Position numbers and translations under genes: made by a program
Shown: in pieces, positions 1 through 33,718 of the stretch
Layout of the letters: each line of letters begins with the position of its first letter
Position numbering within the stretch: position 1 is the stretch's first letter
Origin: an uncultured virus (IMG/VR IMGVR_UViG_3300025120_000026)
Lineage: Duplodnaviria > Heunggongvirae > Uroviricota > Caudoviricetes
Virus record (IMG/VR): IMGVR_UViG_3300025120_000026
Strand: one strand, 5' to 3'
Length of the DNA stretch: 33,718 bases
Notes under the pieces: model-generated
Told to the model about the DNA's origin: nothing
Database searches by the model: none
The model's input: the letters and a program-made list of their open reading frames with translations, nothing else

Positions 1-125
1 CATAGTTTGACTCCTTTGTTACGTCTTTTACAAGTAGCACAAACATCATGTCTGTTTACTCCTATTCTAAATATCTTAGAACAGACTTTACAAACTTTAG
101 TTTCTCTTTTCTTTGTTGCGGCCAT
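1..125 (-). CDS. Small Zn-finger protein (CxxC...CxxC), stop at window edge
   Basis: Not in ORF track. ATG at 125 overlaps the polB stop (TAATG); reads MAATKKRETKVCKVCSKIFRIGVNRHDVCATCKRRNKGVKL. Confidence 0.6.
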   Translation of the reverse strand, partial: MAATKKRETKVCKVCSKIFRIGVNRHDVCATCKRRNKGVKL

Positions 126-1765
126 TATAATTCCCTCGCTTTAAATGCGGCACTTCTAATTGCTTCTCTAGCACTAGCAGTTATACTAGCGGCTAAGTCA
201 ACATCTGCCCAACCAAATCCTTGGTATGCTAATACACCGTAGAAGGAAGCCATTAATCTTTTAACTGCCATCTGATTAGAATCCCACTTATTGTATTCTT
301 CTTCAGAAGTAGAGTTCTTTCTATTTTGTTTATATGAATCTCTTAATGTTTTAAGATTAAGAACTGACTTTGGTAACATACCTAACTTATCTGTATTGTA
401 ATACAACATATCTTCATTAGAGTTTTCACTAAAGTCCTTAGGTGTGCTAAGATTTACTGCGAACGATGTGGGTTCTATACTTTTTGTTTCCCAACTAATA
501 TTTCTAGCCACCATCATTGATGGGTAAAGACCTGCAAAATCAAAGGCCGCTACACCCCAATGCAAGCCATTTGTGGCCTCGCTTAGTGGGTCATAGACCA
601 TTGCGCCATCGTAGTCTTTTCGACCCGTTTTTCTGCCCGTTGGGGCTTTCCAATGAGCAGTTCTTGAAAAGTAAATCGTACCCATATTACTCGCATAAAA
701 ACAAGCATCGAATGGAGCGACTAATAATTTTTGTAAAGATAAAATTGAATCAGTAATATTCATCTTATTATCTAAATCAGATATAAGTTGAGTATCTTTA
801 ATTGCATACTCTATATATGTTTCATTATCTTCTATCCATCCTCTAGCAAAGAATTCATTCTTATCAGGAAACTTAGTACTTACTAACTTCTTATTACCTA
901 GTATAGTTTCAGATACATAATCTAAAGCCATTGATGGTAACGTTCCTCTCTGTGAATCATTCCATTGTCTTTCAAATGCTAAGTCTAATGGTACTACTAT
1001 CCTACCTTTTATTGGTTGACTTACCGGAGAGTATCTATGTATGATTTCTGTATTACATTTTATAGTACCTTTTACATTAGATACTCCTGTTATCTGAGAG
1101 TAAGGTGAAATTCTTCTAATGTCTATACCATTAGCCACCGCTCTCTCAATTAACTTAGGTATGTCGAACTTCCAACCGAACCAAGATATAATCATATCAG
1201 CATCAGAAGATACAATCTTATCTAAGAAGTCATTAATTACATCTGCTTCACTACCTTCATTAGGTAACCAAGTATAACAGAAATCTTCTCCATCAATCCT
1301 ACAAGTAATACAAGTAATCTGTTCGTCAAATTCTCCACCTTGCATCCATTCCATATCAAAATATAACTTAGTTAAGTTATACTCTTTAATAGAATCTATA
1401 TTATCTATAGCATAGCGATATTCATGTTTAACGTCTGCTTCATAAGTTGGATTAACTAAGTCTTCATTACCTTGTTTCTCAAAGTATCTACGAACATTAT
1501 ACGCATATCTACTATGATTAGGTTTCCAACTAACCTTTACTAAAGAGTCACCTTCTAAGTCTTTGTAACTATCATCTGTTTCATAACTTAATTCTAAATC
1601 AAATCTTCCCCATTTATCTTTAATTTTAATTTTATTAGGTTTAATTTGATGTTCATGTATATAAAAATAAGATGGGTACTCGGAGTACGGTATAGTTTTT
1701 ATTATTCTTTTACCGTCCTCCTTGTAACTCAATCCTATTCCTGTTTCTATTTTATTAATAATCAT
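125..1765 (-). CDS. polB: Family B DNA polymerase, N-terminal part of a split gene (3'-5' exonuclease + motifs A and B)
   Basis: ExoI YFDMEW, ExoII FGWKFDIP, ExoIII YAIKD, motif A DFAGLYPS, motif B KRLMASFYG; stops before motif C (YGDTDS). Confidence 0.93.
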   Translation of the reverse strand: MIINKIETGIGLSYKEDGKRIIKTIPYSEYPSYFYIHEHQIKPNKIKIKDKWGRFDLELSYETDDSYKDLEGDSLVKVSWKPNHSRYAYNVRRYFEKQGNEDLVNPTYEADVKHEYRYAIDNIDSIKEYNLTKLYFDMEWMQGGEFDEQITCITCRIDGEDFCYTWLPNEGSEADVINDFLDKIVSSDADMIISWFGWKFDIPKLIERAVANGIDIRRISPYSQITGVSNVKGTIKCNTEIIHRYSPVSQPIKGRIVVPLDLAFERQWNDSQRGTLPSMALDYVSETILGNKKLVSTKFPDKNEFFARGWIEDNETYIEYAIKDTQLISDLDNKMNITDSILSLQKLLVAPFDACFYASNMGTIYFSRTAHWKAPTGRKTGRKDYDGAMVYDPLSEATNGLHWGVAAFDFAGLYPSMMVARNISWETKSIEPTSFAVNLSTPKDFSENSNEDMLYYNTDKLGMLPKSVLNLKTLRDSYKQNRKNSTSEEEYNKWDSNQMAVKRLMASFYGVLAYQGFGWADVDLAASITASAREAIRSAAFKAREL

Positions 1766-1766
1766 C

Positions 1767-2555
1767 TCAATACCTCAAGTATGGTGCTTTAACTAACACC
1801 CTACTTGGAGAGGTTAGTAATATTGGACAGTCATCTTTCATATGAATTTGAAAGACTCCTTTCATAAATTTATGAAATGCTCCTGTAAATTCTACAGTAG
1901 CACTTTGTCCTGCACAATGTATTGTAGGAACAACCATAGTAAAAGTTTCTGTTTCACTTCTATTTGAAGAGATAGATAATCTTTCTTCCTGTACATAATC
2001 AAATTTATATTTTGCTAAGTTCATAACATTACAGGCTTCTACAACATTAACCATCTCAGTATCTAATACAGTTATCTTACTCTCAAAGGTTGTTTTTCTA
2101 AACGTATTCATACTATTATCTTGAGTTAATTCAAGAGAGTTAGTGTTAAAATAAGCAATTAACATACCTATCATAACCATAGATGTATGTTCTAACACCT
2201 TAGCCATTCTACTAGTAATAGAATCATCTTGAAACGTTAAGAAATCTCCTACAGTTATATGTACATCTTCCTTAAACGCTTTAAGAATTTTAGTTGTCTT
2301 ATCTATATCTAGAATAACAACTTCACTACTAGAATCAACACTCTCTTGTTCTTCTAAATTTAGTGAGATTAGACATGCCGTTGCCTCATTAGCATTACAT
2401 ATAAACAGGCCATTCTCATGGCACTGAATATATGCATACTCAGATAGACGACTATTCTTACTAGCCATACCATCAAAATATTTTCCCTTTAAGGCTACAT
2501 CTTCTAATACTTCTTTTAACTTATTTGCATTTATATTTATATTCCATTCTGACAT
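1767..2555 (-). CDS. Putative PCNA-like sliding clamp
   Basis: ~260 aa with PCNA-like helix/strand pattern (ANKLKEVLEDV; ILDIDKTTKILKAF; DDCPILL; LVKAP); adjacent to polB and near RFC. Start placed at MSEWN after a GTGAG RBS. Confidence 0.6.
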   Translation of the reverse strand: MSEWNININANKLKEVLEDVALKGKYFDGMASKNSRLSEYAYIQCHENGLFICNANEATACLISLNLEEQESVDSSSEVVILDIDKTTKILKAFKEDVHITVGDFLTFQDDSITSRMAKVLEHTSMVMIGMLIAYFNTNSLELTQDNSMNTFRKTTFESKITVLDTEMVNVVEACNVMNLAKYKFDYVQEERLSISSNRSETETFTMVVPTIHCAGQSATVEFTGAFHKFMKGVFQIHMKDDCPILLTSPSRVLVKAPYLRY

Positions 2556-2560
2556 GTTTC

Positions 2561-3433
2561 TCACTTAAATTCTCCAGTCTTATATTCTTCAATACCCAAC
2601 CATTTATTTTCAGTTTTAGATACTTCAAATACATTCCAAGACTTACCCACTAAAGATGGGTTAGTTTTACAATCATCTAAGACCGCACGATACAATGTTT
2701 TATCTCCTCTTTTAATTTTAGAGACTGTAAGTATCTGTAGCAATCTTTGCGGAGTTGACTTGTGCCAATCCGGTTCAAACCCTACAGGTGTAGGGACATT
2801 TATATTTTCATAGATAGGTTTTAGATGTGTTATTAAAATTCTATTTGCTCTAAGAGCAATGAATGGATTGAGTATTCTATTGTATACTCTATTCCTAATC
2901 TTCCAATCTAATGGTTGAACTTTAATAGAATCTATATCATGTATAATAGATTGGCCTTTATTGTTTGATTTTACTAAGGCTTCTCTAAGTACATCACTAG
3001 AACCTTCATTTACTTTATCTACACCATCTAAGATTACTGCTTTTACATTCCCTTTACTTACTAATTCATTAGCATATTCTAACCAAGCGTGACAATTGTG
3101 AAAGGTTTGTTCCCAATCCCAACTACCATCTGACTTTAGAACATTAGGAACATAAATTTCTATGTTCTCATCTCGCCAAGCAGAGTTCCAAGTAGCAGTA
3201 CAACCATCATCTAAATCTAGAACTAATACTTTCATACCTGCTTTCTTTTCTTCTTCAGTTCGACAATCCATTGCCGTTCCACTTTTACCTGTCTTAGGTA
3301 ATCCTACTATTCCTAATAATAAAAATTCTTTATCATTAGTCATACGTTGTTTAATTTGTAAACGTATGGCTTTCTTTCTTGTTTCGTAATCTACTACTTC
3401 TATTGTTTCTTCTTTCTTAACATTCCAACTCAT
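2561..3433 (-). CDS. RecA/RadA-like (Sak4/AAA_24-type) P-loop ATPase
   Basis: Walker A GLPKTGKS, Walker B VILDGVD, LDLDDG strand, ILITH strand; GGTGAT RBS before ATG 3433. Confidence 0.75.
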   Translation of the reverse strand: MSWNVKKEETIEVVDYETRKKAIRLQIKQRMTNDKEFLLLGIVGLPKTGKSGTAMDCRTEEEKKAGMKVLVLDLDDGCTATWNSAWRDENIEIYVPNVLKSDGSWDWEQTFHNCHAWLEYANELVSKGNVKAVILDGVDKVNEGSSDVLREALVKSNNKGQSIIHDIDSIKVQPLDWKIRNRVYNRILNPFIALRANRILITHLKPIYENINVPTPVGFEPDWHKSTPQRLLQILTVSKIKRGDKTLYRAVLDDCKTNPSLVGKSWNVFEVSKTENKWLGIEEYKTGEFK

Positions 3434-3662
3434 TTGTATCACCATTATAATTTATATTAACGTTAGTCCATTGGCGGACAATATCGTTTAATTCTTCTTT
3501 CGTTACTTTAAGTCTAATCTCTTTACCGGAAGAGAAATGGAATTTCATCCAGTATTCTCCAGTATCAGTGTTTAGTCTCCAAGTAGAAAAGTCCGCATTC
3601 TCCATAGGGAACGCAAAACTATTTCCATGCATCACATTATTTGTTATTGTATATTCATTCAT
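3417..3662 (-). CDS. Hypothetical protein (beta-rich, ~81 aa)
   Basis: GGAG RBS before MNEYT at 3662; co-oriented in the operon. Confidence 0.6.
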   Translation of the reverse strand: MNEYTITNNVMHGNSFAFPMENADFSTWRLNTDTGEYWMKFHFSSGKEIRLKVTKEELNDIVRQWTNVNINYNGDTNELEC

Positions 3663-3678
3663 TTTAATTTCTCCATTA

Positions 3679-3706
3679 TTTGTTGAAGGGCTTTTCACCC
3701 TTCTGA
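3679..3706 (-). promoter_or_regulatory. Intergenic hairpin element, copy 1 (GAAGGGT-GAAAA-GCCCTTC)
   Basis: Inverted repeat at 3685-3703; near-identical 28-mer at 15159-15186. Confidence 0.55.
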
Positions 3707-3742
3707 CCGATACGGGGAGAGTTCGGCTACTCGAAATTCTAC

Positions 3743-4981
3743 TTAATCAAAGAACCAATTGTCTTCGTCTTCTTCTACAAATTCTATAGCCTCAGGGCTT
3801 CCGCCTCTAGCCTTAATTACATAGATACCATTAACGTTAATTGATGGAGGTTGTAGTTCTCCATTATCATCTGTACTTTGGGAAGTTCTACCAACTACTA
3901 TAACATTAGAACCAATACCAAAATCAATATTGATATGTGATGGTATCCAACATGTTGTTCCACTCCATCCATCTCCTTCATAATCAAAATCAGTATTCAA
4001 ATCATCTAGAGTTAGTATTCTATTTCCGTTTTTAGTTGGAGTCATGTTAACACTAGTTGCATTACCATCAGTAAACACAAACCTATCTGAATAGGGTTTA
4101 TCATTTACTGTATCGTGAAACCTAGATAAGTCAATCAAAGGACTATAGTTTCCGGCAGAGTATTCCATTAAAGATTCTTTCATATCTATAGAAGATACAT
4201 CTTTCTTAAGTTCAGAATCATCGGGCAAGTCTACATTATGGATTAAAGAATCCATTGTTTTGTTTGTTGCTCCATGTATCTTACTACTATCATTAGAGTT
4301 CAGTATACAAGTAAAGTGTACAAACTCAAATGTAGGTGGGCTAAAAGTTTTACTTGATGGCCCTTTATAGTTAAAGAAATATTTCCCAAACTCACCATTT
4401 ACTTCACCAATAAAAACTCCGCTCCTACGGAATTCTTCTTTTGCTAAAGGCTTACCATAGTTCTTCTTATTCCAATCTGCATTGTTAGAATCAATAGGTA
4501 CTAAGTAAGTACCGTCTTCCAAATCTACATTATTATTAGGAATAGTCTTAGTCTCTATTACCTTTTCTTCACCGTTAATCATCATGCGACCTTCATACAT
4601 TTCATTCTGTATTTCAGTAAATATTGCTACTTTACCAAGACTAAATGTTGTGTTACTATCTCTTCTGTATTCATTTACAATTCTTGTTCTTTGTATTGCC
4701 ATCATATCTCTTGCTTCATCTAAAGCAATAAAGTATCCGAAGGCAGATTTAAAGAATGTATCAGATTTTGTTGTTACATTAGTTTGTGATTCACTTCTCT
4801 TTAGTACATTTCTAGCACTAGAAAAGAACTGTCTCCACAACGCTCTAGCCATTAGAGGTTCTTTAGACGCATCAATACTATTTTGAGTACATATGTCCTC
4901 AAACTTAGCAAGTGCATCTGTCTCGGTCATACCGAGCAGTTCAGCCGCTTTCTTTATTTCATTCATTATTTCATCATTCAT
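3743..4981 (-). CDS. Putative ssDNA-binding protein (RPA/OB-fold)
   Basis: C-terminal OB-like strands (IDFGIGSNVIVVGRTSQ...INVNGIYV), acidic-aromatic tail EEDEDNWFFD, replication-module context. Confidence 0.6.
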   Translation of the reverse strand: MNDEIMNEIKKAAELLGMTETDALAKFEDICTQNSIDASKEPLMARALWRQFFSSARNVLKRSESQTNVTTKSDTFFKSAFGYFIALDEARDMMAIQRTRIVNEYRRDSNTTFSLGKVAIFTEIQNEMYEGRMMINGEEKVIETKTIPNNNVDLEDGTYLVPIDSNNADWNKKNYGKPLAKEEFRRSGVFIGEVNGEFGKYFFNYKGPSSKTFSPPTFEFVHFTCILNSNDSSKIHGATNKTMDSLIHNVDLPDDSELKKDVSSIDMKESLMEYSAGNYSPLIDLSRFHDTVNDKPYSDRFVFTDGNATSVNMTPTKNGNRILTLDDLNTDFDYEGDGWSGTTCWIPSHINIDFGIGSNVIVVGRTSQSTDDNGELQPPSINVNGIYVIKARGGSPEAIEFVEEDEDNWFFD

Positions 4982-5032
4982 ATTTATTTCTCCTTTTATT
5001 CATTTCTTGTTTTTGTTTTATTTTACTTTGCT

Positions 5033-5944
5033 TTATATCATTTGTCCTACCATCCAAGATGCTAGAACTTTGGGAGTCATATTACTACTTCTCCATTCTG
5101 CTTCTCCTACAACTCTAAGTAGTTTGAATTTACTTTTAGGTTCTAAGTCACTTTTAACTATAGTATCATGTAAATTAATACATACAGTCTTCATGTCTAT
5201 TGATTGATATAACAACTTATGCACCTTCTCTAAACAATTTGTATATTCATTTGTATTAATTAATTCTAATATTTTAGTATATGGTTCTAGGTTTTTATCT
5301 ATTTGATATATGAGGTTTGATTTACTAGACACGGATGCCTGTAGTTCCGTCAACCCTCTTCTTAAGTCTCCGTGAAGATAGGTTATGAACCTTTCTAATT
5401 CATCCTCAGATACCGTTAAAACGCCTTCCGAGGACAAAACTGAATCCATAACTTGTTTCATATCAGAATTGTTTAGTCTAGTAAACGCATAGTTTGCACA
5501 CCTAGATTGAATAGGAAATATAATTTTATGTCTACTATTACAAGTAATAATAAATCTACAATTAGAACTATATCTTTCCATAATTCTCTTTAATGCATTC
5601 TGTGCATCTTTAGTCATACCATCCATTTCATCTAATAATATTATTTTGAATGGTACTTCTCCAACCTTACTAGTTGAAGCAATTTCTTTTATTCTAGTTC
5701 TAACAGTTTCTAACTTTCTATCATCAGATGAATTAATTTCATGGAAGTTTGCTCCTTTAAATTCACCAAGTAAATCATTTGCTAAAGCGATTGCCGCAGT
5801 AGTTTTACCTACTCCTGCTATACCATATAACAATAGATTAGGCATTTCTTTATTCTGTATCCAATGCTCTGCATCTAATACAAAATTGGATTGCCCATAT
5901 AATTCACTTAACTTACTAGGTCTATATTTTTCTGTCCACAACAT
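5033..5944 (-). CDS. rfcS: Replication factor C small subunit (clamp loader)
   Basis: LWTEKYRP box, Walker A GIAGVGKTT, Walker B LLDEMD, SRC motif, GDLRR; start at 5944 overlaps the upstream stop. Confidence 0.95.
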   Translation of the reverse strand: MLWTEKYRPSKLSELYGQSNFVLDAEHWIQNKEMPNLLLYGIAGVGKTTAAIALANDLLGEFKGANFHEINSSDDRKLETVRTRIKEIASTSKVGEVPFKIILLDEMDGMTKDAQNALKRIMERYSSNCRFIITCNSRHKIIFPIQSRCANYAFTRLNNSDMKQVMDSVLSSEGVLTVSEDELERFITYLHGDLRRGLTELQASVSSKSNLIYQIDKNLEPYTKILELINTNEYTNCLEKVHKLLYQSIDMKTVCINLHDTIVKSDLEPKSKFKLLRVVGEAEWRSSNMTPKVLASWMVGQMI

Positions 5945-6471
5945 TACATTCTCACTCCTTTCATTCCTTTCATTAATGAAAACCATCTAGGTATTTCAGA
6001 CTTCCATTTAGCAAAGTATATTTTATCTTTAACATAGTAGGTTCTATATTTTTCTACAGTACTTAACTCATCAAAGTTTTCTACTTTTCTACATAATGAA
6101 TCTTCAGATATTGCTACTGCAAATTCAGTTAATCCAATATCAGGTAATGTATCTATTACTTGTTCCCATATATTGTGAAACTCTTTTAATGTAGTTTCTA
6201 CTTTGTGTATTCTATCATAGTATCTAATACTATATTCTTTACATAATGCTTCACAATGTGTTTTTAGAAACACAAAGTTTTGTTTAGATTTTCTAGCCCA
6301 AATTGTACAGGGATGATTTAACATCACTGGTTTATATGGACTATCATAACCTAAGTGGTCTGCAATAGTTGACATCATTTGTAAACTTTCAGTTGGCATT
6401 TTTACGACATGTATGTTACACATATCTTGTGCGGCTTTCGTTGGGTCTTCGTTTAATATAAATATATTCAT
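5944..6471 (-). CDS. Pyrimidine-dimer DNA glycosylase/endonuclease V-like phage protein
   Basis: MNIFILNEDP..AA....HVVKM..ES.QM, NHPCTIW and YR.YY..DK motifs typical of this phage family. Confidence 0.7.
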   Translation of the reverse strand: MNIFILNEDPTKAAQDMCNIHVVKMPTESLQMMSTIADHLGYDSPYKPVMLNHPCTIWARKSKQNFVFLKTHCEALCKEYSIRYYDRIHKVETTLKEFHNIWEQVIDTLPDIGLTEFAVAISEDSLCRKVENFDELSTVEKYRTYYVKDKIYFAKWKSEIPRWFSLMKGMKGVRM

Positions 6472-6487
6472 TTTAATTTCTCCATTA

Positions 6488-7348
6488 TTATAACCATGCC
6501 CCTAAGGATGGTTTAGGTTGTACTGGGGCGTATTTTTTCTTTCTTCTTTTATCTCCAATACCAACAATTTTACATTCAGTATTGTCTAATTTAGTTTTTG
6601 CATACTCAATAAATTCATCACCTTGTAGTAAAGATTTAATTAAGTAAGCATCGGACTTTCTCATCTTAAGTTTCCTACATATTTTAGGTACTACCGAATA
6701 GGCACTACGTTTAGGCATTACTAATTTTCTATACATTCTACCATCGTGAACATAAGATAACATCTCATAAAAATAATCATTACTTAACTTTCTTTTAACT
6801 GCAAAGTCAATGTATGCTAATTTATTAGGATGCATGTTTGGTGTTAACCAAGATAGGAACTGAGTATCAGATGGTTTATTATCCTTTAGCATCAAAGCAA
6901 TTTCTTCTCTATCTGCATTCTTAAGATATTCACCTACCATTGGATATATATCAATATCATATTTTTTAGGTTGTGATGCTCTAGGTGCAATCTCTTTTAG
7001 ATATTCTAAGTATACTTTTTTAGTTGCACGTTTTAACTTACACAAACTAAAAAGACTCTTAGGAACATCCTTTTGATTATCGGAAAGTAATACTACTTGA
7101 CCTTTATATTCTAATATAGTCTTACGAATTAATTCTGTATTAGGTTTATAATTTGCTTCTCTAATTATAATACCTACTTCTATAGGTATACTATAGTTAT
7201 CAGTTATATCAAACTCATTAGCATATTTTATAATTGGGTTACTAGAAACAAATGTTAAGGCTTTATCCATTTTTTCTGTTACTGCTTGTCCTACTATTAT
7301 TATTGGTTTATATTCATTATATTCTTTTATTGTATTTATTAGGCTCAT
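6488..7348 (-). CDS. Degenerate RFC large-subunit-like protein
   Basis: KPIIIVGQAVTEK (decayed Walker A), IIIREAN (decayed Walker B), VVLLSDN, basic tail ending in PIP-like PSLGAWL; two genes from rfcS. Confidence 0.5.
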   Translation of the reverse strand: MSLINTIKEYNEYKPIIIVGQAVTEKMDKALTFVSSNPIIKYANEFDITDNYSIPIEVGIIIREANYKPNTELIRKTILEYKGQVVLLSDNQKDVPKSLFSLCKLKRATKKVYLEYLKEIAPRASQPKKYDIDIYPMVGEYLKNADREEIALMLKDNKPSDTQFLSWLTPNMHPNKLAYIDFAVKRKLSNDYFYEMLSYVHDGRMYRKLVMPKRSAYSVVPKICRKLKMRKSDAYLIKSLLQGDEFIEYAKTKLDNTECKIVGIGDKRRKKKYAPVQPKPSLGAWL

Positions 7349-7637
7349 CTATAGTCCTCACTTCTACAAGTTCATCATATTCAGTATTGCATTTTCCACA
7401 ATCAATAGATATGATAAACCATTTTATTTCCTTTTCATATTTTACTCCTGCTTTGAAAGCAAAGAGTTTGTTACCACATTCTCTGCAACCCATTAAGGAT
7501 TGTCTAGTTGCATGGTAATCTAGTATTTCTTCATCAGAAACTAGATGTTTTGATTTATCTAACAAAGATGTATTAACAATACATACTGAACATAAATGAT
7601 GCTCTGCTTCTCGTAGGCTACACCTTGCACACATCAT
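7317..7637 (-). CDS. Double Zn-finger protein
   Basis: Four CxxC pairs (CARC, CSVC, CREC, CGKC). Confidence 0.7.
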   Translation of the reverse strand: MMCARCSLREAEHHLCSVCIVNTSLLDKSKHLVSDEEILDYHATRQSLMGCRECGNKLFAFKAGVKYEKEIKWFIISIDCGKCNTEYDELVEVRTIDEPNKYNKRI

Positions 7638-8035
7638 TGTAACAAATCCTTTATTCTTAGTATATTATCAAGACCATCTTGTGTTAGATGTTGCTCTTGT
7701 CTTACCATCCACATTACTTGTGCAAATGGATTCCAATTAACATTGGATGTATTACTATGTAGAGAAAATGTTTCATACATAGTTTCTAAATTAGAAAGAC
7801 CTGTAATATATAATATTGGTCTAGGTCTTTTATTACTTTCTAAGTTCTTAATTTTACTATTGATTTCATATTGGAGTAGACTTCTATGTATTGCATATAC
7901 ATATCTTTCATTACCTCGTATTGAAACTCTTAATCTTACTCGATATCCTACGTTAGTATTAACGTCTTTAGATATATTAATTTCTGCCGTAGGATGTGAA
8001 AGGAAAATTCCTCTCAGTTCATCTTGAGATAACAT
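7634..8035 (-). CDS. Single-motif LAGLIDADG-fold protein with degenerate motif
   Basis: ELRGIFLSHPTAEINI in place of LAGLIDADG, GYRVRLRVSI strand, C-terminal HLTQDGLDNILRIK typical of the LAGLIDADG_1 family. Confidence 0.7.
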   Translation of the reverse strand: MLSQDELRGIFLSHPTAEINISKDVNTNVGYRVRLRVSIRGNERYVYAIHRSLLQYEINSKIKNLESNKRPRPILYITGLSNLETMYETFSLHSNTSNVNWNPFAQVMWMVRQEQHLTQDGLDNILRIKDLLQ

Positions 8036-8059
8036 GATGTTGACTCCATGAGAAGGTAG

Positions 8060-9619
8060 TTAAATATTGCTCCTTATATCTTCTAATGTATTAATATCAG
8101 CAGGATACTTATCATCTCTAATTCTAACTAATCTAGGAAACCTAAGACCAAAATTACCATCAGCATCTTGAGATATTAAATCACATGTTACTTCTAATAC
8201 TACTCTAGGTAAAACATAGAAAATATCTTTATCATACTTATCTACAATCTTTTTCAAATCTGTTGTTAATCTAGTTAAGTCATCATCAGAAAACCCTGTA
8301 CCAACCGAACCAATATTAACGTAACCGTCAGGACTTTTAACAGAGATACCAAACGTTCCAAATACACTACTTCTCTTTCCTTCTCCATATTTAGCACTGT
8401 CTATAATTACATCTAAATTTATCATAGGAGGTTTGTGTTTTAACAAACACTTATTTCTCTTACCAATAGCATATGGTGCATCTAAATCTTTAATCATTAT
8501 ACCTTCAAAACCACGATTGATTGCTATATTATATGATTGTATTAAATCTGATGAATCTTTATATTTACCTAATACATTAGTAGAAAAGAATTCTGTTATA
8601 TATTTCTTATCTATTATTGACCGTAACTTAGTTAATCTAATATGATAGGGTTCTTCAATTAGAGATTTACCATCAACATATAATATATCAAAGGCTACCA
8701 TCTTAACAGGACAATCTATCATTGCCTGAACTTTATTCTTAGAGTGAACCCTTGTTGCTAACTTCTTATGTTCAGCAGGAGAACTATCTACATTGATAGG
8801 ATATATTTCACAATCTAATATCATATCTTTACATAATGATATATCTTGTAACGTTGCTACATCACGAAACTGTTCAGTAACAATCTTACCTGTTCTATTG
8901 AAAATAATAACATCAGTATTACTAATATGCATTTGATATCTATTACCATCATACTTAGTATCTATGATATAATTATCAGGCACTTTACCTTCATATTTTT
9001 TAGCCAACATTGGTTTAATAAATACTCCTACTCCACTCTTTTCTTTGAGTGTAGTATTATTAACTAAACTAGTATAGATAGCACTAGGTGAATGATAATT
9101 ATCATACTTAACATTATAGTTTGTCCCAAAGTGTGATTTTAATGCCTTGTAAACATTAGAAGATGAGATACCGTTCCTTGGTGTTCTTAACCAATATCTG
9201 ATAAACCATTTCATTTCTAATCCAGTCATCTTATCTAATTCTTCTTTTAGAATTATAAATGCAGTATTATTTTTAGAAGAACAATCTAACTTTAGTAGTG
9301 TACTGAATGTACTTATTGAAATACTATCCTTAACCTCACTAGGTTCTAATACCATTTGATAGATACCTTCTGCTAAATCTCCCCATAGATTTTCACTACC
9401 AATAACTTCATCTTCAAACACTTCTAACATTTCTGCTAACCATATTCTAGCCTTCTTAACACCAATGTTATTAGGTTCTAATTGTTCTGATAATATATCT
9501 AATACTACAGAAGGATTAGAAAATGTTCTAATTGATTGAGATATTATTTCTTGTTTCTTTATACTTCCACTTGCCATTTCTATTGCTTCACACATTCTTG
9601 AGAATTTCATCAACGTCAT
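8060..9619 (-). CDS. lig: ATP-dependent DNA ligase
   Basis: KPMLA, motif I KYDGNR, LDCEI, FDILY, EGIMIK, GSVGTGFS, LRFPR. Confidence 0.96.
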   Translation of the reverse strand: MTLMKFSRMCEAIEMASGSIKKQEIISQSIRTFSNPSVVLDILSEQLEPNNIGVKKARIWLAEMLEVFEDEVIGSENLWGDLAEGIYQMVLEPSEVKDSISISTFSTLLKLDCSSKNNTAFIILKEELDKMTGLEMKWFIRYWLRTPRNGISSSNVYKALKSHFGTNYNVKYDNYHSPSAIYTSLVNNTTLKEKSGVGVFIKPMLAKKYEGKVPDNYIIDTKYDGNRYQMHISNTDVIIFNRTGKIVTEQFRDVATLQDISLCKDMILDCEIYPINVDSSPAEHKKLATRVHSKNKVQAMIDCPVKMVAFDILYVDGKSLIEEPYHIRLTKLRSIIDKKYITEFFSTNVLGKYKDSSDLIQSYNIAINRGFEGIMIKDLDAPYAIGKRNKCLLKHKPPMINLDVIIDSAKYGEGKRSSVFGTFGISVKSPDGYVNIGSVGTGFSDDDLTRLTTDLKKIVDKYDKDIFYVLPRVVLEVTCDLISQDADGNFGLRFPRLVRIRDDKYPADINTLEDIRSNI

Positions 9620-9833
9620 TTTTATTCACCTTATTAATTTCTATTATTTTATTTATTGCTTTACTAAGATGAGTTAACTCATCCATGTTCATTCTTATTC
9701 CCTTACGGGAAGGCTTACCATCAGCATACCATCGTAAATCTACAATAGGTATGTTCCAATATTCTGCCGTTCTAACTACTAACTCACTAGTAGCATTTCT
9801 AGGTATTCTTACTATTATCTTTTCATCTTTCAT
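9588..9833 (-). CDS. PC4/p15-like ssDNA-binding transcriptional coactivator
   Basis: EYWNIPIVDLRWY...KPSRKGIRM signature of the PC4 fold. Confidence 0.8.
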   Translation of the reverse strand: MKDEKIIVRIPRNATSELVVRTAEYWNIPIVDLRWYADGKPSRKGIRMNMDELTHLSKAINKIIEINKVNKNDVDEILKNV

Positions 9834-10225
9834 GATGTCCACCCTTGTCTAAATTCTTGGAGTGAATTAAATGATTTAAAATATCTAGGAGATTCTAACT
9901 TATCTACTCTATTTGCTATCCATACCACTCCACCGAGACTACTTATCTTAACTATTTCATATTCTTTATCTTCTATTAAAATCATATCCTCAGTACGGAT
10001 GTCAGGAGATAAACCATATTGTTTGGTTAACTCCGTTGACATCTCGGATAAGTTTTCAGCAAAATATTTAACTATTAAACTTCTTTGTATTGGTACTTTA
10101 GCATCTACTGTTACACTTATTTTACCATTCATATTGCACACTTTACATTTATTTCCTTCACAAATAGGACAGGGAATTTCAGCAGGTAAAGGGGCAGGAA
10201 ATCTAATTGTTACTGCCTTCTTCAT
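9830..10225 (-). CDS. Zn-finger hypothetical protein
   Basis: CPICEGNKCKVCNMNG (DnaJ-like Cys cluster); coupled to neighbours. Confidence 0.65.
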   Translation of the reverse strand: MKKAVTIRFPAPLPAEIPCPICEGNKCKVCNMNGKISVTVDAKVPIQRSLIVKYFAENLSEMSTELTKQYGLSPDIRTEDMILIEDKEYEIVKISSLGGVVWIANRVDKLESPRYFKSFNSLQEFRQGWTS

Positions 10226-10227
10226 AC

Positions 10228-10656
10228 TTATACAACCTTTTCAGAATAATATACTTCATATGTATAAGAAGCATTTTCAACATAAGCAAAATGCAAATAC
10301 ACTTTACCGATATCTAAAGCATAACCATAGTTAAATATAAAATCATTTCCTTCTTGAAACACATATCCATTGATTTCTAACCACTCATTATTAGAGTTGG
10401 TTATATTATAGTCAATGCTAATAATCCGTAGAAATGTCGTATTGTTTCCAATAGTAACTACAGGAATAGTTTTGTTATCAAAGGTATCAAAAGACCCACT
10501 AACACTATCATACTCTGAAGGTGGGTCGGGTATTATATCTGTACATCCTGCTAGAGATGAACATAAGAATAATAATACTATTCCAAATTCAGTTAATCTA
10601 GTTTGTCTAGTTTTACTATTTGTAAATTCATCTAAGGTTGTTTGTCTATCAGACAT
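10228..10656 (-). CDS. Putative lipoprotein with tandem PIP-box-like motifs in its N-region
   Basis: QTTLDEF and QTRLTEF, hydrophobic stretch IVLLFLCSS, lipobox LAGC. Confidence 0.6.
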   Translation of the reverse strand: MSDRQTTLDEFTNSKTRQTRLTEFGIVLLFLCSSLAGCTDIIPDPPSEYDSVSGSFDTFDNKTIPVVTIGNNTTFLRIISIDYNITNSNNEWLEINGYVFQEGNDFIFNYGYALDIGKVYLHFAYVENASYTYEVYYSEKVV

Positions 10657-11165
10657 TATTCTTCCTCTCCTACATGTTGTTTCATCATACCATAGTATAC
10701 TTTCTTAGCAATATCAGTTTCTAAGTTATGTGCTAAGTATTGATTATCTCCTAATACAATTGCAGACTTCATTAAGTTCATCCAAGTACCATCTTCATTA
10801 GCACTTCTCCACTTGTTGATAGTTCCCCAATCTGTACCGCTCCAATATGCTTGACCAAACGGATGTGTATGTATCCAACATTTAATTGGTAACTTCATTC
10901 CTTTAAGTTGACTTGTTTGATTCTCAAAAGAAACAAAACTTGGTGTTCCAACACTAATAAATAATTCATCTTTATCATCTACTATTACTTGTATTTCTCT
11001 AGGTATATCAAACGCTTCAATAGATTGATTCCATATTGTAGTTAAGAAAACTTCTGTTGTGTTACTAGGATAGTTAAACTCTACTACATCCTTAACAACA
11101 TCCCAAATCTTTCTTATTTCTTCTTGCCATTCTTCATTCTTTATTTCTAATTCTTCCATATTCAT
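10656..11165 (-). CDS. JAB/MPN+ metalloprotease (deubiquitinase-like)
   Basis: Upstream Glu (PREIQV) and complete HxH-x7-S-x2-D motif: WIHTHPFGQAYWSGTD. Confidence 0.88.
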   Translation of the reverse strand: MNMEELEIKNEEWQEEIRKIWDVVKDVVEFNYPSNTTEVFLTTIWNQSIEAFDIPREIQVIVDDKDELFISVGTPSFVSFENQTSQLKGMKLPIKCWIHTHPFGQAYWSGTDWGTINKWRSANEDGTWMNLMKSAIVLGDNQYLAHNLETDIAKKVYYGMMKQHVGEEE

Positions 11166-11166
11166 A

Positions 11167-11421
11167 TTATATATCTCCTATTTGTTTTCTAAATGTTGTT
11201 TTTCTTCTTCTTGTGCTAGTTATTAGTAGCGTCTTTGTTAATTCTTCTATTGTTGTATGTGTGTTTGGGTTTAACGCAAAATGAAACCTAACTCCCATAA
11301 CAACATCGTCATTACAGTCGTCACAACACCTACCCGACTTCACAGGTTCAGCATTGTGCCCCTCGCTCCATCCACTAAGTTCATGAACTTTTATGTCATC
11401 TTTACATATTATACATTTCAT
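11167..11421 (-). CDS. Zn-finger protein
   Basis: CIIC...GHNAEPV..GRCCDDCN, a common small phage Zn-binding pattern. Confidence 0.7.
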   Translation of the reverse strand: MKCIICKDDIKVHELSGWSEGHNAEPVKSGRCCDDCNDDVVMGVRFHFALNPNTHTTIEELTKTLLITSTRRRKTTFRKQIGDI

Positions 11422-11422
11422 A

Positions 11423-11662
11423 TTATATTCCTCCCATTTTACTAATGATAAGGTCTTGACTATTTACAAACTCATGGTAAACTGCATGACCTGAAATAAA
11501 TCCACCTGCATGTCTTTTAGTTCCTAAAAACTCTTCACCACAAGAAGGACAAGTTACCTTTACTATTTGTGCTTGGACATAATATCCATCAGTGGATAAC
11601 ACGTTCATTACTTTATCTACTTCATCTTCTGTTAAATCATCTATATTTTCTTCATTACTCAT
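11423..11662 (-). CDS. C2H2-type Zn-finger protein with acidic N-terminus
   Basis: CPSCGEEF...HAVYH. Confidence 0.65.
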   Translation of the reverse strand: MSNEENIDDLTEDEVDKVMNVLSTDGYYVQAQIVKVTCPSCGEEFLGTKRHAGGFISGHAVYHEFVNSQDLIISKMGGI

Positions 11663-12222
11663 ATGTTCATCACCATCTTATCTATTACATTGTTATTATC
11701 GTTCCACCATCTTTGAATCCATTGAGTTGCCGCACCTGCAATTACCATGTGCATACAATTGATTCCTTCCGGTTTACCATCCCATTCTGAGCCTTGGCAA
11801 CTAAAAGAACCGTCCGGCCCTGCTAGTAAAGTATCCATCAAATTTGGGTCTATTTTGTAAGAAATTAATGCCGCATTTCTTCCTTGAGAACGTAAGTCTA
11901 ACCACTTAAGTTTAGCATCATCACCAAAACCTTGAGAGTAAACTAATCTTCTTGCAGTTAAATTGTCAGCACAACAAATTACTAAGTCATAACCTTGTAA
12001 TTGTTTCTCTACTAATACTTGATATGGGTTAGATTTTGCATTAGCAAAGACATCAACTTTGTTCATACCAAGATGACATTCACTAAAGTTTTGATATGTT
12101 AGATTCTTTTTCTCTACCTTATCATCATCAAATATAGTTACATCATATATTCCTATTCTATCTAAAAAGGATGCTAGATAACTACCTATTCCTCCTGCTC
12201 CTATTATCATTATTTTTCTCAT
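11659..12222 (-). CDS. ThiF/MoeB-family E1-like adenylyltransferase
   Basis: IGAGGIGS, DDDKVEKKNLTYQ, GMNKV, DLVICCADNLTAR; no CxxC Zn pairs; candidate catalytic Cys in GSFSCQ. Confidence 0.92.
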   Translation of the reverse strand: MRKIMIIGAGGIGSYLASFLDRIGIYDVTIFDDDKVEKKNLTYQNFSECHLGMNKVDVFANAKSNPYQVLVEKQLQGYDLVICCADNLTARRLVYSQGFGDDAKLKWLDLRSQGRNAALISYKIDPNLMDTLLAGPDGSFSCQGSEWDGKPEGINCMHMVIAGAATQWIQRWWNDNNNVIDKMVMNI

Positions 12223-12303
12223 TTATTCTTCCTCCTTATCATGTATTGGACATTTAACATTTGCATATAATGTTGAATCCACTAAACACGGACACCATTT
12301 CAT
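12223..12303 (-). CDS. 26-aa Cys/His micro-protein
   Basis: Not in ORF track. MKWCPCLVDSTLYANVKCPIHDKEEE; start overlaps the upstream stop and its stop abuts the E1 ATG. Confidence 0.55.
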   Translation of the reverse strand: MKWCPCLVDSTLYANVKCPIHDKEEE

Positions 12304-12512
12304 TATTTCTCACTCCATTTATTTTTAAATATCAGATAATCTGCTTCTGATACTTCGGAACTAAATATAGTTCCACTGTTCATATGTAAATCAATTAAAT
12401 ATCTAATTGATGCCAACCTAGAACCTTTTACTTTATTCACAGTATATGCACTAACATATCTGAGATTTATTGTTGTCATTCCTCTACTTGTTTTCATTGT
12501 TATTTCATTCAT
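12303..12512 (-). CDS. Hypothetical protein
   Basis: 69 aa ORF with GGAG RBS, in operon. Confidence 0.65.
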   Translation of the reverse strand: MNEITMKTSRGMTTINLRYVSAYTVNKVKGSRLASIRYLIDLHMNSGTIFSSEVSEADYLIFKNKWSEK

Positions 12513-12523
12513 ATTTATTTCTC

Positions 12524-13396
12524 CTATATTCTAATACCATGTATTATTTCATTAACTGAATAGGTATTAAGTTCAGCCTTTGTTATTCCTAATATAATAT
12601 ACAATTGTTTTAGTGCTACTCTAATAGCACCATCAGAACAATTCCATACTTCTACTAAGTTCTTTTGTGTAATATTCATTTCATTAATTTGAGATACCAT
12701 CCAAACTGTTGATGCTAAGAAGTTATCTGAATATCTTATATCTCTTTCACTTAATAAGATATCAATGTATGATACCATATTTATAATATCCATTCTATCA
12801 TCACCTATTACTCCTAGTTTATCTAAAAGTTGTTGTGCAATAATAGTTATATTCCTTTCAGAAAAGATGTGTGCTTTTTTATGAAACTTTGCTATCTTTT
12901 TAGCAACTTTAGATATTCTAGAAGAAGGCACATCCGTTACAGATTGATGTCTCCTAAGAGAAGTAGGTATACTAATCTCCTTTAGTATAAAGTATGTTAA
13001 TCCTGCTGACCTTTCTTCTAGATTATGTCCTTTAAGAACATGTTCGTTTTTTATTGCTCTATAATAAGTATGTACTCTAGTTAACACATCTCTGTTAATA
13101 CTATATTGAGATAATGTTGTAGCAGATAATACTACCATACGTCTATCTGAGACATTTACATTTACATTATGTCTCATATTATTTGATTTTAAATTACCGG
13201 ATGTTGTTATAATTGAACCTAATTGTTTCATATGACTAGACTTACCAATCACACTAGTTCTATATACACTATCTTTAAACTGTACTGTATCTTCAATAAA
13301 GTGAGTGATTTCTACTAAGCCACATTTGTCGCATACTGTCTCTCCTAACCGCTCATCAAAAGATGAGGTTAAACATCCACATTCTTTACAACTCAT
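12524..13396 (-). CDS. tfb: Transcription factor B (TFIIB)-like protein
   Basis: N-terminal Zn ribbon CKECG...DERLGETVCDKCGLV, then two cyclin-like helical repeats (LKGHNLEERSAGLTY; ITQKNLVEVWNCSDGAIR). Confidence 0.85.
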   Translation of the reverse strand: MSCKECGCLTSSFDERLGETVCDKCGLVEITHFIEDTVQFKDSVYRTSVIGKSSHMKQLGSIITTSGNLKSNNMRHNVNVNVSDRRMVVLSATTLSQYSINRDVLTRVHTYYRAIKNEHVLKGHNLEERSAGLTYFILKEISIPTSLRRHQSVTDVPSSRISKVAKKIAKFHKKAHIFSERNITIIAQQLLDKLGVIGDDRMDIINMVSYIDILLSERDIRYSDNFLASTVWMVSQINEMNITQKNLVEVWNCSDGAIRVALKQLYIILGITKAELNTYSVNEIIHGIRI

Positions 13397-14769
13397 AGTG
13401 AGTCCTCTTTTCTTAAAGAACTAATATGTAGTAGTTGACTTTTTAATGACTCAAATTCTTCATCAGATAACCTTTCTTTACCTTCTTTATCATTCTGTCT
13501 AACTATAGTATGGATTAAGTTATTATCTGTTACTATTTTATCATTCATAGCAATATATGCTCTAGTACTAAGTTGGTCACCAACACTAGAGTTATTTTGA
13601 ACATTGTCAATACAAACATTATTTGTACGTAAGTTAATCATCTTATCATTATGATTGAAGGTTAATATACCAAAATCTTTTACTGTATCTTTAGTAAATT
13701 CTTCTCTAAATAAACAATGACTATCTACTAATTGGAAACCTATATGTTTAGTTGCATTATGTTTAGCAATAATTAACCAATCCATTAATTGACCTCTAAC
13801 TAATACTGCCTTTCTAAAATTAGTTTCTGAAGTATTGTTAACTGTTGAAGGTGATATAACCATATTTGTTAAATTAACTCTATGTATGCAGTTTGGAATA
13901 TAGGTTAAGTTAGGAATATTGTTTAATGATTCTAATAGTTCTTCCGCTCTTTTATTTACCATATCTTTTGTTCTATTTTGTCTTAACCAAGCAATCATAA
14001 GACTATGTTGAGCCTCAGAAGGATGAGTTCCTAACAAGGTGAACCATAAATTTCTAGGAGATATATTAAACCATTTTTTAGACCTTTCTGAACCATGTTT
14101 AAATGTATTTACAAAGGTATTCATATCTTTAACAGACATAATACCCCAAACACCATCAGATATTTCTAAGGCTATTTCTTTCTCACTTATTAATTTAGTA
14201 TTAATCCTAACTTCTTGTTTAACACCCACATGGTAGAATTTATATGGTGTTCTATTTTCTAAAGCATATAGAACATTAGATGGGTAAGTTAACATTTTTT
14301 CTACATAATTTTCTAGAACAGAAAGACTATCACAAATAGTTGCTCTCATTACAAACTTAGCAAGAGTTGCTATCATATCTTCCTTAGATAATTTATTATA
14401 ATTAACATGAAAACTTCCTGAAGAATTTCTACCATAGTATAATGTGTAGTCTCCTTCAGAATGAAATCTTCTAGATAACATATTAGTATAAGGCCTAGTA
14501 TCTTCTCTACTAGGAATAAGGATGCGTTTAATTCTTTCTTGTAGCATAGTTAGTACAGGGTCAAGTTTAGACTGTTTACCTGTTACCATTGCTATTCTAC
14601 CAGTTTCAATTTCGTATTCTCCATATTGGTTTAACTTTCTAGTTCTATTTCTTCTACCATAATATACATTATGTAAACTATCTTTAGTAGTTGAAGTAAA
14701 TAAGAAACTTACGGTTTGAGTGTCGTCTTGATTATCATTTGCTGAGCGTATTATAAATTTTACTTTCAT
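13393..14769 (-). CDS. Hypothetical protein with possible E2-like Cys motif near the C-terminus
   Basis: Long ORF with GGTGAA RBS before MKVKF; INLRTNNVCID resembles the UBC active-site loop. Function is speculative. Confidence 0.6.
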   Translation of the reverse strand: MKVKFIIRSANDNQDDTQTVSFLFTSTTKDSLHNVYYGRRNRTRKLNQYGEYEIETGRIAMVTGKQSKLDPVLTMLQERIKRILIPSREDTRPYTNMLSRRFHSEGDYTLYYGRNSSGSFHVNYNKLSKEDMIATLAKFVMRATICDSLSVLENYVEKMLTYPSNVLYALENRTPYKFYHVGVKQEVRINTKLISEKEIALEISDGVWGIMSVKDMNTFVNTFKHGSERSKKWFNISPRNLWFTLLGTHPSEAQHSLMIAWLRQNRTKDMVNKRAEELLESLNNIPNLTYIPNCIHRVNLTNMVISPSTVNNTSETNFRKAVLVRGQLMDWLIIAKHNATKHIGFQLVDSHCLFREEFTKDTVKDFGILTFNHNDKMINLRTNNVCIDNVQNNSSVGDQLSTRAYIAMNDKIVTDNNLIHTIVRQNDKEGKERLSDEEFESLKSQLLHISSLRKEDSL

Positions 14770-15142
14770 TGTATTCACCATATTCATTTTCATTTGATGT
14801 ATAATATTTTTTATAGTGATATATATCATCCACTATACTGTATACTTGTTCTCTATGTATTGAAGTTTGACTAGAACTATGCATACTTTGTTTAATAACT
14901 TGAGCGAATCTTTCTGCATTAGTAGAATGTTCTAAATATCCATTTGTAGCCTGTAATACATTCCTACAAGAACCACTAATGTAATATACTATAGATTTTT
15001 TAAAATCTCTAGCAGTATATCTATGTGATTTATAATTAGTATATGCTAATTTAACATTATCATATTCACCTGTTGCACCAAATAATTCTACAAATTTTAG
15101 AAGTTCATCTTCTATAAACAACATCTGTTTTACTTTACTCAT
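14735..15142 (-). CDS. Hypothetical protein
   Basis: 135 aa ORF in operon orientation. Confidence 0.6.
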   Translation of the reverse strand: MSKVKQMLFIEDELLKFVELFGATGEYDNVKLAYTNYKSHRYTARDFKKSIVYYISGSCRNVLQATNGYLEHSTNAERFAQVIKQSMHSSSQTSIHREQVYSIVDDIYHYKKYYTSNENEYGEYNESKIYNTLSK

Positions 15143-15158
15143 ATTATTATCTCTATAT

Positions 15159-15186
15159 TTTGTTTATGGGCTTCTCACCCACCTGA
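15159..15186 (-). promoter_or_regulatory. Intergenic hairpin element, copy 2 (TGGGT-GAGAA-GCCCA)
   Basis: Matches 3679-3706 with a compensatory change of the flanking pair. Confidence 0.55.
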
Positions 15187-15235
15187 TAACTTAAACCTGT
15201 TACTAGGTGTCCTAATATTGTTATATTAGTCAGAC

Positions 15236-15436
15236 TTAATATCCACCGACAACGGCAGGTACTAAGTTTACGGATTCTACAGATTCCCAGTTTACATCAG
15301 AGATAGATTCTCTTGAAACCATTGTTCCATCTACAAAGACCCAATGGGTCGGATGGTCAACAATGTGTTCAATCATTTCATCTGCATTTACTGTTAATTG
15401 TGTATGTCCTGTTTCATTCATTATTATTAGATTCAT
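15236..15436 (-). CDS. Ubiquitin-like beta-grasp protein (ThiS/MoaD/SAMP-like) with GG-Y C-terminus
   Basis: 66 aa; WVFVDG strand and terminal VNLVPAVVGG+Y match the ThiS/MoaD ending pattern; E1 and JAB genes nearby. Confidence 0.82.
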   Translation of the reverse strand: MNLIIMNETGHTQLTVNADEMIEHIVDHPTHWVFVDGTMVSRESISDVNWESVESVNLVPAVVGGY

Positions 15437-15440
15437 TTAT

Positions 15441-15719
15441 TCATTCACCTCCCTTTTGTGTAAGTTGTGCGCTTAGTTGGTTTAACTGAAGTTGTACTCC
15501 ATCTAAGTTCCTTTGACATTCAATCAATCTACCAGTCAATGTATTCATAGTAAGTTCATACTGTTGACATAACTGCTTATGTTGATTTAGTTGATTAACT
15601 GTTAAGTTATACATTTCAACTAATTTTTGAACATCTATTTGTTGCTGATTTGCATCAGTAACTATAGGTTCTACATCTTCTTGTGGGGCTTCAGTTTTTT
15701 CTTTTTTGTTTTTACTCAT
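15441..15719 (-). CDS. Gln-rich coiled-coil protein
   Basis: Heptad L/Q pattern; GGAGTGA RBS before MSKNK. Confidence 0.7.
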   Translation of the reverse strand: MSKNKKEKTEAPQEDVEPIVTDANQQQIDVQKLVEMYNLTVNQLNQHKQLCQQYELTMNTLTGRLIECQRNLDGVQLQLNQLSAQLTQKGGE

Positions 15720-16848
15720 TTGTATCACTCCTTTTTCTATCCATGTGAATTTCATCTATGGCTTTGGATGCTGATGTTTTTGTTAAAGTTGCGTAGTCTC
15801 CTTGGTATCCTAAATTTCTGAGGTAGGCTATTTGTTTCTGACTAGCCGCTTCATTGTCTCGTTGTAAGATGTTCATAAGGGTTTCCAATTGTTTCTCCGT
15901 CGGGTCACGATAGTTAATTAATCTTGACTTCATATCCGTCAAAAATGACCTTTCCCAACCATTACCCGCATCTTCTGCGGTGAAATATTGTATACCGTAG
16001 TACTCACATCTTTCAGCAAGTTGCTTTTCTGAAGCAGATAACTGATTCATACGAATAATGTCATCTTTTGTGCTAAGTGATAGATTATCTAAGTAATCTT
16101 TACGATTATTAATCTTAGTATCTTCTTCTTTAAGAGAAGAGATATGTTCTGTAATCATAGCACTAAATAAATGCATATCATTCATTAGTTTATCATCAGG
16201 ATAACCTCTTCTATCTATTTGACTTCTTTGATTATCGGGATGATTCCATCTCCAAACAATACTAGACATAACATAATCAGGTGTTCCATATCTTCCACTA
16301 CCAGTCTTACGAATTTTAGTTACAGGTCTATACATCTTAAGAGATTCATCAAAGTATGTTTTACCAGTATGTCTGACGTTAATTCTTAAATCTAAGTCCT
16401 TTATCTCATTAAATAATGTTTCAAACTCTTCTCCATTTTCTTCCCACCAAGCATCACTGATTAAACGTTTAACTGTGGCAGATTTCCATTCTTCAATCAT
16501 ATCTTCTGTAATAGTAGACTCATCTATCTTTAGAGTTTCAGTCATATGTCTTAGAATCATCCAATTACCAATACAGGTTGAACCAACTATTTCTTTAACT
16601 TCAGTTAATGTATTTTCTATTTCAAAATGGTATGCAATCGGATGACCACATAAACACTTAGAAGGATGTCCACTTGGGTGATTCCTTACTTGAGTTGGAA
16701 TACCATTTGAGTTATCGTATAACTGAGTGTTTGTTGCTCTCCAAACATTACCTGTTATTCTCCATTCTAATTTAGCCTCTTCATAATCATCAGATTGAGA
16801 TAGTGCTAATAGTTTAGATGTTAGTCTTGGGTAATTTGATTGACTCAT
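15712..16848 (-). CDS. Hypothetical protein with Zn-binding motif
   Basis: CLCGHPI...GSTCI; two C-terminal (T/S)xKQ..(Y/T)L..(I/L) helical motifs. Confidence 0.75.
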   Translation of the reverse strand: MSQSNYPRLTSKLLALSQSDDYEEAKLEWRITGNVWRATNTQLYDNSNGIPTQVRNHPSGHPSKCLCGHPIAYHFEIENTLTEVKEIVGSTCIGNWMILRHMTETLKIDESTITEDMIEEWKSATVKRLISDAWWEENGEEFETLFNEIKDLDLRINVRHTGKTYFDESLKMYRPVTKIRKTGSGRYGTPDYVMSSIVWRWNHPDNQRSQIDRRGYPDDKLMNDMHLFSAMITEHISSLKEEDTKINNRKDYLDNLSLSTKDDIIRMNQLSASEKQLAERCEYYGIQYFTAEDAGNGWERSFLTDMKSRLINYRDPTEKQLETLMNILQRDNEAASQKQIAYLRNLGYQGDYATLTKTSASKAIDEIHMDRKRSDTNE

Positions 16849-17090
16849 TCAAGTTCCTCCTGTTCATAGGCTCGCATATCTAATAAATGACCAGTTAGTA
16901 AATCATTTATCTTATCAAATAATGCTTCAGCACATCCACCTATAACTTTTCGGTGGAGAGATAACCATATCTTATGTGCATTATTTAACACAACTTTAGG
17001 TTCATCATTTTCATTCATCGTTATTACTATTGGTGGCATTTCTAAATCATTCACCAATCTAAATTCTACATTCGTTTCTTTATTTATCAT
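16845..17090 (-). CDS. Hypothetical protein
   Basis: 81 aa ORF overlapping both neighbours. Confidence 0.65.
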   Translation of the reverse strand: MINKETNVEFRLVNDLEMPPIVITMNENDEPKVVLNNAHKIWLSLHRKVIGGCAEALFDKINDLLTGHLLDMRAYEQEELE

Positions 17091-17715
17091 TTTTATTTCC
17101 TTCTTTATTCTTCTTTTCTCTTTTCTGCATATGTGTCATTTTAGCAGTTAATGAAGTATTCCATACTTTACTTTGTTTTTTCATTTTACTCAATTCTTTT
17201 TCTAATCTTATTACTTGAGTATTAAGTGATGCTACTTTAGCATTTAATTTACCCATAAGAGAATTGTCTACATCTTTATCTAATATTCTTTCTACTGCCT
17301 TATCTATAGCAGATGTTATCTTCTTTCGTTTTGCTACAGTATAATCACTTAGTTTATCTACATCATCCCAAACTTTGAAGTCTTGTTTTAACTTCGATAG
17401 AGATTCTTCTACCTTAGTAACTCTAGCCGCAACTCCTGAGGTGTATGTATGTTCTCTAGCAAAGTTAATATTTTCTAATCCCATTTGTTTCCTTACCCAT
17501 TCTCTCATTGCCATTTCATCAGCAACTAATTTATTTGTATTTCTTGTTTTAACATTTAAAATTGGGTTAGGAACGTGAGGACTAACAGGTAAGTGGTCAT
17601 CGCAATACTTACGATTCGCTCTAATAGAATACACACTAAACGGTTTACCACACCTACCATCTTCTACAGGTTGTAGGCAATACCTAATATTTCTAGTTGA
17701 TTTTCCACCGGACAT
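17080..17715 (-). CDS. Zn-finger plus coiled-coil protein
   Basis: C...RCGKPF...YCDDH followed by long heptad repeats. Confidence 0.7.
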   Translation of the reverse strand: MSGGKSTRNIRYCLQPVEDGRCGKPFSVYSIRANRKYCDDHLPVSPHVPNPILNVKTRNTNKLVADEMAMREWVRKQMGLENINFAREHTYTSGVAARVTKVEESLSKLKQDFKVWDDVDKLSDYTVAKRKKITSAIDKAVERILDKDVDNSLMGKLNAKVASLNTQVIRLEKELSKMKKQSKVWNTSLTAKMTHMQKREKKNKEGNKNDK

Positions 17716-17987
17716 TATATTACCTCATAAAAATACGGTAATACGATAGGTATCCAATCATGTAGTAAATATCCCATTATTAATAATCCTATTATCCATA
17801 GTGTATCATCAACCATCCAATCAATCATCCAATCTTCACCATTAATTTCATATTCTAACCTAGCCTTTTCTTTACGGGCGTTAAATAATGTAGATATAGC
17901 AGATATTGGTAATGATATTGGTAATGTAATTACATTATAGATTCTAATCAATGTATTAACTTTTGATATTTCTTTTTCATAACTCAT
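17715..17987 (-). CDS. Small membrane protein
   Basis: Two hydrophobic segments (VITLPISLPISAISTLF; LWIIGLLIMGYLL). Confidence 0.65.
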   Translation of the reverse strand: MSYEKEISKVNTLIRIYNVITLPISLPISAISTLFNARKEKARLEYEINGEDWMIDWMVDDTLWIIGLLIMGYLLHDWIPIVLPYFYEVI

Positions 17988-18169
17988 ATTCTATCCCTCA
18001 TTTCTGCTATCTCATTTAAGATTCCATTCATTGTCATACCGATAACCGATATGGCATCATCTAAGATAACCTTCCTCATACTAGATAGAGGAGGAAGGGT
18101 TTCATAGACATCTACAAAATCATTATAGTGTTTCTGTAGTAGTTCTAATTTCTTTAGAAGTTCTTCCAT
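17984..18169 (-). CDS. Hypothetical helical protein
   Basis: 61 aa with GGAGG RBS, coupled to neighbours. Confidence 0.6.
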   Translation of the reverse strand: MEELLKKLELLQKHYNDFVDVYETLPPLSSMRKVILDDAISVIGMTMNGILNEIAEMRDRI

Positions 18170-18339
18170 TATTCTTCCTCCTCAAATGTAGAGCCTACAA
18201 TATTTCCTAAAAATATATCTAATTCACATAGACATTGACATTTTTCAATATCATGTGAACCATCAGATAATTGAACCCATACATATCCTTTATTATCACA
18301 CTCTACACAATTTCTTTTATATTCACTCCAATTTTTCAT
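18169..18339 (-). CDS. Small Zn-finger protein
   Basis: Not in ORF track. MKNWSEYKRNCVECDNKGYVWVQLSDGSHDIEKCQCLC...EEEE fills the gap exactly. Confidence 0.65.
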   Translation of the reverse strand: MKNWSEYKRNCVECDNKGYVWVQLSDGSHDIEKCQCLCELDIFLGNIVGSTFEEEE

Positions 18340-19818
18340 TTAAGCACCTACTCTTTCGCCAACATAGTTTAATGTCTTTTTTGCTCTAGTTATTGCAACA
18401 TAGCAAAGGTTACGTTCTTGGGCTTTAGCCGATACTGATTTAGCCATAGGATGAGGCATAACTTCAGGCTTTAGAATCCAAACATTATCTGCTTCTAATC
18501 CTTTAGCCTTATGTATAGTAGAGAAGATAACTCCTCTCTTCTTACCGTCACCGAATATCTTCTTGATGTTATCTAACAATCCTTGAACAGTACTAGTGTT
18601 ACCAGTTAGATGTAAGATACATTGTGCTTTATCTTGCATTGATACAACTGCGTTTTCTTTGTCAGCCCTTCTGAATGCTTCACAAGCAACTTCAACATGT
18701 GCGTTTAATTGTGGAATGAATTGTTCAATTCTCATTGAGCCATTCTCTGTTACTTTCTTAATAAGTAATTGTAGTGAATAACCAATGTCTCTACCTAATA
18801 CAAAGGCAGGTATACCTTGAGCGATTAGATTAAAACATTCTCCAACTAAAGGAGCATTAACTCTACATAATACTAAGTCACCAACACTAGGGTTGAAAGA
18901 AACATTAGTGTTAACTTCACCTTCAGGAGCATCTTCTCTACAAGTATATCCTTTAAAGAATCTGTTTGCTTCTGCAACTACAGTCTTAGGACATCTCCAA
19001 GTAATAGATAACTCAAACACCTTAACTTTTCTAGGTGAATCAGATAGAGTCTTGTGAAACATATCCATACTTGCTGAATCTGCCCCACGGAAACCATAAA
19101 TTGCTTGCTTTGGGTCACCAACTACAATCATTCTTCCACCGTTACAAGATTTAAGAATTAACTTTCTTTGAACTTCATTGAAGTCTTGTGCTTCGTCTAC
19201 GAATAACGTATCGTAGTGTCTAACAGGTAAATCCATAACTACAGGTAGCCAAATCATATCATCGAAGTCAACAGTAGATAAATCCATACAGTTATTGATA
19301 ATTGTAGGGAAGTAATCTAACGCAGTACTTCTATCTTCAAGACCATCAAACTCAATGTCATATTCATCAATTAAAGATAGTAAAGATTCTTTATCACTAG
19401 CATCTACTAGAGATGATTTAGATAGAGATACTAACTTAACTAGTGCAGGGGCAGATTTGTATTTACCTAATACACTGTTAATGATTTTGTATACTTTCTT
19501 GTTATCTACTTTAGATACTCTTGATTGCTTTTTGATTGCAGAAAAGCCTAGACTATGAAAAGTCATTGCTTCACAATCAGATGGCAGTTTAGTTCCTAGT
19601 TCAGTAGCAATGGCTTTGTTAAAGGCTAGAAAACCTTTACTTCCATTAACTGATTTAGCACTTTGAACTATGGTAAAAGTCTTACCTGTTCCTGCACCTG
19701 CATATACCATTACATGACTTTCGCCGTGGGCTATTTCGTTCCATATTTCATCTTGTTCTTCAGTTCCTTGTATATTATATAACGCATTTAATCTGTATAA
19801 TTTTTTATTCATCTTCAT
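18340..19818 (-). CDS. UvrD/Rep-like superfamily 1 helicase
   Basis: AGAGTGKT, DEAQD, VGDPKQAIYGFRGAD, TWRCP, STIHKAKGLEAD, YVAITRAK. Confidence 0.95.
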   Translation of the reverse strand: MKMNKKLYRLNALYNIQGTEEQDEIWNEIAHGESHVMVYAGAGTGKTFTIVQSAKSVNGSKGFLAFNKAIATELGTKLPSDCEAMTFHSLGFSAIKKQSRVSKVDNKKVYKIINSVLGKYKSAPALVKLVSLSKSSLVDASDKESLLSLIDEYDIEFDGLEDRSTALDYFPTIINNCMDLSTVDFDDMIWLPVVMDLPVRHYDTLFVDEAQDFNEVQRKLILKSCNGGRMIVVGDPKQAIYGFRGADSASMDMFHKTLSDSPRKVKVFELSITWRCPKTVVAEANRFFKGYTCREDAPEGEVNTNVSFNPSVGDLVLCRVNAPLVGECFNLIAQGIPAFVLGRDIGYSLQLLIKKVTENGSMRIEQFIPQLNAHVEVACEAFRRADKENAVVSMQDKAQCILHLTGNTSTVQGLLDNIKKIFGDGKKRGVIFSTIHKAKGLEADNVWILKPEVMPHPMAKSVSAKAQERNLCYVAITRAKKTLNYVGERVGA

Positions 19819-19849
19819 ATTATTATTTCTCCTTATTTGTATTTATCAA

Positions 19850-20305
19850 TGAGCATTATCGCTCAGGGAATGTGATAGTGGATGCTGGAAGTCTAAGGGG
19901 TAACAAACCCTTGCAGTAGGCAGAAACAAAAAAAAGAAAATGTTTTTAGACGATTAGTTGCAATACCAGCGTGAGTAGTTTGCGGAAGGATAGTAATTAA
20001 TCCTTTTTATGGGTAAACCGCAGGGGTTGGATATCGAGGTAAGATATCAATGGTTGTGAGTGTTAGGTTGAAAGGAAAGAATTAACGTACTATGCCGTTT
20101 TCCACGAAAGTCACTGAGTATCTATGACTTGATACACGTATTATATATTTACAGTCTTTATACTACTATTTTTTTTATAGCGCATAGTATCTAATTAAGT
20201 GTACTCACTAGATTAAAGACAAACTTTCTAAATATCTTTTCGGTGATGTTTCTTTTTGTTTTCGTTAGCCATAAACTAACTTTCACAAACTTACGCATCG
20301 CCACT
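19850..20305. ncRNA. Candidate structured non-coding RNA or long leader
   Basis: ORF-free with many nested inverted repeats (GCTGG/CCAGC, GTCTAA/TTAGAC, TGCGG/CCGCA, AAGGAT/ATCCTT, GTCTTTA/TAAAGAC, GGTGATG/CATCGCC). Confidence 0.3.
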
Positions 20306-20419
20306 TTTCTTATTATTGGCAAACCTTTCAGTTTTCCTAGATTGCAAGTTATCTTAAAGAGCCGCTAAGCAATATATAATTACCTTGGTCATCAATCTTG
20401 GGAATGGGATATGATTATC

Positions 20420-20760
<341 letters not shown>

Positions 20761-20960
20761 ATAATCAATCGGGATATGAAGGCAATCAATCAATGGCTTA
20801 TATTGGTACTGAATATTTACTCCTTTACTCACTAAGGCATTATAGGCATCATTAGGAATGGTTGCGCTTTTGATGTGACTGATATACCTCAATATGGTCA
20901 TGAGGGTATATAAAGGAAACCCACCCATGCGAGGAATCCACAGAATAACTCTTACCTATT

Positions 20961-21000
20961 ACCATATGGTTGTACTTTGGCAGACAACCACATTAATACT
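20961..21000 (+). promoter_or_regulatory. CCATATGG palindromic element copy 1 (right arm only) plus TATA-like box
   Basis: ACCATATGGTTGTACTTTGG then CATTAATACT. Confidence 0.7.
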
Positions 21001-21058
21001 TAATTCCCTAAATAATATTGTCAAACGGGTTGGATAACTAACTCAGAGGTGAAATAAA

Positions 21059-21547
21059 ATGGTAAAAATAGATTATGAACAATTTAAAGAACAAACGATG
21101 AATCACATTAATGATACTGATGTGTGCGATAAAGGTACACTCAGTGTTATCATTAATATGTTTAAAACTGCTGATGTTAACACTAGAAGGCGAAGTGGAG
21201 TAACAACAGGAATCAAAGAGATTACTAGAGGATTGCCTGATGGCCCTAACTTTAGCAATCCTAACGCTCCTGTACGTGCTGGCTTCTCAAGTGAACTTCT
21301 AATGTTACTTGCGCCCTATTATGCAATATGCAAAACAATGGGTGAGCAGTATGACGAAGGTGGAGATGTGCTTAGAGCAATCTTGACCCCTCGTAAATCT
21401 AAAGACCGCACTCACTATTCAAATGGTGCGGAATTCGCAGAAACTTTGGTTAACTCCATGAACGGAGTAATCAAGGCCGCTATCAAAGACGGAAGTTTTG
21501 ATGGCTTAACAGAAGAATCTTTAGTTAACCTCTTGGAGGCTAACTGA
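21059..21547 (+). CDS. Hypothetical protein (cassette 1)
   Basis: 162 aa with strong GAGGTGA RBS. Confidence 0.85.
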   Translation: MVKIDYEQFKEQTMNHINDTDVCDKGTLSVIINMFKTADVNTRRRSGVTTGIKEITRGLPDGPNFSNPNAPVRAGFSSELLMLLAPYYAICKTMGEQYDEGGDVLRAILTPRKSKDRTHYSNGAEFAETLVNSMNGVIKAAIKDGSFDGLTEESLVNLLEAN

Positions 21548-21577
21548 AGTTAACTTGAAGGCCTGTTTGACGCTTTA

Positions 21578-21682
21578 GAAAGTTAAGGGATAACACGATA
21601 TGATTATTACGTCCGTGAATAGACTCAAAATCATCAATGTGTATATCCCTTAACTTTCCCCTTCTTTTTTTTTTTATTTTTT
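21578..21682 (+). terminator. 81-nt hairpin plus U-tract
   Basis: GAAAGTTAAGGGATA (21578-92) pairs with TATCCCTTAACTTTC (21644-58), 15 bp perfect; poly-T follows. Confidence 0.75.
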
Positions 21683-21698
21683 AAAATTTTTGGGGTTG

Positions 21699-21756
21699 TT
21701 ACCAAAGTACAACCATATGGTCATACACTTTGGTAAGATATGACCATAAGTACTAA
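21699..21756 (+). promoter_or_regulatory. CCATATGG palindromic element copy 2 plus TATA-like box
   Basis: TTACCAAAGTACAACCATATGGTCATACACTTTGGTAA then CATAAGTACT. Confidence 0.75.
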
Positions 21757-21775
21757 TTTCTACTAGTAATTACAG

Positions 21776-21961
21776 TTTGATGCAGTAAAGAACGAACTAG
21801 GAAAGACCTACCAATATGAAATTGAAATCGGAGAAATGAAAGCGGGTTCGGAAATTGTGAGAGTGTTAAAAACTCTTAAAGTCCGAGGCGATGACTTAGC
21901 GGAAGTATTAGAACAAGTTAAGTTATCATTGAAAGTAGTTGATACAATGGAGTTGAAATAA
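21776..21961 (+). CDS. Small hypothetical protein (cassette 2), start uncertain
   Basis: Open frame FDAVKNELGK...MELK whose stop overlaps the next ATG; first in-frame ATG is at 21836. Confidence 0.5.
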   Translation, partial: FDAVKNELGKTYQYEIEIGEMKAGSEIVRVLKTLKVRGDDLAEVLEQVKLSLKVVDTMELK

Positions 21962-22320
21962 TGCCTTTATTAATTGGAGTAAAAAATGGAATTGAAAAAG
22001 GATTCACAGAGAACGAACTTGATATTATCAATAGTTTACCTTTTGGTGTTCTTATGATGTCATCTCTAACGGGAGTTATTGAAGATGTTAACGAATTTAG
22101 ATTAATGGTTTTAGAAAAAAATTTTATTACTAAGATATACCCTACAAGTTTCCTTAAAGAATTCTTATCAGAAGATATGGTCACAAGGATGAAAGATGCT
22201 GATTGGTCTTGTAACGTTGGTACAACTACAAGAGCAAAATTTAACAAAGAAGTAAAAAGAATATTATATTCACAACATAAAGAGCATTTTACTAATTACC
22301 TAATGGGGGATGAAGAATGA
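21961..22320 (+). CDS. Hypothetical protein (cassette 2)
   Basis: 119 aa, TAATG/ATGA coupled. Confidence 0.75.
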   Translation: MPLLIGVKNGIEKGFTENELDIINSLPFGVLMMSSLTGVIEDVNEFRLMVLEKNFITKIYPTSFLKEFLSEDMVTRMKDADWSCNVGTTTRAKFNKEVKRILYSQHKEHFTNYLMGDEE

Positions 22321-22487
22321 GTTATAATATAATTCGTTTTTACTTTGATAAGCCTTCTAGAGTAATGGAAAAAGGCTTAACATTAGAAGAGGCTCAAGAA
22401 CATTGTCGTGACCCTGAAACAAGTGGCTCAACTTGTTCGGACTTGTCAAAGCGTGGTCAATGGTTCGATGGATATGAGGAGGCTTAA
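22317..22487 (+). CDS. Small phage-type hypothetical protein
   Basis: Not in track. MSYNIIRFYF...GLTLEEAQEHCRDPETSGSTC...WFDGYEEA. Confidence 0.75.
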   Translation: MSYNIIRFYFDKPSRVMEKGLTLEEAQEHCRDPETSGSTCSDLSKRGQWFDGYEEA

Positions 22488-22490
22488 GTT

Positions 22491-22661
22491 ATGGCTGAGT
22501 TATTTCAAAGAAGGCATTTTAATTGGATAGCGGACTTACTGGGAGAGTTAGACTTGAGCGAGTCTGACTTAACCTATGTTATACAACAATTAGAATATAC
22601 GAACAACAACTTTAACGCTGATAGATTCAGAGAGGCAGTTAAGGCACATAGCATTAATTGA
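22491..22661 (+). CDS. Small phage-type hypothetical protein
   Basis: Not in track. GGAGG RBS; MAELFQRRHFNWIADLL...NFNADRFREAV. Confidence 0.75.
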   Translation: MAELFQRRHFNWIADLLGELDLSESDLTYVIQQLEYTNNNFNADRFREAVKAHSIN

Positions 22662-22695
22662 GGGGGCTTCGGCCCTCTCTTTTTTTTTATTTTTT
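22660..22695 (+). terminator. Hairpin (UUCG loop) plus U-tract terminator
   Basis: GAGGGGGC-TTCG-GCCCTCTC then long T-run. Confidence 0.85.
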
Positions 22696-22713
22696 ATGAT
22701 TGTAGGCTTGCTA

Positions 22714-22762
22714 ACAAAGTACAACCATATGGTTGCTCTTTGTGGTAACCCACCATATACTG
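22714..22762 (+). promoter_or_regulatory. CCATATGG palindromic element copy 3 plus TATA-like box
   Basis: ACAAAGTACAACCATATGGTTGCTCTTTGT (30-bp near-perfect palindrome) then CATATACT. Confidence 0.8.
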
Positions 22763-22810
22763 AATTATCCTGTTATATAACAGTTCAACCCGAACCAAAG
22801 GAGATAAAAG

Positions 22811-23659
22811 GTGAAAAAAATGACAAATGATGAAAATACACACATGACAGATAAAGACGTAAAAGAAATTAATGATTTACTTGATAATTGGAAAATATTG
22901 AATTCCGATTGGAAAAAGATGAACGGATTACCTCAAGCCCTCAATATGTGGGCTAAGAGAAGCGTAACTCCTGTTAATCGTAAATCTGCTCTCACTAGTT
23001 TGAAATTAATATGGAAATCCGCATCCAGTGCGGTTGAATACCGTGAAGAAGGTCGAACAGATGCCGATGATATCAAAAGTGGTTATCTAAATACTAAAGG
23101 GGAAGGATGGAGAAGTCCTTTTTCTTCTAGAGCAACCTCAACAGTCGATGCAGATACGGAAACCGTAATATCGAGCATAATATCAGCGAGAGCGAATATG
23201 GCTACTTTAATTGATGGTATTTCTAATGGTGATGATATTTTAGATATCTATGAAGCCCCAGTAGGGGATATCCCAAAAGAGACAAAGGAGAAAATGAGTA
23301 ATATTGAATTATTAGCATTTGCTCAACAACATGCACTTGAAGAAGTTGAAGAAGTTCTTGAAGCATGGGCAAAAACTCTAGTATTGGAAACACTTCCGTT
23401 GAGTTCGATAAATCCGAACCAACATAACTTAAGTTTCAAGACTACGTTTGATATATTATCTCAAAATGCTACCGTCAGCAAATTAAGACAATATCGAAGA
23501 GCCTTCGATGAAAAATTAGATAGTACGTATACTAATAAGGACAAAAAGGAGGTTCTAATTGCCCGCCATAAGGTAAAATGGTCAGGAAAGTTAGAAGATG
23601 CTCCAGTTATCAACTATACGCCCCTTCCTAGGCAAAAAAATGGAGATGAGGAAAAATAA
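22811..23659 (+). CDS. Hypothetical protein (cassette 3)
   Basis: 282 aa ORF; start is GTG 22811 (GGAG RBS) or ATG 22820 (GGTGA RBS). Confidence 0.85.
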   Translation: MKKMTNDENTHMTDKDVKEINDLLDNWKILNSDWKKMNGLPQALNMWAKRSVTPVNRKSALTSLKLIWKSASSAVEYREEGRTDADDIKSGYLNTKGEGWRSPFSSRATSTVDADTETVISSIISARANMATLIDGISNGDDILDIYEAPVGDIPKETKEKMSNIELLAFAQQHALEEVEEVLEAWAKTLVLETLPLSSINPNQHNLSFKTTFDILSQNATVSKLRQYRRAFDEKLDSTYTNKDKKEVLIARHKVKWSGKLEDAPVINYTPLPRQKNGDEEK

Positions 23660-23666
23660 GAGAAAA

Positions 23667-23705
23667 TGGTTCGGGTTGAACCACTTCTTTTATTTTTTTT
23701 GTTTT
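23667..23705 (+). terminator. 3' arm of long-range inverted repeat plus U-tract
   Basis: TGGTTCGGGTTGAAC is the exact reverse complement of 22783-22797; T-rich tract follows. Confidence 0.7.
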
Positions 23706-23722
23706 CCGAGAACCTGTATTCT

Positions 23723-23773
23723 CAAAGAGACAGAACCATATGGTTGCACTTTGTAGCAATCACATTAATACCT
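23723..23773 (+). promoter_or_regulatory. CCATATGG palindromic element copy 4 plus TATA-like box
   Basis: CAAAGAGACAGAACCATATGGTTGCACTTTG then CATTAATACC. Confidence 0.75.
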
Positions 23774-23791
23774 AATTTACTTAGTTATACC

Positions 23792-24034
23792 ATGCAACAA
23801 TCAAAAGAAGTAATCATCCCAAGAGCAATTAAAGAAAGTAGACGTGAGAATATCGCATTAGGTTATGGTGGTAAACTTAGCCGAAATCAAATGATAGGAT
23901 TAAAAATAGCAATTAGAGAAAAACATGCTAGCGCAATTGATATGCGTATTCCTTGGCATCCTCGCTCCGCTCAGTTAGAATACGAGGCACAACTTAGGAA
24001 GAAAGCAAATAAACATGCTTCATCTTCTGCATAA
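23792..24034 (+). CDS. Small basic protein, probably leaderless (cassette 4)
   Basis: ATG lies 21 nt after the TATA-like ATAC; the longer track ORF runs through a terminator and the repeat. Confidence 0.65.
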   Translation: MQQSKEVIIPRAIKESRRENIALGYGGKLSRNQMIGLKIAIREKHASAIDMRIPWHPRSAQLEYEAQLRKKANKHASSSA

Positions 24035-24037
24035 TAC

Positions 24038-24333
24038 TCCTGTTACATAAAGGGCTAGCCCGTAACAATAGCCAAAGATAGTCATTACAAAGCGCAGTCA
24101 CTCCGATACAAGCACACTACGCCATTCACAAGTTTACTGAATACTAGTAAAACAGCAAACTCCCTGTTGGAATTGCCTTCTGTACGTGCATCACATAAGT
24201 CGAAATTCACTGTGACTATCCGAGGCTTCACACTCCTCAAACCAACAATAAAACAACTCAAAGACAGACCTAACGCTTCTCAGAAGGCTACCTGATTTGA
24301 CACGTTTTATTGTTGGTTTTGACCTTTTTTTTT
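24038..24333 (+). ncRNA. Candidate structured RNA / long 3' element ending in an 81-nt hairpin and U-tract
   Basis: TGTTAC/GTAACA, GATAGTCA/TGACTATC (24077/24213), TTTACT/AGTAAA, AACAG/CTGTT, GAGG/CCTC, and a 16-bp stem 24239-54/24304-19. Confidence 0.55.
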
Positions 24334-24358
24334 GTTATTCAAGTTTGGTTCTATTAGC

Positions 24359-24408
24359 CAAAGTATAGAACCATATGGTTGCACTTTGTAGCAATCAGAC
24401 TTATACTA
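24359..24408 (+). promoter_or_regulatory. CCATATGG palindromic element copy 5 plus TATA-like box
   Basis: CAAAGTATAGAACCATATGGTTGCACTTTG then CTTATACT. Confidence 0.75.
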
Positions 24409-24426
24409 ACTATTACTCGTTAACTC

Positions 24427-25299
24427 ATGGTTAAGCAAGATTGCATATATGAACGAACGATGACAGTAACTTATGAGCGTAAGGGTGATGCTCTCTATTA
24501 CGATGAATTTAATGATATTAAGGAAAACATAAATAGAGAGTTATATGAAAATGGTTATCCTTTAGTTAGTACTTATTCCCTTCAATCATTTGATGAATTA
24601 GATGAGTATGATTATTATCCTAAAGTAAATAAAAGAAAAGAAGAAAAATTCTTTGTTAGAACTACTTCTGAAGATGATGGCGAAATATATACATTAAGTG
24701 AGAATCATTGGAAAGACGACGCACAAAGTGTAATAACCGCAGTAAAATTTTATGCTTCGTTAAATAATTTACCCGCTCCAGTCATACAATTAGAAACAAA
24801 GGTAACTGAAACCAAGAATACATCTAGACCTACTTGTAGTTATAGAAATTTAGTTCCCTATGTTTTTACAAGTGATGATAATGATACATCTAAACTAGAT
24901 GATTTGTTATATGATGTTGTATCTAGAAACGTTGCATATAGTCAAGACACGGTTCTAAGAATTAGTGAAGATATAGATGAGGAATCTAACGAAAATAACT
25001 ATTCAACAGTAAAAACTACTCTTGAGATTGGTAAGTTACATACCACATTAACATTTAGTGTTCAATGGGAAGCCCCAGTTAAATCAACTAAGGCTAACAT
25101 TGAGCATCATTTAGTAACTCTGCCCGAATTATTAACGGCTAAAGTTATGAATGTTGTCGAAGCAATTCTTAAGGATAATTGGGATTTAGACGAAGATAGC
25201 ACTACTATTGATTGTGTTACACAGTCTAACATTAATACTCAAGCCGAGTGTTCTCCGGCGGTTATTTCCTCACTCAGGAAGACTAAAGCAGAATTGTAA
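24427..25299 (+). CDS. Acidic hypothetical protein, probably leaderless (cassette 5)
   Basis: 290 aa; no RBS; ATG 21 nt after ATAC. Confidence 0.85.
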   Translation: MVKQDCIYERTMTVTYERKGDALYYDEFNDIKENINRELYENGYPLVSTYSLQSFDELDEYDYYPKVNKRKEEKFFVRTTSEDDGEIYTLSENHWKDDAQSVITAVKFYASLNNLPAPVIQLETKVTETKNTSRPTCSYRNLVPYVFTSDDNDTSKLDDLLYDVVSRNVAYSQDTVLRISEDIDEESNENNYSTVKTTLEIGKLHTTLTFSVQWEAPVKSTKANIEHHLVTLPELLTAKVMNVVEAILKDNWDLDEDSTTIDCVTQSNINTQAECSPAVISSLRKTKAEL

Positions 25300-25307
25300 A
25301 CTTAACC

Positions 25308-25375
25308 CCCTGTAGGGTCTATCGTTAGTTAACGGTAGGCTCTGCGGGGTCTTTTTTTTATTTTTTATTTTTTTT
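25308..25375 (+). terminator. 19-bp G-U-rich hairpin plus U-tract
   Basis: CCCTGTAGGGTCTATCGTT-AGTT-AACGGTAGGCTCTGCGGGG; five G-U pairs indicate a plus-strand RNA structure. Confidence 0.8.
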
Positions 25376-25399
25376 AGCCCCTCTCCACCCAAGATAACT

Positions 25400-25431
25400 A
25401 CAAAGTATAATCTACAACCATATGGCTTTGT
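25400..25431 (+). repeat. CCATATGG element copy 6 (asymmetric, closes the array)
   Basis: ACAAAGTATAATCTACAACCATATGGCTTTGT; no adjacent ORF. Confidence 0.7.
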
Positions 25432-25801
25432 GTTTAAAAATTTTTTTTTCTTTTATTCATTATTTTATTTAAAACGTAGTGTTTTTTATTAATTTTAACG
25501 TTTTTTAATGCTAAATAACTTAATAATTATAACTAATAAAACAATTATTAAAGGGCCACTCTATTAATTAAAACATACAAGGAAACAAGCACATAAAAAT
25601 CGAAGATTTTTTGTGCGTGATAATAAATGCTAATAACTACAACGCTTATTGTGGGAATAGGAAGTTAAGAAAAAAAAAATCGCCGCTAGTGGTAAAAAAA
25701 TTCCAGCCCATTTTCTGAAAAATAAAGGGTATAACTATTTTCCCCGCATAAATTGTTTTAGGCTAGGTAATAATCCGCTTTATTATTAGGGATGTGGTAT
25801 A

Positions 25802-25939
25802 ATGAGTAAACAGAAAGAAAGATTAGTTAAAGAATTATGGACAATATTAGGGGATAACGTATATTCGCTAACAGAATCGCAAATTAGGGACTTAAAATTC
25901 TATATTTTAGAGCAATCTAATCAGGTGAGCGTTTTATGA
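25802..25939 (+). CDS. Small hypothetical protein
   Basis: Not in track. MSKQKERLVKELWTILG..., ATGA-coupled to the next ORF. Confidence 0.6.
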   Translation: MSKQKERLVKELWTILGDNVYSLTESQIRDLKFYILEQSNQVSVL

Positions 25940-26136
25940 TAGGAATTAATGCTAGTTTGTATGCAATTGATGGTGATTTAAGTCAAATGGATGAAAATGA
26001 TTTAATAAATTATATTTGTAAGACTTATCGTTTAGAACCGGATACTTTTAGGGCATTGACCACTACGGATAGATTAAGGCTTCATTGTCAATTGGTTAGA
26101 AATGATAAAATTAACAAAATGAACCTAGGATATTAG
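25936..26136 (+). CDS. Hypothetical protein
   Basis: 66 aa with GGTGA RBS. Confidence 0.65.
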   Translation: MIGINASLYAIDGDLSQMDENDLINYICKTYRLEPDTFRALTTTDRLRLHCQLVRNDKINKMNLGY

Positions 26137-26137
26137 T

Positions 26138-26365
26138 ATGTGGCAAAACGTTCTTCTGAAGAAGTGGTATCCTTACTGTAAGAAATGTAATTATGCAAAA
26201 GACCCTAACTTATCTTTAGGTAACAAAGACTATTGTAAAAAATGTAAGGCTAAAACCGAGACAGGCTATAGCAAGAATGAAAAGCGAGTTTACTTTCCCC
26301 TGACACCTAGGGAAGTTAAGTCTAGAGAAAGATTAGGGTCGCTAAAAGAGATTGATGATACATGA
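26138..26365 (+). CDS. W-tag protein with Zn finger
   Basis: Starts MWQNVLLKK; YCKKC twice. Confidence 0.75.
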   Translation: MWQNVLLKKWYPYCKKCNYAKDPNLSLGNKDYCKKCKAKTETGYSKNEKRVYFPLTPREVKSRERLGSLKEIDDT

Positions 26366-26619
26366 ATTGGCAAAATATAATTAAAACAGTTGACGGAACT
26401 AATGAAGGAATGGAATGGGGTGGAGATGGGCCTGAACCTAAAGAAGATGACCGTCAACGGACTGAAAGAGAAGAAGGAAACTATGAGAATTATATGTTTG
26501 TTTCACATAAATTAGGTTCTGTTATACATTCTCTTCAGAAATTACTGGACGGCAAGGATGATAATTATTCAAGAATTGAACTAGAGCATATTTTAGACAT
26601 AGCAAACGAAAAGAAGTGA
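26362..26619 (+). CDS. W-tag acidic protein
   Basis: Starts MNWQNIIK. Confidence 0.8.
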   Translation: MNWQNIIKTVDGTNEGMEWGGDGPEPKEDDRQRTEREEGNYENYMFVSHKLGSVIHSLQKLLDGKDDNYSRIELEHILDIANEKK

Positions 26620-26625
26620 TTTAAA

Positions 26626-26817
26626 ATGAATTGGCAAAATATACTAAAAAATAAACCTTTAGTTGCTGGACAAAATAAATTAGATAAAGATAACGATGGA
26701 GACATTGATGAAAAAGATTTGGAAATAATGAGAAAGTTTTCTTTGTTTGGTAAAAAACCACCTAAGTCCTCAGAGGTTGGTAAAGTTGATACTGAAGAAG
26801 AGGAGGAAGACGAATGA
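26626..26817 (+). CDS. W-tag protein with EF-hand-like loop
   Basis: Starts MNWQNILK; DKDNDGDIDEKD. Confidence 0.8.
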   Translation: MNWQNILKNKPLVAGQNKLDKDNDGDIDEKDLEIMRKFSLFGKKPPKSSEVGKVDTEEEEEDE

Positions 26818-27080
26818 GTTGGTTTGATATACTTAAAATAAAAAAGCCGGAAGGCAAAGAAGATTACTTAACTGCTATGTCTAGAAGGATGGGGAAAGAA
26901 CCATCAACAAAGAATTTAAGATTTGGAAATCGTAAAGAAGGTACTAGAAGTTCCACATTCAAATGTGATTTATGTGGGAAAAGAACACATGAGAGAAATA
27001 GACATGAAAGTAGCATAAATAGTGGAAGTAACTATTGTAAAAAATGTGCTAAATTTAGAGATGCTAGTAGTAGTAGTTAG
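26814..27080 (+). CDS. W-tag protein with Zn finger
   Basis: Starts MSWFDILK; CDLC...YCKKC. Confidence 0.8.
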   Translation: MSWFDILKIKKPEGKEDYLTAMSRRMGKEPSTKNLRFGNRKEGTRSSTFKCDLCGKRTHERNRHESSINSGSNYCKKCAKFRDASSSS

Positions 27081-27090
27081 GTGATTTAAA

Positions 27091-27534
27091 ATGAGTTGGC
27101 AAGATATACTAAAAGAAAAAAAGAAACTAGTTGTAGATGTAATGGAAGAAATACATAACGTCTTATCAGAATATAAAAATGTAGACCCTGAATCTTCTCG
27201 CCAATTACTTTATACCTACCGTGACCATGAAATAGAAGATATTTATGATAACTTTTCCACTGACCCTGATAAAGAAAATGGAAGAGTTGGTTTAACTTAT
27301 GAATATATGATTCAATGTAATGTTTATGATAAAGAACGAAAAGACAAGTATACAGGGGTATTATTTTCTACTTATTTAGATGATGATACAAACGAAATAG
27401 ACGAATTTTTTGAAAAGGTAATGAAATTATCTTTTTATGATGATTTAGACAGTGCTAAAGACATGGCAAACCAACTTAAATGGGATTATGAGTTGAGGGA
27501 TGGCGATTTAATCCACTATATTAAGGAGAAATAA
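27091..27534 (+). CDS. W-tag acidic protein
   Basis: Starts MSWQDILK; GGTGA RBS. Confidence 0.85.
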   Translation: MSWQDILKEKKKLVVDVMEEIHNVLSEYKNVDPESSRQLLYTYRDHEIEDIYDNFSTDPDKENGRVGLTYEYMIQCNVYDKERKDKYTGVLFSTYLDDDTNEIDEFFEKVMKLSFYDDLDSAKDMANQLKWDYELRDGDLIHYIKEK

Positions 27535-27536
27535 TA

Positions 27537-27815
27537 ATGAGTTGGAAAGATATAATAAAAAATGATGAAATACTAAAGATAAAACTAGTGACAGATAGAG
27601 AGACTGGGAAAAAATATAAGAAATGGGATGGTGGAGGTAAACCTCCTATTGGTGATAAAAAAGGTAGAGAATTGTCAGAAGCCATAAATAATGGACTGAT
27701 ACCCTATGATGGTAGTGGATTTACTCATACTAGTTCAGGTCATCAGGCTTACAAAACTGATGGACACTGGTTATGTTTAACATGTCAAGTAAAATTTGAC
27801 GGTAGTTCATTATAA
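27537..27815 (+). CDS. W-tag protein
   Basis: Starts MSWKDIIK; H..H...CLTC. Confidence 0.8.
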   Translation: MSWKDIIKNDEILKIKLVTDRETGKKYKKWDGGGKPPIGDKKGRELSEAINNGLIPYDGSGFTHTSSGHQAYKTDGHWLCLTCQVKFDGSSL

Positions 27816-27834
27816 ATAATGAAGGTGATTTAGA

Positions 27835-28230
27835 ATGAGTTGGCAAGATATACTAAAAGAAGACGGACTACCCCAAGAGTATAGTAGAAGTTTGAATGAT
27901 TTTATCAACAATACTAATATGGTCGAACCACTAAGTCGTAAAATTGAAGAAGCAAGAGGAAAAATCTTTGACAATATAACTGTTATAGAAAATTTTATTG
28001 GTAGTTATAATTTTCGCCTTCCGGCAAATAAGCAACTGGCACAAAAACACATGAAATATTTATTAGAGAATTGGAAATATTCTGACCTTGAAGATGCAAC
28101 AAATTCAGCAAAATCTATGATGGAATCAATAACAGAAGTATTGACTAATGATATGAAGGGAGAAGAAGCAAATAATTCATACGATACTACATTTCCAAAA
28201 CCCGAAACATGGGAAGTAGGAAGAAAATAA
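27835..28230 (+). CDS. W-tag protein
   Basis: Starts MSWQDILK; GGTGA RBS. Confidence 0.85.
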   Translation: MSWQDILKEDGLPQEYSRSLNDFINNTNMVEPLSRKIEEARGKIFDNITVIENFIGSYNFRLPANKQLAQKHMKYLLENWKYSDLEDATNSAKSMMESITEVLTNDMKGEEANNSYDTTFPKPETWEVGRK

Positions 28231-28243
28231 GGAGAGTATTAAA

Positions 28244-28684
28244 ATGAGTTGGCAAGATATACTAAGAAAGAATGTCTTTGGAAAAGACCCTGATGAAATG
28301 ACAGATTTTATGAATATTAGTCCTAGAATGAAAGAAGCATCTCAAATTAGAAGAGATGAAAAGACTAGAGTGGATGCATTTGAAGAAATAAAAGACCACG
28401 TATTTGAGAGATTTCTACCTTATAAAAAAACAAATCCTCAAGTATTTATTACTAGTATGGAAGTTGTAAAAGAGTTGGAAGAGGGATTGCGAGGTCTTAA
28501 CGAAAGGAGATTTAAAGCATTAACATCACGCAAAGGTAAAGCAACAGAACTATCTGAAGATTTAACAGAATGGATTGATGAGTTTAAGATATCTATGTCA
28601 ACATTTAATGATTTCTTTGAAGGAGACAATGCAGATGTTGATGCGTGGTTAAGAAGAAATAAATTTATAATTGAGGAAAAATAA
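28244..28684 (+). CDS. W-tag protein
   Basis: Starts MSWQDILRK. Confidence 0.85.
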   Translation: MSWQDILRKNVFGKDPDEMTDFMNISPRMKEASQIRRDEKTRVDAFEEIKDHVFERFLPYKKTNPQVFITSMEVVKELEEGLRGLNERRFKALTSRKGKATELSEDLTEWIDEFKISMSTFNDFFEGDNADVDAWLRRNKFIIEEK

Positions 28685-28897
28685 ATGAGTTGGAAAGATA
28701 CCATTAGAAAAGAAAAAGGTAGATGTGAAATAAATCTATGTCATGCTACTACATGTAGACATAACGAAAATAATCAATGTACTTTAGATGATGTTAATGT
28801 TAGTAGGGAAGGTAAATGTGAACAGTTTTCTACTGATAAAGATACTAATATAGATAGAGCCTTAAGACTAAATGATTTTCAACAAGGTAATGTGTAA
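28685..28897 (+). CDS. W-tag Cys-rich protein (DUF1540-like pattern)
   Basis: Starts MSWKDTIRK; CHATTCRHN....C......V....C..F. Confidence 0.75.
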   Translation: MSWKDTIRKEKGRCEINLCHATTCRHNENNQCTLDDVNVSREGKCEQFSTDKDTNIDRALRLNDFQQGNV

Positions 28898-28902
28898 TTA
28901 AT

Positions 28903-29706
28903 ATGAGTAAGTATCCTTATATTGCTGAGATTCTTAAACAAGAATCAACTGTTGATATAGAACAACAAGCAGAAGACCTCACTAATGATATGAAAACAAT
29001 TCTAGCGCAAATGCTTACATCTATAAAAGAAAATAATGCGAGACAAAAAAAGGCTTTGGATGAAAATCAAAAGAGAGAAGAAAAAAGAGATGCCGATGAG
29101 AAAGAAAGAAGGTTGAGTCCTGATGGCACTACTGCGGCAGAAGAAGCAGAAAAATTAAGAGAAAATCAAAAGAGAACTAAAGAAGAAATTTTAGCGTATA
29201 AACGAAATCTAAAAAACCTTGACGAAAAAAGAAAAAACAAGACAACTGATGATGGACTAAGAGGTAGTAAATTACAACAATTTTTAGGAACTCAAGGTAA
29301 GGAAACTAAACCTGTAAGTAATGCACAACAAAGCCTACAACAGCAACAACAAAGACAGAGAAATGTGAAAGATAAAAAAGAAAGTGAGGCCCGTATAGAA
29401 GCCGCAAGAGGAGGTTGGGAAAGAAGAAAGTTGCAAAGTGCAAAAGAAAAAGCAGAAGGAGCATTAAGAAATACTTTCGATGCGAACCAAAAGATAGCGG
29501 AAAAGGAAATGGCACAGTTTCAAGAAGATGAAAGGAAACGGAAACTAGAATCCGATAAAGCACAAGTAAAAACTATTCAAGGTAAGAGAGAGAAACAGGC
29601 AGGAAAAACAAGAGCGGCTATAGCGGAAGCGAAATATGGGAAGAAGAATGCGTCTGAAGATTCAGAAGATATGTTTTGGTTTAATCAGGTGATTAAAATT
29701 GTTTAG
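28903..29706 (+). CDS. Charged coiled-coil protein
   Basis: 267 aa, E/K/Q/R-rich; tag-like IAEILK near the N-terminus. Confidence 0.8.
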   Translation: MSKYPYIAEILKQESTVDIEQQAEDLTNDMKTILAQMLTSIKENNARQKKALDENQKREEKRDADEKERRLSPDGTTAAEEAEKLRENQKRTKEEILAYKRNLKNLDEKRKNKTTDDGLRGSKLQQFLGTQGKETKPVSNAQQSLQQQQQRQRNVKDKKESEARIEAARGGWERRKLQSAKEKAEGALRNTFDANQKIAEKEMAQFQEDERKRKLESDKAQVKTIQGKREKQAGKTRAAIAEAKYGKKNASEDSEDMFWFNQVIKIV

Positions 29707-29811
29707 AACTATACGTTCTAGATTAATTAGTGGTAATGGACTCATAGTAAAAATGGTAGTAATCATTTTAAAAATTGTTAGAATATTCACAAAAAGAACT
29801 AGGTGGATATA

Positions 29812-30021
29812 ATGACTTGGTTTGAAGTTCTTAAGAAGAAAAAGAAAAAGAAAAAGACTTCTCCTTATTCTAACCCAAAAATGAGGGCTAAAGTGGTTGC
29901 AAGAGTTAAGGCAAGAAGTATCGGTGATGGTAAAGGTGCTAATGCTTCGGGTGGATGGTCGGGTAATAAGGCTATGATTGCCGCTAAGGAATATAACGAA
30001 GAAGGAGGCCGCTACAAATGA
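29812..30021 (+). CDS. W-tag basic protein (DUF5872 N-half-like)
   Basis: Starts MTWFEVLKK; YSNPKMR...GWSGNKA...KEY...GGRY. Confidence 0.75.
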   Translation: MTWFEVLKKKKKKKKTSPYSNPKMRAKVVARVKARSIGDGKGANASGGWSGNKAMIAAKEYNEEGGRYK

Positions 30022-30290
30022 ATTGGTTTGATATTATTAAAACTAAAACAGAGGCACAAGAAAGCCTCTCAACTTGGATTGGTGAAGAGTGGGGAACTCA
30101 AACACAACATAGAGCCAAAGAAAAAGGTAAAACCCCTAAAAAAGAAAAAGCAAGAGGTAGGTATATGCCGAAGGCCACCTACAAGAAAACTCCTAAGTCT
30201 AGATTAGAATATCAAGATAGGAAAAAAAGGAAAGGAACTAAAAAGGGGAAACAACACGTTCCTACCGGAAAGAAGTTCTCGCAGAAGTGA
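30018..30290 (+). CDS. W-tag basic protein (DUF5872 C-half-like)
   Basis: Starts MNWFDIIK; QESLSTW..EEWGT...GRYMPK...KGKQHV. Confidence 0.75.
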   Translation: MNWFDIIKTKTEAQESLSTWIGEEWGTQTQHRAKEKGKTPKKEKARGRYMPKATYKKTPKSRLEYQDRKKRKGTKKGKQHVPTGKKFSQK

Positions 30291-30295
30291 TTAGT

Positions 30296-30541
30296 ATGAG
30301 TTGGGAAAATATACTTAAGAAAAATTGTGGTATGATTGGAGAAGTAAAGAAAGGAAAGGGTGAAAGACATTTCTTTAAGGATGGAACACAGTATATTGGG
30401 GAAACACATAAACATCCTGATGGGACTTTAATGAGTGGTAAGGAACATGTTGAAGGTGAAAGTAAAAAGTTATTTCATTTCTATGAATTAGATGAGGGTG
30501 CATTAAAACACCTCAGTAAAGAAACAACGGATATTGAGTAA
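30296..30541 (+). CDS. W-tag His-rich protein
   Basis: Starts MSWENILKK; GETHKHPDGTLMSGKEH. Confidence 0.8.
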   Translation: MSWENILKKNCGMIGEVKKGKGERHFFKDGTQYIGETHKHPDGTLMSGKEHVEGESKKLFHFYELDEGALKHLSKETTDIE

Positions 30542-30542
30542 T

Positions 30543-30848
30543 ATGACTTGGTTTGATATTGTAAAAAGAAAAAAACATCCTAGTTTAGAGAGAGCAGGTG
30601 TTAGTGGTTTTAGTAAACCTAAGAGAACTAAAGAAGGTAAAAAATCCCATGTAGTTGTAGTTCGTGATGGTGACAAAGTAAAGACTATTCGCTTTGGAGA
30701 AGAGGGTGCTAAAGTTGCTGGAAAACCTAAAGACGGTGAAAGTAAAAGAATGAAGTCAAAGCGTAAAAGTTTCAAGGCTAGACATGCTAAGAATATTAAA
30801 AGGGGAAAGACTTCTGCGGCTTATTGGGCTAACAAAGTTAAATGGTAA
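30543..30848 (+). CDS. W-tag basic protein of a common marine-phage family
   Basis: Starts MTWFDIVKR; KTIRFG...RKSFKARH...SAAYWANKVKW. Confidence 0.8.
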   Translation: MTWFDIVKRKKHPSLERAGVSGFSKPKRTKEGKKSHVVVVRDGDKVKTIRFGEEGAKVAGKPKDGESKRMKSKRKSFKARHAKNIKRGKTSAAYWANKVKW

Positions 30849-30863
30849 TAATGATAAAGTTTA

Positions 30864-31091
30864 TTGCCTAACGGTAGATGTGAGGAGACAAGTTTGAACG
30901 CTAAATCTGACAACTCTTGGTTTAACGTACTAAGAATGTCAGGAGCAGTTACTACAACTTCGTCAGGAACATCACCTCTATTCAATAATAAAGCCATAAG
31001 GAGAAAAAAATATGGCCGCAAAAGACAAAATAAGAAAGAAGAAGATGAGCATTCGACTAAGAGGCGGAGCAAAATTAATCGCTTCGGCTGA
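30864..31091 (+). CDS. Small basic protein with internal W-tag, start uncertain
   Basis: Internal SWFNVLR; TTG start in track; overlaps the next ORF. Confidence 0.5.
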   Translation: MPNGRCEETSLNAKSDNSWFNVLRMSGAVTTTSSGTSPLFNNKAIRRKKYGRKRQNKKEEDEHSTKRRSKINRFG

Positions 31092-32226
31092 TGCTGTTCC
31101 CTTTACTCAAGAATATAATTCTTGGAAAGCAATGGCTGAATCTGCTGAATGTACTGGTGAAAATATAGGTATGAGAGGAAGTGCAGATTCGGATATAACT
31201 GACTCAGGTACTTATAACTTATATCAAGTTACTCAGAAATCCGGTGTAATAAGAAGAATAAAATGGAATGGAGGAGAAAGCCCTAAATCTAAAGGTAGAG
31301 GTGGAGTTAAAGTTATTCAAGAATTAGAAAAAATTTCGGCTAATAGCACTGACTTAACAGATGAACAATTACCATTTTTAAAGAGGGTTATTGATGAATT
31401 AAAAATTCATAAGCAACCTGATGTAGATACAAATCCTGCAAATATTGTATTCACCGACCCCACTGAATTAAGTGCAAATGGTTCTATTTTAGAAAGAGGA
31501 AAAAAGAAAATATACGGTCATTATAGAACGAGAAACTATGCTAGATGGCGTAAAGGAAAAAAAGATAAGGATACAGGAAAAAGAGAAAATGTTCCAATGA
31601 TAAATTCGGGATGGTTTAATGAGAGTAAAGGCTTAGCAAGACCCCCTGCTTGGCAAGTATTATTTGCAGAAAATGAAGATTATAGACCCTTTGCTCATAT
31701 AGGATTATTACAAGTTTGTGAAAGAGCATATAAAACTATAGAAGACATGGAATGGGATGTAGACCCTGCTTATCCTATACCAATTACAGGGAAGAAAATA
31801 GCAGAAGAATTGTATAATAATGTTGCTAATGTAAAAAAGGAAGTTGATAGTTGGTTAGCAAATCCTAAAACTAGTGCTTTCTTAAAAACAGATGGTAACT
31901 TAGATAGGAAAGAAGCATCAGAAGCATTCAAGACTGTGGCTATTACCTTAGAAGATAATAAAGATTTACAAATTATTCAACAATATATTAAACTACCAAT
32001 AGATATAGATACTGTTTATCTTGATGTTACTCCAACTCAATGTTATAATATGGCTATGTTAAATAAAGATTATGTTAAATTCTTAAGAGAAAGAACCTAT
32101 GCTCAAAGGGTTGCTGTAAATAGAAGAAAGAAAAAGGTTGAAGCAAGACAAGCAGTAAAGGATAGACAAGCAAAAAAAGCAGGAAAAGAACCACCTAAGA
32201 AAAAAGGAGTTAAGAAAGATGTGTAA
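31012..32226 (+). CDS. Hypothetical protein with basic termini
   Basis: 404 aa; GGAG RBS. Confidence 0.85.
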   Translation: MAAKDKIRKKKMSIRLRGGAKLIASADAVPFTQEYNSWKAMAESAECTGENIGMRGSADSDITDSGTYNLYQVTQKSGVIRRIKWNGGESPKSKGRGGVKVIQELEKISANSTDLTDEQLPFLKRVIDELKIHKQPDVDTNPANIVFTDPTELSANGSILERGKKKIYGHYRTRNYARWRKGKKDKDTGKRENVPMINSGWFNESKGLARPPAWQVLFAENEDYRPFAHIGLLQVCERAYKTIEDMEWDVDPAYPIPITGKKIAEELYNNVANVKKEVDSWLANPKTSAFLKTDGNLDRKEASEAFKTVAITLEDNKDLQIIQQYIKLPIDIDTVYLDVTPTQCYNMAMLNKDYVKFLRERTYAQRVAVNRRKKKVEARQAVKDRQAKKAGKEPPKKKGVKKDV

Positions 32227-32294
32227 AGTAAAATATAAAAAAGCGAATAGTGCAAGTACTATATTGTGTCCAGTGTGTTATGAGGTAATGTAAA

Positions 32295-32459
32295 ATGAAG
32301 TGGTTTGATATAATTAAAAAAGAAGAAATGCCTCTAGTAGAAAAGGATGAAGAAGAACCACCGGAAGAACCTGTTATTCCTCCAGCCGAGAGTGAAGAAG
32401 AACAAGTTGTTCACTATATTGACCCTGAAGATGAAGAGGAAATAAACGCATTAGGTTAG
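32295..32459 (+). CDS. W-tag acidic/Pro-rich micro-protein
   Basis: Not in track. MKWFDIIKKEEMPLVEKDEEEPPEEP...NALG; GAGGT RBS. Confidence 0.75.
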   Translation: MKWFDIIKKEEMPLVEKDEEEPPEEPVIPPAESEEEQVVHYIDPEDEEEINALG

Positions 32460-32468
32460 GTTTTCAAT

Positions 32469-33125
32469 ATGGTAACAAGAAAACGCTGTCCTCTATGTAA
32501 TATAGAAAATAGAGAACAGTTTGAGAGTGAATTAGAAAATCTAATTATCACTACTGATGAGTTAGATGAGCAAATGAATTGGCCTAGTGGAACAAGTTCT
32601 AAACATCAGAGAAATCATATGGAAGGTTTTGTGAATTCTTCTAATCCTCGATGTGCTATATGTATTAGTTCTGAAAGAGCCGAAATTGAAATGCAATTAT
32701 ATGAAGCAGAAGTTACTCCAGCACAAGTTGCACATGCAATGGAATGTAGCGAAGCACAAGTTATGAGACATTTAACTAAACACTTACAACCTATCGTTCA
32801 ACAATCTGCGGCCAATATGATTGCAGTTAAAGAAGTAAATGAAATAGATACGCTTAGTAATAACATTGGAAGATTAGAAGGTAAAATAGATGAGTTGTTT
32901 TTAGAGACTGATTTAAATCCTAAGTATGTAGATTCATTAACTAAACTAGCAAAAGAGATTAGAGAGAGTTTAAAATACTTGATGGAGTTTAAAGGTAAAT
33001 TAGTGCATAAGAGACAAGATACAATTATAGTTGCACAGATGCAAGTTGTTCAAGAAGTGTTAGCACAAAATCATCCTCAAGTTTGGTTAGATATTAAATC
33101 CAAAATGCAGGAGAAGTTGCAATGA
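32469..33125 (+). CDS. Tandem CxxC-HTH-HxxxH DNA-binding protein with coiled coil (possible terminase small subunit)
   Basis: CPLC...HQRNH and CAIC...TPAQVAHAMECSEAQVMRHLTKH repeats followed by helical oligomerisation-like region. The terminase call is inference only. Confidence 0.55.
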   Translation: MVTRKRCPLCNIENREQFESELENLIITTDELDEQMNWPSGTSSKHQRNHMEGFVNSSNPRCAICISSERAEIEMQLYEAEVTPAQVAHAMECSEAQVMRHLTKHLQPIVQQSAANMIAVKEVNEIDTLSNNIGRLEGKIDELFLETDLNPKYVDSLTKLAKEIRESLKYLMEFKGKLVHKRQDTIIVAQMQVVQEVLAQNHPQVWLDIKSKMQEKLQ

Positions 33126-33577
33126 GTTGGGAATCTGTATTAAAGAATGAACCACATATAGATTGGTTTAATCATATAGAGAAAAATGTTCTTTCTAGAT
33201 TTGCAGATAAGGTTGCTCCACAAAGAGTAGAGAATAGAAAACAACAAGTAAAAAATGATGCTATAATGGCAGTTGAGAGACAGAGACAACAAGCCCGACC
33301 CGAAATGATTAAACAGTTATTTAACGAATGGATAAATAGTAATCCTAAAAGTTGGCCTAATGGAGAGGAGTTAATTTCAGCAGAAGACGCAATGCGTCAA
33401 CATGGAAATCAAATGATAAGAGATAATAAGATAGAGGGAACTATGGATAATACACCTAATGCAGTAGTAAAACCGAAAAATAATGAAACTACTATGATAA
33501 GATGGAATCTGAATGGTGGAAAAAAAGAAGTGTTTCAGGCATTAATGCGTAAGTTTCCTGAACCAAATAATAGGTGA
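33122..33577 (+). CDS. W-tag protein
   Basis: Starts MSWESVLK. Confidence 0.8.
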   Translation: MSWESVLKNEPHIDWFNHIEKNVLSRFADKVAPQRVENRKQQVKNDAIMAVERQRQQARPEMIKQLFNEWINSNPKSWPNGEELISAEDAMRQHGNQMIRDNKIEGTMDNTPNAVVKPKNNETTMIRWNLNGGKKEVFQALMRKFPEPNNR

Positions 33578-33582
33578 ATAAA

Positions 33583-33718
33583 ATGAGTTGGAAAAGTATT
33601 CTGAAAGCAACTGGGGTTGGTAAAGATGGTATGTCCGATAAGGCTGAAGAAGTTAAAGTTAACAAACCTACAGTTACATATAGACAAACAGATAATTTAA
33701 TTGGTACGGGGTCAATTG
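33583..33718 (+). CDS. W-tag protein, truncated by window end
   Basis: GGTGA RBS; MSWKSILKATGVGKDG... Confidence 0.75.
   Translation, partial: MSWKSILKATGVGKDGMSDKAEEVKVNKPTVTYRQTDNLIGTGSI

Follow-up and report, generated by a model that had tools for sequence, protein, structure and literature searches.

A probable ubiquitin-like modifier module in a magrovirus-type virus and its counterpart in Poseidoniales archaea

Does a virus of archaea carry its own protein-tagging pathway? A first-pass annotation of a 33,718-nucleotide stretch of DNA from an uncultured virus (IMGVR_UViG_3300025120_000026; hereafter the window) had described a ubiquitin-like protein (Ubl), an E1 and a JAB protease, and had read them as a conjugation system. 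Every ORF of the module was recovered on the minus strand at the position given there (Table 1), and the set itself stands on each of the four points that were checked, namely the fold of the Ubl, the conservation of its Gly-Gly, the co-occurrence of the genes and the presence of a sulfur-transfer client. To this we add a candidate E2-like partner, a second GG-tailed protein (Zn79) and homologues in the host lineage.

The source DNA is oceanic and the virus genome is ~95 kb, from which 48 further ORFs (at least 60 aa) were examined in a 99.9%-identical record (G001). The window probably belongs to a head-tailed virus of magrovirus type that infects marine Poseidoniales archaea, and the module is placed within the viral replication and transcription gene block.

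Table 1. Features of the module and its neighbours in the window
Feature	Length (aa)	Position (nt)	Strand	Remarks
JAMM/MPN+ metalloprotease (JAB)	169	10656..11165	-	HTHPFGQAYWSGTD fits HxHx7Sx2D; acidic EEE tail
Small Cys-rich ORF	84	11167..11421	-	CxxC...CCxxC; poorly conserved
Zn79, virus-only zinc-ligand protein	79	11423..11662	-	C-terminus MGG-I; start overlaps E1 stop by 4 nt
Minimal one-domain E1-like adenylating enzyme	187	11659..12222	-	Pfam ThiF 4.6e-18
TFB/TFIIB-like transcription factor gene		12524..13396	-	start overlaps o478 stop by 4 nt
Conserved protein o478	478	13393..14829	-	C-terminal domain is the candidate E2-like carrier
o478 C-terminal domain	residues ~279-461	~13447-13995	-	weakly UBC-like; invariant Cys406
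Precursor ubiquitin-like protein (Ubl)	66	15236..15436	-	C-terminus VPAVVGGY; conserved NETGHT and DHPTHW motifs

The viral Ubl, protease and E1

The structure model of the viral Ubl predicts a beta-grasp fold (pLDDT 89), as had been supposed, and its best Foldseek matches are ubiquitin itself, with MoaD, ThiS, TtuB and CysO also among the structural neighbours. The C-terminal GG is invariant, being followed by one to three variable residues in all 56 distinct viral Ubl sequences. No match to a curated Ubl family (ubiquitin, ThiS/MoaD, Urm1) was returned for the viral Ubl by Pfam or NCBIfam, and no Pfam domain was found among the 120 Ubl relatives listed; JGI labels one member of the family ThiS and another TusB.

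The JAB, which is presumed to mature the Ubl and to deconjugate it, has invariant E57, H99, H101, S109 and D112. Its catalytic motif is complete in the window copy and kept in 72/72 distinct viral JABs. The JAB profile matches AMSH-LP (2e-5), STAMBP (1e-4), Sst2 (2e-4) and a Caldiarchaeum Rpn11-like protein (2.3e-4) in the PDB, while the single sequence reaches E 0.088 and 13.1 bits against Pfam Prok-JAB, below the cut-off of 25.

The description of the E1 as a minimal ThiF-family enzyme, with a Cys in GSFSCQ and devoid of Zn sites, is borne out. It scores 65.7 bits against Pfam ThiF (PF00899; gathering cut-off 28.1), and its relatives are single-domain proteins of 183-224 aa that cover positions 21-214 of the 238 in that profile. 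In the PDB, the E1 profile matches a ThiF-type enzyme (9egc, 1.6e-10) and Cap2 (1.9e-10), with further matches to Uba1, MccB, UBA5, Uba4 and MoeB. Invariant positions comprise GxGGxG, D..D, K55, D86 and S-x-S-C142-Q; the G.GG.G loop and the S.SCQ motif are each present in 70/70 distinct viral sequences, and D86-N87 is invariant. In the E1 superfamily the glycine-rich loop serves the nucleotide, and the Asp of the D-N motif is catalytic. Cys142, invariant across virus and host sequences, is a candidate thioester cysteine; conservation does not extend to the Cys ahead of the last helix. Two zinc-binding CxxC pairs are a feature of MoeB, ThiF and UBA5; direct reading of the viral E1 found no such pair, S-F-S-C-Q alone being kept, and the enzyme has neither a separate Cys domain nor a rhodanese domain. 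The Arg of the N-L-x-R-Q motif, which has a functional role in the superfamily, is missing from the viral E1, where Tyr takes its place in 65 of the 70 sequences, with three Asn, one Thr and one unreadable; the position is His in 11/11 host E1 sequences. Among NCBIfam equivalogs the viral E1 falls below every cut-off (ThiF 52.8 against 159; PRTRC ThiF 46.4 against 144.75).

Co-folding of the Ubl with the E1, suggested in the first-pass annotation, gave a score of 0.36 for Ubl residues 1-65 (runs 0.31, 0.36 and 0.48; best control 0.01), with a partner pLDDT of at least 84 and at least 96% of contacts shared between runs. When the tool was calibrated, the mark was reached by 116 of the 157 solved complexes tried and by 2 of the 215 mismatches. 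The present score lies above that mark but within the range of 0.60 or under, where 18 of the 157 solved complexes and both of the mismatches that passed are found, and so supports the pairing weakly. Since E1-Ubl complexes have already been solved, the pass may also reflect likeness only.

A candidate E2-like protein and small neighbours

The C-terminal domain of o478 appears to bear a weak likeness to the UBC fold. Its invariant Cys406 follows a strand (residues 396-405) and precedes a helix (416-428), and the Cys motif is present in 68/70 distinct sequences. In the E2 topology, the active Cys comes after the beta-sheet and before a long helix. The HPN motif upstream of the Cys is an E2 hallmark, for which o478 has no matching invariant columns, and no E2 sequence match was returned for o478 (Pfam) or for the host family (Pfam, PDB). 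The protein has a host counterpart, with the Cys-bearing domain conserved in virus and host, although a single-protein query did not detect the E2-like gene in 30 host genomes that have JAB and Ubl. Given the weakly UBC-like domain, the one invariant Cys and the host counterpart, we regard o478 as a candidate E2, whose C-terminal domain may act as the carrier.

Where several small Zn-finger ORFs and a TFB gene had been annotated between the module genes, we find two Cys/His-rich ORFs and a TFB-like gene. Zn79 lies between E1 and JAB in 45/45 loci that have all three; among the 75 loci that hold both E1 and JAB, blastp finds it in 45. Its distinct relatives (45-78% identical) all have exactly one residue after a terminal GG and likewise keep CxxC...GH...H (39/39 for each); in the Atlas its nearest clusters are viral throughout (100%), and no homologue was found in host loci. 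The 84-aa ORF, for which Pfam and PHROG gave no family match, was found by blastp in 14 loci; its 8 distinct sequences conserve C..C, W..G.NA.P and GrCC..C. Matches of the TFB-like gene to the zinc ribbon of TFIIB in Pfam (6.7e-5) and to the TFIIB core in NCBIfam (3.2e-6 over residues 96-271) both fall below the curated cut-offs; the gene also matches PHROG 20431 (9.4e-6). It stands upstream of E1 in 21/24 loci and is a neighbour whose membership of the system is unproven.

Synteny and the search for sulfur partners

The genes co-occur in related viruses, and their order is kept over about 100 magrovirus-type contigs. Of 24 loci anchored on E1, 23 have JAB and 19 have Ubl, those that lack either being contigs that end early on that side. 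Together with the invariant GG, JAMM and S.SCQ motifs, such co-occurrence exceeds what chance would give. Around o478, 79 loci hold E1 (75), JAB (75) and Ubl (65) in constant order. This synteny may be inherited rather than selected for. The earlier observation that no sulfur partner is visible also holds: Pfam searches of the window ORFs and of the rest of the ~95-kb genome, through the ORFs of G001, detected no MoaE, ThiG, TtuA/NcsA, CysM or rhodanese.

A related system in the host lineage

The same three families are present in Poseidoniales genomes: the Ubl gene may be mono-, di- or tri-Ubl, fusions of the types Ubl-Ubl-E1 and E1-JAB are found, and compact operons occur. In one locus (L136) JAB comes after a 377-aa protein of the type Ubl-Ubl-E1, a second (L139) has the same arrangement, and a 429-aa E1-JAB fusion occurs in another cellular genome (L138). 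In a survey of 151 Poseidoniales genomes, 79 had Ubl together with JAB, a further 9 had JAB without Ubl and 4 had Ubl without JAB (88 with JAB and 83 with Ubl overall), a co-occurrence that is confounded by shared ancestry. The two genes are 0.9-2.1 kb apart in 18 hand-picked host genomes. Host Ubl repeats end in VGG (24/28) or QAG (4/28), followed by a linker or by one to four residues, and the tandem copies imply that cutting is required. All five host genomes checked also encode ThiF and ThiS/MoaD of canonical type, the ThiF in a frame of roughly 400 aa (E about 1e-80), which makes the minimal host system an extra pathway.

The E1 tree places the viral clade as sister to the host clade (support 82/64), both on long stems. 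Related but separate sets in the virus and its likely host suggest that a private tagging pathway may exist in each. The host Ubl/E1/JAB set is previously undescribed.

Proposed function and alternatives

The masked and invariant GG, the synteny, the cellular fusions and the absence of detectable sulfur partners lead us to conclude that the virus probably carries a working ubiquitin-like modifier module. Together with the beta-grasp model, they support the conjugation reading of the first-pass annotation; all of these points and the family membership of the E1 and the JAMM enzyme are shown by the data. Telling against the reading are the missing Arg, CxxC pairs and separate Cys domain of the E1, the 30 host genomes in which no E2-like gene was detected beside JAB and Ubl, and the existence of JAMM-matured carriers in sulfur pathways. 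The JAMM protease would cut the residue or residues beyond the Gly-Gly off the 66-aa precursor, and the exposed glycine would then be adenylated by the one-domain E1. The activated Ubl could pass to a cysteine, either Cys142 of the E1 or Cys406 in the UBC-like domain of o478, and be moved onto lysines of viral or host proteins, from which the JAMM enzyme might remove it again. The Ubl/E1/JAB system on the chromosomes of the host lineage would have an old, diverged sister in the viral copy. We infer all of this chemistry, the E2 role, the targets and conjugation itself from the genes; proteasome routing and counter-defence, which had been put forward as purposes, may be among its uses.

The same components could instead form a sulfur pathway, in which a ThiS/MoaD-like Ubl, trimmed by the JAMM enzyme and adenylated by the E1, becomes a thiocarboxylate from which host enzymes insert sulfur into a cofactor, tRNA or DNA. 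JAMM-matured carriers with GG and a tail exist in such pathways too (CysO/Mec+, QbsE/QbsD), the viral E1 has the size of ThiF/MoeB with these two as its best NCBIfam rows, and the E2 assignment of o478 is weak; the MoaD, ThiS, TtuB and CysO neighbours of the Ubl model and the JGI names ThiS and TusB point the same way. Against this, the virus genome has no detectable acceptor enzyme or rhodanese, although the host could supply such partners, the E1 has no rhodanese domain, and the five hosts already own canonical ThiF and ThiS/MoaD. Tandem Ubl genes, such as the host di- and tri-Ubl forms, are characteristic of conjugated modifiers and are not known to be usual among sulfur carriers. With a Cys-bearing partner domain conserved in virus and host, and with ubiquitin itself at the top of the Foldseek matches, we hold a sulfur carrier to be quite unlikely.

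That all components have homologues in the host lineage, with sister E1 clades on long stems, also fits viral genes that act on the host pathway, the JAMM enzyme stripping host Ubl from viral proteins, for example, or the Ubl and E1 soaking up or redirecting host parts; this would be counter-defence if the host system were antiviral, as the similarly built bacterial Bil systems are (PMC10557695). The JAMM and E1 pair of crAss-like phages, with Ubl undetected, would suit such a role. The viral Ubl, E1, JAB and o478, however, form a complete, co-diverging set with all catalytic motifs conserved, more than a stripping enzyme alone would need, and conserved surface motifs of the Ubl differ (DHPTHW in the virus, x-G-x-W in the host), which suggests separate specificity. 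A defence role is also unsupported, given the conserved chromosomal neighbourhood of the host genes in the Poseidoniaceae loci read and the absence of a PADLOC match to Ubl or JAB, and we think interference unlikely. It is very improbable that Zn79 is the true or an additional substrate of E1 and JAB, in which case it would be a modifier with a GG tail, or give an adenylated product resembling a peptide, of different fold. Its invariant GG-x end, its constant place between E1 and JAB and its overlap with the E1 gene would fit, and non-Ubl peptides are adenylated by other E1-like enzymes, of which MccB and PaaA match the E1 profile; yet blastp misses it in the remainder of the 75 loci, the terminal GG-x could be structural, and host loci lack it whereas in hosts the beta-grasp Ubl is fused to E1.

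Comparison with known systems

Type II BilABCD of bacteria comprises a Ubl (BilA), a Cys-bearing E2 (BilB), a JAB (BilC) and an E1 (BilD), and has in common with the present module the masked glycine with non-conserved residues after it, tandem beta-grasp domains, pre-processing of the Ubl by the JAB peptidase (presumed here) and an E1, with o478 as the candidate for the E2 part (PMC10557695). In BilD, however, an inactive adenylation domain accompanies the active one and there is a Cys-bearing insertion (PMC10557695), whereas the viral E1 is a single domain. The o478 and host families, unlike BilB, have no sequence similarity to any E2, PADLOC matches the E1 fold only, and the present system is set in archaea and an archaeal virus, within a replication module.

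The SAMP/UbaA/HvJAMM1 system likewise combines an archaeal beta-grasp GG modifier, a single-domain ThiF-type E1 and a JAMM protease. The viral E1, however, scores only 38 bits on the UbaA equivalog (NCBIfam; cut-off 450), the GG is masked here, host Ubl genes are tandem, and Poseidoniales hosts keep a separate canonical ThiF and ThiS. To our knowledge SAMPylation needs no E2, whereas a candidate carrier (o478) is present here. The Ub/E1/E2/RING/Rpn11-like operon of Caldiarchaeum subterraneum is another archaeal cluster with a precursor Ub, which is processed by its JAMM enzyme, and the Rpn11-like protein (6fjv) gives the longest matching stretch to the viral JAB profile. Its eukaryote-type E1, E2 and RING are recognisable by sequence, while none is recognisable in the viral set.

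In viruses of archaea, ThiF/MoeB genes have been noted and read as a link to ubiquitination in the relevant passage of the RaFAH paper (PMC8276007), and a viral ThiF/E1-like gene is given the same link for Asgard 'Nidhogg' viruses (bioRxiv 10.1101/2021.07.29.454249). The earlier remark that no characterised example is known in an archaeal virus therefore needs qualifying for the ThiF gene, the only part of the kit that the literature searched mentions; in their available parts, both sources describe the E1 only, with no viral Ubl, carrier or host-lineage counterpart, and JAB has 0 occurrences in that of the preprint.

Among phages, a crAss-like tailed virus of roughly 100 kb has the genes for Gp77, a JAMM (HSHNNMATFFSGTD), and Gp76, a ThiF, side by side in its replication module. 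Profile searches of the 10-kb loci found no relatives of Ubl or o478. The two phage proteins are larger (about 416 and 385 aa for Gp77 and Gp76, by ORF calls), and only the N-terminal half of the E1 aligns, at 32-36% identity.

Viral module and its conservation

Every reading frame that the first-pass annotation had assigned to a ubiquitin-like (Ubl) conjugation system was recovered at its coordinates on reading the ORFs of the window. The 66-residue Ubl ends in VPAVVGGY, and the JAB protease carries HTHPFGQAYWSGTD. The diglycine, proposed to be conserved, is invariant in 19 of 19 syntenic Ubl orthologues, where it is followed by Y, C, L, SL, IR, SC, GNQ, LQ, IN, SV or CY. Across all loci fetched, the tail of each of the 56 distinct viral Ubls runs beyond Gly-Gly, by one residue (30), two (24) or three (2), and none ends on a bare Gly-Gly. 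The family has 1012 database matches at E ≤ 1e-3, and none of the 120 relatives listed from these carries a Pfam domain.

The genes were also expected to co-occur in relatives, and this was borne out. In 24 viral loci anchored on E1 (50–82% identity), tblastn located JAB in 23, the candidate carrier o478 in 22, the TFB-like gene in 21, and the Ubl and the small Cys/His protein Zn79 in 19 each; gene order is constant, and where a gene is missing the locus is truncated on that side. Among 79 loci anchored on o478, E1 and JAB are each present in 75 and the Ubl in 65. Since the viruses with the module are kin, this synteny represents retention across 28–82% protein divergence, not independent assembly.

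Two other explanations for the gene arrangement were discarded. The conservation and the gene fusions in the host lineage argue against chance co-location, and a role for JAB and the Ubl in phage tail assembly was rejected, as their genes belong to the replication block and the structural genes of the near-identical virus record G001 are far away.

Coordinates of the module genes and of other features discussed in the text
Feature	Record	Position	Strand
Ubl, 66 aa	window	15236–15436	-
o478, candidate carrier, 478 aa	window	13393–14829	-
TFB-like gene	window	12524–13396	-
E1, ThiF family, 187 aa	window	11659–12222	-
Zn79, Cys/His protein, 79 aa	window	11423–11662	-
JAB, JAMM protease, 169 aa	window	10656–11165	-
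Family-B DNA polymerase fragment, RFC-like clamp loader, pyrimidine-dimer glycosylase	window	within 125–19818	mostly -
ATP-dependent DNA ligase, PC4-like protein, UvrD-type helicase	window	within 125–19818	mostly -
Polymerase ORF: exonuclease part and profile positions 36–194	window	125–1765	-
310-aa ORF: polymerase profile positions 222–349	G001	24674–25606	
61-aa ORF with RPN1/RPN2 N-terminal domain match	window	17984–18169	-
Segment of about 9.3 kb lacking a counterpart in G001	window	24333–33596	
SU10-like capsid protein, prohead protease, portal, tail tube, terminase	G001	rest of record	
873-aa protein with ligase domain	G001 (L034)	69812–72433 (12812–15433)	
Ubl-Ubl-E1 fusion, then JAB	L136, host genome G135	6159–7292	
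Ubl-Ubl-E1 fusion, then JAB	L139, host genome G077	4789–6063	
E1-JAB fusion beside Ubl	L138, host genome G120	5643–6932	
TFIIB zinc-ribbon gene	L138, host genome G120	7379–7978	+
Di-Ubl gene	L116	1087–1695	
Di-Ubl gene	L119	1498–1923	
JAMM protease and E1-like gene, crAss-like phage	L243	3250–5654	
JAMM protease and E1-like gene, crAss-like phage	L244	3598–5654	

Homologues in the host lineage

A profile scan of species-representative genomes with E1 retained 80 loci, of which 13 come from Poseidoniales-type archaeal MAGs, at 33–39% identity and on contigs of up to 778 kb. A trio-type JAB adjoins E1 in 12 of these 13, the thirteenth locus stopping at E1, and in none of the other 64 E1 loci; in the archaeon UBA602 (L056), Ubl, E1 and JAB are consecutive. 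Host E1s (211–217 aa) have in common with viral E1s the invariant cysteine of S-C-Q and the W.DLR and QW motifs, and host JABs keep the JAMM motif of the viral enzymes. Two further loci, L036 and L037 (52–54% identity), lie on virus-like contigs that had been assigned to bacterial MAGs, filed under Altibacter and Maricaulis; these contigs hold the viral-type trio together with o478, Zn79 and the viral neighbour ORF o131, and are probably mis-binned viral contigs.

The viral Ubl profile also detected tandem Ubl repeats in four of five host genomes (E 1e-12 to 1e-8). The 16 host Ubl frames that were read contain one repeat (5), two (10) or three (1), and their 28 repeats end in VGG (24) or QAG (4), followed by a linker or by one to four residues. 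In a sample of 151 Poseidoniales genomes, the Ubl is found in 83 and JAB in 88, with both in 79, JAB only in 9 and Ubl only in 4 (Fisher p = 4e-27, a value confounded by ancestry and MAG incompleteness). The Ubl–JAB distance is 0.9–2.1 kb in 18 hand-picked host genomes, and the JAB frame measures 398–437 aa in ten.

Three host architectures were seen: a dispersed poly-Ubl with an E1–JAB–small-ORF operon elsewhere, a Ubl-Ubl-E1 fusion followed by JAB, and a Ubl beside an E1-JAB fusion. Such fusions are classical evidence for proteins that work together. A conserved helical ORF of 79–99 aa, which has no assigned family, follows each fusion (L136, L139 and L138); no viral counterpart of this post-JAB ORF emerged even at E values up to 1, and blastp found no relatives of o478, o131, Zn79 or a further viral neighbour, o81, in the host loci. 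In a 44-row E1 tree, rooted by midpoint only and with several long outgroup branches, the viral (95/98) and host (99/98) clades are sisters at 82/64, on stems of about one change per site. From this tree, we read the divergence as an apparent old split rather than a recent capture.

Some host neighbourhoods contain transcription-related genes. At L138, the E1-JAB fusion and small ORF are followed by a gene that begins with a TFIIB zinc ribbon (Pfam 2.6e-10); in this respect the single host locus resembles the virus, in which a TFB-like gene immediately precedes E1. In the two loci L116 and L119, the di-Ubl gene adjoins an RpoP-like zinc ribbon (Pfam 3e-6) and an RFC-like AAA+ gene, and its repeats end in QAG, as opposed to VGG in the other host repeats.

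The E1 and JAB enzymes

The viral E1 matches Pfam ThiF at 4.6e-18; against NCBIfam, every row falls well under its cut-off. Direct reading of its sequence agrees with the description of an E1 lacking Zn sites, there being five cysteines and no CxxC pair. The G.GG.G and S.SCQ motifs are kept in all 70 distinct viral E1s (183–224 aa), and D32, D34, K55, D86-N87 and R111/R115 are invariant in a 20-sequence alignment. The arginine of N-L-x-R-Q, the phosphate-binding residue, is replaced by tyrosine in 65 of the 70, and the cysteine that immediately precedes the last helix of the window E1 is not conserved in relatives. Among solved structures, the E1 profile finds the ThiF-type 9egc, Cap2, Uba1, MccB, UBA5, Uba4 and MoeB (E 1.6e-10 to 3.5e-9), with matches spanning the N-terminal half only; a search for literature on 9EGC found none.

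As a single sequence the JAB protease barely registers against Pfam (0.088); its profile matches AMSH-LP, STAMBP, Sst2 and a Caldiarchaeum Rpn11-like protein at 2e-5 to 5e-4, and the JAMM motif is kept in 72 of 72 distinct viral JABs. Co-folding of E1 with Ubl residues 1–65 scored 0.36 against 0.01 for the best control, with a partner pLDDT of 84 or more and 96% or more of the contacts common to the runs. This supports the pairing weakly: in calibration, passes this low came from 18 of 157 solved complexes and from 2 of 215 mismatches, the only mismatches to pass. As E1–Ubl complexes have already been solved, the pass may also mean likeness only.

Both enzymes have recurrent C-terminal tails. 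An acidic EE/EEE tail ends 63 of the 72 distinct viral JABs, that of the window included, and an E-V-x-x tail (mostly E-V-x-A) ends 10 of 11 host E1s and 9 of 11 host JABs (loci L038–L051). These tails could be docking motifs.

A candidate E2-like carrier

Across 21 sequences, o478 has a single invariant cysteine, C406, and the motif C[IVLM]D...GDQ is present in 68 of 70 distinct sequences. In the structural model (pLDDT 80.1), C406 lies after the last strand and before a long helix, the position at which E2s carry their catalytic cysteine. Foldseek with the whole model gave no match (best E 0.03, TM below 0.2), and the Atlas gave no usable match. Against five host genomes, the o478 profile produced one weak match only (E 0.0075), which led to a host family of 250–320 aa with one invariant cysteine followed by LP.GDQ..L.L.L.ND. 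By hhalign, o478 residues 279–439 align to this E2-like family with 92% probability (E 5.8e-7); neither has a Pfam or PDB sequence match. The host family occurs in 56 of the 151 genomes, 54 of which have JAB and 51 the Ubl, and 30 host genomes with JAB and Ubl show no member with this query.

When the host E2-like profile was run against the viral contigs, 20 pattern matches were obtained and none was confirmed. The N-terminus of o478 gives a weak PSD13_N match (0.036), and a 61-aa ORF of the window matches the RPN1/RPN2 N-terminal domain (4.2e-5; 23.6 bits, Pfam cut-off 22.4). Both matches are probably helical-repeat noise, though both are to proteasome-lid families.

Zn79

The start of the Zn79 ORF overlaps the end of the E1 ORF by 4 nt, and in all 45 loci that hold E1, JAB and Zn79, the Zn79 gene sits between the other two. 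In all its relatives (39 distinct sequences, 45–78% identical) exactly one residue follows the terminal Gly-Gly, and CxxC...GH...H and GTKRHAGGF are retained. The family is virus-only, its Atlas matches being unnamed viral clusters. Zn79 may be a second modifier, or a second substrate of E1 and JAB.

Proposed function

The Ubl/E1/JAB module is real as a conserved unit common to the virus group and its host lineage, and we consider it probable that it performs protein conjugation. A sulfur-carrier role would accord with the ThiF-type E1 and with the JGI names of two of the 120 listed Ubl relatives, one called ThiS and one TusB. The first-pass annotation had seen no sulfur client, and a Pfam scan of the window ORFs likewise found no MoaE, ThiG, TtuA/NcsA, cysteine synthase or rhodanese, nor did any appear among the 48 ORFs of at least 60 aa in the rest of G001. 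Furthermore, each of five host genomes encodes one canonical ThiF (E 1e-75 to 1e-82, frames 390–422 aa) and one canonical ThiS/MoaD, and the minimal system is therefore an additional pathway. A sulfur-carrier role is thus improbable.

Interference of the viral genes with the host pathway is unlikely: the homologues in the host lineage and the sister position of the viral and host E1 clades would suit it, and the retention by the virus of its own complete set speaks against it. A reaction centred on Zn79, to which its constant place between E1 and JAB would lend itself, we regard as very unlikely, Zn79 having no homologue in the host loci, some of which fuse the Ubl to E1. Within the conjugation reading, we tentatively suggest that Poseidoniales and their magroviruses may share an undescribed, lineage-specific ubiquitination-like pathway. 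Its parts would be a poly-Ubl that can be cleaved, an E1 of the smallest type known, a JAMM enzyme and a Cys-carrier family that is new and of UBC-like fold. The virus would run an orthogonal, long-diverged copy, add Zn79 with its masked Gly-Gly as a second modifier, and in the course of infection attach these tags to replication and transcription proteins, either of the host or its own.

If this is true, it would represent the first full Ubl conjugation cascade encoded by any virus other than those of eukaryotes. The compact, sequence-divergent Ubl/E1/JAB set, with its candidate carrier, occurs in one of the most abundant lineages of ocean archaea and in its viruses, forming a natural virus–host pair of related but diverged tagging systems that is useful for studying specificity and conflict, and a testable case of a virus supplying its own modifier versus hijacking that of its host. 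The minimal E1 offers a means to ask what any E1 needs, and viral genes routinely annotated ‘ThiF / thiamine biosynthesis’ may be parts of tagging modules.

Relation to known systems

For archaea, knowledge of ubiquitin-like tagging comes mostly from SAMPs and a small number of eukaryote-like operons; in viruses of prokaryotes such tagging is, to our knowledge, essentially uncharted. Searches linking magroviruses with ubiquitin, Magrovirales with ThiF, crAss-like phages with ThiF and ubiquitin, or Poseidoniales with ubiquitin-like proteins returned no relevant literature. In the literature searched, only two reports on such viral genes were found: one (PMC8276007) counts a MoeB/ThiF gene as one of the commonest auxiliary genes in viruses of archaea and comments on ubiquitination, and the other describes three ThiF/E1-like genes in Asgard ‘Nidhogg’ viruses (bioRxiv 10.1101/2021.07.29.454249). 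The main text of three magrovirus papers (PMC5434244, PMC10160649, PMC11706807) makes no mention of ThiF, JAB, ubiquitin or MoeB. UCH DUB and RING genes are listed, in the part of the report available, for one MGII single-cell genome, and belong to a different system.

The closest working analogue, as far as the accessible part of its description goes, is Type II BilABCD (PMC10557695), from which the present module differs in its one-domain E1, its lack of a sequence link to any E2 and its archaeal-virus setting. In crAss-like Bacteroides phages, a JAMM protease (HSHNNMATFFSGTD) adjoins an E1-like gene in the replication module; in crAss001 (L243) the pair, Gp77-Gp76, is annotated ‘metalloprotease’ and ‘thiamine biosynthesis protein’. 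The module profiles detect no Ubl at either phage locus.

Virus genome and gene setting

Window positions 1–24332 match one end of G001 (86 kb, CheckV 92% complete) at 99.9% identity, and the last 122 bases match its opposite end; the window thus spans the gap in G001, and the two combined amount to a genome of about 95 kb. Its size and gene content fit magroviruses of Marine Group II (Poseidoniales) archaea, as far as these are described in the available part of PMC5434244. Window G+C is about 32%, and nearly all genes of 125–19818 lie on the minus strand.

The segment lacking a counterpart in G001 contains mostly small plus-strand ORFs of no named kind. The family-B DNA polymerase looks split, the second part being a separate ORF of G001 just past the window start. 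A second ATP-dependent ligase domain (1.3e-27) lies in an 873-aa protein that adjoins the prohead protease, within the structural gene block. Finally, for the locus 10656–15436, at least half of the sampled words are present in each of five seawater metagenome runs from five studies, besides the possible source run.

Follow-up and report, generated by a model that had tools for sequence, protein, structure and literature searches.

Paired ends of two monocistronic mRNAs suggest a terminal panhandle in an uncultured marine virus with a probable archaeal host

Background

Two single-gene transcription units of an uncultured marine virus (IMG/VR record IMGVR_UViG_3300025120_000026) carry, at the start of the predicted transcript, a stretch complementary to one lying at or just past the stop codon, raising the question of whether the ends of these mRNAs are selected to pair with each other and whether that selection acts on RNA or on DNA. 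We analyzed both units, cassettes 1 and 3 of the window (the whole stretch of DNA under analysis, 33,718 nt), together with homologous cassettes from related viral records. A preliminary description had reported the complementary ends and proposed closed-loop transcripts that would serve nuclease protection, ribosome recycling, 5′-dependent termination, or circularization. We consider it likely, from comparison of sequences, that the two monocistronic mRNAs are selected for a terminal panhandle, whose function would be to keep the message closed and protected, with its opening coupled to translation.

Genome context and promoter layout

Profile searches identified replication genes of archaeal type, including a family B DNA polymerase, an RFC clamp loader, and an ATP-dependent ligase; the matches to the RFC small subunit (E 3e-81) and to a TFIIB-like protein (E 3e-6) were both below the curated cut-offs. 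The gene set of the magroviruses of marine group II archaea (PMC5434244), taken here as archaeal-type replication genes on a genome some 90-100 kb long, was recovered, with the nearest record having 86 kb. The best matches of the clamp loader in the phage collection were T4-like cyanophages at ~34% identity, and no near-identical phage record was found. Gene content and promoter layout, on which the host assignment is based, indicate that the virus carrying both end-pairing genes probably has an archaeal host, and we infer that it is of the magrovirus type.

The cassette promoters follow 1 order, in which a palindrome with the core CCATATGG is followed by a TATA-like box and then by the predicted transcription start. 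The palindromic pattern occurred 6 times in the window, where 0.03 matches would be expected. Leaderless start codons of other cassettes peaked 49-50 nt past the palindrome core, and start codons in other cassettes peaked 38-40 nt past its CTTTG half-site (39 of 95). All transcript 5′ and 3′ ends given here are predicted, with the start spacing calibrated on leaderless cassettes. The 5′ arms of family A, to which cassette 1 belongs, begin 37-41 nt after the half-site in 15 of 21 cassettes, and those of family B, to which cassette 3 belongs, begin 40-42 nt after it in 9 of 9, at the A of AGTTC. In cassettes 1 and 3 themselves, the arms are predicted to begin at the transcription start or within ~2 nt of it. 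Arms lying upstream of the true start had been named beforehand as a result that would speak against pairing; the arms instead coincide with the predicted start. For this group of viruses, the promoter is now defined as a palindrome, a TATA-like box, and a start ~50 nt after the core, a layout that goes unmentioned in the main text of the magrovirus papers searched.

End pairing in the 2 cassettes

All features of both cassettes lie on the plus strand. In cassette 3, a palindromic promoter element (22714-22742, core 22725-22732) and a TATA-like box read from the sequence as CATATAC (22754-22760) precede a predicted start at the A near 22782. The 5′ arm GTTCAACCCGAACCA (22783-22797), identified by its complement and by covariation, is the exact 15-nt reverse complement of the 3′ arm TGGTTCGGGTTGAAC (23667-23681), which lies 8 nt past the TAA stop (23657-23659) of the family B open reading frame (22811-23659; 282 aa from GTG at 22811 or 279 aa from ATG at 22820). 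When the whole unit was scanned for partners of the first 22 nt of the transcript, the 3′ UTR site gave -27.8 kcal/mol, against -14.1 kcal/mol for the next-best site. A T-rich tract of repeat family D1 (23685-23705) directly follows the 3′ arm. The preliminary description was right about the 15-nt complement before the T-tract and wrong in denying cassette 3 a local terminator hairpin, since the 3′ arm itself folds into one at 23667-23683 (TGGTTC-GGG-TTGAACCA, followed by CTTCTTTTAT; -9.3 kcal/mol), and a consensus scan listed this hairpin with its T-tract among terminator-type sites. The scan, run over 19800-26000, returned 12 sites against 3.3 expected. The 5′ arm of cassette 3 has a weak local hairpin of its own as an alternative (-2.3 kcal/mol).

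Cassette 1 is laid out similarly, with a palindromic promoter element (20957-20980; core 20962-20969 with half-site CTTTG; repeat families D6 and I3), a TATA-like box read from the sequence as CATTAATAC (20991-20999), and a predicted start at about 21018-21020. Its 5′ arm (21020-21046) has the core GTCAAACGGGTT (21020-21031) and weaker extensions reaching to TCAG; its 3′ arm (21541-21571) has the core GGCCTGTTTGAC (21560-21571) and an extension spanning the TGA stop of the family A open reading frame (21059-21547, 162 aa). The cores form 12 bp, of which 9 are Watson-Crick and 3 are G-U pairs, and the helix is extended by TAACT/AGTTA and by TCAG/CTGA, with CTGA taking in the stop codon. Thus, both complements first described, of 15 nt in cassette 3 and 12 bp in cassette 1, are present. 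The arm duplex of cassette 1 has -25.2 kcal/mol, and for the first 22 nt of its transcript the 3′ UTR site gave -21.4 kcal/mol against -10.8 kcal/mol for the next-best site in the whole unit. Within family A, the 3′ arm of cassette 1 was the best of 38 possible partners. A long terminator-type hairpin with a T-tract (21578-21683, hairpin 21578-21658; repeat family D1) follows; it contains a 15-mer inverted pair (21578/21644) and appears in the fold of the full transcript.

The panhandle was kept in both the minimum free energy and the centroid structure of both full-length transcripts, whose z-scores were -4.0 and -9.1. When the window was block-shuffled, perfect inverted pairs of 15 nt no more than 3 kb apart numbered 0.37 on average. 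Although the genome has only ~32% GC, the pair of cassette 3 is GC-balanced, and it occupies both UTRs of 1 gene; 2 other long inverted pairs in the window are AT-rich and lie within coding sequence. In the first-22-nt partner scan, cassettes 2, 4, and 5 of the window had no comparable end pairing.

Covariation and specificity in related viruses

Covariation of the arms in homologous cassettes had been suggested as the check on the pairing, and the pairing was kept, with changes on both sides of the helix in both families. In 11 family B cassettes, 17 pairs were aligned, 97.3% of 184 cells were paired, and 5 pairs had changed on both sides; the covariation score was 0.225 against 0.106 in shuffles (reached in 0 of 500), and slid controls were 12-44% paired. 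The arm centers of this family occur as ACCC/GGGT, GGGT/GCCC, GAGC/GCTC, and AACCC/GGGTT, complementary every time. In a family A subclade of 17 cassettes, 94.0% of 234 cells at 14 pairs were paired, and 10 of these pairs, with 49 cells, had changed on both sides (score 0.560 against 0.166, reached in 0 of 500 shuffles; slid controls 48-56% paired). Single positions carry up to 4 pair types. The homologous sequences are related, and the shuffle controls as well as the binomial and Wilcoxon figures therefore overstate independence.

Close relatives of cassette 1 illustrate such changes. A C-G pair of the window corresponds to T-A in GTCAAATGGGTT on the 5′ side (contig L079) and GGCCCATTTGAC on the 3′ side (contig L080), and TCAG/CTGA has become TTAG/CTAA, the stop codon included; this compensatory change is pieced together from the 2 contigs rather than read from 1 molecule. 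Cassette 1 stands in the opposite orientation in L079. Chance as the origin of the arm pairing was rejected on the shuffle, the best-partner scans, and the covariation, and the question is settled because the pairing is conserved in homologues.

Among 144 oriented cassettes of related viruses, 43 of the 144 cognate pairs of ends reached a duplex energy of -25 kcal/mol or lower, against 38 of 1152 non-cognate pairs, and a strand-neutral DNA alignment score of at least 24 was obtained for 41 of 144 cognate against 11 of 858 other pairs. End pairing did not prove to be a general property of the cassettes, strong pairing being almost confined to 2 gene families: all 9 cassettes of family B and 32 of the 39 of family A, the other 7 being weaker than -25 kcal/mol under the fixed sequence ranges. 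Cassette 1 of the window is among these 7, its 3′ arm having fallen outside the scanned range. No other 3′ region paired better than the cognate one in 27 of the 38 cassettes compared for family A and in 7 of the 9 for family B.

The mismatches in 36 distinct panhandles comprised 44 G-U on the sense strand and 14 A-C (30:14 without family B), and the sense duplex was more stable than the antisense duplex in 29 of the 36. That G-U on the sense strand so outnumbers A-C argues for selection on RNA rather than on DNA and supports the suggestion, first drawn from 3 G-U pairs in cassette 1, that the arms are selected at the RNA level, on the sense strand.

Helix layout and local alternatives

The 3′ strand of most strong panhandles begins within a few nucleotides of the stop codon's end, on either side of it, and the stop codon frequently lies inside the helix. 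The Shine-Dalgarno motifs (GGAG or GGTG) are found downstream of the 5′ arm, where the helix does not reach, so that no obvious translational switch is formed. Thermodynamic prediction gave a local 5′-terminal hairpin as an alternative in all 17 leaders of the family A subclade and in the majority of those of family B. A separate, stronger hairpin follows the 3′ arm in most family A cassettes, cassette 1 of the window included. Both arms are predicted to fold locally as well, so that the long-range helix may fail to form in part of the transcripts. Wide sequence ranges gave spurious outer pairs in the duplex prediction, and distances from the helix to the next hairpin were not used.

The canonical archaeal splicing motif, a bulge-helix-bulge with two 3-nt bulges on opposite strands and a 4-bp helix between them, was found in 0 of 46 strong duplexes, which does not support the early idea of circularization by the splicing machinery. 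The 3 matches to Rfam 15 in 20800-25600, at 21.7-24.5 bits, all fell short of their gathering scores (60-382). In metatranscriptomes, 3 runs of 1 study contain 6% of the sampled words. RNA contigs of relatives cover parts of cassettes 1, 2, 4, and 5, such assembled contigs being unable to show ends or strand; cassette 3 is among the uncovered parts, from which no conclusion is drawn. The end of 1 RNA-library contig falls at most 3 nt from 21020, a weak hint.

The 2 encoded proteins

The cassette-1 protein had no usable match in Pfam, PHROGs, or PDB sequence searches, and the cassette-3 protein had none in Pfam or PHROGs. An AlphaFold model of the cassette-1 protein was all-helical with a mean pLDDT of 68.8; Foldseek returned no match to it at E 0.001 or better, and the protein atlas yielded no usable match. 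When the profiles of families A and B were compared with each other, the probability was 5.5%, which does not support a common origin. No homologues were found in the viral collection by peptide patterns for the cassette-3 protein or by single-sequence patterns for the cassette-1 protein, distant relatives of which surfaced only through loci carrying the promoter motif. A search of 48 related viral records returned no match to the cassette-3 protein but was run without a positive control and is thus uninformative. A recombinase or transposase domain was identified in neither open reading frame.

Proposed mechanism and alternatives

In the mechanism that we propose, 12-25 nt at the very start of the transcript would pair with the stretch that starts at or just past the stop codon and stops immediately ahead of the terminator-type hairpin and T-tract. 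While the RNA is being transcribed, the 5′ arm would first fold into the short local 5′-terminal hairpin, to be displaced by the longer, more stable helix between the ends after synthesis of the 3′ UTR. The helix would hold the 5′ end paired and tied to a structured 3′ end, giving a closed, nuclease-resistant message, and ribosomes terminating at a stop codon within or beside the helix could open it, linking message lifetime or re-initiation to translation. More tentatively, and with somewhat less than even confidence, we suggest that archaeal viruses use such programmed folding, in which a co-transcriptional 5′ hairpin is exchanged for a panhandle of 12-25 bp that contains the stop codon and forms a loop opened by ribosomes.

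The position of the helix also bears on whether its main role could be ribosome recycling or translational coupling, such that ribosomes terminating at the stop codon, near the 5′ ribosome-binding site, would return to the beginning of the same message. The 3′ strand beginning near the end of the stop codon, the paired stop codon of cassette 1, and the free Shine-Dalgarno downstream of the 5′ arm would all suit such a role, which we nevertheless regard as unlikely: the helix sets in with the very first nucleotides, and a closing G-C or C-G pair at its extreme end is maintained in family A, features that fit end protection better than mere proximity. Control of termination or read-through by the 5′ arm, either by building the terminator helix or by blocking the local terminator hairpin, gains from the cassette-3 arrangement, where the 3′ arm and the hairpin before the T-tract share bases and are mutually exclusive. 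The separate, stronger hairpin past the 3′ arm in most of family A and in cassette 1 shows that this overlap is not general, and termination in archaea, as far as is known, depends on T-tracts rather than on hairpins. The original case for 5′-dependent termination, the lack of a local hairpin, also fell away once the hairpin was found, and we judge this role very improbable.

The arms might alternatively be DNA repeats that serve as sites of recombination or inversion, as transposon-like ends, or as a pair of sites bound by 1 protein, with gene conversion or co-evolution with this protein keeping them alike. Perfect inverted repeats do flank the single open reading frame of cassette 3, and cassette 1 is inverted in L079, but that inversion is explained by the promoter palindromes rather than by the arms. 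The arm sequence differs from cassette to cassette, leaving no common recognition site, the helices tolerate internal loops, and a mechanism at the DNA level predicts neither the 44:14 bias toward sense-strand G-U nor the greater stability of the sense duplex. We therefore give this explanation even less weight than termination control; transposon-like terminal inverted repeats or an invertible segment were rejected as a class for want of a shared end sequence and of a recombinase or transposase domain. Least probable among these readings is a signal for processing or circularization, in which a double-strand-specific activity would cut the helix or the adjoining ends would be ligated. The helix does bring the ends together, and archaea circularize some RNAs, but the duplexes lack the splicing motif, no Rfam family reached threshold, and RNA contigs of relatives, poor evidence in this matter, showed no joints.

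Returning to a closed message opened by translation, we note that 1 architecture recurs in 2 gene families over dozens of uncultured marine viral contigs, with evidence of the type accepted for structured RNAs, namely multiple pair types per position and a sense-strand G-U bias. If the proposal is true, these viruses would have a closed-loop mRNA independent of cap and poly(A), in which opening by ribosomes sets lifetime or re-initiation, and this would be the first interaction of an mRNA's 5′ end with its 3′ end in the archaeal domain at base-pair resolution with comparative support. It offers a testable model for closing messages that have neither cap nor poly(A), for which natural compensatory variants are at hand, and the panhandle marks 2 evidently important genes of magrovirus-like viruses.

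Comparison with known systems

To our knowledge, pairing between the UTRs of a prokaryotic mRNA is represented by only a handful of bacterial cases, and in archaea only functional interplay of UTRs has been reported; our search of the literature on UTR interactions or panhandles of archaeal mRNAs and on archaeal virus transcripts found no paper on such pairing among the matches listed. The nearest likeness is the tac/fbi fold-back of the hok mRNA (plasmid R1, type I toxin-antitoxin), in which the extreme 5′ end likewise pairs with the 3′ end region. The full-length hok mRNA is closed and stable, and its formation is preceded by a local 5′ hairpin that arises while transcription is under way (PMC9841398). 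The viral mRNAs share with it the 5′-3′ complementarity (from a predicted start), the compensatory changes, and the predicted alternative 5′ hairpin. They differ in that the closed form of hok sequesters the Shine-Dalgarno, which the viral helix leaves outside, and in that the hok circuit is completed by 3′ trimming and an antisense RNA, whereas the viral mRNAs have no known antisense partner or processing. Further, hok encodes a small toxin, and the viral open reading frames encode proteins of 160-320 aa in a probably archaeal host.

In the Bacillus subtilis hbs mRNA, a long-range helix of 14 bp between the UTRs influences how readily nuclease gains access and couples stability with translation (PMC5737220). 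The helix is of similar length and the gene is monocistronic, but the hbs helix, as the source describes it, covers an RNase Y site within the leader, whereas the viral helix uses the first nucleotides; hbs is also a bacterial single-gene case whose abstract reports no family-wide covariation, whereas the viral pairing covaries. The 3′ UTR of Staphylococcus aureus icaR reportedly anneals to the Shine-Dalgarno region and prevents translation, in contrast to the viral mRNAs, whose ribosome-binding site is outside the helix. Base-pairing of both UTRs of this single mRNA is described in PMC3868564. In haloarchaea, the 5′ and 3′ UTRs are jointly needed for translational control (Brenneis and Soppa 2009; PMC2636863), an interaction presented in the abstract as functional, without a base-pair model or covariation, whereas the viral one is defined base by base, from sequence. 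The comparative pattern seen here otherwise recalls RNA viruses.

The panhandles and cyclization sequences of influenza viruses, bunyaviruses, and flaviviruses have terminal complementarity, conserved extreme ends, and covarying inner pairs. Those elements belong to genomic RNAs read by RNA-dependent polymerases, whereas here the virus is a DNA virus with a family B DNA polymerase, and the elements flank single mRNAs.

Pairing of transcript ends in cassettes 1 and 3

The preliminary description had proposed that the messages of 2 short plus-strand cassettes carry complementary 5′ and 3′ ends. In cassette 3 (ORF 22811..23659, 279 or 282 aa), the 5′ arm at 22783-22797 forms 15 perfect pairs with the 3′ arm at 23667-23681 (-27.8 kcal/mol), and in cassette 1 (ORF 21059..21547, 162 aa), the arms at 21020-21031 and 21560-21571 form 12 pairs, 3 of them G-U, with the described extensions (-25.2 kcal/mol). 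Both duplexes are thus as proposed. No other site in either unit came close to these partners, and when the full predicted transcripts were folded, both pairings persisted in the MFE and centroid structures. The statement that cassette 3 has no local terminator hairpin was wrong: ahead of the T run, its 3′ arm forms the local hairpin TGGTTC-GGG-TTGAACCA (-9.3 kcal/mol), and its 5′ arm can form a weak local hairpin (-2.3 kcal/mol). Two more perfect long-range inverted repeats, 3306-3322/4530-4546 (17 nt) and 16378-16393/19147-19162 (16 nt), were AT-rich, lay inside minus-strand coding sequence, and were in excess of the block-shuffle prediction.

Distribution and covariation of panhandles

We cut 144 cassettes, defined by our own scripts and fixed sequence ranges, from the window and from related viral loci (L011-L088), with orientation set by the longest ORF. 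When the 5′ end was paired with the last 150 nt, 43 of the 144 cognate pairs reached -25 kcal/mol or better, vs 38 of 1,152 non-cognate pairs; a strand-neutral DNA alignment score of at least 24 was reached in 41/144 vs 11/858. Strong pairing was concentrated in 2 ORF clusters, the families of cassette 1 (family A, 162-227 aa; 32 of 39) and cassette 3 (family B; 9 of 9), with the remaining 2 of the 43 in small ORF groups. Panhandles, that is, helices between the transcript 5′ end and a stretch at or after the stop codon, are therefore a property of families A and B and not of the other 12 ORF families listed, each of which had no strong case.

The cassette 3 protein had 22 relatives in the protein collection, and a relative was encoded in 14 metagenome loci, 10 of which had both ends present and were compared with the window. 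In all 11 cassettes, the 5′ end has the form AGTTC-NNNN-GAACTA, and the complement lies in the 3′UTR just past the stop. The 4 central arm bases vary by lineage with complementarity retained: ACCC/GGGT in most lineages, GGGT/GCCC with one G-U in L077, GAGC/GCTC in L079, and AACCC/GGGTT in the window, where one base is added on each side. Outside the core of the arms, 2 further pairs change from A-U through G-U to G-C and from C-G through U-G to U-A, and their 3′ bases track the 5′UTR, not the local 3′ partner. In the alignment (A2), 97.3% of 184 cells over 17 pairs were paired, with 3 of the 5 unpaired cells in the window row, which MAFFT misaligned by one base at the co-insertion. Both sides had changed in 5 pairs, and the covariation score was 0.225 vs 0.106 in shuffles (0/500 reaching 0.225), with 12-44% paired in slid controls. 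Homologues in L075-L086 also have a second local hairpin in the 5′UTR, ~15-30 nt past the start and just upstream of the Shine-Dalgarno motif, which covaries (GTATC/GATAC vs ACATC/GATGT) and whose 5′ half can alternatively join the extended panhandle; cassette 3 of the window has a shorter leader and no such hairpin.

Family A arm sequences were highly divergent among viruses, and of 38 candidate partners, the cognate 3′ region ranked first for 27 of 38 5′ ends, cassette 1 of the window among them, and third or better for 33; in several failures, the 5′ probe was shortened by a wrongly called start codon. Across the 17 alignable members (A4), 94.0% of 234 cells over 14 pairs were paired, with both-side changes in 10 pairs and 49 cells, up to 4 pair types per position, and a score of 0.560 vs 0.166 (0/500 reaching 0.560; slid controls, 48-56% paired). 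Kinship among the sequences inflates the statistics of both families. The covariation expected of homologous arms was thus found in both families. Close relatives of cassette 1, with GTCAAATGGGTT (L079) and GGCCCATTTGAC (L080), have U-A in place of C-G and TTAG/CTAA in place of TCAG/CTGA, the 2 sides being read from different contigs.

Family A is conserved at its extreme ends (5′ GCUUC, 3′ GUNGC), where position 4 of the helix is a conserved U-U mismatch. In A4 (columns 6-7 with 653-654), this mismatch and a position 3 whose partner varies are bordered by invariant pairs (G-C, C-G, and C-G) at the outermost end of the helix; the arrangement might serve protein recognition or result from a constraint of the initiator sequence. 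Two family A cassettes each were present in L031, L032, L036, L058, and L070. Each copy had its own, mutually different arm pair in the first 4 of these loci, and the second copy of L070 paired only weakly (-14.9 kcal/mol).

Selection on RNA or DNA

One alternative is that the arms are DNA repeats whose similarity is maintained by recombination or through a DNA-binding protein. That reading predicts no sense-strand G-U bias, whereas strand-neutral alignment of 36 distinct panhandles gave 44 sense-strand G-U vs 14 A-C mismatches (binomial p 1e-4; 30:14, p 0.02, without family B). The sense duplex exceeded its antisense mirror in stability in 29 of 36 cases (Wilcoxon p 5e-5); all p-values are indicative only because the cases are non-independent. 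Against a DNA repeat there are also the arm sequences, individual to each cassette, and the 2 ORFs, in neither of which a recombinase-like domain was found. The direction of the bias is that predicted by RNA-level selection on the coding strand, as had been suggested from G-U use in cassette 1.

Palindromic promoters and predicted transcription starts

We identified 5 or 6 short plus-strand transcription units within 20957-25431, each preceded by a near-perfect palindrome, CAAAGTACAACCATATGGTTGTACTTTG, and closed by a hairpin and T-tract (12 terminator-like sites vs 3.3 expected in a scan). The palindromes (24-28 nt; core CCATATGG, half-sites CAAAG/CTTTG) lie at 20957-20980, 21702-21733, 22714-22742, 23730-23755, 24358-24389, and 25406-25431, 6 matches vs 0.03 expected; elsewhere in an 86-kb viral record, the nearest one found and identical to the window across 20900-24332, only one bare CCATATGG was found. 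The palindrome probably binds a dedicated regulator of one temporal gene class. It is widespread in related viral contigs, with 64 loci matching the exact 19-nt pattern, and in these the palindrome, a TATA-like box, and a start codon ~49-50 nt past the core form a recurring set.

In the window, the TATA-like box lies ~20-30 nt downstream of the core, and cassettes 4 and 5, with ATG at +49, look leaderless. Among the 144 oriented cassettes, bounded by 2 cores, 45 had an ATG at +47 to +54 with a peak at +49/+50 (27 cases), and for the 95 cassettes outside families A and B, the start codon distance from the CTTTG half-site peaked at 38-40 nt (39 cassettes). Archaeal promoters have a TATA box near -26, and leaderless messages begin at or beside the ATG; from these rules and the ATG spacing, transcription is predicted to start ~48-51 nt past the core, at ~21018-21020 in cassette 1 and ~22782 in cassette 3. 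These positions coincide exactly with the onset of the 5′ arms, rather than leaving the arms upstream of the start. In a close relative, an RNA-library contig has one end no more than 3 nt from 21020, a hint of the same start, although contig ends cannot prove one.

Marine metatranscriptome contigs (3 runs, 1 study) cover relatives of 24031-24190 (cassette 4), where contig depth is greatest, and 21020-21556 (cassette 1), without proving expression, as such libraries can contain DNA. In L079 (1-620), with the cassette 1 homologue on the other strand, a single palindrome serves as divergent promoter for this homologue and cassette 2, unlike the tandem arrangement of the window (20957-21733); the promoter cores may be breakpoints for cassette inversion.

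Architecture of the helix

The helix begins at the first nucleotides of the predicted transcript, leaves the Shine-Dalgarno motif downstream and unpaired, and has its 3′ strand starting at the stop codon or a few bases around it; in cassette 1 and the cassette 3 homologues, the stop codon itself is paired. Downstream there is usually a separate hairpin and, where present, a T-run. As an alternative, the first 4-5 nt could form a local 5′-terminal hairpin in all 17 leaders of the family A subclade and in most of those of family B. No canonical bulge-helix-bulge was seen in 46 strong duplexes, in agreement with the preliminary description, and an Rfam search gave no family match.

Genomic context and source

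The window has ~32% G+C, and a minus-strand gene block (125-19818) faces the plus-strand block (from 21059) across an AT-rich gap. This 1.2-kb gap (19819-21058), without ORFs of at least 60 aa, contains AT-rich palindromes (20562-20615), with the cumulative GC skew minimum near 20000; it is a candidate origin of replication, or else just a divergent control region. The minus-strand block encodes a family B DNA polymerase (125-1765, 546 aa; profile match), a clamp loader of RFC type (E 3e-81 to NCBIfam replication factor C small subunit, below the curated cut-off), an ATP-dependent DNA ligase, and a UvrD-like helicase. The polymerase ORF has its stop codon inside the window and covers only about the first two-thirds of polymerase profiles (PHROG positions 26-557 of 856); it may belong to a split gene with the remainder beyond the window start, and a split polymerase gene is reported for magrovirus group B. 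In a 290-aa ORF (12524-13396, minus strand), a TFIIB-type zinc ribbon lies at the N-terminus and both TFIIB repeats are matched weakly, at values below cut-off (E 7e-5 in Pfam; E 3e-6 for NCBIfam PRK00423); the ORF encodes a TFB-like factor that might read the palindromic promoters. The replication gene set matches that of magroviruses of marine group II archaea (PMC5434244). We infer a magrovirus-like archaeal virus with an uncultured host as the source, a tentative assignment since the best matches of the clamp loader in the phage collection are cyanophages (~34% identity).

Proposed function and comparison with known systems

The structure of the helix is what the data support; its functions we infer. 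In bacteria, a base-paired 5′ end blocks 5′-end-dependent decay. Given this block, a folding logic like that of hok, and the precedent of hbs, we prefer the reading that the 5′-3′ helix would close and protect the viral message and that terminating ribosomes would open it. The main alternative function is recycling of ribosomes; termination control is a minor one.

Among the papers listed by full-text literature searches, none described base pairing between mRNA ends in archaea or their viruses, and promoters, palindromes, and terminators go unmentioned in the main text of 2 magrovirus papers. In haloarchaea, the UTRs are known to interact functionally (PMC2636863), and UTR-UTR pairing is known in bacteria from hok, hbs, and icaR. 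In Bacillus subtilis, a 14-bp UTR-UTR helix of hbs mRNA limits nuclease access (PMC5737220). As described in PMC9841398, hok mRNA forms a local 5′ hairpin first and a longer 5′-3′ helix once the 3′ end is made, and the same combination is predicted here; the ribosome-binding site, however, is sequestered in hok and not in the viral cassettes.

Follow-up and report, generated by a model that had tools for sequence, protein, structure and literature searches.

The window, the whole 33,718-nucleotide stretch of DNA that was analysed, is part of the genome of a magrovirus-like archaeal tailed virus from the ocean. Between positions 26138 and 33718 it carries a chain of 20 ORFs, of which 15 begin with a canonical eight-residue tag, 2 carry a variant of it, and 3 are without an N-terminal tag (28903, 31012, and 32469).

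26138..26365, + strand: 75-aa protein with four Cys and the variant tag MWQNVLLK; the L044 homologue starts MMNWQNILLK
26362..26619, + strand: tagged ORF (MNWQNIIK), 85 aa, acidic (pI 4.7)
26626..26817, + strand: tagged ORF (MNWQNILK), 63 aa, acidic; EF-hand_7 sub-threshold (E 0.0018, 19 bits against a cut-off of 30)
26814..27080, + strand: tagged ORF (MSWFDILK), 88 aa, basic, four Cys; tagged L110 homologue 73% identical
27091..27534, + strand: tagged ORF (MSWQDILK), 147 aa, acidic; L059 homologue 57% identical, no Pfam or PHROG family found
27537..27815, + strand: tagged ORF (MSWKDIIK), 92 aa
27835..28230, + strand: tagged ORF (MSWQDILK), 131 aa
28244..28684, + strand: tagged ORF (MSWQDILR, with Arg at position 8), 146 aa
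28685..28897, + strand: tagged ORF (MSWKDTIR), 70 aa, five Cys, DUF1540 (PF07561, E 1.9e-6)
28903..29706, + strand: 267-aa Lys/Glu-rich protein, N-terminal tag absent, C-terminus tag-like (...DMFWFNQVIKIV)
29812..30021, + strand: tagged ORF (MTWFEVLK, then a Lys run), 69 aa, pI 10.4; phrog_17747 over residues 8-69
30018..30290, + strand: tagged ORF (MNWFDIIK), 90 aa, pI 10.4; phrog_14910 over residues 11-90
30296..30541, + strand: tagged ORF (MSWENILK), 81 aa
30543..30848, + strand: tagged ORF (MTWFDIVK), 101 aa, pI 10.9; phrog_7595 (E 2.9e-35) over residues 9-101
30864..31091, + strand: leader ORF with a TTG start, SWFNVLR, then a conserved GAVTTTS..P.F peptide; 80-nt overlap with the next gene
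31012..32226, + strand: 404-aa conserved protein; AF2 model with mean pLDDT 81.6
32295..32459, + strand: tagged ORF (MKWFDIIK), 54 aa, very acidic (pI 4.1)
32469..33125, + strand: untagged 218-aa conserved Cys-rich/HTH protein that heads the packaging genes; homologues in 43 loci
33122..33577, + strand: tagged ORF (MSWESVLK), 151 aa
33583..33718, + strand: start of a tagged ORF (MSWKSILK) of 760 aa that runs past the window end; the rest was read in G001, a near-identical record that supplies the remainder of the window's genome

An earlier note on this DNA had claimed a common N-terminal tag on some 15 ORFs, and M-[SNTK]-W-x-[DNES]-[ITV]-[LIV]-[KR] indeed forms the first eight residues of 15/15, all ATG-initiated and on the + strand. 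Its two variants, at 26138 and inside 30864, were also found, the latter six residues into the ORF. A six-frame census of the 33.7-kb window with the looser core W-x-[DNESQ]-[ITVL]-[ILVM]-[KR] gave 18 matches, 16 of them on the + strand from 26368 to 33589; 200 mononucleotide shuffles of the window averaged 1.28 and reached at most 6. Past the tag the bodies are unrelated, as the note had stated: after trimming of the first 10 residues, BLASTP brought no pair among the 16 tagged or variant proteins to E<0.1 (best 0.12). The body types that it had listed stood in part. Acidic and basic proteins are present (pI 4.1 to 10.9), the only Pfam matches in tagged ORFs are DUF1540 and the weak EF-hand, and the zinc fingers amount to Cys patterns. 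Hydrophobic runs do not exceed 5 residues, marking the tagged proteins of the window as soluble.

Among the ORFs without an N-terminal tag, the tag-like end of the 267-aa protein, whose L044 homologue ends ...SNWFSAVRV, is read by us as a probable C-terminal tag on the strength of these two sequences. The leader ORF also lies one frame behind the 404-aa gene in L110, L022, L023, L027, and L075, and in L057 the two are fused in frame. Relatives of the 404-aa protein carry the tag N-terminally, via the leader, or as a C-terminal SW...LW/ILR motif. The 404-aa gene adjoins the terminase genes, and comparison of its modeled structure gave no convincing fold match. The 218-aa protein is 91% identical to its L110 homologue, with HTH matches only below threshold; its position makes it a possible small terminase.

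The tagged-gene island falls between the two ends of G001 and is mosaic between samples. Three near-complete genomes hold 48 tags (17, 20, and 11), and 48/48 share strand and arm with the terminase, portal, protease, and capsid genes; no tags were found in the replication and tail modules of these genomes. The census across genome and relatives that the note had proposed places the tag on the packaging/head arm only. A scan with the tag pattern returned 61 matches, on one strand per record, and the reversed-pattern control 0. Each genome has 11–20 carriers, some of them 760–806 aa long. The nearest cultured relatives by capsid protein are of the haloarchaeal HVTV-1 type, and the 28-kb head region of HVTV-1 that was inspected has no such tag. 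The tag occurs in at least 137 IMG/VR stretches and is not mentioned in the magrovirus papers searched. In 596 billion bases of cellular genomes, 31 single scattered matches were found, which is chance level; they fall mostly in very short frames, and none is in a record titled Poseidoniales.

The tag is portable. Among 1644 unique ORFs, 373 tagged proteins form 262 families, of which 199 are singletons; tagged and untagged members occur together in 20 families, including that of ORF 30018. In one mixed family the protein starts MRVGRVYPSD, or the same sequence stands behind the tag and a basic linker. Homologues of ORF 30543 occur in 38 phage records, the family being common to marine bacteriophages, and neither of the two inspected (Lentibacter phage ICBM2 and MW202867) has the tag at its start. 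No Pfam family was recognized in 144/150 family representatives of tagged proteins. The core motif stands at 288 N-termini and, in 18 cases, within 12 residues of a C-terminus, some copies having only 1–6 residues behind them; it also lies inside fusion proteins, far from start codons. Because the tag functions at either terminus, a translation-start element is excluded. These observations are best explained by an address label at the protein end, used by magrovirus-like archaeal tailed viruses.

Codon counts were compiled from 483 unique ATG-initiated tags, taken from the window and from related loci. Position 7 uses every one of the six Leu codons (TTA 104, CTA 88, TTG 65, CTT 35, CTG 26, and CTC 24), Ser2 is encoded by AGT (293), TCT (17), and TCA (6), and codon 4 is free to vary among E, K, Q, and F. 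The tag is under selection as a peptide, as the note had held, and the Leu7 codon spread and the C-terminal copies rule out conservation at the DNA level only. Nucleotide-level constraints (+4 A, ATGA start/stop overlaps) may have a part in shaping residue 2, since position-2 codons nearly all begin with A (AGT, AAT, ACN, and AAR). In leave-one-out counts Trp3 is found in 326/328 tags and Lys8 in 326/338, so that the suggested cleavage after K/R has to be corrected: position 8 is almost only Lys (6 Arg of 338), and cleavage there is putative. Pro is absent from position 9 (0/484) and occurs 25 to 49 times in 484 at positions 10–16, within a charged, Pro-rich linker.

A likeness to the tag was found in the virus's own head proteins. 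The 401-aa neighbor of the capsid gene consists of a Peptidase_S78 domain (E 2.9e-10) and, after it, a C-terminal half that is helical, and [MLI]-x-W-x-[DE] is present in 18/18 distinct S78 protease-scaffold tails, 9–14 residues from the end; small helical head-module proteins of 75–82 aa carry the motif too. The earlier note had pointed to scaffold and capsid N-termini; the match proved to be with the C-terminus of the protease-scaffold, and x-I-L-K-like sites lie near the N-termini of the capsid protein and protease. The protease has F-x-I-L-K-S at its N-terminus (I16 and K18 invariant), its junction with the scaffold holds F-[DEN]-I-[LV]-K (F166, I168, and K170 invariant in 11/11), and residues 22–28 of the capsid protein are G-N-A-L-L-K-S (K27 invariant in 18/18). 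F-D-I-L-K at the junction could be no more than a structural strand, a point on which the AF2 prediction for the protease domain (mean pLDDT 46.7) is too poor to decide. The x-I-L-K sites are also short ones in a proteome that abounds in Ile, Leu, and Lys.

We consider that the tag is a dock-then-clip label that loads a fast-changing protein set into the capsid, much as the T4 capsid-targeting sequence (CTS) does, and give this about an even chance of being right. Capsid targeting of a variable cargo, as the note had proposed, is the best-supported reading of the sequences, in view of the head-arm restriction, the 18/18 tails, the x-I-L-K sites, and the missing Pro9. The first half of the tag (hydrophobic-x-W-x-D/E-I) would copy the C-terminal tail of the protease-scaffold and dock cargo at the same site in the assembling procapsid, most likely the inner face or N-arm of the capsid protein. 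The second half ([I/L]-L-K, Pro never next) would be where the HK97-type (S78) head protease acts, cutting off the label as it may cut the capsid protein behind N-A-L-L-K and its own chain behind F-S-I-L-K and F-D-I-L-K. The freed cargo, hypervariable small soluble acidic, basic, and Cys-rich proteins with a few large ones, would stay in the head with the DNA and enter the host at infection.

Several observations sit uneasily with a capsid-loading label. Past the shared W-x-D-I, tail and tag differ consistently (H/N/A-x-hydrophobic vs L-K), and residue 2 does not covary, genomes with an M-D-W tail showing no preference for D in their tags. A conserved 118-aa head-module family has kept the protein in some lineages where the tag has decayed (MTWDYYEEGK..., MDIRKQL...). 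The preference for Lys over Arg is stricter than a plain basic P1 needs and could mean Lys chemistry. One tagged protein belongs to the PAP2 family, which are usually membrane enzymes; a ~95-kb head would be heavily burdened by 11–20 cargo species, some of them 760–806 aa long; the brevity of the x-I-L-K sites in such a proteome and the tagless HVTV-1 head region count on the same side.

Three further genes of the window bear on one of the alternatives:

10656-11165: JAMM-motif protein; label from a motif, no Pfam match
11659-12222: ThiF-like E1; ThiF family, E 4.6e-18
15236-15436: 66-aa ORF ending GGY; label from a motif, no Pfam match

The tag might instead be a docking peptide for a hub outside the capsid (a host or viral chaperone, polymerase clamp, proteasome/unfoldase, or membrane site) at which late accessory proteins are gathered or handed to one machine, the protease-scaffold tail addressing the same hub. 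This is unlikely, though the tag does act like a short linear motif (terminal, portable, at either end, with a charged Pro-rich linker), and the independent residue 2 and the loss of the tag from the conserved head-module protein fit it. The confinement of 48/48 tags to the packaging/head arm stands against it, as do the conserved non-cargo carriers, which are only the protease-scaffold, the small helical head-module proteins, and the 404-aa protein by the terminase; since no cellular tag rises above chance, a host system that has tagged clients of its own is improbable. A lower probability still attaches to a processing signal only, a propeptide whose removal by the S78 head protease or another Lys-specific protease would switch late proteins on or off at head maturation. 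The tag-like sites at three places in protease and capsid protein, the absence of Pro9, and the near-invariant Lys8 would suit it. HK97-type proteases act inside the closed procapsid, however, so substrates must already be in there; eight residues of propeptide would hardly mask activity across 262 unrelated families, C-terminal copies with so few residues behind them gain little from clipping, and a Trp3 that is nearly invariant six residues ahead of the presumed cut suggests that more than a protease subsite is recognized.

That the role of the conserved 24 nucleotides is chiefly at the DNA or RNA level, either as a late-gene translation-initiation element or regulatory operator or as microhomology for cassette recombination with the peptide as by-product, we regard as very improbable. 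It would account for the A-initial position-2 codons (Ser AGT 293 vs 23 TCT/TCA), for 22 identical nucleotides and a similar ribosome-binding site shared by three window genes, for the island between the ends of G001, and for a 3.5-kb contig of run X8, from another sample, in which the body of ORF 26362 is swapped from the base right after the tag (joint 26385 to 26616). Yet the synonymous Leu7 codons, the free codon 4, and the motif at C-termini and within fusion proteins oppose it; an ordinary Shine-Dalgarno motif lies 6–10 nt upstream of 11/15 window tags, making a special initiation element needless, and cassette exchange at tags is a plausible side effect that leaves peptide selection unexplained. 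Least probable of all is the note's alternative that Lys8 is an acceptor for viral ubiquitin-like conjugation, marking proteins for modification. The ThiF protein, with homologues in two other complete genomes, and one lineage whose protease-scaffold and small head proteins end GG-Y or GG-Q, resembling unprocessed ubiquitin-like proteins, would favor it, and the strong preference for Lys over Arg (326 to 6) still earns it some weight. Specific support was not found: position 8 is Arg, Ile, Leu, or Gln in 12/338 tags and Arg in two of 15 window tags, the motif works as a C-terminal tail, GG is absent from most protease-scaffold tails, the E1 gene, on the opposite arm and strand, has no link to the tagged genes, and Pfam recognizes neither the JAMM protein nor the 66-aa ORF, labels that we presume from motifs.

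The capsid-loading label has several known counterparts. The T4 prohead protease is gp21, and T4 cuts after Glu; the magrovirus protease is HK97-type S78, with a putative cut after Lys. As described in passages of PMC3012670, the internal proteins IPI-III and Alt of T4 and T-even phages, small, fast-evolving, and otherwise without relation to one another, have a short N-terminal CTS in common. The CTS brings them to the scaffolding core and is removed by the prohead protease, and the injected cargo includes anti-restriction proteins. The magrovirus tag is likewise the sole conserved part of a diverse protein set, but its sequence and archaeal host differ, it also occurs at C-termini, mimics the protease-scaffold tail, and has 11–20 carriers per genome; loading and removal are known for the CTS and proposed from sequence for the tag. 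The giant phages SPN3US and phiKZ have a prohead protease of the T4-like family, unlike S78. Many of their head-internal proteins are cut by it at a common short motif and ejected into the host, according to the abstracts of PMC7411985 and PMC10052503. Their propeptides are long and not one conserved portable tag, in contrast to the eight residues seen here.

Encapsulin cargo-loading peptides, which bind the inner face of an HK97-fold shell, are like the tag short, terminal, and found on unrelated cargo; encapsulins, however, are cellular compartments without protease, portal, or DNA, and their peptides are unclipped and unrelated in sequence to the tag. The tail of the HK97 protease (gp4) reportedly suffices for encapsidation (Duda, Oh and Hendrix, 2013). 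Scaffold ends touch the N-arm helix of the capsid protein in P22, 80alpha, and phi29, as described in passages of PMC12749128 and PMC10275583. Similarly, the magrovirus [MLI]-x-W-x-[DE] ends a protease fused to a helical scaffold-like half. In P22, 80alpha, and HK97 such a signal is private to scaffold or protease, whereas in magroviruses hundreds of unrelated genes have acquired a near-copy of the tail signal, now at the N-terminus.

On the + strand of the window, 20 closely packed ORFs run in a chain from 26138 to the end. The earlier note had described a shared Trp-containing peptide at the start of 15 ORFs, and all 15 (at 26362, 26626, 26814, 27091, 27537, 27835, 28244, 28685, 29812, 30018, 30296, 30543, 32295, 33122 and 33583) were found to begin with ATG at these positions and to fit M-[SNTK]-W-x-[DNES]-[ITV]-[LIV]-[KR]. 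Both variants that it named were present as well, one as MWQNVLLK at 26138 and the other as SWFNVLR, six residues inside a TTG-start ORF at 30864. The eight-residue N-terminal peptide M-x-W-x-[D/N/E]-[I/V]-[L/I]-K is referred to here as the tag, with positions counted from Met, and the block of tagged small genes as the island. A six-frame census of the window with a looser core gave 18 matches, 16 of them on the + strand at 26.3–33.6 kb, compared with a mean of 1.28 matches in shuffled window sequence. The bodies behind the tag proved as unrelated as had been claimed: once the first ten residues were trimmed off, no pair among 16 proteins came below a BLASTP E value of 0.12. The pI of these 16 proteins ranged from 4.1 to 10.9, hydrophobic runs did not exceed 5 residues, and Pfam and PHROGs returned almost no family match for the window's tagged proteins. 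An ordinary Shine–Dalgarno motif was located 6–10 nt upstream in 11 of the 15 tagged ORFs. In ORF 29812 (29812–29870), MTWFEVLK is followed by eight Lys residues from an AAG/AAA repeat; contig mapping flagged 29828–29866 as a repeat and an apparent cut site of contigs.

For codon counts, 483 unique ATG-initiated tags were pooled from the window and related DNA. All six Leu codons are in use at Leu7, Ser2 is encoded by both AGT and TCN, and codon 4 is free to vary (E, K, Q, F), while leave-one-out counts gave Trp3 in 326 of 328 and Lys8 in 326 of 338. The core motif was also observed at most 12 residues from the C terminus in 18 cases, as well as within fusion proteins. This synonymous variety, together with the C-terminal and fusion copies, places selection at the peptide level, as the earlier note had proposed. 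Conservation at the RNA or DNA level only was ruled out by the same codon variety and C-terminal copies, and it is very improbable that the tag is a DNA- or RNA-level element. Codons at position 2 nearly all begin with A, which is better matched by a preference for A at +4 and by overlapping stop and start codons (ATGA) than by a requirement for Ser as such.

To place the island in its genome, a near-identical record (G001, 86,154 bases; loci L140 and L141) was used as the continuation of the window. G001 matches window positions 1–24332 at 99.9% identity and 33597–33718 at 100%, and the two together span 95,418 bases. The intervening 24333–33596, which holds the island, is missing from G001, whose two contig ends sit exactly at the island borders; differences between strains are probably what makes assemblies break at the island.

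Features of the window and, in order past the window end, of G001
Window 1–20 kb, − strand: arm with PolB, RFC-like AAA+, ATP-dependent DNA ligase, UvrD-type helicase and ThiF-like E1
G001, 1st: remainder of the tagged 760-aa ORF
G001, 2nd: 991-aa protein
G001, 3rd, L141:385–918, − strand: 177-aa protein directly upstream of the terminase-like gene, ending ...GWKDILRR, a C-terminal tag copy
G001, 4th: terminase-like 478-aa gene
G001, 5th: 443-aa protein
G001, 6th: portal (phrog_18178, E 5e-63)
G001, 7th: tagged 769-aa and 118-aa proteins
G001, 8th, L140:9812–12433, − strand: 873-aa protein with an ATP-dependent DNA ligase domain (E 1.3e-27)
G001, 9th: 401-aa Peptidase_S78 protease with a long C-terminal extension
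G001, 10th: capsid protein (SU10_MCP, phrog_24667), followed by tail genes

The − strand arm also gave a weak match to a TFIIB ribbon. Excerpts from PMC5434244 describe magroviruses as ~90–100 kb, with an HK97-type head module nearest to haloarchaeal tailed viruses and a near-complete archaeal-type replication module; the window's virus fits this description and is assigned from it by its ~95 kb and gene content. The best GenBank capsid matches were HVTV-1 and HCTV-5, at ~30% identity, in line with PMC5434244 on magroviruses. Haloarchaeal HVTV-1 and its kin are thus the nearest cultured relatives by capsid protein, and in the HVTV-1 head region inspected neither a W tag at any N terminus nor a protease tail of the matching kind was seen. 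Tags number 17 in the window's genome, 20 in G006 and 11 in G003; the latter two genomes are each 100% complete, and G006 has terminal repeats. The 48 tags are all encoded on the strand of the head genes, with none in the replication or tail modules, and in the three genomes the tag block extends from upstream of a conserved 218-aa gene through the portal–protease interval.

Several further observations were made on these modules. The 177-aa protein had only a sub-threshold GNAT match (E 0.0069) and no homologue in the examined loci, and an ESM Atlas search with the tagged 769-aa protein gave no usable match. The 873-aa protein, flanked by the tagged 118-aa gene on one side and the protease on the other, is a second ligase beside the replicative one at window 8060–9619. 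It is conserved across 31 related loci, and in three loci KKWKDIVKK stands inside it, around residue 43. At about 20 kb the coding strand switches and the GC skew reverses (from ~ −0.2 on the left to +0.3 on the right), and here ~1.2 kb between the divergent arms contains no ORF of ≥60 aa; this region (19800–21050) may be a divergent promoter or origin. On the − strand, the ThiF-like E1 (11659–12222; Pfam E 4.6e-18) is accompanied by a JAMM candidate (10656–11165) with a JAMM-like H-x-H-x7-S-x2-D motif and by a 66-aa ORF (15236–15436) that ends ...VVGGY, like an unprocessed ubiquitin-like protein; Pfam gave no match for the JAMM candidate or the 66-aa ORF. The protease-scaffold and small head proteins of one lineage (related loci L065 and L078) end in GGY or GGQ.

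The spread of the tag was then examined. A codon-level pattern was found in at least 137 IMG/VR stretches, and the 136 loci fetched gave 586 six-frame matches, with a maximum of 18 per 20 kb. A looser pattern had 61 matches across five whole records, confined to one strand in each record, and a reversed control pattern gave 0. Applied to cellular genomes (596 billion bases), the codon-level pattern yielded 31 matches, single and scattered, at about the chance expectation; most fell in frames of 8–30 codons and none in records titled Poseidoniales. A host-encoded client system with the same tag was thereby ruled out, at the sensitivity of one codon-specific pattern. Term look-ups in the main text of magrovirus papers PMC5434244, PMC11706807 and PMC10160649 gave no mention of the tag, and none of the papers returned by a literature search on N-terminal motifs in magroviruses seemed by title or abstract to concern it.

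Portability was evident among 1644 unique ORFs of the tag-centred loci, of which 373 are tagged; these form 262 families, 199 of them singletons. Tagged and untagged members occur together in 20 families. Members of one family either begin MRVGRVYPSD or carry the tag and a basic linker ahead of that sequence, and in another the tag stands between the two domains of a fused gene. The basic 101-aa protein 30543 has homologues in 38 marine phage records, and the two inspected, from Lentibacter phage ICBM2 and MW202867, start untagged. Pfam assigned no family to 144 of 150 family representatives, the exceptions including a pentapeptide-repeat protein, a PAP2 protein and a 2H-phosphoesterase-like protein. 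In the 118-aa head-module protein (L140:13032–13388, − strand; 27 homologues), some lineages carry a canonical tag (MSWEDILK, MSWKEILK), whereas in others it has decayed (MTWDYYEEGKEF.LKE, MSWQYTLQK) or is absent (MDIRKQL...), so that this protein can do without a tag.

Variation within the population was followed by mapping contigs of four other runs, which covered the island in pieces. Between 63% and 81% of mapped contigs continue into unlike sequence. One 3.5-kb contig, from a sequencing run of another sample (X8), spans the island and departs from the window at three places: directly behind its tag, ORF 26362 has a different body (joint 26385 to 26616, 213 other letters), 48 letters replace 26760–27833 with loss of three tagged genes, and 28700–29704 is skipped. 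The joints of this contig are each supported by 35–145 letters on either side; joints with only 21–25 letters on one side were dismissed as tag-only matches from other viruses. The island is a mosaic of cassettes.

A peptide resembling the tag was found in the head module itself. The 401-aa protease (Peptidase_S78, HK97 type, E 2.9e-10) has the C terminus ...ADMSWGDIHTLVGRRD, and [MLI]-x-W-x-[DE] is present 9–14 residues from the end in each of the 18 distinct tails of the protease-scaffold; its Trp (W390) is invariant in an 11-sequence alignment. A 75–82-aa head-module protein has a like ending in several lineages. Given this conserved scaffold-tail motif, hydrophobic-x-W-x-D/E-I is common to tag and tail. 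Beyond W-x-D/E-I the two split consistently, the tail continuing H/N/A-x-hydrophobic whereas the tag continues L-K, and no co-variation was seen between residue 2 of the tag and the protease tail. AlphaFold2 predicted for the C-terminal half an acidic disordered stretch, two long helices (pLDDT 70–86) and a short terminal helix starting at the Trp, and by this model the half is scaffold-like; the mean pLDDT of the whole was 46.7, the protease domain being poor and the C-terminal helices the one usable part.

The other half of the tag has counterparts as well. F-[DEN]-I-[LV]-K ends the protease domain, with F166, I168 and K170 invariant in 11 of 11 sequences, F-x-I-L-K-S occurs near the protease N terminus, and G-N-A-L-L-K-S occupies capsid protein residues 22–28, with K27 invariant in 18 of 18. 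Pro was seen at tag position 9 in 0 of 484 cases, compared with 5–10% at positions 10–16. Cleavage after Lys8 would demand such exclusion, which would follow equally if a bound helix extended to residue 9. Co-fold prediction with the capsid protein monomer and tag peptide alignments scored 0.00 (mark 0.32), which is evidence neither way.

Between the tagged genes, a leader ORF (30864–31091) overlaps the start of the gene for a 404-aa protein (31012–32226), one frame behind it. The leader consists of the tag, a linker and a conserved GAVTT[ST]S..P..F peptide, and the arrangement recurs in six divergent genomes (the window and loci L110, L022, L023, L027 and L075); in L057 these elements make up a single in-frame ORF. 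The overlap holds Lys A-runs, of 7 A in the window, and either a +1 frameshift or transcriptional slippage yields a tagged 404-aa form, or two separate products are made. Most members of the 404-aa family, in its alignment (A3), have a C-terminal second Trp motif, [KS]-[SKM]-W-x-x-x-L-W (e.g. KKSWSEMLWRD), or a true C-terminal tag, as in the L027 homologue (...KSWIDILRN); the loci named for C-terminal motifs are L016, L019, L022, L023, L057, L066, L075, L076 and L121. The window and L110 copies have a Lys-rich tail in place of the Trp motif. The AlphaFold2 model is confident (pLDDT 81.6), Foldseek against the PDB returned no match at E ≤ 0.001, and a wide fold search (VIA) gave only generic helical bundles (best Z 5.1) and no known fold. 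A relatives search with the 404-aa protein confirmed none; its relatives came by way of the tag pattern.

The best reading of these data, to which we give about an even chance, is that the tag is a capsid-loading label that docks and is then clipped, with both packaging and cleavage putative. The W-x-D-I half would bring a protein to the scaffold-tail site inside the procapsid, the S78 protease would then cut after I-L-K, and the cargo would remain with the DNA and be delivered at infection. More tentatively, the tag may be a two-part code, in which W-x-D-I docks by scaffold-tail mimicry on the inside of a growing HK97-fold capsid and I-L-K, never before Pro, allows release by a Lys-specific head protease, so that the virus would pack and inject a library of interchangeable effectors, hundreds of families in all, whose roles would presumably be anti-defence and host take-over. 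In this possible extension the tags would double as crossover points for cargo swapping, which is proposed because every cassette begins with the same 24 nucleotides.

Docking of the tag to a hub other than the capsid is unlikely, and we consider it more doubtful still that the tag is a processing signal alone. That Lys8 serves as an acceptor for a ubiquitin-like protein could be argued from the 326 Lys among 338 residues at position 8 and from the presence of ThiF in the window; the 12 non-Lys exceptions, and the location of ThiF on the other arm and strand from the tags, speak against it, and we hold this to be the least probable of the alternatives.

Magroviruses are tailed viruses of Marine Group II / Poseidoniales archaea, and in surface seawater their hosts include some of the most abundant archaea. 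To our knowledge, magroviruses and their hosts are both uncultivated, and most magrovirus genes are without known function. Should the tag prove to be a capsid-loading label, the products of about one in six genes of such a genome could be placed inside the virion and timed to delivery at infection, and likely anti-defence and take-over effectors would be picked out from among unannotated genes. Archaeal viruses that use an HK97-type protease would then have evolved T4-like cargo loading on their own, and a dock-and-release peptide of eight residues that works on an HK97-fold shell could help protein packing into capsids.

Scaffold ends are reported to bind capsid in the portions of PMC12749128 and PMC10275583 drawn on here, and the proposed label resembles these ends; the magrovirus protease-scaffold likewise keeps a conserved motif at its extreme C terminus, with capsid binding putative in this case. 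The proposed mechanism would work like that of phage T4, whose capsid targeting sequence is described, in excerpts from PMC3012670, as the sole conserved part of diverse injected defence proteins. As in the window's 15 ORFs, one short N-terminal peptide stands on otherwise unrelated small proteins. The two systems differ in that the window's virus has an HK97-type Peptidase_S78 in place of a gp21-type protease, and no T4-like head protease family was among the Pfam or PHROG matches. The sequence of the window tag is also, we take it, unlike the T4 targeting sequence. Because its protease is of the HK97 type and its tag sequence is different, the system stands outside the T4 family.
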